Assembly: GCA_051294375.1 (NCBI GenBank) | Contig: JBJCIZ010000824.1 | Span: 19,435-83,434, forward strand | Direction of reading: 5' to 3' | Length of the DNA stretch: 64,000 nt | Source of the DNA: Paraspadella gotoi | Taxonomy: Eukaryota; Animalia; Chaetognatha | Program-made: the position numbers and the translations under genes | Shown: positions 1 to 64,000 of the stretch, one piece after another | Numbering within the stretch: position 1 is the first letter of the stretch | Layout: the number at the start of each line of letters is the position of its first letter | The notes under the pieces: generated by a model | What the model saw: only the letters and a program-made list of their open reading frames with translations | Databases searched by the model: none | What the model was told of the DNA's origin: nothing

Positions 1-306
1 ATCGCTCGAAAGGGAAAACGCACCGAAACGAAAATCGAAGTCACAAACCATCGAAATCGAAGAAATGCCCGAGGTCTGAGGTAAGTTCATCTATTACTCA
101 TGTGCATAAGTAAACAAATTCATTTCGTTCGAATCTGCAAACTATTCAATTCGTTCAACAGCATTCGGTCGGATATTCATCACAATTCGAAAGCAACATG
201 CATTAAAAACTATTGTATGAAATTCAATCGTATAAATATAAGATAAAGAATCGGCACAAATTAATATCGTTCAAAAATAAGATAAAAATAAAATCGATTT
301 ACTACA
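1..306 (-). repeat. Possible 3' LTR of family A (truncated by window edge)
   Basis: On the minus strand a purine-rich tract AAAAGAAACGAAA (319-307) is followed by TGTAG at 306, about 60 nt after the SGNH ORF stop. No second copy in the window to confirm. Confidence 0.35.
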
Positions 307-366
307 TTTCGTTTCTTTTGTATTAACTCCACGAAGGTGAGTTAATGTCGTGAAAAGTCAAATTCT

Positions 367-1019
367 CTATCGATTAGACGGTCTCGGCTGCTGCGGCCAC
401 TCCAATCCCTTCCAAGAGACTGTCCGTGTCGTTCCCAAAACCCAAATAGGTTTGTCCTTCAGCTGCTGCTCATCTTCACAAAATAGTATTCGGTCTAAAA
501 CGTCAAAAAGGATCCTCGTCCCTTGAGCATTTAGGTGAGTTCGATCGTTTTCGTACAAGTTGTTATCTTATATTCATTCTACCATACCTTTTGGTACGGA
601 AACAATTTTGCAAGGCATGGAAATGCAAAGCACTCATCTTGAACATTCTGCTATCAATCTCCGCTGCAGCATGATTGAACGTCTGTCGACCTGTTTTAAA
701 GTCACGACTAATTAGAGTCATCGTCACTACCCTCATTGCAGGGAAACGACTGCACGCCTCCCTCACAAATGCAGACAACTGATCCAGATACACATCGGCA
801 TTCAACTTGGAGCTAACTCGTTTCCACCTCCTATAAACACCATCGTATGATAGTATACATCATTCCTGGCAATTGCTTCGTGAAAATGCGGGAACGTCCA
901 CCGCTGATCGCCGTAGTCGTCGTCCAAGGAATGACGCCATGAAGACGCGAGACGTGGCTGTCGCCGAGGACCCAAAATTTGTCGGCAGCGTTCTTATCGA
1001 CCGTTACTTTCCGCCCCAT
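367..1019 (-). pseudogene. SGNH/GDSL hydrolase-like ORF of family A (frameshifted copy)
   Basis: ORF pieces 831-1055, 563-805 and 367-558 join into the same protein as intact 43157-43867, with VLGDSH, ISGG and NDRTHL. Confidence 0.85.
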
Positions 1020-1128
1020 CAATTGGTATGTCGCTGTAAAGTAAATAAATAACAATGGTAATTAGAAATTAACACCTCAATTAATTCCATCTTAAATTAT
1101 TTTGTTTTCACCGATTCGAAATAAGTTA

Positions 1129-2578
1129 TCAATCCTGATTAATTTTAATGATAACATCAATCGCTTGATTCTTAGTTAAATGAGAACGAATCAATTGGCA
1201 AACAGGAAGAAGTATTATAGTGTTATCTATAACATTTCTTACTTTGTACATTCCTGTACCCACTCTTTCGATTACTTCAAAGGCTGCAATAATTTTCTTT
1301 TGCAATTTCTTATTCATATTAGTTGCAAATGCCATTCTCTTTCGAAATACCACATCACCTTTCCTCAACGCTTCCGTTCGATCGCGAGGTTGAGATGTTG
1401 CTGATAAGTTAACAAATTTGTGTATGCAGCAAGTCGGATGTTTTTATGAGTCTCCAATAACAGGTTGAACTCTTCTTCTATTGCAGTGCTTCCTTCAAAG
1501 GGATCCATCTCTGGAGTCAATGCTTTCATTGCATGTCGTCGAGTTACCTGGAACGGACTCTTTCCTCCCAGAGAAATCGAAGGACACATGTTTATCGAAA
1601 ACTCAACCTTCTTTAAAATTTTCGCCCATTTACGTAAGTCAGGTTCGTTCTCTAACCATTTTAATATACGTATTAACATATTTGGTTTAATCGTTCAGAA
1701 TAGGCTTGGTGTCGACTAACATATGTACTCTGTTGCACCTTTACACCCAACTTTTTCAAAATTATTCGATCTATTTTACGTTGTGTAACACACTTACCGT
1801 CAATGGAAACGCAGTCCCATAACCCAAGATTCAAATATCTTCATAAAAGCCTGGGCTACGTCTTCGGCAGAAGTCGATTTAATTGCAATTAGAAAAGACT
1901 CTCTACTATATGAATCTCTGGCAGAGAAAATAAACCTAAACCCTTGAGAATTTACCAGAGGTCCCAATATATCGCAAGATAAGATCTGTCTGGGACCCAT
2001 CGGCATCATCGTAGAAGGTTTTCTTTTATCGTCGGTTTAATATTGTAACTGATACATATATGACATATTCTAATATTATTAATAATAATGCGTCTCATAC
2101 CTGGTGCATAATATTTATTCGCAATTAGTTTAAAAACAGTATTTGCGTTGCAGTGTCCATAGTCGTCATGTACCTTTTCAGTTATCTCAGTCAAATATTT
2201 GGTATCAATTAAAATAAGTTTATCTATGTCGCCATTTTCTTTAGGGAAAAGTCGAATGATAACGCCTTGATCATTAATCCGAAACAAGGATATATGTCGT
2301 AATATCGTTAGGTCCAGGGATTCTAATAGTAACGTATCGCTTTTGTTTGGATGCGAGTCTTTGTCGTCAATCCATTTTCTCCATTTAGATATCTGGGATG
2401 AATCGCTTTGTAATTTCAGTATTTTATCTTTATCGTCCTCCTTCAAAGTCGGAAGTTGTATATCATCAAAATCTTTATTTGTTTCTAATACAGGTTTATT
2501 AGAGAGCAAATCATTAGTACTTGTCACTTTAATATAATCGGTACTCGTATTTGTCCTTTGTTTCAAAGATTTATACAA
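1129..2578 (-). pseudogene. pol: Integrase of family A
   Basis: HHCC zinc finger (HDDYGH...CHIC), SCDILGP, SIDG and AYSER catalytic motifs, and a GxY-like C-terminal segment (FEVIERVGTGMYKVRN). Confidence 0.88.
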
Positions 2579-2989
2579 TTACAACAACAAGACAATGTTC
2601 GATAGGCATTTCGCTTAGTCCTTTACAATTACATTTGGTACATGGTTCCGATAAAACATCTTTCACCTCCGTTTTCCTTACCTTACCTTTTGCTTCATGT
2701 CGTTGCCCCGTTGCAGGCTGCTCGATCTGTTTTTTCAACTGCGGCGGCCCCTGACGTGCAACGGACTCCAATTCCAGCTCCGTTTCCCAAAACCAGTTAA
2801 CGGGTAAACATCTGTCTCTTGCGAATTTATTTTGTTTATCTTAGCTAAGGGCCCTCTTTTCCCCCCTTTGAAAAATAAATTCAATTCATTAGTTTCTCCT
2901 CAGAGAAAACATTATCGTTGGGGATCTGTTCCCCAAGTGAGTTTCGTATTATAACATTCTGAAAAACATTCTTAGCTTCAGGCTTTTAA

Positions 2990-5480
2990 GTTATTTTCAC
3001 TCGATTCTAAATTCCTTGAGTAATTGATCGCAGCATTAAGAGTCGAAGGTATAAAAGCACCGTTATATCATATTCTTGAATATAATTCAAAGCCCTCGCC
3101 ACTCTCTTCACTCACTATATCCATACTTAACCAATACGAAACGACTCTAGAGTCAACAAAAACATGGTTCGGCACCCAAGTAAATAATGTTTTAAATGCT
3201 TAAGAGACTCGGACAATGAAAATAATTCTTTCAGGCAAATAGGAAGCAAAAGATCGCCGCCCGCAAAAGATTTAGAATAATATTGAATCAAATATAACCT
3301 TTTCTCATCAGGATCGGCACCCTGCAGTACTTCGATATCAGAAGGTCGCTGCAGCTGACACAGCACGCTACCCAAAGCAGTGCGGCTTGCATCCGTGAAA
3401 GAACGAATTCCTCAATCCTCTTCCTCCACAGCAGATCGTAGAACTCCCGTTCGATCGTCTAACAGAATTTTCACACATCGGTGGAATGCTTTCTCCTCTT
3501 CCTCGCCCCATTTGAATCGAACGCTACTCTTCGCCATCGCTCTCAGCGGCAGAGCAGCGTCCCTGAGTAACGCAGTACCTGAAAACCACGCAAGTAGTCC
3601 CAAGAAACTCTTCAGTTGCTCTTTCGACGACGGAGGCTTCAACTGTTGCAAAGACGTCGTCTTATGGGAAGGAAGTCGATGAATACTTTTGAACGAAACA
3701 CAATAGCCCANNNNNNNNNNNTTCTTAAGTCCAAGCGAAACTTTGGCGGCCTTGAACTTCAGATTGAAATAACTCATAGTCGCAAAAAACTGATCCATAT
3801 GCAATAGATGCAAGTCGTGAGTCATGCTGTAGATGATGAAATCATCGACGAAAACGCGGCAAAAATCAACCATTTTCGNNNNNNNNNNATCGGAAACCTT
3901 CTGCGCATCTTGTGGAGCCGACTTCAAGCCCATGGCGACCACACAGAAACGATAAATCTCGTTGTCGGCGTAAAAACAGGTGAGGTCGCGACTCGCAGGC
4001 GCAAGAGCAATCTGCCAGAAATAATCTGTGGCGTCACAGCAAGAAAACAGCTTCTTGCAACTCGCAGCAGCCAGAATATCATCCATCAATTTCATTCTAT
4101 ACGCACGCGTCTCAATCAATTTGTTTACCAAACGATAATCGATAGTCAGACGATTCTTCAATCTTGTTTCTCCAGTCGCAGGGTTCGTAACATGTCGGCT
4201 GACGATATGAGGATTCGAAATGAATTTAGAATCTAACGTTTTCTCAATTATACCGGCTTTCAAAAGTTTTTGTACATAATCTTTTAATATTTCAAGTTTG
4301 GCAGGAGNNNNNNNNNNATATCTATCAATCGTCGGTGGAGGATCATTAATTATGGGAAGTTCAACAGGGGGAAGATTCACCTTTTCTATCATTTGTCTCC
4401 ATTTACCTGCCCAAAACACTCCTCTATAATTCCAAACAATATCTTTATATTTTTCAAGATAGTAATTAGCCTTTTCAGAGCCTAATTCCCACAATTCTTT
4501 CTCTAAATCTTTCCAATCAAACTGAGACAAAAATTCATTTCGGTCAGGCCAATATTCATTCGAACTATTTTTCTTCAATTCAGCCTCCCTATTTATCTCA
4601 AAATCCGGGAAAACAAGATCCGGCGCAGAAGACTTCGGCGGTGGTGAAAACTTCACTCCATTCTCCATCACATCATCCGCTTGATGGGAAGTCAACTTTG
4701 AACCCTTGGGTAAGTCATCCACGTCAATCGGAGATGTCGAACTTACGTTTGAATCTATCACCTTGTGAATTATTGTTACATCTTTTGATTCATCCGTTTC
4801 CTCAAAAACCACTTCTCCAATAACCTGCCTAGCTCTCAGAGACCTTTCTGTTTTATTCTTGTTCATAANNNNNNNNNNGTAAACCTTTTCTTTTCTCTCA
4901 TAGGTAACGCCCAAGACATGAACCCCATCCTTCGGCTCTATACCCACTAAAGAATGAAGACAATCATCAAAGTTGTGATCGCTAATCTCCACTTCAACCG
5001 GAGTGAGGCAAGCTGGTTCGAGTGTTTTCGACGTAAGTGGGAAGAATGTGATGTTTTGTTTCCCATCTCGATCATTCGTAACTTCACCTTTGGCTTCCCG
5101 TTCCAAACTAATTCATTCGTTCGCCTTTATTTCCAAAACACGAGTCCACGTCTCAATATTACAATCATTATTATCCCATCACATCACTTCCCAACAAAGT
5201 TGGACTTTCATATCCCATAACATAAGCGAAAACATTCAATTCCATTTTGTTTAATTTTAATGTTATCATAACATATTCGGAACAGGATATTTCACCTCCT
5301 ATGCCAACTAAAATCTTCGGCGTAGTTAATCTTAATATGTTTAATTTTAATCTAAGGCATTATTGTTTAGAAATCACAGTTCGATCGCTGCCCGTATCGA
5401 CCTCAAAACAAATAACACGAAAACCGTTTCTATTGTTTATATTTCTATCTCACATTTCAAACACAGGCAAGATTAACAGA
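2990..5480 (-). pseudogene. pol: Protease-RT-RNase H of family A
   Basis: VDTGSDRTVIS protease (~5380-5410); RT motifs RLTIDYRLVN, CDATDYFWQI, MGLKSAP, FVDDFII; thumb LKSFLGLLAW; RNase H FTDASRTALGSVL, KELFSL, NAADQLSR. Confidence 0.92.
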
Positions 5481-5652
5481 TTTCCTTGACGACGTACTTT
5501 ACTCTTTCGTCATACCTCACCAGAACCCTTTAACCCTATGTACCCGTTCTAGTCAATCGAGTCAGATTTCAGTGACAATAGTCCTCAAAATCGTCTGCTA
5601 TAAATGTCCATCCTTTACGCTTTATTTTCCCTTCCTCCCGCCTCCTTCTCTT

Positions 5653-6674
5653 TTAATTCTCGTTTCGTTTCTTTTCGCTTTCAAAAGAGAGTAAAATTAT
5701 TCGAGCCATTCTACAGCCTAAAGAGAAATGTTTCGCTTTCTGCACATCTTTCTTACAAAACAAGCATCGTTTCTTAGGACATTTCATGGCCATGTGATCT
5801 TCGTCAAAACAATTCCAGCACACATTTCTTCCGATGTTTTTCTTTTCAGCCAATTCGATATACCGCGATTTCTTTTGAACCATCGCAAAAGATTTCGATT
5901 TACATTCCTCATCCTCACTTCCCTCGCTTTCGAAAAGAAAACCATCATCCTGGTCCGCAACGGAAAAAAAACCTTCGGTCGGTCAGTCCGCATCCAAAAC
6001 GCGAACGATCATTCACAGAATTTCTAAGGCCACATGCATAACCCACGAGCTCCCTAAACGTATAACTAGTATAATTCGAACGTACTAAAGCGGCGCCAAT
6101 CATTCGATCAGTCAGATAAACTTCAAAGACTGAGAATCAACATCCCGCTCCAGTTTCAGACAGAAAATACGAAAACGTCTAGCATATTCCATAATTGTAT
6201 CGCTACCCTGCTTCAGACGACGAAAACCCTGCTCGAGCTCCGTCTGGGGACTAGGGAAAGTAAGGCGGAAAACCTCAGCAAAGAAATTTTCCAAATCAAA
6301 ATCATCAGATTGGGACATCCATTCAAACGTCGCATCAGCATTCGCACGCACATGATTACGACAATGCAAACTAGCAACCAAGCATCGAACCTGTTCGCTT
6401 TCATCACCAAAATATTTCTTAATGTCGCCTTTCAAAATAGATTCATTCGTAATATACTCAATAATATCTTTAGAACTGGATAAAGTAGTTTTTATAATTT
6501 TATACGAATCGGTCAAAACGCCTCTAATTCCTTTTCCTCTCGTTGCAGATGACGACTCACCAGGGCGAGGAGCCCTCGAAGGCGCAGACCCCGAAGTCGT
6601 CGGCGCCCAACCAGGTGCAGCATCCCCGCAAGATGGCGGCGGCGGCGGAGCGGAACCGACTCGTCCCCACGCCG
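5653..6674 (-). pseudogene. gag: Gag of family A with two zinc knuckles
   Basis: Retrotransposon gag motif LKQGSDTIMEYARRF; CWNCFDEDHMAMKC (Cx2Cx4Hx4C) and CLFCKKDVQKAKHFSLGC (Cx2Cx8Hx4C). Confidence 0.88.
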
Positions 6675-7038
6675 NNNNNNNNNNNNNNNNNNNNNNNNNN
6701 NNNNNNNNNNNNNNNNNNNNNNNNNNNNNNNNNNNNNNNNNNNNNNNNNNNNNNNNNNNNNNNNNNNNNNNNNNGATCTCTTAAATACTACTTTTGACCA
6801 ATAAGAAGCTAGAATTGAGGTTAGGAAAAATAAGAAAACTTTAAACCAATAGGAAAGCAGGAATTATTAAGTTACGATTCTGACTCTAAATATAGGTTCG
6901 TTTCCTCGATTCGAACGGACACAGTTAAACTCAGATAAAATCATTAAATATCTCTAACAGTATCCTTTCGTTTCGTTGTGTTATGAGATTAGCAAAATAT
7001 TTGTTTTGTTACAACAACAATTTTATTTGACATAAAAA

Positions 7039-7080
7039 ACAGACGTGTTTTCGACTCTGTTTCAAGTCTTTATCAGTGCA
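7039..7080 (-). ncRNA. Degenerate minimal hammerhead ribozyme-like motif
   Basis: Minus strand reads UGCA-CUGAUAA-A-GACU(ugaaacag)AGUC-GAAA-ACACG-UC-UGU. The core CUGAUGA has a G>A change. Confidence 0.4.
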
Positions 7081-7749
7081 TTCAAGAGCCAGAGTTAAAG
7101 AAAAAATACCATTAAATACTTTAGTTTGTTTTAAACCTTAATATTTTAAATTTAAAGTTAAATTATAAAATTAACCGATCTTAACGGTTAACCGTTAAAA
7201 ATTTTAGTTTTAACGGTTAAGCAAATTTCCTAAAAAATTAATGGTTATCGGAACTCTACTTTTGATTTCTTTCTTTTTTTCTGGGTGCCTCTGCTGCTGC
7301 CGCTGCTGATTCATCCGAAAACGATTTAGATTCTCTCTCTCTTTCTCTTTCTTTTTTTTTCTCAGGGGCTGCATCTGCTGATCAGTTTATTTTTTTACAA
7401 TGAAAATTTGTTTTTCTTCTTTTTTTTTCAGAAACTAACTTTAATTTTCCTCAGTACTTTATTATTTTTTTTTCTCTCTCTCTTTTTTTCTCTCTCTTTC
7501 TCTTTTTTCTCTCTTTCTTTTTTTTTCTCAGGGGCTGCGTCTGCTGATCAGTTTATTTGACAATGAAAAAGTTCTCTCTTGCTGCTTCTGCTAATTCGTC
7601 CGAAAATGATTTGGCTTCTCTCTCTCTCTGCGTTTCTATTTAAAAAAAAAAGAATTAGGATTGAACTCGTAAAATTAAGCATGGCATTCGTGAATGTTAT
7701 CATTTTGCTATCGCAACATCGGATTTTTTTATTCTTTTTTCTCGTCACT

Positions 7750-8170
7750 CTCTCTTTTTTTTCTTTCCTTTTTGTTTTTTTTTCTATTCTTTCTTTCCTT
7801 TTTATTCTTTCTTTCCTTTTTATTCTTTTTTCCTTTATATTCTCTCTTTCCTTTCTATTCTCTCTTTCTATTCTATTCTTTCTTTCCTTTATATTCTTTC
7901 TTTCCTTCTATTCTTTCTTTTCTTTCTTTTCTTTTTTACCTTTTTATTCTTTTTTTTTCTATTCTTTCTTTCCTTTCTATTCTTTCTTTCCTTTCTATTC
8001 TTTCTTTCCTTTTTATTCTTTCTTTCTTTTTTATTCTTTCTTTCTTTTCTTTCTTTCCTTTATATTTTTTCTTACCTTTCTATTCTTTCTTTCCTTTCTA
8101 TTTTTTCTTACCTTTCTATTCTTTCTTTCCTTTCTATTCTTTTTTATATTTATTCTTTTCTTTTTTTTTT
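7750..8170. repeat. Pyrimidine-rich minisatellite (~18-bp TTTCTTTCCTTTCTATTC-like unit)
   Basis: Repeated unit visible; it produces spurious Phe/Ser/Leu ORFs. Confidence 0.85.
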
Positions 8171-8277
8171 CTGTTTTTAAATTTTTTTTTCTCAAATTTG
8201 ATTTTTTTAGTATCAAAATTTGTCATCAATCCAGATTTTTCTCATGCGATTGCAACGATCCTTATGCTTTTAAGATT

Positions 8278-8970
8278 TTTTAGTCTGATCTGTTTATCTG
8301 CAGATCCCGACTCTATAATTCACTTTGTTGCTCCGTCGGTCCGTCCCCTAAATCTTATCGGGCATTCACTTATATCATGTCAGAACATCGAATTATGATA
8401 AATTATGCAAAAAAAATGATGTCCATCTGTCTTTCCGTCCATCTGTTCATCCCACCTTAGCAAAAAACACTAATTACTCGTGATTTGATGGATGGAATGA
8501 AATTTTTTGTGAGGGTAGGGAAGTGTGTGATTGAGCTGGATATGAAGTTTTGATAGAAACGTCCTAGTGGAAATGAGTTTAAATGGAAAAAACAAAAAAA
8601 TATATTTCACTATTTGAACGCCAATTAAATGGAAAAACCTAAAAAACCTGTTTCACTATTTGATTATGCTTATTTTCTTTTTGTATTAAATGTAAATGCA
8701 AGATGTATTAATTAATCAAATAACTAATCAGTTAATTAATCAATTAGTCAATTAATTAATAATTAAATAATCAGTCAATCAATTAAGTCAATCATTATCG
8801 GCATTATTCTCATCGTCGTCATTGCTTTTGTCATGGTTAGTGACGAAAAGACCTAAAAACAAACATTTGGGATCAAATTAAATAATTAATTGCCTAATTA
8901 ATTATTTAATTATTAATTAATTACCGATAATGATCGTGGGCAGATCCGACATTGTTTGCTCAAACTTATT
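8278..8970 (+). mobile_element. Helentron-associated non-autonomous element (DINE-1/HINE-like), copy 1
   Basis: Starts TTTTAGTC(T)GATCTG, has a GTCC-type microsatellite, and ends with the inverted subTIR GGCAGATCCGAC plus a short hairpin (GTTTGCTCAAAC) in a T run. Confidence 0.7.
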
Positions 8971-9095
8971 TCATTGTATATAAAAGTAAAAAGCCCAAAA
9001 AAACTTTTTCAACTCATTTTATTATTGTGTATCAAATCGTTCAGACAGGACAGGACATTAACCTTTGTCTTGATATAGGGTCCCCCCCTGTATTG

Positions 9096-9590
9096 AGGCG
9101 TAGTGAATGTTACATACAAAAATTCTAAAAGTCAATTATGAACAACATACAATCAGTAAACATTAATTTGAAAAAAAAGGTATGTTTTTTTAATTTTTGC
9201 AGTAGGCTATATTTATATATAGTACTGTTTTTATAAAATTGTAAAAAATTCAAAATAGGCTTTTCTTAATTTTGATTGCAGATTTGAATTCCTCGTCAAA
9301 AGTTGATAAAAGAAAATATAAATTATTTCATTAAGTGTGTTTAAAATTAAAAAAACTATTTAATATATAAAAAGTTAATTTTCAGCTTAAAATATAGCTT
9401 TTTCTAATTTTTGACCCACTTAATGAAGGAATTTTTCAAAAAGAGTTATATTTCTCTTCATCAACTTTTTATGACGAATCCAAATCTGCAAAAAAATCTT
9501 AGAAAAAACTGTTTTGAAATTTTAACATTTATTGGTTTAGTACTAGTATAAATATGGCCTACTGCGTAAATTGTAAAATTTATTATAAAT
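9096..9590 (+). repeat. AT-rich interspersed repeat, inverted relative to 15350-15905
   Basis: AGGCGTAGTGAATGTTACAT... matches the reverse complement of ...ATGTAACTTTCACTACGCCT. The match resumes at ~10596-10625 after HINE copy 2. Confidence 0.75.
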
Positions 9591-10595
9591 TTTTAGTCGG
9601 ATCTGCTTATCAGCAGATCCAGACTCTATAATTCACTTTGGTGGTCCGTCGATCCGCCCCCTCAAAATTGTCGGGCACTAACTTATATCATGTCAGAACA
9701 TCAAATTATGATAAATTATACCAAAAAAAATGATGTCCGTCCGTCCGTCCGTCCGTCCGTCCGTCCCACCTTAGCAAAGAACTCCAATTACTCGTGATTT
9801 GATGGATGGATTGGTATGAAATCTCGTGTGTGGATAGGAAACTGTGTGATTGAGATGGATATAAAGTTTCGAGGGAATCGTGCGAGTGGAAATCAGTTTA
9901 AATGGAAAAAACAAAAAAATATATTTCACTATTTGAACGCCAATTGCTCATGAGTGGATAGGGCAATTGACTTGAAATTTTGTAAGATGGTAGGAAAGTG
10001 TGTGATTGAGCTGGATATAAAGTTTACTTGAAGTATTTTTACTTTAATTTACTCATAATTATTATGTTTATTAAAAATTGGATATATAAATCGAAATTGA
10101 ATTTTGTGTGTGGGTAGGAAAGTATGTGATAAAGCTGGATATAAATTGTTTGATGGAATCGTAGGAGTGGAAAAGAGTTCAAATTAGAAAATCAAAAGAC
10201 ACATTTATTGGAATATTTTAAAGTTTCTCTCTCTCTATCTCTCTCTGAATGATTGATTGATTGATTGACCAAATTATGCCAATTGACAAAAATATGGCAG
10301 TTGACCAAATTCTTAAAGTTTACCAAATTATGCCTATTGACCAAATTATGCCAGTTGACCAAATTAGGCCAGTTGATAAAATTATGCCAGTTGACCAAAT
10401 TATGCCGGTTGATCAAATTATCTTAATTGATCAAATTATGTCAGTTGACCAAATTATGTAAGTTGACCAAATTATGTCAGTAGACCAAATTAAGTCAGTT
10501 AACCAAATTATGTCAAATTATGCAAGTTGACCAAGTTAGCTTATTACCACTTAATTATCGTAGGCAGATCCGACATGTTTGCTCAAACTTGTTTT
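9590..10595 (+). mobile_element. DINE-1/HINE-like element, copy 2, with internal 18-bp minisatellite
   Basis: subTIRs GTCGGATCTGC...GCAGATCCGAC; (GTCC)n at ~9736-9765; GTTGACCAAATTATGCCA repeats at ~10262-10540. Inserted in a T run of another repeat. Confidence 0.75.
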
Positions 10596-11378
10596 ATTAC
10601 ATAAATGTCATTAGTATAATGTTGTTTGTTCTTCAATTTTAGAATTTTAATTAAAGTTAAATTTAGAAATTTTACTATGCCTTACCCTGTAAGTTTAAAT
10701 AAAAAAGAAAAAGACTCGTTTTACTATTTGATTTTCTTTTTTTTATATGAAATGAAAATAGTAGTTATAAAAACGAATAAATACATAAATTCTTTAAAAA
10801 AATAATTAAATAATAATTGAATCAAATAATGAATTAATTTTGCACAGTAGTTAGGGTTGATAATACTTGTTGCTTATCATTACTTACTGCTTACTGTTAT
10901 TTAAATAATAAATATATTAATTAAATAATTAATTAGTTCGCTAATTGAATAATTATATAATTTTTTTATTATCTGCCTATCATTACTTATTGCTTAATAA
11001 TTAATCAAATCAATGTATGAAATAAATAATTGATTAGTTAATCATCTGATTCGATTCTTTGATCGTCGCTTCATCGTCGCTCTCGCCATCGCAACTGCTT
11101 CCTCATCGCATCTGCTTCCTCATCGTTTGTTCATCCCGATCCTGACCGAGGCTTAATTTTTTCTTTAGACAGTAAACTACCATACAAAAACGCTGAGGGG
11201 ATTCGCCTCCTGTTTCTTCTTCATCCCTTTTCTTCATCCTTTTCGTTACAGGGCTCATTGATTTTCGTGATTTTCTTTCCTTATTATTCCTATTCTTGCA
11301 TTTTGCTTATAACTCGACGTCGCTTTCTCAATATACGCTTTACCTTTTATTTTTTGTTCTATTATTTCTCAAGGATAC

Positions 11379-11396
11379 TTATTATTATTATTATTA

Positions 11397-11473
<77 letters not shown>
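11379..11473. repeat. (TAT)n microsatellite
   Basis: Directly visible. Confidence 0.98.
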
Positions 11474-11475
<2 letters not shown>

Positions 11476-13574
11476 ATTTGCGCAAATAAATAAAATTAAT
11501 AAAATATTTGACTGTCCTTTCTCTCTTTCTGGCAAAAAGAATCGGCGAATTTTTAGTCGGATCTGCCCTATATCAGCCAGACTCCCGACTCTATAACTCA
11601 CTTTTTCGGTCGTCGGTCCGCCCCCTCAATATTTGCGGGCACACACTTATATCATGTCAGAACATCGAATTAGATAAATTATGCAAAAAAAACGATGTCC
11701 GTCCGTCCGTCTGTCTGTCCGTCCGTCCGTCGTCGTCCGTCCGTCCGTCCGTCCGTCCGTCCGTCCGTCCGTCCGTCCGTCCGTCCGCTCGTCCGTCCGT
11801 CCGTCCCACCTTAGCAAAAAACTCCAATTACTCGTGATTGGATGGTAAGGTATTGTATGAAATTTTGTGTGTGGGTAGGAAACAGTGTGATTGAGATGGA
11901 TATGAGTTTTGAGGAATCGTGCGAGTGGAAATTGGTGTTTAAATGGAAAAAACAAAAAAATATATTTCACTATTTGAACGCAATTGCTCATGAGTATAGG
12001 GCAATTGACTTGAAATTTTGCTATGATGGGTAGAGAGGGAAGTGTGAGATTGAGCTGGATATAAAGTTTCGATGGAAATCGTGCGAGTGGAAATGATTAA
12101 AATGGAAAAAACAAAAGTCATATTACTTAAAGCTATTATTTACTTAAATTTACTCATAATTATTATGTTTATTAAAAATTGGATAGATAAATCGAAATGG
12201 AATTTTGTGTGTGAGTATGTGATGATAAAGCTGGATATAAATTTTTTGATGGAATCGTAGGAGTGGAAAAGAGTTCAAATTAGAAAACCAAATTTATTTG
12301 AATTTTTTAAAGTTTCTCTCTCTCTCTCTCTGATTGTTGATTGATTGATTGATTGACCAAATTATGCCGATTGACCAAATTATGCCAACTGACAAAAATA
12401 TGCCAGTTGACCAAATTCTTAAAGTTCACCAAATTATGCCAGTTGACCAAATTCTGCAAATTGATCAAGTCTTGCAAGTTGACCAAATTATGCCTGTTGA
12501 CCAAATTTATGCCTGTTGACCAAATCATGCCAGTTGACCAAATTATGCCAGATGACCAATATATGCTAGTTGACCAAATTAGGCAAGTTGATAAAATTAT
12601 GCCGGTTGACCAAATATATTAATTGTATCAATTATGTCATTGATCCAAATTATGTCAGTTGACCAAATCTATGTCAGTTGACCAAATTATGTCAGTTGAC
12701 CAAATTATAGTCATGTGTGTGACCAATTATGCAGTTGACCAAATTATGCAAGTTGATTAAATTATGCAAGTTGAACAAGTTAGCTTATAACCACTTAATT
12801 ATCGATTGACCTGGAATTTTGATATGTGAGTAGAAAATGTGTGTGTGATTGAACAGGAAACCAAGTTTCGATGGAATCTTTTGAGTGGAAATGAGTTAAA
12901 TGGAAAAAAACAAAAAACCTGTTTTCACTAATTGATTATGCATCTTTTTCCTTTTATATTAAATGTATATGCAGGATGTATTATAAATCAAATAATTAAT
13001 CAGTTAATTAATCAATTAGTTAATTAATTAATCAATAATTAATTAATCAGTCAATCAATCCGTCCATCCGTCCCACCTTAGCAAAAAGCTCCAATAACTC
13101 GTGATTGGCTGGTTGGATTGAAAAGAAATTTTGTGTGTGGGTAGGAAAGTGTGTGATAAAGCTGGATATAAAGTTTCGACGGAATCGTGTGAGTTTAAGA
13201 GGAAACAACATAAGTCGCATTTATAAAATATATTTTAATTATTTTAACCAATAAGTACTCGAATTAATCATAATTGGATGGATAGATTGAGTTCAAATTT
13301 TTTGTGTGGGTAGAAAAAATTGTAACGATGCTTGATATTAAAGTTTCGGTGGAAACGTACGAGTGGAAATGAGTTTAAATGAAAAAAATATGAGTCACAT
13401 TTACTTGAATCTTTTTACTTATTTTAACCCATAATAGATTGAGATGAAATTTTGTGAGCGGGGTAGGAAAGTGTGTGAAGAAGCTAGAATAAAGTTTTGA
13501 CGGAATTGTGCCAGTGGAAATGAGTTTAAATGGAAAAAACATAAGTTACATTTACTTGAATCTTTATTATTTAT

Positions 13575-13577
<3 letters not shown>

Positions 13578-13620
<43 letters not shown>

Positions 13621-13742
13621 CAGAAAAATGAGCATAGGATCGTCGCAATTGCAAAGAGAGAGAAGAGAGCAGAAAAATGAGCATAAGGATCGTTGCAATT
13701 GCAAAGAGAGAGAGAGAAGGAGAGAGAGAGAGAGAGAGAGAG
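13578..13742. repeat. (GA)n microsatellites with a short duplication
   Basis: GA runs flank two copies of AGAGCAGAAAAATGAGCATA.GGATCGT.GCAATTGCAAAGAGAG. Confidence 0.85.
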
Positions 13743-13770
13743 TCCGAAATAATGTCCGAAGTAATTACAT

Positions 13771-14101
13771 TGTTAATCAACCAAATGTAGAAGCAATTGA
13801 GATACAAACGGCATTGAACGGCATTGAAAGGCATTGAACGACATAGAAACGCATGGAACGGCATTGAACGCTGGACTATAAAAAGATAATATAAACGAAT
13901 TAATAAAAACCTTAATATAGAATTAAATCAAGTAAAGAAACATTAAAACAAACCTGCTTCACGTTCTTAAAGCTTGAGAACTACTAATATAATTCTTATT
14001 TCTCTCACAAAGGTAAGTTTCTTCACTTAGATATATAGTAAACATTTTAGGCAAAAAGAGCAACGATTTTTGGGAAACTTGCAACACGGAAATATTTAAC
14101 A
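13771..14101 (-). repeat. Possible solo LTR (BEL-like)
   Basis: TGTTAA...TTAACA termini; internal short repeats followed by GCTGGACT, as in the BEL LTR at ~18128. No target-site duplication found. Confidence 0.3.
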
Positions 14102-15349
14102 GGGTTTTTGTAGAGCTTAAGAAGTTAAATGAAAGTTAGTACTATAAATTTTTCAAATTTTGTCAATAAATTAGTTAAAAATAGAAAAAAACCTTAAAAA
14201 ATTATCATCTCATCATCATTATTGGCGGAATTTTTTTTTTTTAATTTTTCATAAATAAAACCAAAAAAAAGTTGTATTAATAACCTTTATCTAACTTTTA
14301 AAGCTCTATCAGAATCTATAAAAAAAATGATAAGCAAAATTTTAAAAATTATTTTCATTTTCATATTATTTAATAGTTGCTTAACCATTAACCATTATCC
14401 ATTTGAGAGAACTTCAAGTTTTCAACCTGTTCCGGTGCAATATCTAGTAAGGCGGGCCAAAATTGAACACTTTTTCTAACTCCTAGTTCTCTTTAAATTT
14501 TTTTTTCCTTTTACTACTTAATCGATTTTCAATGTAACTTTTTGATTTAGTTCATTGGGTTGTTGCACTGAAGCTTTTAAATATTTATTAATATATAATA
14601 ATTATATAAAGTTTTGACGGAATTGTGCCAGTGGAAATGAGTTTAGATGGAAAAAACATAAGTCACATATACTTGAATCTTTAATATTAATGATTACTAA
14701 TAAATGTTTTAATTAATTAATTAGTAAATTAATTAATTAATTAATGTGAAAAAATGAGTGCAAGTCTAAAAAAATCTTAAAAGCATAAAGATCGTCGCAA
14801 TTTCATAAAGAGAAAGAGAGAGAGAGAGAGAGAGTGAGAGTGAGAGAGACAAGGAGACATAAAATAAAATAAAGGATATTTGTTTGTTTTGATAAAATGC
14901 AAACAAAACATATTTAATAACTGTCCTAACCCAATTTTAAGGACATCGATGATGATAAGTTGAATATAAATTTAAAATTAATTATTACATATTAAAATTA
15001 ATTAATTAATTAATTAATCGATTAATTAATTAATTAATTATCGTAGGCAGATCCGACATTGTTTGCTCAAACTTGTTTATTAATCACGCGCTCGATTCTC
15101 CGCTCGATTAATTAAGAACTCGCAATCCGAATTCTAAGAGTTTCTAAGCGGTAGTCAGATTCAGCAAAAATCTTGAATGGAGAAAGTCTTCCGTCGAAGG
15201 GGCAAAATTTTGAATGTTTTTTTTAGATTTCTCCTAAATGCGTGGTCCAATTTACATGAAACTTGATATTTACAATATTCCCGTTATTCTACGTCGGGAG
15301 GTATAAAAATATATTAAAAATTCATCTGGGTTCTCGGGAGACATTTATT

Positions 15350-15905
15350 CCTAACATTATACTAATGAACATTTATGTAATAAAATAATTTATATTAAAT
15401 TTTAAAATTTACGCAGTAGGCCATATTTATACTTATATTTATCCAATAATTGTTAAAATTTAAAAATTATTTTTTGTAAGATTTTTTTTGCAGATTTGGA
15501 TTTGTCATGAAAAGTTGATATAAAGAAATATAACTCTTTTTTAAAAATTCCTTCATTAAGTGGGTCAAAAATTAGAAAAAGTTATATTTTAAGCTGAAAA
15601 TTAACTTTTTATATTTTAAATATAGTTTTTTTAATTTTTAACCCACTTAATGAAAGAATTTTTAAAAATGATTTAAATTTTTTTATATCAACTTTTGACG
15701 AGGAATTCAAATCTGCAATCAAAATTAAGAAAAGCCTATTTTGAAATTTTTACGATTTTATAAGGATAATACTATATATAAATATAGCCTACTGCGAAAA
15801 TTAAAAAAACACAAAATTACTTTTTTTTACAAATTAATGTTCAATGATAGTATGTTGTTCATAATTGACTTTTAGAATTTTCATATGTAACTTTCACTAC
15901 GCCTT
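15350..15905 (-). repeat. Inverted copy of the 9096-9590 repeat
   Basis: Reverse-complement match along its length; internal inverted motif GCAGTAGGC...GCCTACTGC. Confidence 0.75.
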
Positions 15906-16212
15906 AAGGAACAGATTCTGGTCACAAAAAAGGGGTACCACATTTTATAATATGAAGCCTTCTGTATATACTTATTACTATATATAAATATTGCTTACTG
16001 GTGCTCACTAATGTATAAAATAAAAAAATCAATTTACCAAAGTTTTTATTTTCATGTTTTATATGCTAAATTTTAATTTTCTAAAATTTTATCATTTTCA
16101 CATCACTCTATTGTATAGCCGGAATCTGATATAAGCTGATCCAGCTAAAAAACAAAAATGTTAAAAATTGTAGACTAACAAACTATATATTAAAATCCGA
16201 ATTTTATTTCAG

Positions 16213-16859
16213 TTTTATGATCTTCTCCATCCTTCCAAGTGTACTAACTGTCATCGTGGAGAATATCAAGACATCATTGGAGGTTCAGTCTGCTTATCCT
16301 GTCCAATTGGAACATATCAGGAAAAGGTACGCAGCTCCCAGTGCTCTAAAACCTGTAAAAGAGGAACAATGACTAATAAACCAGTTCGAGCAACTTCTTG
16401 CATGAATTGTCCTCCAGGTTCATTTAAAGATAAAGATACAAGCCCTACATGTTATGCTTGTGAACCTGGAACGAGAGCATTAAAGAGTGGGTCCACCAGA
16501 TGTGAACTATGCCCTAATGATTGGTTTATGAATTTAGCGGGACAAAAGCACTGTGCAGCTTGTGGATATGGTTGTACAAGTACAAAAGGTTCTACCAGAT
16601 GTTATTCAAAAGAAAGGAAAACAGTAAAAAATAAGATTCTTCCATGTACTGTAAGATACATTGATGTAAATGATTCTGAATCTCATGGTGATCAAAATCA
16701 AAATATGTGTTTTTCAATTTCAGTAATTAAAAAATTAGCAGAAGTAAAAAATTATAATATAAATAACCCAGCTTCACTTTGGGATGCCCTAAAAAAGACT
16801 GGTGAAAATTTGCTAAAGGTAGCTCAGGAGTTTATATTGAAAATGCAACCAAAAGCTCG
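16213..16859 (+). CDS. Exon encoding Cys-rich repeats (ephrin-receptor-like/GCC2-GCC3 or TNFR-like CxxCxxGxY)
   Basis: Acceptor TTTCAG| at 16212 and donor |GTAAGT at 16860. Open frame contains CTNCHRGEYQ, CLSCPIGTYQ, CMNCPPGSFK, CYACEPGT, CELCPNDWF, CAACGYG. Confidence 0.75.
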
Positions 16860-17339
16860 GTAAGTATTATCTGCTTAGTGCAATAATTCACTTTGTTGGT
16901 TTCATGGTCCACCAAAAATTTATTAAAATAACAATTAAAAAGTTTCAGTTAACAATTTGGAATCTGCCCATATATTTTAATGGTAACTCATGATAAGTTT
17001 TACAATATTGTGGATGCAACAAGTTTCAGACTAAGAATTAATTTATTCTTCAACAAGGTTAATGACAATAACAGTCAAAAGACACAGATGCTAATTTTAT
17101 AGCAATTGGTATTTATAAGATCAAAGTTTGACCATAAACAGAATGAGAGAAAACGGTTGAGGTTAAGGTTGGTAAATTCAGTTTTAACAGAGGTTCTAGT
17201 TGGTTGGCGACTTCGCCATGGCGAATCGCAGGGCTTTGGCGATGTTCGCCTGTCCCCCCACTGGCGACCTCGCCCAGTGATAAAAGTAGGTGAATTATAA
17301 TGAAAGCGCAGCTAACAGGGGGATGAACATCACCTACAG

Positions 17340-17825
17340 GCTCCTCTCCCAACCCCTTAAACCAACCCGTACTGCGTTCACTCTGTGCCTCTCCCCATAA
17401 CCCTAACCCGGGCCTGGCGCCTCCCGTACATCTCCATGCTCGCAACCCTAACCCTAACCACCTTGATGCATCAACCATGCGGCCCCCTCCCCAACCCTAC
17501 CCTAAACCAAGCCTCTAGTTCAACTCTGGTGCCATCTCCCCTAAACCCCTAACCCAGGCCGGGGCCATCCCGACATCTCCATGCCTCAACCCTAACTTAA
17601 CCGCCTTTGATGCCATCAACCAGGGCCCTCCAACCCTAAACCCAAACTAAGCCTTCTCGCCTGTCAGCTCCATGCCTCTCCCCCTAACCCAACCCAGGCC
17701 CAGCCTGCCCGTACATCTCTCTGCCTCAACCTAACCCTAACCACCTTAATGCATGCAACCATGGGTCCCTCCCCAACCCCTAACCCTAAACCAAGCCTTC
17801 CTCGTTCAACCCATGCCTCTCCCCT
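17340..17825 (-). repeat. Telomere-motif-containing satellite (~140-bp unit, CCCTAA on plus)
   Basis: Recurrent AACCCTAACC blocks separated by conserved spacers (CCCGTACATCTCCATG, TTGATGCATCAA, GCCTCTCCCC); reverse complement of the 48622-49094 array. Confidence 0.85.
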
Positions 17826-18482
17826 TGTTAGGTTTTCCTACTAAACCTAGGTGCGGGCTATTCACTTTGTATGACTTTAAGCATTGAAGACGTGTTTTAC
17901 AGTTTAGCATCATATATTGTTGTAATATAAACATAACATAACGAAGTATAAACGTTCAAAATAAGCAAATATCCAATTGTATAGAACCATAATGAATTCG
18001 AGTAATTAAATCGTAAGGGCAGCCGTAATGCATCGGAAAAAGCATTGGAAAAAGCGTCGGAAAGGGATCCGAGAAAGCAGCCGTAAAGCATCAGAAAAAG
18101 CGTCGGAATGGGATCCGAGAAAGCAGCCGCTGGACTGTGAAACAGATTATACGATTTAATATAAAATGTTCGAATTATAAACGCATTAAAAACTTATTAA
18201 AAACGAGTTAAGAACCATTTAGACGGACCTGGTATACATGTTGAACTTTATAGAAATTTGGCGATTACATAAGCATAAAAATATACATTTTAACTTTCGA
18301 AATAAACAGCGTTGAATAAGCAGAGAATTTGGCATTAAATTCGAAGCAGCAAAAAACTGTAACGTGCAGGATATCGTCTGTGAACCGAATTAAAAATAGG
18401 ACGAGAGAGAAAAGACTAGTTTCTCGCGAATGCGGGGCAAACAAAAGATCAGTTTTCGAAACGAAGTAAAAAATATTCTACA
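17826..18482 (-). repeat. 3' LTR of BEL/Pao element
   Basis: Minus strand: PPT AGAGGCGGGAAAA (18495-18483), then TGTAG...CCTAACA; internal ~37-bp duplication at 18047-18129. No partner LTR in the window. Confidence 0.65.
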
Positions 18483-21400
18483 TTTTCCCGCCTCTAAATT
18501 TAAAACTTTAAATTTAAATAAAAAATTTTTACGAGAATGAGAAGGTATAGCAAAATTAGCTGGTAAACACATAATTGGTTGTACCAATTTCATATAACTT
18601 AACATATAACAGAAAACATAAGAGATAAAACCTTAAACTTAGGTTAAACGAATTAAGATGCAGGATTATCTTCAGCGATAGAATTGTCGGCTTCGAGAAC
18701 AATTTTACGACAATCACGGTCGTACTCTTTGATGGCGGTGCGGACCTTTACGCGCCGGACGCGGCCGTCAGATCCGGGATAAACATTTGAGATAATCGTG
18801 ATAATCGCCAGTCGCCGCGATGATGGCGATCGTCGACAACGAGAACAAGATCGCCAACACGAAGATTTCGCGAAGGAGAATTCCACTTTTGCCTTTCTTG
18901 GAGAGTAGATAAATATTCGCGCACCCAGCGGCGCCAGATTGTGTCCGCGAGTTGCTGAGAAAGAAGCCATGTACATCGCAGAGCAGCGCCCTCTCCGCCG
19001 TTGCTGGGAGGGACTATGGATGCCGGATTGAAGGGAGGGGAGCCAGGCGACAAAATTCGCACAGGGCTGAGGGGTTCGAGATCGCGAGGATCGTCGGAGG
19101 CATGGGTGAGGGGACGTTGATTCAGGATTCCTTGGACCACAACAACGACCGTGTTGAGGATATCGTCAGTGATAGTAGCGGGAGTTCCGTTGCAGACGTT
19201 CGTGAGGATTCTTTTGGTTGAGCGGACGAGACGCTCAAAGACGCCGCCCCAATGCGACGCTGCAGGCGGATTGAAGGACCATTGGATACCTTTGATGCGC
19301 AGATGGAAGTTGATGTCGGCGTTCCACTCTTTGAGGCTTTTACCAAGCTCTTTGATAGACCCAGTAAAATTCGTGCCTCAATCTGAAATCATTTTCTCGA
19401 GGCCAGGTCGGTGGGAAATAAAGCGAAACAAACAGTTTATAAAAGCAGTGGCAGATAAATCAGCAGCAATCTCTAAATGTACAGCACACATTTTTAAACA
19501 AGTAAATAAACAAATCCATCTTTTTTGTAATGCACGGCCCCTTTTTACCTCAAAAGGTCCCATAAAATTGACACCAGTTTCTTGAAACGGAACAATACCT
19601 TCTTGAACACGGAATGCAGGGAGAGGAGCCATCTTTTGTGAGCAGGGTTTGGCATGAAGTCGTAAGCATAATAGACATTTACCCATTTCCTTTTTTACCA
19701 TTTGGCGACCTTTGAGGATCCAAACCTTAAAGTCTTAAAGTACAATGAACATGTTCAACTCCGGCATGACCTTGTTGTTCATGCTCATGCCTAATGAGCA
19801 AAGTAACTACATGAGATTGGGAAGGCAAATCTGGTGTTTGGCATCTTGAGATATGGCAGCATTGTTGAGGCGTCCACCAACCCGGATAATATCATCTTGG
19901 AGAAATGGATCAAGGGTTCTGAGCCGACTTGAACTTGAGCAAAGAAATCTTTGTTTTCCCAAATTTCTATATTTAGTATCTGTATCAAGACTTTGTAATA
20001 AATTGTACTCAGATGAGAAATGTTCTTTTTGTGTCAAATGAAAGACACTGGATTGGGCATGCTTGAGCTCATCTGACCGTGTCGGACCGGATGAGGGGGG
20101 AGAAGGGTTTTTACTTTTGGAATAATTTATGAGCAATATACTGAGTAAATCGTACCAACCAACTGACATGAATATAAAGCTTGTTCCATGAGGAAACACG
20201 TTCTGCAATTTTGGTAATCAGAGATGAATTGGAAGGTGCAGTGGGTGAAACAATTTCTTGAGCAGCAATGTCAATTTTGTCTTCAGTTTCAACATCTTTG
20301 TCTAATGGATTTGCTGGCCATTCCTCTTCTGGTTTGAGAATAAAACCTCCTTTGAGAAAGAACTTCCATGAAGTATCATCGTCAGCAGAGAATCCACGAC
20401 TACATAAGTCAGCAGGGTTCTGATCAGTAGGGCAATAATTCCATTGAGAAACATCTGTTTTAGACAAAATCTTTGAAACGCGATTGAATACAAATGGAGG
20501 ATAGCGAGCAGAGCGATTTCTTAATTGGCGCAACACACATGTAGCATCTACCCAAAAGAATGTCTTATAATTTTTTTGAGTCAGCTCATGATGGAGGAAT
20601 TCAAAAATGTCGACAGAAACAACTGCAGTACATAATTCCAAGCGGGGAATAGAACCATGAATTTGAGCTTCATGCTGATACTTGAGAGGGGCAACGCGAG
20701 ATTTTGCAGTAACCAAAGCTGTGTGGATTAAGCCCGCCTCGTCAACTTTCCTAATGTATACAACACTTCCATATCCTGTTTTGGATGCATCAGAGAAAAA
20801 ATTCAACTGTGTCAAAATGACATCAGATAGCAAAGGGGAGCCAAACCAACGGGGAATTTTCACTTTTTCCAATTGAAAAAGGGATTTGGACCAATTATGA
20901 AATTTGGTAATGAACTCATCAGATATGGGTTCATCCCATCCAATGTGGAGGGAACATAATTCTTGCAGAATGCGTCTTCCACTCAACAGTACAGGTGAGA
21001 GGAATCCAATGGGGTCATAAATGGAAGCAATCAGGGATAGAATTTGGCGACGAGTTTCTTTCTCTTTATCGATCTTTAATTGGCTTGGGGAAAACGTGAA
21101 GGAATCGTCATCAACATCGAATTTGACACCTAGAGCTCTTTCAACAGGCAGTGAGTCTTCGTCAAAGTTCTTGACTCCAGCAGCAAGATCTTTAGGAGGA
21201 ATGGAAGCTAAAACTTCGTGGCGGTTAGAAATGAATTTTGTGAGTCTAAACCCACCCTTTTTGAGCAAAGGAACCAAATTTTGGATCAGCTGAATGCATC
21301 ATCTACTGTGTGGCATGATTTGAGCAAATCATCAATATACAAATTCCTAATAATAGCCAAGAGAACTTCTTCAGAATAATCATCCTTAAACAATTCGGCA

Positions 21401-24400
21401 AGCTTCCTAATCGCATTAGCAATAGTGGGGGAAGGGGATGCTCCGTACAAATGGACAAGCATCTGCATAGGTTTCACCATTTCACCATTTTCCCAGAAAT
21501 AAAATCGAAGTGCATGAGTGTCAGGAGCTGCTCCCTTGACTCTATGAAAGAAATATTCTATATCAGCCATGTCAACAACTGGATGCTCACGAAATCGCGT
21601 CAAACAACCAAGCAGAGAATTTGCAAGATCAGGCCCTTGCAAAATGAGAGTTGAGGGACACGCCTTTGGCCATTGCCTTGGCGTCATGACACAACCTGAC
21701 CTTTCCAGGTTTGTTTGGATTGGTGACTGCAAAGCACCGGAAGATAAAAGATTGGAACATCAGACCTATTAATCTCAAAATCAGGGACAGGTCTTGCATA
21801 GTTGTTGTCAAGTAAAGCTTGCATTTGAGTCTTGACCATTTCCAACTTTTCAGGGTCTCTCTTTAATCTTTGACCCAATTTTTGAGTGCGAGACTTGGCC
21901 ATTTCAGCACTTGCGGCTGTCGGGAGATTTTTGATAGCAGCATCCCGCCCTCCACGCCAAGGGAGAGCAACCTCAATCCGTCCATTGACTAAGGCACAGG
22001 ATTCTTCAATAACTTGCATAGCTTCTTGATCTTCAATAGACAGACCAATCTTGCCAAACTTGGGATCATTAAAATCATGGGAATACATCATTTTCAACTG
22101 TTCATGGATTATATCTTTGTCTGAGAAATAAAGGCACAAGTGACAGACCTACATGATTTCCCACCATCAGGGCCTATAATCGCCCATCCCCACGGTGTCT
22201 GGATAGCAGATGGAGTGACAAGGGTTCCGCGACGGATTCCATTGTCAGAGGGGAGGAGACTTATTCCTAAATCTGTACCAATAAGCATGTTTACTTGTCT
22301 CTTATCTGGGGGTAGTTCTGTGAGAGATACATCTTTCAAATGGGCAAATCTATGCACAAGGTCGTTTGTGGGAATAGAAGATGAGGCACTAGGGATGTTG
22401 ATTGCAACCATAGTGTGGGGGCTGGGTAACAGGAATTCAGAACTTAGAGAATGGAGGTTCAATGAACAAAATTACGACTTTTCTTGGAACTATTTTCAAT
22501 GGTAGACAATTCAATAACCTCAGGGTCAGGGCTTATTCCCAGAGCACTAGGTATAAATTCGAGCAGCAAGTAATGTTAGATCCTGGATCCAACAAAGCAT
22601 AAGTATCAACAAATTTACCATTGTCAGGATTTGATACGCGAAGTGCCACGACTGGCCTGTAAACATTTCCAACACATTCATTGGAATTCACTTGGAGAGT
22701 TGCAGTGGTAACTGACTGAGCAACTTGAGGAGTATTAACAGGATTAGATGGCGCATAATTATTCTCAGTAAAATCTCGATGCAGCATAGTGTGATGTGAA
22801 GCTTTGTTGCATTTTTTGCAAGCCCCAGTAGACTTAAAATCACCAATTTTGTGTGGGGAAAGGCATCGTAAACACAAGCCAGTTTTCTTAACATGGAAAA
22901 ATCGATCTTTGACAGAAGTGGCGATAAATTTATCACAGCGGTAAATGGCATGATCATTTGACTCACAGAACAAACAATTTTTTTTGGCATCTTTGGATTC
23001 AACAGCGGCCATCATTGCAGGCTTGTTGAAAGGCTTACCAGCCACGCCTTTGACAGCGCGAGGCTTCTGGTCAGTGAAATCTGTTTTGTCCATAATGGCA
23101 GCACCAAAATTAGCACCAAGGCATTTGCCTTGACATTGCAAGAAATCAATAAGATCTTCAAAAGTAACTTCCCGTTCTTGAATAAATTCCAACTTATAAG
23201 CATGTGAACCAAATTTTTCAATGAAGAATGGAACCTTCGCTTTTATGATTCTTCTCATGCTCTCGGTAGAAGTAAGTTGAGAAGTGTCACCCGCCTCTTG
23301 AGCGACTCCAAGTGCATTTCTCAGTTGAGAAACCAAATTCCAAATCGCAGCATGATCCTTATATTTAATAGGGGGACCTTTAAGGACCTTCTTAAGCAAT
23401 TCCTGGGATGTACGCTTTTGCAAACCTCATATCTGTTTAAAGATAGTTTTAGCCTCTGCAATCGCGGCAGCAGCATCTCCTTTTTTGTCTAAATATTGAA
23501 TAGCATCAAGGGCTGGGCCGTCAACCCATTTGAACAATTCATTCAACTTGACCCGATCACTCACACCAGCAATAGACCCAACATCGGCTTCAAAGCTATT
23601 AAGAAACTTATGCAACTTAAGAGAATCGCCTCTCCACTTATCACCTGGAGCAGGGCGCGCTTGAGCAATGCTTTGTAAACCAACAAGACTTTCCAAAGTG
23701 GCATGGGGATTGGAAACAGATTGCAAAGCAGGAGTTACTTTGGTTACAATAGGGGGTGGAACTGGAAATGCTGGAGGAAGAAAGGGAGGAAGATTTAATG
23801 TGGGAGGCTGAAGAGAAACGGTAGGAATAACTTGGGGTGCAAAGGATTGTGGACGAAGATTAGGTCCAAAGAATAAATTTGGAGGACGCAGTGGCATCTG
23901 AGGAGGTGGAGGGAGAACTTGAGAAGTTATGGGAGCAGGTTGGGAGGAGGATGGCTGTTGAGAGTCAATGTGTTCTTTAGTGCGCAAATAACTTTCAATC
24001 TTTTCTTGGGAAGTCATCCCTCCAGAAGCAGTAAGTTGTTTAACTTCAGGATCATCATGTAAAGACTGTAAGGAAGCCTTTTCTGCCTCAAACTCATACT
24101 TAGCAGATAAAACCTTAAGCTTCTCTTCCCTCTCCATATCGAGCAACTCTTGGTTCAATTTGACCCTTTTCATTTCAAGCTTCTGTTTCATCAACTCTTC
24201 AGCAGCTATCATACGAACTTCAGCTGCTGCAGCCGCAGCACATGACTTACGACGTAAGGATGTGGTGGATCTACTGGAAGAATTTGAACCAACATCTGAA
24301 GCACTAGATCCATGTGCAGCATTAATTGTAACTTCGGGAATAGTAAGAGATCGCCTGGAAGAAGCCAGAGTTCCATTGGAAGCCTGAGGCATATTGGGAG

Positions 24401-24745
24401 GTTCATGTTGGGGAATGGGCGCAGTTGCCAAGTTAGCAGCTGCCATCGTAGTGGAAACATTGGAAGTGGGTACACTTTCAGTATCAGGGTTTGATGCTGC
24501 AGAACTTACAATAGGCAGGGGAGTCAAAGGGCGTGTGGGATGGAACCTTTGATAAACAGAATAAACTTCGAGCTTCTCTTTATGATAACAATTAATTTGT
24601 TCCACCAAGACAGTTTGTGCCTCATTTGTAAAAGCAGAGTTATTGTGATAAAAAAGCAACCTTTTGTATGCGGCAGAAAACTGTTGGTATAATGCAGAGA
24701 AATTTGTGGCATAAAAATTGGGATCTTCAGCAAAAAAATCGAATT
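17826..24745 (-). mobile_element. BEL/Pao LTR retrotransposon, 5'-truncated and frameshifted
   Basis: Gag with three Cys/His knuckles (CLFCESNDHAIYRC, CLRCLSPH, CKKCNKASHHTMLH); protease ALLDPGS; RT NLYIDD; Pao RNase H FSDAS...AKSRVAP...IPRLEL; integrase MAPLPAFRV, LNQRPLT, WVREYLSTLQERQKW. Confidence 0.95.
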
Positions 24746-25880
24746 CGGCATCTTCACTAAATCAAGATTGATATGCTGGAATCTTTTAGGCGGGATCTTA
24801 AATTCACCTATTTCTGGTATCGTATGTCTCGTGGTCTTAGCTCTCTGGCAATTGAGGCAATCTCTAGCCCATCTGGCGATATCTTGTTTCATGTTTGTCC
24901 AGACAAATTTCGAAGTTATGGCCTTGCGAGTAGCCTTGATGCCTGGATGGCCGAGTCCATGGATGATATCGAAAACCTTTCGTCGCCAAGACGCTGGCAC
25001 AAAAGGTCGAGCAGGTCCGTTCGAAACATCTGCTAAAAGGTCCCGGTCGCCGACTTTGATTTTTCAAAACGTAAGCCCCGTTCGGGCGTCCTCCGCTATC
25101 TTTTGATAGTCTGGGTCCAACGATTGTTCACACGCCATTTGTTCGATACCAATTTCATAGCTGGTCATCTAGGAGATCATAACCCGCGCATCCTCGAGTC
25201 GATTCGCTTTTATTTGTCGATTGGTCGAGTTATTTAGAGTTGTAGGGCCTAACGGGATCGCTGCTGCTGGCGCTGACGCTGCTGCTGCTGCTGACGCTGC
25301 TGCTGTTTTCCATAATGTTTTTGATGCTGTTAATGACGATTTTGATTGTTTCTCCGCTGTGAGAGTCGCTGTCGACGCTGCTGATGACACTGCTGCCGAT
25401 GCTGCTGCTGTCAATGCTGCTGCTGTCGATTCTGCAGGTTTTTTTGCTGTCGAAGAGCTCGTCGTCGCGTTTGGCCGAGAGAGGGCGTCGGCGACGACAT
25501 TTGCTTTTCCCTTCAGATAACGGATATCCGTTGTAAATTTGGCTATAACCGAGAGTTGGTAAGCTTGGCAGACCGTTTGTGGTTCCGCCTTCTTTTTGAT
25601 GGCTGATACCAAACTCTGATGATCCGTGTATATGGTAAAGGAGCGGCCCTCGACCCAATGCCCTGGAATGCTTCTGCATGAAAGCTCCAAAAAGCTCTTT
25701 ATCGAATGGAGGCCATAATTTCTTATTTTTGGCGAGCTTGGTCAAAAAAAATGCCACAGGCTCCCATCCTTTTGGCCCGCGTTGCTCTAGGACGGCTCCG
25801 ACCGCCTGATCGGAGGCGTCGGTCGTAATACAAAGTTGGCACCTGTCCTTGGATGATGAAGAAGCGCGGCTTGGATCAGG
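24745..25880 (-). mobile_element. CsRn1-clade Gypsy fragment (subfamily C): RNase H, Ala-rich linker, integrase zinc finger
   Basis: TDASDQAVGAVLEQ, FTIYTDHQSL, GKANVVADALSR, HGLGHPGIKATRK...CLNCQRAK; homologous to the pol at 53191-54753. Confidence 0.88.
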
Positions 25881-27060
25881 CTGTCAGAAATGTTTTATTT
25901 ACGTAACCTATTTTATTTTACTAAGAATTTTGTCCCTTCTCCATATGTTTAGTTTTACTTAATTTGTTTAAATTGTAAAGGTTAGGTCTCTCTCATATTT
26001 TCTTTCAATGTATCACATATAATGATATTTTTAGTTCAAAGATTTAAATGTAGCAAAACAAAGTAGAGATGAGAGAGAGAGGCAAGAATTGTAATTCACT
26101 TCATATTTTAGCTTCGTAAAGTAAGGACGTTTCATCAAATAGAATAATTCAAAACTCAACTCTCTACTAATTCAGGTAAATCCGATAACAAACATAGATC
26201 GATCGAACATGAAATAGCTCTCTATCAACATCTGAGGGTAAAGGGTCACGCTACCGACATGGTGGCCAGCGCTGCTTCTTACCTTCTTTGCAGCCTCTTT
26301 GGGTTTTCCTGCCATGGGGTTGGTAGTTTTTGTTGGGTTTGTCAGGTTCTGGGATTTTCTTTTCTTTTCCCCCGGGGGCCGAGAGTAGGGGACAGGGTGT
26401 TGGCCGTCTCTCATCTTTCGGGCAAATTGGGTGGGTTTGGTTGGACAGGGCGTTGGCCGTCTTTCCCTTCTCACCGACATGGTTAATATGAATATATATG
26501 TACAAATAAAACGAGGGCGAGGTAGTTTTCTCATTCCTCGGTGCTTATAATAGATTTTATTGTTATATTTTGTTAAAATAACAAAATTTATTAATAATAA
26601 GTGTTAAACTTAGTAAACGATAAAGTAATAAAAGAAAAATAAAAGAAAATCCAATATATAGATTAATTGATATCGGTCAAGTTGTTTCGTTGTGCTTATC
26701 ACAAATATGAAAATTATTTTATTTTGGGAATTCGCGACGTACGATGGGGTGAGCGATTTATGAAATAGTTGATACGATATAATAATTCGATTACAGTTTA
26801 ACACCTCAGGTGACTGCGAAAGTTTGATACCAAAAAATGGAGAACGATAAGATCCCAGAGGAAGGCGCGAGAAATACCACGCCCGAGCCTCTGTTGGAAG
26901 ATGCATCTTCTCAAAAAAAGCCAGAGGTTTTTTTAATATATTCTTTTACCGGCCAATGTAGAATGATGGCAATATTGCTATTGTTAAGTTTTAAAAAAAT
27001 TTGATCATAAATATAGAGAGAGCAAAGAATTTTGAATTTTAACAACGATTTTTATTAATA

Positions 27061-27105
27061 GTTGGACATGTTTCGGCTTGCTTAGTTCAAGCCTTCATCA
27101 GCATA
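27061..27105 (-). ncRNA. Minimal type I hammerhead ribozyme motif (Penelope-associated type)
   Basis: Minus strand: CUGAUGA-A-GGCUUG(aacuaag)CAAGCC-GAAA-CAUG-UC. Intact core, 6-bp stem II, palindromic stem III (ACAUGU); stem I is weak. Confidence 0.7.
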
Positions 27106-27349
27106 TGACATTCAATAATAAATTTTGTGCAAAAGAAGAGTGTGAGAGAGAGGGTAAAAGTTTTTCCAACAAAGTGGTAAGACAGAATAGTGGTCAGATG
27201 TGAGGACAGGTTGAAGGTGAGGGCAGATTGAGTGAGTTGTGAAAAGAAGTGAAACTTGTTAAAGAGAAAGAGAGAGTGAGAGAGAGAGAGAAAAAATAAA
27301 ACAACAGAGATAAATAAATAATAAAGATACATTTTTTGCAATGTACAAC

Positions 27350-28600
27350 AAAGATAAAGGAGTTGGAGGACTATGAGGTGGAAGCTTTGGCCTCTTTTCG
27401 ATTGTTGCATGGGGCAGAGTCAGTCCTCTTCTGGTATCGGAAAGCAGACGATACCATTCTGGCTGTGCGCAAAGACCTCATTGAGGATCTACTAAACCAC
27501 CTGAACAGCATCCATGTGCGGATCAAGTGGACATGTGAGAGGGAGGTGAATGGGTCAATTCCAATGCTCGATGTGTTGATTCAACGCAAAGAGGGCGGCT
27601 CATTGGAATTCTCAGTATATTGCAAACCAACCCACACGGACAAATACATTCCCTTCATCTCACATGCTCCCCTGTCTCACAAGCTCGCCACGGTCAGATC
27701 CCTTACCAGGAGAGCTGCACTGATTCCGTCGACCCTCGAGCTTCAGGCCGCCGAGCTTGAGCACATCAAAAGAGCCTTGGTGATCAATGGCTACCCATTG
27801 TGGGCCTTCGAGAAGGCCAGGTATCGGCCGCACCTGGCTGAGGACAGTGGCCAACCAGGGGCTGTCCAAGTAACCGCTGACGCAGGTTCTACCTCCACCC
27901 CCAGGAGGCAGAACGGGAGCTTGCTGCTGAAGAGCCGACCGCGCCCACCACAGCGCAAGTGGAAGATAAGCAGAACGTGGGTCACTTGTCCCTCCCCTAC
28001 CACCAGGGGATCACTGAAGCACTGGTGCGGGTGCTAGCAAAGCAGGGGATCTCCACTTCAGTGACGGCCCGCGGCTCCCTACGTGAGCAATTGGTGAAAC
28101 CGAAAGATAAAATCCCCAGACCGAAAACATCAGGAGCCGTCTACTGGGCGGCCTGTGCAGGGGTGGGCAACCAATCCTGTGCAGCAGCATACGTGGGAGA
28201 GACAGGAAAGTCTCTGACAGATCAATTCCAACAACACAAAAAACCTTACCGTGACGCCCGAGGTCACTATTTGTCCGCAATTGCTGAACATTCAGCAGAC
28301 ACAGGCCATCTGTTCAGGGAATCAGACTGTCTCGTGCTGTCCCATGACCCAAACTGGTTCTCAAGAGGTATTAGAGAGGCAATTTACATCAAAGCCCTCG
28401 AGCCCTCTTTGAACCGTGACGGAGGATGATTCGATCTCCCTCCAAGCTATGATTCGCTTATCAAAAGAGTGGTGGAGGCCCCGCCGCCACCACGCCCGCA
28501 CAATGACTCCCCTATCTCCACTCAACGAGACAGGCGGAGACCCTTGCGCAGGCAATGGGCAAACGATGCCTCTCCCTCAAATGCAGCAACTCAGCCCGAG
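27350..28600 (+). mobile_element. Penelope-like retroelement fragment (RT C-terminus plus GIY-YIG endonuclease)
   Basis: WYRKADDT, HLNSIH..IKWTCERE, LDVLIQR, VYCKPTHTDKY; endonuclease GAVY..C...YVGETGKSL...H, REAIYIK..PSLNRDGG. Confidence 0.92.
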
Positions 28601-31600
28601 CAGCTCGAGCAGGGTTTTCGTCGTCTGAAACAGGGAAGCAAAACGATTATGGAATATGCTAGACGATTTCGTATTTTCTGTCTGAAATTGGATGAAATGG
28701 GATGTTGATTCTCAGTCTTTGAAGTTTATTGAGGGTCTGACGGATCGGATGATTGGCGCCGCTTTGGTATGATCGAATTATACTAGTTATACGTTTAGGG
28801 AGCTTCGTGGTTATGTGTGTGGCCTTAGAAATTCTGTGAATGATCGTTCGCGTTTTGGGATGCGGATTGACCGACTGAAAGTTTTTTCTGTTGTGGACCA
28901 GGATGATGGTTTTCTTTTCGAAAGTGAGGGGAGTGAGGATGATTAAAATAAATCGAAATCTTTTGTCATGGTTCAATAGAAATTGCGGTACATTGAACTG
29001 GCTGAAAAGAAAAACATCGGAAGGAATGTGTGCTGGAATTGTTTTGACGAAGATTACATGGCCATGAAATGTCCTAAGAAACGATGCTTGTTTTGAAAGA
29101 AAGATGTGCAGAAAGCGAAACATTTCTCTTTAGGCTGTAGAATGGCTCCAAATAATTTTACTTCTCTCTTGAAAGCGAAAAAGAAACCAAACGATGAAAA
29201 GAAAGAGAAAGGCGGGAGAGAAAGGAAAAATAAAAGCGGTAAAGGATGACAGTTTTAGCGACGATTTTGAGGACTACTTGTTCACTGACTCTGACTCGGA
29301 TTGACTAGAACGGGTTAATAGGGTTAAAGGGGTTCTTATAGAGGATATTGAACGAAAGAGTAAAGTCCAGCTCGATCAAGGAAGATCTGTTAATCTTGTT
29401 TTGAAATGTGGAGTGAAAAATATAAACAATAGAAACGGTTTTCGTGTTATTTGTTTTGAGGTCGATACGGGCAGCGATCGAACTGTAATTTCTAAACAAG
29501 AATGCCTAAGATTAAAATTAAACATTCTAAGATTAACTACGCCAAAGATTTTGGTTGGCATAGGAGGTGAAATATCCTCTTCTGAATATGTTATGATAAC
29601 ATTACAATTAAACAAAATGGAATTGAATGTTTTTGCTTATGTTATGGGAAATGAAAGTCCAACTTTGTTGGGAAGTGATGTGATGGGATATAATGATTGT
29701 AATATTGATTACGTGACTCGTGTTTTGGAAATAAAAGGCGAACGAATGAAATTGTTTGGATCGATACGGGAAGCCAAAGACGAAGTTACAAACGATCGAG
29801 ATGGGAAACAAAACATCACATTCTTTCCACTTACGTCAAAAACACTCGACCCAGCTTGCATCACTCCGGTTGAAGTGGAGATTAGTGATCACAACTTTGG
29901 TGATTGTCTTCATTCCTAAGTGGGTATTGATCCGAAGGATGGGGTTCATGTTTTGGGCGTTACCTATGAGAGAAAAGAAAAAGTTTACAGAGTTTTAGTA
30001 ATGAACAGGAATAAAACAGAAAGGTCTCTGAGAGCTAGGAAGATTATTAGAGAAGTGGTTTTTGAGGAAACAGATGAATCGAATAGTGATAGGTGATAGA
30101 TTCAAACGTAAGTTCGACAACTCCGATCAATGTGGACGACTTACCCAAAGGTTCGAAGTTGACTTCCCATCAAGCGGATGACGTAATGGAGAATGGAGTG
30201 AAGTTTTCACCGCCGCCGAAGTCGTCTGCCCCGGATCTTGTTTTCCCGGATTTCGAAATAGATAGGGAAGCTGAATTGAAGAAAAATAGTTTGAATGAAT
30301 ATTGGCCTGACCGAGGTGAATTTTTGACTCAGTTTGATTGGAAAGATTTGGAGAAAGAATTATGGGAATTAGGCTCTGAGAAAGCTAATTACTATCTTGA
30401 AAAATATAAAGATATCGTTTGGAATTTTAGTGGAGTGTTTTGGGCAGGTAAATGGAGACAAATGATAGAGAAGGTGAATCTTCCCCCTGTTGAACTTCCT
30501 ATAATTAATGATCCTCTACCGACGATTGATAGATATCGACGGCAATCTCCTGCCAAACTTGAAAGATTATGTCCAAAAATTATTGAAAGCTGGTATAATT
30601 GAGAAAACATTAGATTCTAAATTTATTTTGAATCCTCACATCGTCAGCCGACAAGTTACGAACCCTGCGACTGGAGAAACACGATTGAAAAATCGTCTGA
30701 CTATCGATTATCCTTTGGTAAACAGGTTGATTGAGACGCGTGCTTATAGAATGAAATTGATGGATGACATTCTGGCTGCTGCAAGTTGCAAGAAGCTGTT
30801 TTCTTGCTGTGATGCCACAGATTATTTCTGGCAAATTGCACTTGCGCCTGCGAGTCGTGACCTCACCTGTTTTTACGCCGACAATGAGATTTATCGTTTT
30901 TGCGTGGTCGCCATGGGCTTGAAGTCGGCTCCGCAAGATGCGCAAAAGGTTTCCGATCATATTGTTTCAAAAATGGTTGATTTTTGCCGCGTTTTTGTCG
31001 ATGATTTCATCATTTACAGCATGACCAACGACTTGCATCTGCTGCACATGTAACAGATCTTCGCGACTATGAGTTATTTTAATTTGAAGTTCAAGGCCGC
31101 CAAAGTTTCGCTTGGACTTAAGAAACAGACGATCCTGTGGTATTGTGTTTCGTTCAAGAGCATTCATCGTCTTCCTTCCCACAAAACTATGTCTTTGCCA
31201 TAATTGAAGCCTCCGGCATCGAAAGAGCAACTTTAGAGTTTCTTGGGACTGCTTGCGTGGTTTTCTGGTACTGCATTGCTCAGGGACGCTGCTCTGCCGC
31301 TGCGAGCGATGGCGAAGAGTAGCGTTTGATTCAAATGGGGCGAGGAAAAGGAGAATGCTTTCCATCGGTGTGTGAAAATTCTGTTGGACGATCGAACGGG
31401 AGTTCTACGATCTGCTGTTGAGGAAGAAGATTTCGTTCTTTTCACGGATGCAAGCCGCACTGCTCTAGGAAGTGTGCTGTGTCAGCTGCAGCGACCTTCT
31501 GATATCGAAGTACTACAGGGTGCCGATCCTGATGAGAAAAGGTTATATTTAATACAATATTATTCTAAATCTTTTGCGGGCGGCGATCTTTTGCTTCCTA

Positions 31601-33363
31601 TTTGTCTGAAAGAATTATTTTCGTTGTCCGAATCACTTAAGCATTTCAAACAATATTTACTGGGATGCCGAACACATGTTTTTGTTGACCAGAGAGTCGT
31701 TTCTTATTGATTAACTATGGATATAGTGAGTGAAAGAGTGGCGAGAGCTTTGAATTATATTCACGAATTTGATATAACAGTACGTTTTATACCTTCGACT
31801 CTTAATGCTGCCGATCAATTATCGAGGAATCTAGAATCGAGTGAAAATACCTCTAAAATGCCAGAGGCTAAAAATGTTTTTCAAAATGTCATAATACGAA
31901 ATTCTCTAGGGGAACAGATTCCCAACGATAATGTTTTCTCTGAGGAGAAACGTAAAGAATTGAATTTATTTTTCAAAGAGGGGAAAAGAGGGCCCTTAGC
32001 TAAGATAAATGAAATAAATTTACAAGAGTCAGATATTTACCCTTTAAACTGGTTTTGGGAAACGGAGCTGGAATTGGAGTCCGTTGCACGTCAGGGGCCC
32101 GCGCAATTGAAGAAACAGATCGAGCAGCCTGCAGCGGGGCAACGACATGAAACATTGGAACCATGTACCAAATGTAATTGTAAAGGATTAAGCGAAACGC
32201 CAATTGAACATTGTTCTTGTTGTTATAACTGTATAACAAGTACTTATTTTATTAAAGTGACAAGTACTAATGATTTACTCTCTAATAAACCTGTATTAAA
32301 AACGAATAAAGACTTTGATAATATACAACTTCCTACATTGAAAGAGGACGATAGAGATAAAATACTGAAATTACAAAGCGATTCATCCCAGATGTCTAAA
32401 TGGAGAAAATGGATTGACGACAAAGACTCACAACCGAACAAAAGCGATACATTACTATTAGAATCCCTGGACCTAACGATATTACAACATATCTTTATTT
32501 CGGATTAATGATCAAGGCGTTATCTTTCGACTTTTCCCTGAAGAAAATGGCGACATTGATAAGCTCATTTTAATTGATACCAAATATTTGACTGAGATAA
32601 CTGAAAAGGTACATGACGACTATGGACACTGCAACGCGAATACAGTTTTTAAACTGATTGCGAATAAATACTATGCACCAGGTATGAGACGCCTTATTAT
32701 TAATAATATTAGAAAATGTCATGTATGTATCAGTTATAATATTAAACCGACAATAAAAGAAAAACCTTCCACGATGATGCCGATGGGTCCTAGACACATC
32801 TTATCTTGCGATATTTTGGGACCTCTGGTGAATTCTCACGGGTTTAGGTTTATTTTCTCTTGCCAGAGATTCATATATGTAGTAGAGAGTCTTTTCTAAT
32901 TGCAATTAATCGACTTCTGCCCGAAGACGTGCCCAGGCTTTATGAATGATATTTGAATTCTCATGGGTTGGACTGCGTTTCCATTGACGGTAAGTGTGAT
33001 ACTCAACATAAAATAAATTGAATAATTTTGAAAAAGTTGGGTGTACAAGTACAACAATGTACATATGTTAGTCGACACCAAGCCTACTCTGAACGATTGA
33101 ATCAAATCTGTCTAATACGTATATTAAAATGGTTAGAGAGTGAGCCTGACTTACGTAAATGGGCGAAAATTTTGAAGAAGGTTGAGTTTTTGATAAACAT
33201 GTGTCCTACAATTTTTTTGGGAGGGAAGAGTNNNNNNNNNNTGCGTTTCCATTGACGATAAGTGTGTTACTCAACGTAAAATAGATTGAATAATTTTGAA
33301 AAAGTTGGGTGTAAAAGTACAACAAAGTACATACGTTAGTCGACACCAAGCCTACTCTGAACG
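28600..33363 (+). mobile_element. Gypsy family A, copy 2 (partial gag, PR, RT, RH, IN; many stops)
   Basis: Colinear, highly similar reverse complement of ~6240-1690; same DTG, FVDD, FTDAS and HHCC motifs. Confidence 0.93.
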
Positions 33364-33687
33364 AGGGGCGTTTACCGCCACAGCTCTTCCCCATCCCCGT
33401 CGTCCCCTCCTCCTCATCTCCTCGTCATCCCCTCCTCCTCATCCCTCCGGCAACCCTCGGGCCGGGACCAAGGAATTCACTCTCAGCTCAGCTCTCCGGG
33501 AGTTGGGCAGAATCGCGCTCAACCTACAAGTCGGGGCACAAGAAACCTCCCTCACTCTCTCTCTTATTTTGTACATAACCGTCTTTACTATACTTTAGAC
33601 TTATTAGACTCCATATCTTAAATTACCTCTTTTCCCTAATGAGAGACTAGTTAGTACCTACCTTTAGCTAGATACCCATCTTCCCAG
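33364..33687 (+). repeat. LTR-like repeat (element D, 5' copy)
   Basis: Matches the reverse complement of 36884-37500, minus ~300 bp of internal sequence. Directly followed by a tRNA-complementary sequence. Confidence 0.7.
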
Positions 33688-33740
33688 TGGCGCCCAATGT
33701 GGGGCTCAAACCCACGACCCCAGGATTAAGAGTCCTGTGC
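33688..33740 (-). other. Antisense copy of tRNA-Lys(CTT) 3' portion including CCA (extended primer-binding site)
   Basis: TGGCGCCCAATGTGGGGCTCAAACCCACGACCCCAGGATTAAGAGTC is complementary to the eukaryotic tRNA-Lys(CUU) acceptor stem, T arm and anticodon loop. The encoded CCA argues against a tRNA gene. Confidence 0.85.
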
Positions 33741-36148
33741 GCCCAATCAGGCCTCTCTCCTAGGTTCAACCTACCCCAGGATTAAGATCCCGTGCTTCCG
33801 ACTTTAACCGGCACCTAACCCACCCAACCCACCCGGGGGCGTTCAAAATTCCTCTCTTTTCTTTTTTTAACCTCATCTCTTCTATCTATCCTCGACTCAA
33901 AACTAACCTGGCATTTTTTTTCGTTTTACCTCAATTTTTTTTTTAATTCCGCACTCAAAACTTTTTTTAAAACTAACTTACATTTTTTTTACTGCATTTG
34001 GTAATGTGGTTACTATTGTAATAAAAAAAATTAGATGTTTTAGCAAACAAAACCGTAACTCTTTTACAGATTTGGCGTCTCATCCGTAATTGTGTTAATT
34101 ATTTCCTTTTACAGAGGGGTACGAAGCCTGTCTCTTGTTTCTTGTTTCACAATTTTTTTAAATTAGCGAAATAAATCAAACCTTTTTCCTCAGTGACACA
34201 AAACTGAATGTAAAAACTATCTCTCCTTTTCTCCAAGTGGACGATAATCTTTAAATTTTTTTCACGTCGACGACTCCCGCCTTATTTCAACCAATAGTTA
34301 AAAACAAATTCTTTTTACAGGTCTCCACATTTTCTTTCTATTCAACTAAATTTTGATTTCACCAAATAAATGAGTATCAAAGTAAAGCAAATAAAATTAA
34401 ATNNNNNNNNNNNNNNNNNNNNNNNNNNNNNNNNNNNNNNNNNNNNNNNNNNNNNNNNNNNNNNNNNNNNNNNNNNNNNNNNNNNNNNNNNNNNNNNNNN
34501 NNNNNNNNNNNNNNNNNNNNNNNNNNNNNNNNNNNNNNNNNNNNNNNNNNNNNNNNNNNNNNNNNNNNNNNNNNNNNNNNNNNNNNNNNNNNNNNNNNNN
34601 NNNNNNNNNNNNNNNNNNNNNNNNNNNNNNNNNNNNNNNNNNNNNNNNNNNNNNNNNNNNNNNNNNNNNNNNNNNNNNNNNNNNNNNNNNNNNNNNNNNN
34701 NNNNNNNNNNNNNNNNNNNNNNNNNNNNNNNNNNNNNNNNNNNNNNNNNNNNNNNNNNNNNNNNNNNNNNNNNNNNNNNNNNNNNNNNNNNNNNNNNNNN
34801 NNNNNNNNNNNNNNNNNNNNNNNNNNNNNNNNNNNNNNNNNNNNNNNNNNNNNNNNNNNNNNNNNNNNNNNNNNNNNNNNNNNNNNNNNNNNNNNNNNNN
34901 NNNNNNNNNNNNNNNNNNNNNNNNNNNNNNNNNNNNNNNNNNNNNNNNNNNNNNNNNNNNNNNNNNNNNNNNNNNNNNNNNNNNNNNNNNNNNNNNNNNN
35001 NNNNNNNNNNNNNNNNNNNNNNNNNNNNNNNNNNNNNNNNNNNNNNNNNNNNNNNNNNNNNNNNNNNNNNNNNNNNNNNNNNNNNNNNNNNNNNNNNNNN
35101 NNNNNNNNNNNNNNNNNNNNNNNNNNNNNNNNNNNNNNNNNNNNNNNNNNNNNNNNNNNNNCCACCAAGTGGAGGATAGTATTTTTAGTAGAAAATAATT
35201 CAATGCCAAGGTGAAATTGAAGGAGAATTTATTTAGTGAAACATCGAAGGGGAAGAAATAATAATAATGAGTGCGAGAATAAAATAACAATGACTTTTAT
35301 ATGAACTACTTTGTTTATCAAAGTAGGAATGTAAACGAGAATGGAATTTTAGGCCGGGAGAAATATTATTTACATTTTTGTAATTTACTGAATTCTTTCT
35401 CCCAATCTTCACTACCTCTTCGCTACCTCGCCCTCTCTCTCATCGATGGTTTCGGATCACGCATTCTTTTACTAACCCTCCCCTCGTTGACCCGTGAGCC
35501 GATCCTCGATCTCAGGATCTCTTTCTCGCTCCTTTTTCTTCACTCGCTCTTCTTCCCGGCCTCCTCTTCCTTCTCTCCTTTACGCTGCGCCTCTCTTTCC
35601 TCATCCCTTCCTCATTCGAGAGAGCAGCTGCGCAGGGAAGAACAGCCATGCTCTGATCAAATGACGACTCTCCCACCACTCCTTGCCCCTCACTGGGCCC
35701 CTCACTCGATGCTCACCCTCTCTCTCTCCCATTTCGACTTCCAAACCCAAAAAAAAAAGATCGTTGATCTCTCCCTTCTCTTTCTCTCTGGATTGCATCG
35801 TCACGTGATCAGGCTTCGCTCCCTCTCCCTTCTTGAACATCTCGTCTCTCTCTCTTTCATTTTTTTTTCTCTCTCTCTTTCCACGGTCAAAAATCTCTCT
35901 CTTTGGCTCCTGGCTGGACACTTAACGTCGTCACGTGACTAGGCATCGCTAGGAAACAAAAAAAAAACCAGATCTGACTGAGCTCCCTCTCGCCGCTGAG
36001 TTTGCCCCCCACTTCTTCTCTCTCTCTCTCTCCCTCTCTCTCTAAAGAGAAAAGGCCGAGACCGACGGAGACGGCCATATCTGACCCATTCGACCTATTG
36101 ACCGATCGACCGGACAGAGACTGACCGGACTCTTTCTCCACTCTTTTT

Positions 36149-36184
<36 letters not shown>

Positions 36185-36406
36185 AAACTTTACTTGGACG
36201 AGATCAAACAAGACAAATACAGATTCACTGGATCACTCTAGACCGACAACTACTTTCTTACAAAATTTTACCTACGTTTTTGCTGAAGATTTTACTACGA
36301 TTTCTCTACGATTTATTGGATTTCTCTTAGATTTGATCTCGATTTTGTTATGATTCTTTCTTTTCGTTGTGTTTGTAAATTNNNNNNNNNNNNNNNNNNN
36401 NNNNNN

Positions 36407-36883
36407 AAGTATTATTAGTGAGTTTATCCATAACATTTCTTACTTTTGTACATTCCTGTACCCACTCTTGATTCCCACTTCAAAGGCTGCGATAATTTAC
36501 TTTTTGCAATTTCTATTCATATTTAGTTGAATGCCGATAAAATACCAACATCACCTTTCCTCAACGCTTATGGTTCGATCCGCTGAGGGTTAGAGGATGA
36601 TGCTGATAAAGTTTCAACAAATTAGTGTATGCAGGGCAAGTCGGATGTTTTTGAGTCCCAATAACATGTTTGAACATCTTACTCTATTGCGCATGCTTCC
36701 TTCAATAGGGACCATCTCTGGAGTCAATGCCTTTCATTGCATGTCATCGAGTACCTGGAACGGACTCTTCCCTCCCAAAGAAATGAAAGGACACATGTTT
36801 AAATCGAAAACTCAACCTTCTTCAAATTTTCGCCCATTTACGTAAGTCAGACTCGAGCCTCCTCTAACCATTTTAATAACGTA
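36407..36883 (-). mobile_element. Gypsy family A integrase C-terminal fragment (inverted piece of copy 2)
   Basis: Matches ~1210-1672 in the same orientation, with many indels. Confidence 0.88.
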
Positions 36884-37500
36884 CTGGGAAGATGGGTATC
36901 TTAGCTAAAGGTAGGTACTAACTAGTCTCTCATTAGGGAAAAGAGGTAATTTAAGATATGGAGTCTAATAAGTCTTAAAGTATAGTAAAGACGGTTATGT
37001 ACAAAATAAGGAGAGAGTGTGGGAGCGTTTCTTGTGCCGACTTGTAGGTTGAGCGCGATTCTGCCCAACTCCCGCGAGAGCTGGCTGAGAGTGAATTCCT
37101 TGGTCGCCGGCCCGAAGGATGGTTAACTAATTGGATCCCGAAGACGGACGAATAGGTATGGGCGATGAATGAATGTTACAGGAGAATCGAGAGGACGACG
37201 AGGAATGATCATTCTCCGTCTCACAGATTATTATTACCGTAAATTAATAATTAATTTAATCGTCATGGTACTTCTTGGTACATTACATTACTCTATATTC
37301 CCGCCCAGACAACTTCCAAGGCCGCCACTTCTTCTCCTCGTTCTCTACACTGTTTCTAGCGCGCGACGAGTGGTCCAAGGTCAGGGTCATGCCCGGACAG
37401 AGATCATGTCCGCCAAAGAGTGAGAGTCGCGTCAGGGCGGCGGACCGCGTCTGAGATGAGGAGGAGACGATGGGAAGAGCTCGTGCGTTGTAACGCTCCC
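36884..37500 (-). repeat. LTR-like repeat (element D, 3' copy)
   Basis: Reverse complement of 33364-33687; preceded on the minus strand by a purine tract (AGAGGGAG); abuts family A integrase. Confidence 0.7.
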
Positions 37501-40500
37501 TCTATCTTGCGCCCCTCTTCTTAACCAAGACGTCCACATGGCCCACAATGCCGTAGGGGGGCTCTGTCATCTGCTGCGCTTGCGTGAAATGGCGGTCAGA
37601 GAGAGATTGGTGCAACGGTAGGTGGCCTGGATTCGAAGGATCGTGAGTTTTCTAGAAGACCAGGTGTGCGGAAGTTTTCGTGGTTCCAGGAGTAGGATCG
37701 GCTTAGCCGTTCAGTGTAAGATCTTCATAACACTTCTAAGCTTTAGACTTAACGAGAAGGGCAGTTCTTTAAACAAAGGACAAAGCGATGTAGATAGCTG
37801 CAGTCTCGGGCAGCTTCGAAGGTATGCGTTCGACGAAGCGGCGAACGCTCGGAGGACTGATAGTCTAATCCACTTCCTCGTTACTTCAGTTTGGCCTTAT
37901 GACGAGAGGGGGTTATATTAATCATCTTGTGGGTGTATTATTAAGAGGATTATTGTCGTGATCTAATCGACCTTGAATCTGCAGGGAGGTGCTGGTTTAT
38001 GCGCTTCACGGTTCAGGTCGCTGCACAGTTAGTCTTTGGGACTGCACAGCTTAATCTCCGAGGTCAAGTCATATGATGAGGGCAGGGTGTTCGGGTAGTG
38101 GAGGATTTTACAATTCTCAAAAACGAAGATATCTGTTATACTATGTACATTGATCTACTATATAGCATAGAACGGTGCGCTTCACATAATAATTAATGAT
38201 GGGTAAAGACATAAGAGGACGTTAAGAATTGTGAGGACTTTTTTTTTTCTCACATTGAAATATGTTTTTTTTTTCGTGTGATAGGTATTTTATCTTGTTT
38301 TTTTGGGTAATCATCTAATGATTCACAGGTTCATATTTTATTTATATATATGTTTTTTTTTTTATTTATTTTTATTTCCTTTTTGTATTTATTTTTTTTA
38401 TCTTTATGTTACTTTCTTTTTCTGTTTGTTTTATTTTTTTTTTTATGTACAAATATAGCTAGAATGGTAAATTGAAAGCCTATGACGTGATGGCATCTTT
38501 AGTTACCAAACCAAAGGGAACAAAATTACAAATGGATTAAACTTAAGCCTTTCGCAATGTAAATCGATCTAAAGGAGAACTACCTCAAAAGTTTGGTTAC
38601 CATTAATTGTGTTAACTTAGAACTTGTAATCAATGGCGTAATTTTATTTTTAAATGGAAAGCAAAAGGGAATTAGATAGGGAAAATGAGTAAGGGAAAAT
38701 CGAAAAATTATAAATATTGATTAATTATGCTAAATCATTGGATTGGAGTATGAGGCAAGTTAACGGACGACTGAAGTCCGTAGAAGAACACTAAATGGGC
38801 ATGAATTTATGTCTTACGGCATATTTGGTTAGATAGTAAGCAAGAATACGTAACGAAAAATTCTCAAAAGTCTCACCATTAACGGAAATATGAGAAGAGT
38901 CAATGTTAGATTACTGTTTGCAATGACTGACAGTACATGTACAGTGCTCATTATGGTTTCATCAGTTGGAGGATAATAAACGACAAAAGGCTTAATAATG
39001 AATAGTGTCAAACGGCTGAATGCCGAGAGGACGGACATGCAAAGCTGTAGGCATTAGATTGGAGGGGAGACGCATATTCGAGGTAATTATGATGGGGTGA
39101 GCACGGCATGGGGGTTCGAAAACCTGCAATTGTGGAGCCGGAGGAATAGTCAAAGAGAGTTCTCTTGGCGGGTGGCGAGATTTGCAGGAAAGAGGTTGCT
39201 GGGTGGATTGTCCCATGGAAGGGGGCTAAGGAAGACCGGAATGTTCGGTGTATGTGACCCCGTCGGGATTTTCATAGTGTGGGTGCGTTTTCTTTCTTGC
39301 TGCCTTCACTTGCTTTGTCATGCGTTTCCATGGCCGCAGGACACCGTCGAACTGTCGCCAATGAGCTGCAATCGAACAGTCTCTCGGAGGCCAAGACCAG
39401 AGGAGTCACCACGCAGATCCTATCTATTGACTGCATTTCAGGCACATTAGTTAAGTGACAAGGAAACTTGGGCGCCTAATTGGAAATAAATCGTGAGGCG
39501 GCACCAACGCGAAGTGTGAAGTGACAAGAGGTTACATGATAAAGTGAGGAAGGTATTAAAGTGTATATTTGGACCTACGCAAATACTGGCTTATCGTGGT
39601 AAGTAAGATTTTCTGATGTATGGGCAGAAGAAGAATAAAATATAATTAAAACTGGGCTTGTTTTTTATTTGAAGTGTTTTTGTTTTATTTATTTGTTTTG
39701 TTTTTTCTTTCTGGTAAGCCTACAACCGTCATACCTGACAATCCGCAGGGCGACTGGGTTGGCTTTCTCAATTAAGAATTGATATATTTTATATAATTAT
39801 TGAAAACTAGGAATTGACGAAGGAGATGCACGTGTATGTGAACTGGTGCTTGACGATTGTACATTTGCTTTGATTTGTTTTTTTGATATTTTATTCTTTA
39901 ACAAACAACGATTTGTTTTGGGAAAAGGTGTACATGTTGGATCAATAATTATATTTAAATGTCTTGTTTTCGTACAGTTATTGTTGTAATCATTAAAAAA
40001 TGTAATGCTTCTAATATTGACCTTCATCATGTAAATTGTTCCAGTTGTCATGGCCATAATAGAGAGGGGTCGCCGTGATCTCTGACCGATTGTTGGATAG
40101 CCCTACACTCAGTGTGCCCACTGGCCAGTACGGTCGTTCTGGGAGGTATATTCCGTCAGTTGCCTTGCTTTCCGAAATTCGGTTCCGTGTCGGTAGCCTT
40201 GCTACAGGGGTTATCCGGCAGTCAATCTTTGCAAGGTCTTTTGACCAGGGTATAACCTAGGACCATTGAGTTCGGAGATGAGCGTTGTATCAACGGGTAG
40301 TGATATTACGTCACGACAACCCTTTACTTTTAACTAAATCTAATTGTGTATTTCCTTCACTCTCCTTCATACTGTCCTTCATGTTTTTTTGTTTTCTTCA
40401 CTTTCTCTCTCTCTCTCCACAAATGTTTGGCAAAAAAAAGGAGTCGAGAACCAGTACGTTTTATCCCCCAATTTAAAAATATTTGTGAATGAGTTACATT

Positions 40501-43156
40501 TTTTTCATTCTTATGTAGATATTCTCTTGGTTTTCCTCAAATGCTAAATTTTTTCTTCTCCAGGTCACGATTCATCGAGCTCTCCTCCGACAAATGTTCA
40601 GACCCCCGATGGTGATTTAAGCTCTCTGTGATGACCTATGGTTTACTCCCCGGTAAGTTTGTAACATCTTTTTTAACATTTGACACTTCCATAGATTTTT
40701 GTGTTAATAAGTGCTATATATGATTTGTAAGTTGGGCTTTGCAAGCGCCTCCTCCTCATCTGGAGTCGCAAATATTCAGTCTCGGAATTCATTGCAGCGG
40801 TCAAAACGCCGTTTGACAAAAAAGCGCGCACTGGGCGGCGTGACGTAGAACGCAGTCGGCGCCTGGAGAAGCGAATCAACCCAAAGAGAGTGACGAGATA
40901 TACAATTATTAATATACATTATACAATATACATTTATTATTACATGCATTCAGCGTGTATTCATTATAGACGTTTAAAGTAAAAGTAAAACTTACGGGCA
41001 CGGTGGCGTTTGCGATCTCCCAACTGACGGAGGGCTGCTCGGACCCGTCCTTTTAACATTATGATAATGGACGCACTGTGCAGACGATGTGCTTCGCCCG
41101 CTGAGCCATGAGACAAGGCTGTGATGACGGTCCATTCGGTGTTTTTTATTCGTACCGCTATCAACTGCATTATTTAATCATATTTTTAACGTTTATTTAT
41201 AATTCAGGACGGTCCCTCGCCCTTCGGAGACTGGTCAACGCCGGGGAAGTCGATCCACGCGGACATTAACACATCGACTGGAATCTTAGCTTTGAGCATG
41301 ACGAGCACGGCCTCTCCGGCGCCCGACGCTGGCGACCGCACCGGACCAGTGATTCTGAATGAGGAACGCTCCTCACTTCTCGGTTAAAACGGTCACCCGC
41401 CTCGGAACGTCCAGTGCTAGTCTCTCGTCATCACTCACTGTTTCGTCGGACGGGGAAGAGAATCTGGCGAATTCACCTATTTGCGTATCTGTTGAGTGTC
41501 CATACCTGAGGTAGTCAGGATCTCTCACGGCGGGAAAATTGCTAAAGGGATGAAAGAGTTTGTTTTGGATCTTTAAAACATTCGATACCCGACTACACAG
41601 AACAAAAAGGTAAGACACAGGGAAATATGTTGTCCCCCTGTAATTGCGTATCTCTGCGGTATAAGTAGACGGTTTTTTTTATTTTTCGATTCGGTTCCAT
41701 TCGTGTGGATTTTTTTTTTAACGCTTCGCAGTTTTACATACACCATTGAATGTTCAAGAGCATAACATATATATTACTGCTGGGTTTGATTTTTTTAGAA
41801 GCGGACGTTGTACGTTATTATTTATCTAAAAAATATAATGTTTCGACCCGAAGGGCGGAAAAAAAAACTGGAGCATTGTTTAATAACACAAATAACAGAT
41901 CTGATTAGTATACTTAAATAAAAATTCATGCCTGTGTTCAATCCGTTCGTGTAGAGTATACTCAGTATTCTTCAAAAAAAAAATTGCTGGCCGTCGTATC
42001 GTAAATTTCCAGTTTTGACGTCCTGTTCACCAATATAGGGTTTTCTTTATTGTGCCTGCCTTACATAGTATTGAAGATAAACCCCTTTTTCGATCAAATA
42101 TGGAATTTTTCCGTTCCTGGACATGGGAAGAAACTGGTTTAGAAGCATCCGAAGTTTTTGCGGAGAGGATGATTTGGCGTAACCTTTTGTTTCGTTAATT
42201 AATTATCTTATTTATTTCACGGATTTTATTTTCTTTGCTACAGAATCTAAAATATTTTTTGTAAAGTTTCAAGAAAGTGGTGTTTGATACGTTAACTACT
42301 TTAGGATCTGTATATATTTAGATAAGATGAAAAGGCGCTCTTCTCCTTCAATGACTACTATGTTCGATTTTCAGCGGATGTTGAATGATTGAGTTATTTT
42401 GCCGCCGCGTTATAAAACCGGCAACAAACACTTCAGTTCTGTTACTGTTGACTGTTTACTTGCGCCACAATCCAAAGTAGTTGGCAAAATTGTGGGTTAC
42501 TAGGAAAAAAATTCTAATTATCCGAAATATGATAAAACCTACAATTTTAAGTAAGTAAGTAAGAATTCGGAAATTACTTTTCTACTAATAAATGATTTTC
42601 CTTATAATCTTGCAAATTTTCCAACTCTATATCTACGGTATTATGCAATTTTGCCGTGTTTGTCTACATAAACTATGCTTTTTCTCCAATAAAGGACTTC
42701 TGCAGAGAACTGTGATATATTTAGCCAAAACGAAACATACCAAAGGGGGGTTGGTTTTTGCCATTTTCACATAATTTTAAAGAGGGTTTCGCGGTGTGAC
42801 TTTTCTACTAGAACTGCAGACATCGTCTCGGAAAGTTTTTATCCAGTTTCATTCCTTCCATTACTTCTTTCAGAATAGCATCAATGTAAGCAATAAAAGA
42901 ATTTTTATTTTGAATTTTCATTTTCTGGTTGCTTTATTTGTTCAATTTGCTGTTACCCGCTCTTTAGGTTTAGTGCACTTTGTTAAAAATACGTACTGCG
43001 GATGAAACATATTTACGTACAATCTTCCTGTTTGCCAATTGATCCGTTCTCATTTAACTAAGGATCAAGCAATTGATGTTATCGTTAAAATTAATCAGAA
43101 TTGATAACTTATCTCAAATCGTGAAAACAATTTAACTTAGTATAAGATGGAATAAT

Positions 43157-43867
43157 TTGATGTGTAAATTTATAATTACCATTGTTATTTTTTTTACTGC
43201 GACTTACCAATTGATGGGGCGAAAAGTAACGGTCGATAAGAACGCCGCCGACAAATTTTGGGTCCTTGGCGACAGCCACATCTCGCGTCTTCATGGCGTC
43301 ATCCCTTGGACGACGACGACAGCGATCAGCGGTGGACGATTTCCACATTTTCACGAAGCGATTGCCAGAAATGATGTATACTATCACACGATGGTGTTCA
43401 TAGGAGGTGGAAACAAGTTGGCTCCAAAGTTAAATGCCGACATTTATCTAGATCAGTTGTCTGCGTTTGTGAGGGAGGTGTGCAGCCGGTTTCCGGTGAT
43501 GAGAGTAGTGACCATGTCTCTAATTAGTCGTGATTTTAAAACAGGTCGACAGACGTTCAATCATGCTGCGACGGAGATTGATAACGGAATGTTCAGGATG
43601 AGTGCCTTGCATTCCCAAGCCTTGCAAAATTGTTTTCGTACCAAAAGGTATGGTAGAATGATATTAGACAATAACTTATACGAGAACGACCAAACTCACC
43701 TAAATGCTCAAGGGACGAGGATCCTTTTTGACGTTTTAGACCAGATACTATTTTGCGAGGATGAGCAGCAGTTGAAGGACAAACCGATTTGGGTTTTGGG
43801 CACGACACAGACAGTCTCTTGGAAGGGGCTGGTGTGGCCGCAGCAGCAAAGGCCGTCTAATCGATAG
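43157..43867 (+). CDS. SGNH/GDSL esterase-like protein of Gypsy family A (intact ORF; likely start ATG 43214 or spliced)
   Basis: Block I VLGDSH, block II ISGG, block III FIGGGN and block V NDQTHL in correct order and spacing. Follows the family A integrase tail (43023-43104). Confidence 0.85.
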   Translation: MMCKFIITIVIFFTATYQLMGRKVTVDKNAADKFWVLGDSHISRLHGVIPWTTTTAISGGRFPHFHEAIARNDVYYHTMVFIGGGNKLAPKLNADIYLDQLSAFVREVCSRFPVMRVVTMSLISRDFKTGRQTFNHAATEIDNGMFRMSALHSQALQNCFRTKRYGRMILDNNLYENDQTHLNAQGTRILFDVLDQILFCEDEQQLKDKPIWVLGTTQTVSWKGLVWPQQQRPSNR

Positions 43868-43909
43868 ATAATTTGACTTGTCGCGACATTAACTCACCCT
43901 CGATGGAGA

Positions 43910-45484
43910 GACTTCTACAAAACTAAAAGCAGCAAACGGCTCTCACATAGCCTGCTTTGGCTACACGGACGTACAGGTCCATCTCGGCAGCCGACGCTTC
44001 TACTTCACCATGATCATCGCCGATGTGACGCAACCAATGACTTTTTAGAGGAACATTATTTGGCCCCGAATCATTGCAATTGATTTTTATTCGACCTGCA
44101 GGACCTTAGTACTATTGTTGCCTCAAAAGCAAATATAAAACGTACAATTAGAGTAAATTTCGTCCACCAAGCGGACGACCCATACTACAAACTACTTGAA
44201 ACTTACCATGATTTGTGTACGCCCTCTTTTAAACCTACGGAACCCAAACACGGCATAAAACACTACATCCCTACTACTGGTCAACCCGTGCAATCACAAG
44301 CTCGTAGACTTGCGCCCGACAAACTCGCCGACGCCAAAAAAGAACTTGATAAGTTCTGCAAACTAGGAATCGCCTGCCGGGCCAAAAGTGAGTGGGCATC
44401 ACTGGTTCTGGACATCAACAAGCTAGATGGAGGGTATCGATTCTGTGGCAATTTCAGACGCCTCAACAATGCAACACTGGATGACAAGTACCCTGTGAAG
44501 ACACTGAACGACTTCAACGCCAACCTTAGCGGCATGAAGGTCTTCAGCAAGATAGACCTACTAAAAGGGTACCACCAAATTCCCATCGCCGAGCAAGACG
44601 TAGCTAAAACCGGCGTCAACCCCTTTCGGGTTATATGTTTTCCCAAGGACCCTGTTCGGATTGAATAACGCGGGTCAAGACTTTCAGCGTCCCATGGATG
44701 AGATTTTGGACGTCCTCCCCTTCGTTTTCGTCTACATCGACAATGTTTTGGTGGCCTCCAAAACTCTTCAAGAGCATGAACAACATCTACGCGAAGTCTT
44801 TGATACTCTCCACCAGAACGGGTTCGTCGTCAATCGACAGAAGTGCATCCTGTGTAAACCAGAGCTCGATTTTCTAGGCTACAGAGTCGACTGCAACGGC
44901 ATCTCCCCTTTACCCAACCGAATCTCCGCAATCAACGAGACGACGCCTCCAACTACAATCAAGGAGCTCTAGCGATTCCTTGGTTTAGTAAATTATTATA
45001 GGCGATTCATCTCTCGCTCAGCACATCACTTGTATCCTCTCTTCTAAGCTCTCATGACGAAAACGAAGCCACTTATGTTAGAGTGGATGTCGGAATGCCA
45101 GAAATCATTCGAGGAGATCAAAATCGCGTTGTCACAAGCAACAATGCCTGCTCATCCACGCCCCAAAGCTCCGCTGGCAATTATTTCCGACGCCTCCAAC
45201 ACTGCCATTGGTGCAGTCTTGGAACAACGAGGTTCCAAGGGCTGGGAGCTCTTAGCGTTCTTTTCCGCCAAGCTCCAGAAAAATCAACAACTATGGCCCC
45301 CATTTGATCGCGAATTACTCTCAGCATGGCGAGCAATTCGCCACTTCAAACCAATGATCGAGGGAAGAAACTTCACGCTCTACATCGATCATAATTCGTT
45401 AGTTTTCGCTCTTGCTAAAAAAACTGACCCTCATACGGCTCGTCAGACTTACCAATTGGCTGGAATAGCCGAATATACGACCAT
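43910..45484 (+). mobile_element. pol: CsRn1-clade Gypsy subfamily B2: PR end, RT, RNase H (degenerate)
   Basis: KLKAANGS, FSKIDLLKGYHQIP, VYIDNVLV, ISDASNTAIGAVLEQ, FDRELL; related to but diverged from 52359-54100. Confidence 0.9.
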
Positions 45485-46222
45485 TGTAGATTAGGGTGGA
45501 GTGATGAAAAGATTGAGTGATTGAACATTATTTTTATTGCTGCCTATGGACATATAATTAATGAATTTTAAATCCTTTTAAAAATTTTTCTAGCATAACA
45601 GTAGCAAATTTAATTATTTATGTAGTAATATCCTTATAAAATCGTCAAATTTCAAATTTTTTTTTTTTAAGAACTGATTTGGATTTGCTGTAAAAAACTA
45701 AGAAAATTTTATAAAATATATTATATGATATTTTAATGTTTAGATCACAAAAAATGACTAAAACGTTTTAACATATATAAGTTTATATTACAGAGAATAA
45801 AAAGTTAGGAATTTTCATCTTTTTTCTTATTTTAAACATTGAAGATNNNNNNNNNNNNNNNNNNNNNNNNNNNNNNNNNNNNNNNNNNNNNNNNNNNNNN
45901 NNNNNNNNNNNNNNNNNNNNNNNNNNNNNNNNNNNNNNNNNNNNNNNNNNNNNNNNNNNNNNNNNNNNNNNNNNNNNNNNNNNNNNNNNNNNNNNNNNNN
46001 NNNNNNNNNNNNNNNNNNNNNNNNNNNNNNNNNNNNNNNNNNNNNNNNNNNNNNNNNNNNNNNNNNNNNNNNNNNNNNNNNNNNNNNNNNNNNNNNNNNN
46101 NNNNNNNNNNNNNNNNNNNNNNNNNNNNNNNNNNNNNNNNNNNNNNNNNNNNNNNNNNNNNNNNNNNNNNNNNNNNNNNNNNNNNNNNNNNNNNNNNNNN
46201 NNNNNNNNNNNNNNNNNNNNNN

Positions 46223-46567
46223 ATTCAATTCCGCCATCTAACAATAGAAGTGGAGCACTCAAGAACAAAAAAATTTAATTAGAATGAATCGAACATTGAA
46301 TATTTAGATGTAAGATAGTATGATTAATTAGTACAAAAAATATTTTGTTCATATTATCTCGGGAACAGAATAGTAAATTATAATATATTGTAGTAATATC
46401 CTTATAAAAAATAAATTTTAAAAAATAATTTTTAAAAACTTTTTTTAATAAAGATTCAGATTCTTCATAAAAAGTTTAAATCAAATATAAAACATGTTAA
46501 TCAAAATTCTGTCATAAATTTTTTGTTCTTGAGTGCTCCACTCTATTGTAGATGGCGGAAATTGAAT
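46223..46567. repeat. ~55-bp inverted repeat pair (MITE-like)
   Basis: ATTCAATTCCGCCATCTAACAATAGAAGTGGAGCACTCAAGAACAAAAAA and its reverse complement at ~46515-46567. Confidence 0.75.
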
Positions 46568-47008
46568 TCACTTTGACGCCATCTAACGTAGACGCGATTC
46601 GACGAGCGACTTTGGACTCCAGAGGCGTTATGGAAGGTCGTAATGCAGCGGGAGACGCTGGCAGACGTTGACCGGAAGTGACGCTGAATTTGGCGCTCGT
46701 GGCGTCGAGAAATCGGGAGACAAGCTTCGACCGAGTTTGAAATTGGAATAGTCTTTGAACTTAGAGGTAAAAAGTGTCTGTAACCAATTGGCTTGGTTAT
46801 TGCAATAAAATCATGACCTTAATAAAATAATCAAAGCATATAGATATTCCATCTGCTCCTGTCATCAATGAATTAGAATATCTATATGGAGTAACAATAA
46901 TGCAATGAATTATTAGATTAATCACAATAATGAATAATAAAAAAATTGATGAAAAGATCGTTGAGACTATTCATAGGTAAAATATTGCTGAGCAGTTGAA
47001 GAGACAGT

Positions 47009-47675
47009 AATTATTGATAAGTGTTCAATGACAGAACCGTTTCAATGTAAGCAGGTCCCTGAGCTTCGGACTCAGGCTGTAACACCGTGTTTACAGCGGG
47101 TTAAGCGCCCGTCCTCTTAAAACTGCAAGACGCACCACGGGCAGAACCCGGACTTTTGCGGTTTGCGGAGGCGACATGACTCTGCCTCCGGCCACCAATG
47201 GCCGCTGATTGAATGGTTGTGGGATTTAGTCCACCATACATCCCCCTCCCGCTTAGTGGAGAAGTCTGTTCGCGTTCTCTCAGTGAATTGTTTTGGTGGA
47301 AAGTTCGTCAACCAGTTGAGGCATCGGCGCCGCTGATGTGTTGTTGCGCGAATGCTCATTTGCCAGGTTGAGGCATGTCGCTGCTGGAAAGTCGTTGTTG
47401 TTCGCTTTGTGTTCGGAAGCGGGGCTCACAATGAAGAGGACAGAATTATTTGATAAGTGTCTAATGACAGAACCGTTCGAATGTAAGGCAGTCCCCTGAG
47501 CTTCGGGTCAGGCTGCTAACACGATGTTACAGGCGGGCTTAAGCGCCCCGTCCCTCTTAACTGCCAGCACGACCAGCCGGGCTAGAACCCCGGACTTTGG
47601 GGGAGGCGAATGACTTGCCTCCGCGCCACCAATGGCCGCTTGCATGAAGGTTGTTGGATTTTTAGTCCACCATCA
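47009..47675 (-). repeat. Tandemly duplicated hairpin-rich segment, possibly the 3' end of a non-LTR element
   Basis: 47009-47237 is repeated at 47445-47673; several adjacent stem-loops; the minus strand ends in AATAA. Confidence 0.6.
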
Positions 47676-48067
47676 GTTTTGTAGGAGTTCTACAGTTTGT
47701 AAACAAGATTTAGAAGCTAGATGGAATTGATATCAACTAGTTGAATCAGCTGATAAATCGAGTTAAATCGGATTGTTCATTTGTTTATGAAAACAAAAGA
47801 TGAAAGAAATAAATAAGGAAAAACGATTTAGTTTATAAGACTCCTAATAAGTAAAATTTGTTAACTATTTTGGTGGCGACGATGGCTAAGAATTAGCCTG
47901 TGAATAACAGGTCCCGAGTTCGAGAGTGAGTCGTCACTTGTTTTTTATTATTTTATATTTAATTAGAAATCGAATTAAAATATATCGAAGTGAATATATA
48001 TATCGGTCTTGGCCGATAAACGTCACCATTAATTCGTGGAGGAGATATCACAGATTCAAATCCCACA

Positions 48068-48605
48068 GCATCATCCAATATTTGGCAGGAAAATCCAATG
48101 TCATAGCAGATTCGCTTTCCTGACCAAACGTAGAGAAAGAACCAAATCCAAATTTCCCTGCTCCTCCCCCCTCCCCATCCCCCAATCTCTCTTCCCTTCT
48201 TTCTCTGCCCCGAAATCCAATCCTCCTCCGATAATTGCGTCAATCGACAAGCCTTCTCGATACTACAGCACGGCGTCAATCTAGAAAAAATGGCAATCGA
48301 TCAGCCACTCGACGCTGAGTACCAACGCATCGCGACCAATGCTTCCTCCGGCCTCCATTTTTGAAAAATCCCTATAGGAACAACTTCACTCATCGTTGAC
48401 GTTAGCAATGGCCCTCCACGCTCATTTGTCCCATTCTCGTGGCGCCGATACGTCTTCGACGCCATTCATAATCTCGGACATTTTAGCCATTTTAGCAATG
48501 TACATGTCGACATAGTAACGTTGTCCCCATCAAACGGTTTTAATTATATTCTCACGGCCGTCGATCGATTTACCCAACGGCCCGTGGCCATCCCGATCAA
48601 GGATG
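48068..48605 (+). mobile_element. CsRn1-clade subfamily B2: RNase H end and integrase fragment
   Basis: GKSNVIADSLS, VDVSNGPPR, HVDIVTL...AVDRFT; internal deletions. Confidence 0.85.
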
Positions 48606-48621
48606 GCGTTCGCCATCTACA

Positions 48622-49094
48622 GGTTTAGGGTTAGGGTTGAGTTGGTAGTTATATTAATTTTATTTTAGGCTTAATGTTAATATCAATTTTAGGGTTAGGG
48701 GTAGGGAGGGTGTTGTTGATGAATGGGAGGCCCGAGTTAGGGTTAGGGTTAGGGAAGGTACTGGCGAGGGACATTAGGGATTAGGGTTGAGGGACAGAGA
48801 TGTACGGGAGGCCTGGGCCCGGTTTAGGGTTAGGGTTGGGAGAGAGGCCCGTGGGTTATATATCAAAGGCGGTTAGGGTTAGGGTTGAGGTACAGAGATG
48901 TACGGGAGGCCGAGCCTGGGTTAGGGTTAGGGGAGAGGCATGGAGTTGAACGGGAGGCTCGGTTTAGGGTTAGGGTTAAGGGAGGGGCCCGTGATTGATG
49001 CATCGAAGGCCGTTAGGGTTAGGGTTGAGGCATGGAGATGTACGGGAGGCGCAGACCCGGGTTAGGGTTAGGGGAGAGGCAAAGAGTTGAATGG
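48622..49094 (+). repeat. TTAGGG-containing satellite (~140-bp unit)
   Basis: GTTAGGGTTAGGGTTGAGG recurs at 48872 and 49012 (140-bp spacing); three TTAGGG blocks per unit. Confidence 0.88.
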
Positions 49095-51814
49095 GTACTT
49101 ATAACCTGGCACCAAAAATAGTAATTAATTATTACCTTGTAAAACCGAATGGAATTAAGTAGTATTACCTTTCTTGAGTCTCCTCGTTATCTTATAAATT
49201 AAATATAAATTATAAATAGCATGTTGATACCTGGATTTGAACCAGCGATCTTCTGAGCCACAGTCCACCATCGATCCCGTTCAGCCACGAGGTTCTTTTG
49301 TTGGAAAATGACCAAAACTCGGAATAATAATATTCTCCATCACACTCCCAACCTCTTTTCCCTACTTTCCTCCGCCCCCATTCCTTCTCCCGCTCCCATA
49401 GTGGCGGACCATCGACAAGGATCTGCCCGCGGAGAAACAAGAAACTTCAGTCAACTCGCCTTCTCATTCTGCAACATCGGCGTCGACCTCGAAAAAATGG
49501 CGTTGATCAACCTCTCGACGCCGGACTATCGCACGCATCACAAGCGACGCCACTTCGAGCTTCGATCCGCAAAATCCCCATCGGCGAGACTTCAATCCAC
49601 AGTCGACGTCGAGTAACGGGCCCTCCACGTCCCTTCGTCCCGTTTTCCTTGGCGTCACAATGTTTTCAGACCGTCCACAATCTCGGCCACCCGGATTGAG
49701 CGAACTCGTCAATCAGTAGCGAAGAAATTCGTCTGGCCCTCATGAGAGCCGATCTGTGTCGAATGGGCTCGAGAGTGTCAGATTGCCAGCGAGCCAAGGT
49801 AACCCGTCATACAGTGCCGGAGATCGGCACCTCTCGCAGTTGCCAGACAAACGCCTTCAATCACATCCACATCGATATAGTAAATCTCCCTCCGTCAAAC
49901 GGATACAATTACGTTCCTCACAGCAGTCGACAGATCACTCGGTGGCCGATCGCAGTCCCTATCAAGGACAATTGCCGCCAAAACCGTTCGCCGACGCCTT
50001 CGTACATGGCTGGATAGCCTCATTCGGGGTTCCAGCGGACTCGTGACTACAGACGAGGAGCTCAATTTTTATCACAACCTGGAAAACAAACTTCTAACAT
50101 CATGGGGAATCGCCACAACCTACGACAGCCTTGAACCATCCCCAATCGAACGGACTTGTCGAGAGGTTTCATCTGCCGCCTGAAGGAGTCTCTAATCGCC
50201 CTCGGCTCCGGACACAAACGGCGATTGGTACTGGCGACTCCCCTGCACCCTCCTCGCGATCCGCACGAACTCAAAACCAGATGTTGCGCATCCCCCACAG
50301 CCGATTTAGTCTACGGAGAGCCCATAGCAGTCCCCGGAGAACCTTCTCCAGACCCAAACCGGAAAGTGACGCTAGCGAGCGCCAACAACTTCGACGAGCA
50401 CTCGCCCAATTTACGTTTCGAAGTTCGCTCGTCTACATGCCAGTGCCTACCCGACTCACGACAACCTCGAATTCACATTCCCGACACCTCTCCGCCACGC
50501 CTCCCACGTTTCAATTCGACGCGGGAGGCGTGTCAACTCACTCTCGCCCCCCCACCGCCATACCTCAGCCGTATCGCGTCGTAATCGCGAGACGGAATTA
50601 ACATTCAAAATACAGATTCCGCCGGTCGCGGCAACGAAAATGTCTCCAATCTCTCGCCTCAAGCCGGCTTTCGAGGCGGACGTACGGACGCCAGATCGAC
50701 TGCGAGTCCTCCACGAACTCCCTCGCCTCCTCCGTCTTCCTCCTCCTCCAGGCCGGTCCGCCCCGGCATAAGAAACTCGATTCCCTCCCCCATCGACTCA
50801 ATATCTCCGGCTCAAATTCAACTCGCAAATCAAGTTATCCCTTTGTCGAATAACTTCTCCTCCTCCTCCCTCACTCCTCGCTGTCCTCCCTCCCTCCTCC
50901 TCCCTCAACCCCCCCCCCAACAACCCCCTACCCCTCCCGCTCCAGTACCGGACCATTAATTCTTTTCTCTCCCTACTGATTTTCCCCCTCTAAATTCGAA
51001 AATAAACAAACGGAAGGAAAATGTAAACAAAGGAAGTAAACCAATCGAGAGAAACAAACAAACAACAACGAAGGCGAGCGGGCAAAACGAAGCGATTACG
51101 AGCCCGACGATCGCCGCGATCGAAACCCTTCGACCTCCCCCAATGCTCGTCCTTCACTATTCTCCCGACCAAACCCAGGAAATACTTTTTCAATATAATT
51201 CCGAGCAGCGTACACGGCCATCTTCCGAGCGTCAACTCGAATCGACGCTCCATACGCTTGCAGTATTGTCCATGCTCCTTCAACAAATCAAGAGACGAGG
51301 AAAATTCGACATCATAAACTTGAACGGGTCGTCTGATTACAACTACATCTATTCAACTCTCTTTTAAAAAACGTGTATTTTCAAAACTTTATTTTACAAG
51401 TTAAACGATAATCTCAAATCGTTTACTAATTCCCGTTACTAAATCCGTTACTAAATTCGTTACTATCAAATTGATTTACATCATCAACCCGTAGTTAACA
51501 TTCCCAAATAGTCATTACTATCACCGTTTACTCATTCCCATACCTTATATTCGAGATCACCAAGTCCCAAATCTACACAACGTTATATTACATTCAAAAT
51601 TGGACTCCGATATCTTCCACAAACATTTATTTTTTACTCGTTCGATTTCTTTTACTCGTTTACACATAGTGTTATATTTTTCTATTAATTTAAGTCAGTT
51701 TCACTGACAAAATACTTTCTTCGAAACGCTAGATAGCGTTATTTTTCTTTAGTAGACAAAAAGACACGCGAATATATTTTTTCCCCTGTATTTTATCTGT
51801 GGGGCGTGTAGTAT
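49095..51814 (+). mobile_element. CsRn1-clade Gypsy family B, copy i (partial LTR, integrase, 3' UTR, PPT)
   Basis: LTR sequence 49095-49341 joined to the RH-IN linker; error-rich duplicate of 54190-56573. Confidence 0.88.
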
Positions 51815-54800
51815 CCTCACTCATCGACGGCACTCGACGCGAAAATCGACGCCCCTCCCAACTATTGGCCGTCATGAAGGAAAAAGCGGGGAAGGTGAGC
51901 GTCGATGACATCATGAAAGAGCTCCTGTTAAGAGAATTACCACCGGAAATACAACGAAGCCTGGCGGAACGAGTCGAGACGGTCGATGCAGAGACTGCAG
52001 CTCACTTCGCCGACGCCTACTTCGACCGCGACGGCAAGCTGCTCCATTCTACCGCTTCAGCATCAGCCTACTCAATCAACAACGCGATCCCTCCTCTCAT
52101 GCAAGAAGAGACTCCTTCTCTCGATGACGTCAACGCCATTAATCGACAACAATCATTCCAATTCAATCGTCAACAACCTACTGCACCTCGTCGACCGGCG
52201 AACCCCGACAGGGCACCGTCAGGCCAATCTACATCGCAGCAGAAGACTACTCGCGTTGACATCTGTTTCTACCATAAAAAATATGGCGACGCAGCCAAAA
52301 AATGTGAGCCAGGTTGCTATAAGCAACAGGCGGAAAACTTGAAGGCCGGCGGGAGGAGGTGAACGCCATCCCGACCGGCCACTGCATCAATTCCAAAGAT
52401 TCTTTTCTTTTCGTTCACGACGCCGCCAACAGACTCAACTGGCTCGTCGACGGCGGCACTACCGTGTCCATCATCCCCCCAACGAAAAAGGAGAGGGAAA
52501 ATGGAGAATCGAACACCAAACTTAAAGCCGCCAACGGCTCCCCCATCGCCTGCTTTTTGGATATCGAGACGTTCAGGTCCGTCTGGGAAAGCGAGTTTTC
52601 CCTTTCACGGTAACCATAGCGGATGTAACCCAACCCATACTCGGCTCAGATTTCCTGGCCCAACCACAGAGATGGTTTTTTAATCGACCTGATTAATTTT
52701 AGTACTATAACCGCTTCAAAAGCAAATAAACAACATCCGATCAGAGTCAACTTTGTACATCAGGCGGATGATCCATATTACAAGTTACTCGATACCTATC
52801 ATAACCTCTGTACTCCTTCATTTCAACCCACTGAACCAAAACATGGGGTAAAACATTATATCCCAACGACTGGCCGACCAGTACAATCAAGAGCGCGACG
52901 TTTAGCTCCAGACAAGCTCGAAGTAGCCAAGAAGGAGCTCGACAAGCTGTGCGAACTCGGCATCGCCCGCCGCGCCAAAAGCGAGTGTGCGTCGCCGTTA
53001 CTGGTCGTCAATAAACCTGACGGAGGTCACCGCGTCTGTGGCGATTTTCGTCGACTCAATAACGCCACGATTGACGACAAATATCCCGTCAAAACGCTCA
53101 ACGATTTCAACGCCAACCTCAGCAGCAAAAAGGTATTTAGCAAAATCGATCTGCTAAAAGGTTATCACCAAATACCTGTCGCTGAGGAAGATGTCGCCAA
53201 AAAAGGCGTTATCACACCATTTGGCCTCAATGTCTTCCTGCAAACGCCATTTGGCCTCAAAAACGTGGGTCAAGATTTTCAGAGACTTATGGATGAGATT
53301 CTTGACGGCCTTCCATTTGTCTTTGTATACATCGACGACATCCTCGTGGCGTCTGAGACACACCAGGAACATGAAACTCATCTCCGCGAGGTTTTTCGAC
53401 ATTCTCCACGACAACGGCCTCGTTGTAAATCGAAAAAAGTGTGTCCTCGGAAAATCAGAACTGGATTTTTTGGGATATCGCGTCGACGCCAATGGAATCT
53501 CCCCTCTGCCCAATCAAGTCGCCACCATCAACGAGACGACTCCACCGACATCCATAAAAGAGTTGCAGAGATTCCTGGGACTAGTAAACTACTACAGACG
53601 TTTTATTCCCAGATCCGCCCATTATTTATATCCCCTCTTCAAAGCTCTGAAATGCAAGACACGCCCACGTGTCTTAAACTGGACCCCAGAGTGCCAAACG
53701 GCGTTTGAGACCATCAAAGGCGCGTTATCTAAAGCGACAATGCTCGGACATCCTCGCCAAAACGCCACACTCGCCGTCACCTCCGACGCGTCAAACACGG
53801 CGATAGGCGCCGTCCTCGAGCAAAGAGGGCCTAGAGGTTGGGAACCTCTAGCCTTCTTTTCGGCGAAACTGCAAAAACATCAACAGGTTTGGCCTCCATT
53901 CGATCGGGAATTACTCGCCGCGTGGCGAGCAGTTCAACACTTTCGACCAATGATCGAGGGAAGAAAATTCACTCTATTCACCGACCACAAGTCATTAGTC
54001 CCCGCCTTAGCAAAAAAATCGGAACCGCACACCGCTTGCCAAACATATCAACTCGCTGGCATAGCGGAGTATACTACCGATATCCAATACTTGGCCGGCA
54101 AGGCCAACGTGGTCGCTGACTCTCTCTCTCGTCCCAACGTCGAAACGAATCCTGATCCTCATCCTTCTCCTTCTTCTCCCCCACCTTCCCCCTCTCCCCA
54201 ACCTCTTTTCCCTACTTTCTCTGCCCCCATTCCTTCTCCCGCTCCCATAGTGGCGACCATCGACAAGGATCTGCCCACGGAGAAACAGGAAAACTTCAAT
54301 CAATTTGCCTTCTCAATTCTACAACATGGCGTCAACCTCGAAAAAATGGCCGTCAATCAACCTCTCGACGCTGATTATCGACGCATCACAAGCGACGCCA
54401 CTTCGAGCCTTCGATTCCACAAAATCCCCATCGGCGAGACTTCAATCACAGTCGACGTCAGTAACGGCCCTCCACGTCCCTTCGTCCCGTTCTCCTGGCG
54501 TCGACAAGTTTTCGAGACCGTCCACAATCTCGGCCACCCTGGAGTTGAGCGAACTCGCCAATCAGTAGCCGAGAAATTCGTCTGGCCCTCAATGAGAGCC
54601 GACGTGTCGAGATGGGCTCGAGAGTGCCAAGATTGTCAGCGAGCCAAGGTAACACGTCACAGTACCCGAGATCGGCACCTTCGAGTTGCCAGACAAACGC
54701 TTCAATCACATCCACATCGATATAGTAACTCTCCCTCCGTCAAACGGATATAATTACGTCCTCGCAGCAGTCGACAGATTCACTCGGTGGCCGATCGCAG

Positions 54801-56990
54801 TCCCTATCAAGGACATTGCCGCCAAAACCGTCGCCGACGCCTTCGTACATGGCTGGATAGCCTCGTTCGGGGTTCCAGCGACTGTGACTACAGATCGAGG
54901 ATCTCAATTTTTATCATCAACCTGGAAACAACTTCTAACATCATGGGGAATCGCACACAACCTCACGACAGCCTACCACCCCCAATCGAATGGACTTGTC
55001 GAGAGGTTCCATCGCCGCCTTAAGGAGTCTCTAATCGCTCTCGGCTCCGACACAAACGGTGATTGATACTGGCGACTCCCCTGCACCCTCCTCGCGATCC
55101 GCATAGCTCTAAAACCAGATGTCGGCGCATCCCCGGCCGATTTAGTCTACGGAGAAGCCATAGCAGTCCGCGGAGACCTTCTCCAGACCCAAACCGGAAG
55201 TGACGCTAGCGAGCATCAACAACGTCGACGAGCACTCGCCAATTTGCGTTTCAAAGTCGCTCGTCTACAGCCAGTGCCTACCACGACTCATTGACAACCT
55301 CGAATTAATATTCCTGACACTCTCTGCCACGCCTCCCACGTATTCATTTGACGCGGAGGCGCGTCAATGTCACTCTCAGCGCCATACCTCGGCCCGTACC
55401 ACGTCGTATCGCGAGACGAATTAACATTCAAAATACAAATCCCCGGCCGAGGCAATGAAAATGTCTCAATCTCTCGCCTCAAGCCGGCCTTCGAGGCGGA
55501 CGACGACGCCACGATCGACGCGAGTCCTCCACGAACTCCCTCGCCTCCTCCGTCTCCTCCTCCTCCAGGCCGGCGCCCCGGCATAAGAACTCGATTCCCT
55601 CCCCCATCGACTCGAAATCTCCGCTCAAATTCAACTCGAAATCAAGTTATCCCTTTGTCGAATAACTCTCCTCCTCCTCCTCCTCCTCCTCCTCCTCCTC
55701 CTCCTCCCTCACCCCCCCCCAACAACCCCCTACCCCTCCCGCTCCAGTACCGACCCATAATTCTTTCTCTCCCTCTGATTTTCCCCCTCTAAATTCGAAA
55801 ATAAACAAACGAAGGAAAATGTAAACAAAGAATAAACAATCGAGAGAACAACAACAACAACGAAGCGAGCGAGCAAAACGAAGCGATTACGAGGCCCGAC
55901 GATCGCCGCTGATCGAAACCCCTTCGACTCCCCAAGCTCGTCCCTCATTATTCTCCCGACCAACTCCAGAGAATTTCTCATATCGAGCAGCGTCACGCCC
56001 ATCTCCGAGCGTCAACTCGAATCGACGCTCATACGCTGCAGTACTGTCCCACGTCCTTCAACAAATCAAGAGCGAGGAAAATTCGACATCATAAACTTGA
56101 ACGGGTCAGTCTGTTACAACTTCATCTATTCAACCCTTTCAAAAACTGTATTTTCAAAACTTTTATTTTTACAAGTTCATGATATTTTAAATCGTTACTA
56201 ATTTCATTACTAAATCCGTTACCAATTCCGTTATTAAATCTGTTACTTATATCATCAACCAAGTAACGATTCCCAATTCGTTATTATTACCATCGTTACT
56301 CATCACCAGATCGTTAATATTCAAATCACCAAGTCCAAATCTACATAACGTCATATTACTTTCAAAATTGGACTCGATATCTTCACAAATAATTATTTTT
56401 ACTCGTTTTGATTTTTACTCGTTTTAACACTCAGTGTTATTTCCTCATTTTAAGTCAGCTTCCCTGACAAATACTTTTCTACTCGAAAACGCTAGATAGC
56501 GTTATTTTTATTTAGACAAAAGACACGCGAAAAATATTTTTCCCCTGTATTTTATCTGGGGGGCGTGTAGTACTTATAACCTGGCACCAAAAATAGTAAT
56601 TAATTATTACCTTGTAAAACCGAATGGAGTTAAGTAGTATTACCTTTCTTGAGTCTCCTCGTTATCTTATAAATTAAATATAAATTATAAATAGCATGTC
56701 GATACATGGATTCAAACCAGCGATCTTCTGAGCCACAGTCCGCCATCGATCCCATTTAGCCACGAGGCTCTTTTGTCGGAAAATGACCAAAACTCGGAAT
56801 AATAATATTCTCCATCAACTCTATTAGCCTTTTGTCTGATATAGTTCCCTGAGCGGACACTATCGTCATATCTATCCAAGATGGCTCAGCCCTGATTAGC
56901 AGACTATTATTATTAACGTTATTGGAGACTTTTTGGTTATAATTTAAATTGTTCCTGTTCCTATCGGTGCCAGGGTTATTGCCTTCTACA
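51815..56990 (+). mobile_element. CsRn1-clade Gypsy family B, copy ii (3' gag, pol, 3' LTR)
   Basis: Gag CFYHKKYGDAAKKCEPGC (CHCC); RT VYIDDILV; RH TSDASNTAIG; IN HNLGH...CQDC, HIDIV, TDRGSQF, NGLVERFH; PPT GGGGGGCG; LTR. Confidence 0.95.
56566..56990 (+). repeat. LTR of family B (425 bp)
   Basis: TGTAG...CTACA, preceded by a PPT; near-identical to 57468-57894. Confidence 0.95.
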
Positions 56991-57087
56991 GGGCCCGTGA
57001 TTGATGCATCGAAGGCCGTAAGGGTTAGGGTTGAGGCATGGAGATGTACGGGAGGCCCAGACCCGGGTTAGGGTTAGGGGAGAGGCA
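56991..57087 (+). repeat. TTAGGG-containing satellite directly abutting the LTR
   Basis: Near-identical to 48985-49081. Confidence 0.9.
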
Positions 57088-57467
57088 NNNNNNNNNNNNN
57101 NNNNNNNNNNNNNNNNNNNNNNNNNNNNNNNNNNNNNNNNNNNNNNNNNNNNNNNNNNNNNNNNNNNNNNNNNNNNNNNNNNNNNNNGTTACTCATTCCC
57201 ATACCGTTATTATTCGAATCACCAAGTCCAAATCTACACAACGTTATATTACATTCAAAATTGGACTCGATATCTTCACAAACAATTATTTTTACTCGTT
57301 TCGATTTCTTTTACTCGTTTTAACACATAGTGTTATATTTTTTCTTAATTTAAGTCAGTTTCACTGACAAATACTTTTCTTTCGAAAACGCTAGATAGCG
57401 TTATTTTTCTTTAGTAGACAAAAGACACGCGAAAATATTTTTTCCCCTGTATTTTATCTGGGGGGCG

Positions 57468-57894
57468 TGTAGTATTTATAACCTGGCACCAAAAATAGTA
57501 ATTAATTTATTACCTTGTAAAACCGAATGGAATTAAGTAGTATTACCTTTCTTAAGTCTCCTCGTTATCTTATTAATTAAATACAAATTATAAATAGCAT
57601 GTCGATACCTGGATTTGAACCAGCGATCTTCTGAGCCACAGTCCGCCATCGATCCCGTTTAGCCACGAGGCTCTTTTGTCGGAAAACGACCAAAACTCGG
57701 AATAATAATATTCTCCATCAACTCTATTAGCCTTTTGTCTGATATAGTTCCCCTAAACGGACACCATCGTCATATCTATCCAAGATGGCTCAGCCCTGAT
57801 TAGCAGACTATTATTATTAACGTTATTGGAGACTTTTCGGTTATAATTCAAATCGTTCCTGTTCCTATCGGTGCCAGGGTTATCGCCTTCTACA
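57468..57894 (+). repeat. LTR of family B shared by two tandem copies
   Basis: TGTAG...CTACA, with 3' UTR plus PPT on the left (57188-57467) and PBS plus gag on the right. Confidence 0.93.
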
Positions 57895-57896
57895 AG

Positions 57897-57909
57897 TGGT
57901 GAGCCCGAC
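57897..57909 (+). promoter_or_regulatory. Primer-binding site, tRNA-Trp type
   Basis: TGGTGAGCCCGAC, 2 nt after the LTR; one mismatch to TGGTGACCCCGAC, the complement of the eukaryotic tRNA-Trp 3' end. Trp priming is typical of the CsRn1 clade. Confidence 0.75.
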
Positions 57910-58227
57910 TTTGAACAAACACTCCAACCTTCTGAAACTATGCATAAAACTATGTTCTGCTGCCTGAAATAATCCTTAGGGACCTTTTATTCATCAAAAT
58001 AGCTCTTTAATACTACCTAAAACCTTATCGACCCCTCTCCATGTTTTTAATCACCTCGAATGCAACAAAAGGAAGAAGACAACTCAACGGGTCCCGACAA
58101 CGCCTTCAGTGGACAAGAACCTTTCCTCAGGTAGGCAAGACGGGAGAAAATTAAGCTTAAAAGCCTTGCCTATCTCTGACCATCTTCTTCTCCTTTTTTC
58201 TCAAATCCCCAACGCCACTACAACTCC

Positions 58228-60142
58228 ATGAGCGGTCCCGCTGGAGGCACCAGGGCGCGCGTGGCGCACTCAAACGATTCTGGCGACGTCTCTCCACTTC
58301 CTTCAGACTCAACGAATCGCCTAGCGCCACCAATCGTCCAAGGACTCGTTCGGCCGCGGCCGACGATCTCCGACGGCCGACGCCGCCTCACGGAATTTTC
58401 CTTTCCCGACAACGCCATCTAGCGCGCGAGAATGGCAGCAGCGCCGCCTCCCGACCCCCAAGCGGACCTTATTCGCACCTTGGCGGCCCACACTCGCAGC
58501 GTCGATGCAAGGAATGTCTCTTAAAAAAGCCAAAACTGCCGGATTTTGACCCAGACAACGTGGAACTCTGGATCCAGCGAATAGAGGCAGCCTACACGCG
58601 TGCAGGGACGTCAACAGCAAGGAAAAGTTCGCACATCTCGAGGATAAGTTCTCGGTGATTTAAATCCAAAAAATAAATGCCTTTCTCTTCGGTGAAGCGA
58701 CTCGACGCCCGCTGGGACGCCTTCCTCAGTCTATCTCAAGACCGAATATGGTCGGCACACGCTCTCCAGCAGGCTGCTCACTCATCGACGCTCGACGCGA
58801 GAATCGACGCCCTTGCTCAGCTATTGGCATCATGAAGAAAAGCTGGGAAGGTGAGCGTCGATGACATAATGAAAGAGCTCTTCTGAGAGAATTCCGCCGG
58901 AATACAACGAAGTCTGGCGGAACGAGTCGAAATGNNNNNNNNNNNNNNNNNNNNNNNNNNNNNNNNNNNNNNNNNNNNNNNNNNNNNNNNNNNNNNNNNN
59001 NNNNNNNNNNNNNNNNNNNNNNNNNNNNNNNNNNNNNNNNNNNNNNNNNNNNNNNNNNNNNNNNNNNNNNNNNNNNNNNNNNNNNNNNNNNNNNNNNNNN
59101 NNNNNNNNNNNNNNNNNNNNNNNNNNNNNNNNNNNNNNNNNNNNNNNNNNNNNNNNNNNNNNNNNNNNNNNNNNNNNNNNNNNNNNNNNNNNNNNNNNNN
59201 NNNNNNNNNNNNNNNNNNNNNNNNNNNNNNNNNNNNNNNNNNNNNNNNNNNNNNNNNNNNNNNNNNNNNNNNNNNNNNNNNNNNNNNNNNNNNNNNNNNN
59301 NNNNNNNNNNNNNNNNNNNNNNNNNNNNNNNNNNNNNNNNNNNNNNNNNNNNNNNNNNNNNNNNNNNNNNNNNNNNNNNNNNNNNNNNNNNNNCCTCACT
59401 CATCGACGGCACTCGACGCGAAAATCGACGCCCTTCTCAGCTATTGGCCATCATGAAAGAAAAAGCTGGGAAGGTGAGCGTCGATGACATAATGAAAGAG
59501 CTCCTTCTGAGAGAATTACCGCCGGAAATACAACGAAGTCTGGCGGAACGAGTCGAGATGGTCGATGCAGAGACTGCAGCTCACTTCGCCGACGCCTACT
59601 TCGACCGCGACGGCAAACTGCTTCATCCTACCGCTTCAGCATCAGCCTACTCGATCAACAACGCGATCCCTCCTCTCATGCAAGAGGAGACTTCTTCTCT
59701 CGATGACGTCAACGCTATAAATCGACAACGACCATTTCAATTCAATCGTCGACAATCTACAGCACCTCGTCGACCGGCGAATCCCGACAAGGCACCGTCA
59801 GGCCAATCTACATCACAGCAGAAGACTACCCGCGTTGACATTTGCTTTTACCATAAAAAATATGGCGATGCAGCGAAAAAATGCGAGCCAGGCTGCTATA
59901 AGCAACAGGCGGAAAACTCGAAGGCCGGCGGGAGGAGGTGAACGCCATCCCGACCGGCCACTGCATCAATTCCAAAGATTCTCTTCTTTTCGTTCACGAC
60001 GCCGCCAACAGACTCAACTGGCTTGTCGACGGCGGCGCTACCGTGTCCATCATCCCCCCAACTAAAAAGGAGAGGGAAAATGGAGAATCGAACACCAAAC
60101 TCAAAGCCGCCAACGGCTCCCCCATCGCCTGCTTTGGATATC
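58228..60142 (+). pseudogene. gag: Family B gag and protease start (gapped, error-rich)
   Basis: KLPDFDPDNVELWIQRIEAAY-like N-terminus; CHCC motif; protease in the -1 frame after GGAAAAC (59911-59917). Confidence 0.85.
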
Positions 60143-60167
60143 NNNNNNNNNNNNNNNNNNNNNNNNN

Positions 60168-62160
60168 CTAACATCTAACCACATACCTACACACTCGCAC
60201 AGACCACAGCCCCCTAACCCTAAATCTCACACTGCACTACACCTTGATACCACAACACTATACCACTCTAACACCCCTGTAATACCCACCTGCTCTAACC
60301 CTCATAACCCAATCAAAGCCCTAACCACCCTAACCCTAACCCTAACCCTAACTCCTATAACCCCACAACCTAATCCTACCTTCCAGACCGGCTCAACCCT
60401 AACCCCTAACCCTAAACCCTAACCCACCTAACACCTCATCACCCTAGACCTAACACTAAAGCGCAACCCTAACCTCTAAGTCGGCAACCTCAACACCTAT
60501 CCTAACCCTAACCCTCAACCCTAAGTACCCATTAACCATAACAGCCTAACCCCAGAACCCTAACTTCTAACCCTAACCCCTAACCTATCCACCACCAAAC
60601 CCCGCTAAACCCTAAGACCCTAACCTACAACCTAATCCGCAAACGCATCTAAACCCACAATAACTCCACATACTACGCTTAACTGCAATAGACACCTGAA
60701 ATTGCGGCGTTTTCCTATACCTAGACCCTTGACACGCCTTAACGCCTAACCTCAACCCTAACCCTAACGTCATTAACCGGTCGACTAACCCAAACGTCGC
60801 CTAACCCGTATACCCTAGAGCACCTAACCCTAGACCGCTGAACCACCTAACGCCCTCTAACTCCGGCTAACCCTCTTATTTCGGCCTAACCCTTATCAAC
60901 GGACTAACCTAAACCCTAACCCCTAAACCTCCCTATATGTCCTAAACCCTAACTCCTACCAGCCCTATACCCCCTAACCCCTAAACCCTCGAGCCTGAAC
61001 GCCTATGCGAACAACGCTCAGGACCCGCTAGACGCCCTCAACGGCTGGCAAGACGAACCCTAACGCCTTAACCCGGAGTGAAGCGGCCTATACCTAGAGC
61101 TCAAGGCCACCTCAACGCCGAAAGCCCTAAGCCGAGAAGGCCCTAACCCTGAACCCGTCGAGACAACGGCGAAAGCCCATACAGCAGTATACACTACCCT
61201 CAACGAGTCGGGGGTGTCCTATGAACCCCTATACGCCTGTAAACCACAAAACTCGACTGAAACGGCGCTGAGACCACTTATGGAGCGCTCTAGAGCCGTC
61301 TAACCCCTACACGCCTAAACCCTCCTAACTCCACTCACGCCTAACCCTAACCCTATACGCTAAATCTCCCTAAACCTAAACCTCTACAACCCTATAATCC
61401 CCCTAAACCCTAACCTCCTAACCTAACCTCCTAAACCCCTACCCTAATCTATACCCTATCTCAACCTCAAACCATCGCTAACTGCTTCAAACTCCTAACC
61501 GACCTACTCACCTATACCCTTCTCAACCCAACCTACCCTAACCCAACGCTATCACCCTACCTCAACATCCTCTAACCCCTAACCCTAAAACACTCCTCAA
61601 CCCTATACCCCTATCACCCCTCTTACACCCCTAACCCTACACCATAACCCCTAACTCCTAAACACCCAGAACCCTAACCACCGGTAACCCGACCCATAAC
61701 TCTAACCTTATACCCGACACGCCTAACCTAACCCTACACCCTGCGTAGAGCACATGCAGACACGTAAACCCTGAAACCCTGAAACCCCTTAACCCTAACT
61801 CTAATACCCTAAGAGCCCTAACCCTACACCTAACCCTAAACCCAAACACTAACCTCTAAACCCTAACCTCCGAACGCCTAACCGCTAAGCCATAACCCCA
61901 GCTAAACTGCCGTTTACTCTGGAGTGAGCAAGATCCAAACCTACAGGCCTACCCTAACCCTAGACACCCTAACCCTAAACCCTAACCCTAACCCTTAACG
62001 CCAACAGACCTAGACGTAACATCCGGCGGAAACCGATCAGGCAAACCCATAACGCACGAGCACGCCCTGAGAGACACGTAACGTGCGAAATACAAGGCCG
62101 CCTTAGAAGCCCTAAGCCCTAACCGCTAACCTAACCCTAAGCTACCAGAGGCTTAACTCC
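60168..62160 (-). repeat. Degenerate telomeric (TTAGGG)n array, CCCTAA on plus
   Basis: Dense CCCTAA/CCTAA hexamers with heavy indel noise over ~2 kb, starting at a gap. Confidence 0.85.
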
Positions 62161-62576
62161 TATGACCCAGGTTGTTAGGTTAAGTATATGAGTGGAAATG
62201 AAGGAAGAGAGGTACATATTATTGGATAGGGTATGTGGATATTCTTGGTGTGAGAGTATGGATCATGGCTACCGGGACTCGGTGGTGAATTATGATCAAT
62301 GTGACTCTGGATTGGTCGGGGTTTTGGTTTGGAAGGTATAGTTTACCCCAATCAACTCTACAGGTGATCATTGATAACTGGGCGGGTCATTGAGATTTAG
62401 GTGCCAGACGACGAGGCAGGATTAAGAAAACCATCATCTGTGTGGGAGGCTAAATAGGGTCTCGGGCCAGGGGAAATCTGAGCCGGAGTATGGGGTATGG
62501 GCTTACATTCCGCTATGGTTAGCCGTGAAAGGGAAAACTCACGCTTTCTGCGCTCCAGCGGAGACCTGAGACGCTC

Positions 62577-64000
62577 TCGCTGACTCTCTCTCTCGTCCCA
62601 ACGTCGAAACGAATCCCGATCCTCTTCCTTCTCCCTCTTCTCCCCCACCTTCCCCCACTCCCCAACCTCTTTTCCCTACTTTCTCCGCCCCCATTCCTTC
62701 TCCCGCTCCCATAGTGGCGACCATCGACAAGGATCTGCCCGCGGAGAAACAAGAAAACTTCAGTCAACTCGCCTTCTCAATTCTGCAACATGGCGTCGAC
62801 CTCGAAAAAATGGCCGTCGATCAACCTCTCGACGCGGACTATCGACGCATCACAAGCGACGCCACTTCGAGCCTTCGATTCCGCAAAATCCCCATCGGCG
62901 AGACTTCAATCACAGTCGACGTCAGTAACGGCCCTCCACGTCCCTTCGTCCCGTTTTCCTGGCGTCGACAAGTTTTCGAGACCGTCCACAATCTCGGCCA
63001 CCCCGGAGTTGAGCGAACTCGTCAATCAGTAGCCGAGAAATTCGTCTGGCCCTCAATGAGAGCCGACGTGTCGAGATGGGCTCGAGAGTGTCAAGATTGC
63101 CAGCGAGCCAAGGTAACCCGTCATACAGTGCCCGAGATCGGCACCTTCGAGTTGCCAGACAAACGCTTCANNNNNNNNNNNNNNNNNNNNNNNNNNNNNN
63201 NNNNNNNNNNNNNNNNNNNNNNNNNNNNNNNNNNNNNNNNNNNNNNNNNNNNNNNNNNNNNNNNNNNNNNNNNNNNNNNNNNNNNNNNNNNNNNNNNNNN
63301 NNNNNNNNNNNNNNNNNNNNNNNNNNNNNNNNNNNNNNNNNNNNNNNNNNNNNNNNNNNNNNNNNNNNNNNNNNNNNNNNNNNNNNNNNNNNNNNNNNNN
63401 NNNNNNNNNNNNNNNNNNNNNNNNNNNNNNNNNNNNNNNNNNNNNNNNNNNNNNNNNNNNNNNNNNNNNNNNNNNNNNNNNNNNNNNNNNCCGACGCCTT
63501 CGTACATGGCTGGATAGCCTCATTCGGGGTCCCAGCGACCGTGACTACAGATCGAGGAGCTCAATTTTTATCATCAACCTGGAAACAACTTCTAACATCN
63601 NNNNNNNNNNNNNNNNNNNNNNNNNNNNNNNNNNNNNNNNNNNNNNNNNNNNNNNNNNNNNNNNNNNNNNNNNNNNNNNNNNNNNNNNNNNNNNNNNNNN
63701 NNNNNNNNNNNNNNNNNNNNNNNNNNNNNNNNNNNNNNNNNNNNNNNNNNNNNNNNNNNNNNNNNNNNNNNNNNNNNNNNNNNNNNNNNNNNNNNNNNNN
63801 NNNNNNNNNNNNNNNNNNNNNNNNNNNNNNNNNNNNNNNNNNNNNNNNNNNNNNNNNNNNNNNNNNNNNNNNNNNNNNNNNNNNNNGCACCCTCCTCGCG
63901 ATCCGCACAACTCTAAAACCAGATGTTGGCGCATCCCCAGCCGATTTAGTCTACGGAGAGGCCATAGCAGTCCCCGGAGACCTTCTCCAGACCCAAACCG
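62577..64000 (+). mobile_element. Family B, further copy (RH-IN linker and integrase, gapped)
   Basis: Near-identical to 54113-55198. Confidence 0.92.

What the first reader, a model, noticed from the sequence alone, without database searches (positions are those of the whole stretch)
43023..43908. Gypsy LTR retrotransposon carrying an SGNH esterase gene in the env position
Seen: both family A copies have the same extra ORF right after integrase (frameshifted at 367-1019, intact here), with GDS, G, GGN and DxxH blocks in SGNH order. It is therefore part of the element, not flanking DNA. Known: SGNH esterase domains occur in ORF1 of some CR1/L2/RTEX LINEs and Penelope-like elements, where they are linked to lipid or membrane binding, and in viral haemagglutinin-esterases. 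The 3' extra ORF of Gypsy elements is normally env. I know of no described Gypsy lineage with a separate SGNH ORF3. Inference: a captured esterase that may help particle-membrane interaction, deacylation or transmission in place of env.
Basis: partly seen in the sequence, partly recalled or inferred. Interest (0 to 1): 0.85.

Follow-up and report, generated by a model that had tools for sequence, protein, structure and literature searches.

The report
Gypsy retrotransposon with esterase third gene
This jumping gene carries, right behind its integrase, an extra gene kept under strong selection that is predicted to fold as an ester-cutting (SGNH) enzyme and likely helps the element inside the cell; the same layout was published for rotifer retrotransposons in 2017, so this is a further, probably separate, lineage of a known design.

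Summary
The ORF is real and belongs to the element. It is an SGNH/GDSL hydrolase (alignment-based model pLDDT 86, best fold matches PAF-acetylhydrolase-like; Ser and Asn in 18 of 18 aligned sequences, His in 17) and follows the integrase tail in both window copies. dN/dS between the copies is 0.09, like RT (0.10). Two metagenome contigs show the same integrase-then-SGNH order at about 41% RT and 31% ORF3 identity, so the linkage is old. Corrections: the protein most likely starts at 43214 (217 aa); the 43-kb copy is a remnant cut off from the rest of pol; no LTR of this family lies in the window. The novelty claim fails: Ty3/gypsy-type elements with a separate GDSL/SGNH ORF3 were described in bdelloid rotifers (Vesta1, PMC5408684), and this scan has noted Gypsy+SGNH variants in other genomes. 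This element lacks Vesta's dUTPase and has a shorter ORF3, so it is probably another lineage. New here are the selection evidence and acceptor-like sites suggesting a spliced mRNA. No transmembrane segment, so an env-like role is unlikely. Verdict: new member of a known kind; modest interest.

The parts
43214..43867 (+). ORF3, SGNH/GDSL hydrolase, 217 aa plus stop; open copy; predicted catalytic Ser21, Asn67, Asp159, His162
43024..43104 (+). last 26 codons and stop of the family's integrase
   Evidence: same tail in L001 and L002
43868..43908 (+). start of the 3' untranslated region, cut off by an unrelated Gypsy pol fragment (43917-45482)
367..1019 (-). ORF3 of copy 1, with three indels and one in-frame stop in this assembly
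1020..1131 (-). spacer of copy 1 with a splice-acceptor-like site (pyrimidine tract plus CAG) about 14 nt before the ORF3 ATG
1132..5400 (-). pol of copy 1 in frameshifted pieces: protease, RT, RNase H, integrase (zinc finger, core, SH3-like end); no dUTPase hit
5650..6674 (-). gag of copy 1 (Retrotrans_gag weak hit, two zinc knuckles); donor-like site at 6560; 5' end lost in the N gap 6675-6774
28602..33364 (+). second family piece: end of gag, protease, RT, RNase H, most of integrase (88.5% to copy 1)
36407..36883 (-). inverted integrase piece that abuts, in family coordinates, the start of the 43023 piece
1..366 (-). 3' region of copy 1 after ORF3; no second copy in the window, so not shown to be an LTR

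Best explanation
This is the third gene of a divergent Ty3/gypsy-order retrotransposon family; it lies directly behind integrase, is kept by purifying selection and encodes a 217-residue protein predicted to fold as a soluble SGNH serine esterase, which is likely made from a spliced mRNA and likely acts inside the host cell, removing short acyl groups at or near membranes to help the element's particles assemble or move, rather than serving as an envelope. Shown: position, linkage in four loci, selection, conserved Ser/Gly/Asn/Asp/His. Predicted: fold and catalytic activity. Inferred: splicing (acceptor-like sites), intracellular site of action (no signal or transmembrane segment), and the membrane link (analogy with the ZfL2-1 ORF1 esterase).
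For: Fold: profile of 18 sequences hits SGNH structures (2hsj E 2e-8, PAF-AH, ZfL2-1 esterase 4c1b E 3e-4); model pLDDT 86.4, pTM 0.85; Foldseek best hits 2hsj and PAF-acetylhydrolase, TM about 0.60, 62 matches at E<=0.001; 15 of 18 members hit Lipase_GDSL_2 at E<=0.1. Catalytic columns: Ser 18 of 18, Asn 18 of 18, His 17 of 18 (one row truncated), Asp 15 of 18. Selection: dN/dS 0.087 (95% 0.04-0.16, 214 codons), RT 0.103. Linkage: L001 has an open RT-RH-IN frame followed by the SGNH ORF, L002 the same integrase tail then SGNH; listed contigs of 3 of 4 laid runs bridge integrase tail and ORF3. Splicing: acceptor-like site before ORF3 in copy 1, L001 and L002, where such sites are rare (3 in 6674 nt, 5 in 5271 nt); L001 and L002 have no Met early enough to include the conserved N-terminal part. 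No hydrophobic 19-mer above 1.6 in 16 relatives. ZfL2-1 esterase hydrolyses pNP-acetate and binds liposomes (PMC3905857, passages).
Against: No substrate, activity or transcript is shown. The membrane link is only an analogy: pI is 9.4 here but ranges 6.0-10.1 across 16 relatives, so a basic membrane-binding surface is not conserved. The window protein alone hits no Pfam family and its single-sequence model failed (pLDDT 33). Two relatives (P0001, P0007) lack the aligned Asp. The 43-kb copy keeps no good acceptor-like site. DNA context was seen for only 2 of 17 relative clusters, both from one metagenome assembly. dN/dS rests on one pair of copies. LTRs were not seen.
Confidence: 0.5

Rival explanations
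1. ORF3 is an active esterase aimed at the host rather than at the particle: it would deacylate a host lipid messenger, glycan or regulatory protein and so blunt silencing or a defence response.
For: Best structural matches are PAF-acetylhydrolases and sialate O-acetylesterases; a separate, soluble, conserved enzyme; PMC3905857 lists such deacylations as options for transposon esterases.
Against: No target is indicated by any search; SGNH fold matches at 13-17% identity do not predict substrate.
Confidence: 0.27
2. ORF3 replaces env and helps particles leave or enter cells, for instance as a receptor-destroying O-acetylesterase.
For: It sits in the env position with env-like splice signals; sialate O-acetylesterases are among the fold matches; PMC5408684 keeps the possibility open.
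Against: No transmembrane or signal-like segment in the conserved 217 aa or in 16 relatives; the hydrophobic start of the 236-aa reading is not conserved; PMC5408684 argues against an env-like role on the same grounds.
Confidence: 0.1
3. The SGNH fold serves as a binding or scaffold module (as in Oskar) and catalysis is incidental.
For: Family-specific conserved features outside the active site (His-rich motif, Thr, Arg, C-terminal W-K-F-like end); two relatives lack the aligned Asp; weak OSK hits in 2 of 18 members.
Against: Ser, Asn and His are invariant in all complete rows at 21-31% identity to the window protein.
Confidence: 0.1
4. The ORF is a passenger: a captured host gene piece or flanking DNA with no use to the element.
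For: The 43-kb copy is a remnant without LTRs; no listed contig bridges its upstream junction at 43022/43023.
Against: dN/dS 0.087; same place behind a homologous integrase tail in L001 and L002.
Confidence: 0.03

Closest known systems
Vesta1 LTR retrotransposons of bdelloid rotifers with GDSL/SGNH ORF3 (Rodriguez, Kenefick, Arkhipova 2017, PMC5408684; parts 1-3 of 5 of the text and the figure legends read, supplement listed but not read)
   Same: gag, PR-RT-RH-IN, then a separate ORF3 encoding a GDSL/SGNH hydrolase with intact catalytic residues and no transmembrane segment; low copy number.
   Different: No dUTPase between PR and RT here; ORF3 is 0.65 kb against 1.3-kb GDSL amplicons; the integrase GPY/F position reads AAF (window) or KVY (L001), not a lone proline; strong purifying selection is seen here whereas the paper found mostly neutral variation among close copies. 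Direct sequence comparison with Vesta1 was not possible.
ORF1 esterase of CR1/L2/RTEX LINEs and Penelope-like elements (ZfL2-1, PDB 4c1b; PMC3905857, passages read)
   Same: SGNH fold on a retroelement with conserved active site; profile hit E 3e-4, fold hit E 1e-4.
   Different: There it is part of ORF1 upstream of pol in non-LTR elements, with a coiled coil; here a stand-alone ORF after integrase. It matches PAF-AH-like proteins better than 4c1b, so no special kinship is shown.
Ngaro-like tyrosine-recombinase retrotransposons with a 3' SGNH ORF (bioRxiv 10.1101/2021.08.05.455354, passages read)
   Same: Extra SGNH ORF at the 3' end of a gag/RT/RH retroelement, function unproven.
   Different: Those integrate by tyrosine recombinase and have split direct repeats; this one has a DDE integrase.
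Tor elements of Oikopleura with env ORF3 (PMC4402516, passages read)
   Same: Third gene after pol, expressed by splicing (Tor3a) or an internal promoter (Tor3b/4b).
   Different: Their ORF3 is a transmembrane glycoprotein; the word esterase does not occur in that text.

Membership tests
SGNH/GDSL hydrolase superfamily | Blocks I, II, III, V with Ser, Gly, Asn, Asp-x-x-His | tested here: met
SGNH/GDSL hydrolase superfamily | alpha/beta/alpha SGNH fold | tested here: met
   predicted model pLDDT 86.4; Foldseek and profile hits
SGNH/GDSL hydrolase superfamily | Ser-dependent ester hydrolysis | not testable with these tools
   needs an assay
Ty3/gypsy LTR retrotransposons | gag, then PR-RT-RH-IN order | tested here: met
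Ty3/gypsy LTR retrotransposons | Paired LTRs with PBS, PPT and target-site duplication | tested here: inconclusive
   5' end in an N gap, 3' end beyond the window start; no repeat of 1-330; L001 ends in a purine-rich tract about 270 nt after ORF3
Ty3/gypsy LTR retrotransposons | RT falls in the Ty3/gypsy clade of a reference tree | not tested
   no named reference RTs were at hand; RNase H and integrase Pfam models are those typical of Ty3/gypsy
Vesta1 (bdelloid rotifers) | GDSL/SGNH ORF3 downstream of pol | tested here: met
Vesta1 (bdelloid rotifers) | dUTPase between PR and RT | tested here: not met
   no dUTPase hit at E<=1 in the PR-RT spacer of either copy; the copies are degraded, so a dead remnant is not excluded
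Vesta1 (bdelloid rotifers) | GPY/F motif of integrase reduced to a proline | tested here: not met
   AAF in copy 1, KVY in L001 at the matching place, read by eye
Vesta1 (bdelloid rotifers) | pol and ORF3 group with Vesta1 in a tree | not testable with these tools
   Vesta sequences could not be fetched
Retroviral-type env ORF3 | Signal peptide and transmembrane anchor | tested here: not met
   hydropathy scan; an unseen upstream exon could add a signal peptide

The most novel reading that the evidence does not exclude
An undescribed, deep-branching and widespread Ty3/gypsy lineage captured an SGNH esterase independently of rotifer Vesta and has kept it for a very long time (ORF3s only 21-31% identical to this one); in this family splicing from a donor early in gag joins the proline-rich Gag N-terminus in frame to the esterase (donor at 6560 and acceptor near 1033 share phase 1), giving a Gag-tagged enzyme that is packaged with the particle.
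Probability: 0.15. Interest if true: 0.6.

Novelty: new member of a known kind. Interest (0 to 1): 0.3.

Why it matters
The layout itself is known, so the finding does not open a new class. It does show that esterase ORF3s are not a rotifer oddity and that selection on them can be as strong as on RT, which the 2017 paper could not show. A compact, single-domain, 217-aa protein with a family of at least 17 distant relatives is a convenient object for asking what retroelement esterases act on, a question open since the ZfL2-1 structure.

Tried and rejected
No whole genome is held, so no genome-wide copy census. Pfam on the ORF alone: nothing. Word-seeded protein search with the ORF: 0 of 69 candidates passed; with the alignment only 2 proteins, both already in it. 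Single-sequence fold: pLDDT 33, not used. P0016 (35-residue match in a 1054-aa repeat protein) was dropped from the 18 hits. Metagenome scan with the window protein: 0 of 50 candidate stretches confirmed. L003 (1 of 3 loci) and L004 are short matches; L003 has no ORF of 120 aa at the match, L004 (34 residues) was not examined further; both set aside. Viral contigs: nothing. No RNA holder listed for the stretch; X9 is only guessed to be RNA, and neither laid stretch held both the donor and the acceptor, so splicing is untested. Contig depth (copy-1-like variant about three times the 43-kb-like variant in X1, X3, X9) is not a copy number. ORF3 tree: 1 of 15 inner branches well supported, window protein unplaced. 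The 'IN tail' row was in the wrong frame and is ignored. ESM Atlas gave GDSL clusters for ORF3 (score 0.92) and generic RT clusters for L001 pol: leads only. The reading of 1-330 as 3' LTR was rejected: no second copy, and contigs run through it unbroken. Literature searches; Repbase, Dfam and GyDB could not be searched, so further described Gypsy+SGNH families may exist there.

Full report
Observation. The window is repeat-rich eukaryotic DNA with N gaps. An open frame at 43136-43867 carries GDSH, ISGG, GGGN and DQTH in SGNH order. The stretch 43023-43908 matches 327-1210 on the minus strand at 89%. Copy 1 (minus strand, 6674 to 1) shows gag with two zinc knuckles, protease, RT, RNase H, integrase and then this ORF, which has three indels and one in-frame stop in this assembly. 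At 43 kb the ORF follows the last 26 codons of integrase. The rest of that family's pol lies at 28602-33364 and, inverted, at 36407-36883, with other repeats between, and the piece is cut 41 nt after the stop by an unrelated Gypsy fragment; that downstream junction is bridged by near-exact contigs in X1, X3 and X5, while no listed piece bridges 43022/43023 (4053 pieces were not shown). So the finding's copy is a remnant with an open ORF3. No LTR of this family is in the window: the 5' end falls in a gap and the 330 nt after ORF3 have no second copy.

What the protein is. Pfam does not hit it alone. An exhaustive phmmer search gave 18 hits at E<=0.001; 17 are 135-285-aa proteins that align over the domain at 21-31% identity, and one was dropped as spurious. 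Fifteen of the 18 aligned sequences hit Lipase_GDSL_2 at E<=0.1. The profile finds SGNH structures in the PDB, including PAF-acetylhydrolases, sialate O-acetylesterase and the ZfL2-1 ORF1 esterase. The alignment-based model has pLDDT 86.4 and pTM 0.85 and its best Foldseek hits are 2hsj and PAF-acetylhydrolase at TM about 0.60. Ser and Asn are in 18 of 18 rows, His in 17, Asp in 15. The first 19 codons of the 236-aa reading are not conserved between the copies and relatives begin near residue 19-20, so the protein probably starts at ATG 43214 (217 aa). It has no transmembrane-like segment; nor do the 16 relatives scanned.

Is it part of the element and useful to it? Between the two window copies ORF3 has dN/dS 0.087 (95% interval 0.04-0.16; mismatches 8, 10 and 43 at codon positions 1-3), against 2.27 and 1.45 in the shifted frames and 0.103 for RT. 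This is one pair of copies, and the RT pair may not be the same two insertions. Listed contigs of X1, X3 and X9 bridge the integrase tail and ORF3 (3 of 4 runs, 2 studies, one of which may be the window's source). Copy 1's breaks look private to it or to the assembly: the indel near 573 is absent in all four runs, and a 360-nt X5 contig that differs from copy 1 by 3 letters and 2 gaps aligns without gaps to the open copy (I take the two rows, equal in length and depth, as one contig). Far outside this genome, metagenome contig L001 has an open 1423-aa RT-RH-IN frame followed by an SGNH ORF; its RT is 41% identical to copy 1, its pol 32-51% to family A pieces but 24-28% to the window's other Gypsy family, and its ORF3 about 31%. 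L002 shows the same integrase tail followed by an SGNH ORF 45% identical to that of L001. Context was seen for only 2 of 17 relative clusters, both in one assembly. A word-seeded search with the L001 RT-RNase H among 782-2491-aa proteins found 7 hits at 23-26% identity, which hints at a deep lineage, but that search is not exhaustive.

Expression. Copy 1, L001 and L002 each have a pyrimidine tract plus CAG between the integrase stop and ORF3; such sites occur 3 times in 6674 nt of copy 1 and 5 times in 5271 nt of L001. L001 and L002 lack a Met early enough to include the conserved N-terminal part, so an upstream exon or a non-AUG start is needed there. In copy 1 a donor-like site early in gag (6560) has the same phase as the acceptor, which would join the Gag N-terminus to the esterase; this has a one-in-three chance by luck, sits near an assembly gap, and the acceptor phase in L001 and L002 differs. 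The 43-kb copy keeps no good acceptor-like site. All of this is inference; no RNA evidence was obtained.

Mechanism. Most likely (0.5) a soluble short-chain esterase acting inside the cell at membranes during particle assembly or traffic, by analogy with the ZfL2-1 esterase, which hydrolyses pNP-acetate and binds liposomes (PMC3905857, passages). Against the membrane part, pI varies from 6.0 to 10.1 in the family. Rivals: a host-directed deacylase (0.27), an env substitute (0.1), a non-catalytic scaffold (0.1), a passenger (0.03).

Comparison with what is known. PMC5408684 (parts 1-3 of 5 and figure legends read; supplement listed, not read) describes LTR retrotransposons of bdelloid rotifers (Vesta1) with gag, pol and a separate GDSL/SGNH ORF3 with intact catalytic residues, no transmembrane segment and a proposed membrane or auxiliary role. 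PMC6431247 repeats this (passages). Ngaro elements also carry a 3' SGNH ORF (passages). The present element works like Vesta1 in layout but is not filed under Vesta: no dUTPase was found between PR and RT, the integrase end differs, and ORF3 is half the size of the 1.3-kb Vesta1 amplicons. Kinship could not be tested by tree. Nine literature searches listed no description of this particular lineage, judged from listings; Repbase, Dfam and GyDB were not searchable. Earlier notes of this scan report Gypsy and copia elements with SGNH cargo in other genomes (unchecked), none with similar sequence.

Verdict. Observation confirmed with corrections; interpretation partly supported; new member of a known kind; interest 0.3. 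The boldest reading still open is an independent, ancient capture with a spliced Gag-esterase fusion (probability 0.15, interest 0.6).

Noticed in passing
window 33365-33752 and 36883-37121: A very high-depth LTR-like repeat occurs twice in opposite orientation next to the family A integrase pieces; the first is followed by a tRNA-like sequence on the minus strand (33691-33752, Rfam tRNA 39.8 bits). It may be a nested LTR or TRIM insertion plus an inversion or mis-scaffolding. Earlier notes describe tRNA-bearing TRIMs in this genome; Rfam found no twister in this window at gathering score.
   Followed up: partly
window 18653-24761 (-): BEL/Pao element (Peptidase_A17, DUF5641 hits), with a Gypsy RNase H piece at 25230-25883.
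   Followed up: no
window 27318-28430 (+): Fragment that reads like a Penelope-like element (RT end plus GIY-YIG-like stretch, recognised by eye from recall; no Pfam hit), directly before the second family A piece.
   Followed up: no
window 43917-45482, 49095-56821, 57188-64000: A second Gypsy family in several nested pieces with a proline-rich integrase tail and short LTR-like repeats.
   Followed up: no
window 17343-17825, 48692-49095, 56990-57087: Repeats that contain short TTAGGG runs, next to the second Gypsy family's repeats.
   Followed up: no
window 16174-16863 (+): Open frame with four Ephrin_rec_like cysteine repeats, host exon or cargo of an element.
   Followed up: no
L001 1400-2900 and window 2580-3100: The lineage has a long, variable insert between RNase H and integrase (about 500 aa in L001) and an atypical RT motif A region (CDATDYFWQI / CDALNFFWQI).
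   Followed up: partly
alignment A1: The ORF3 family shares a His-rich motif after the fourth helix and a C-terminal W-K-F-like end predicted as extra beta strands; role unexplained.
   Followed up: no
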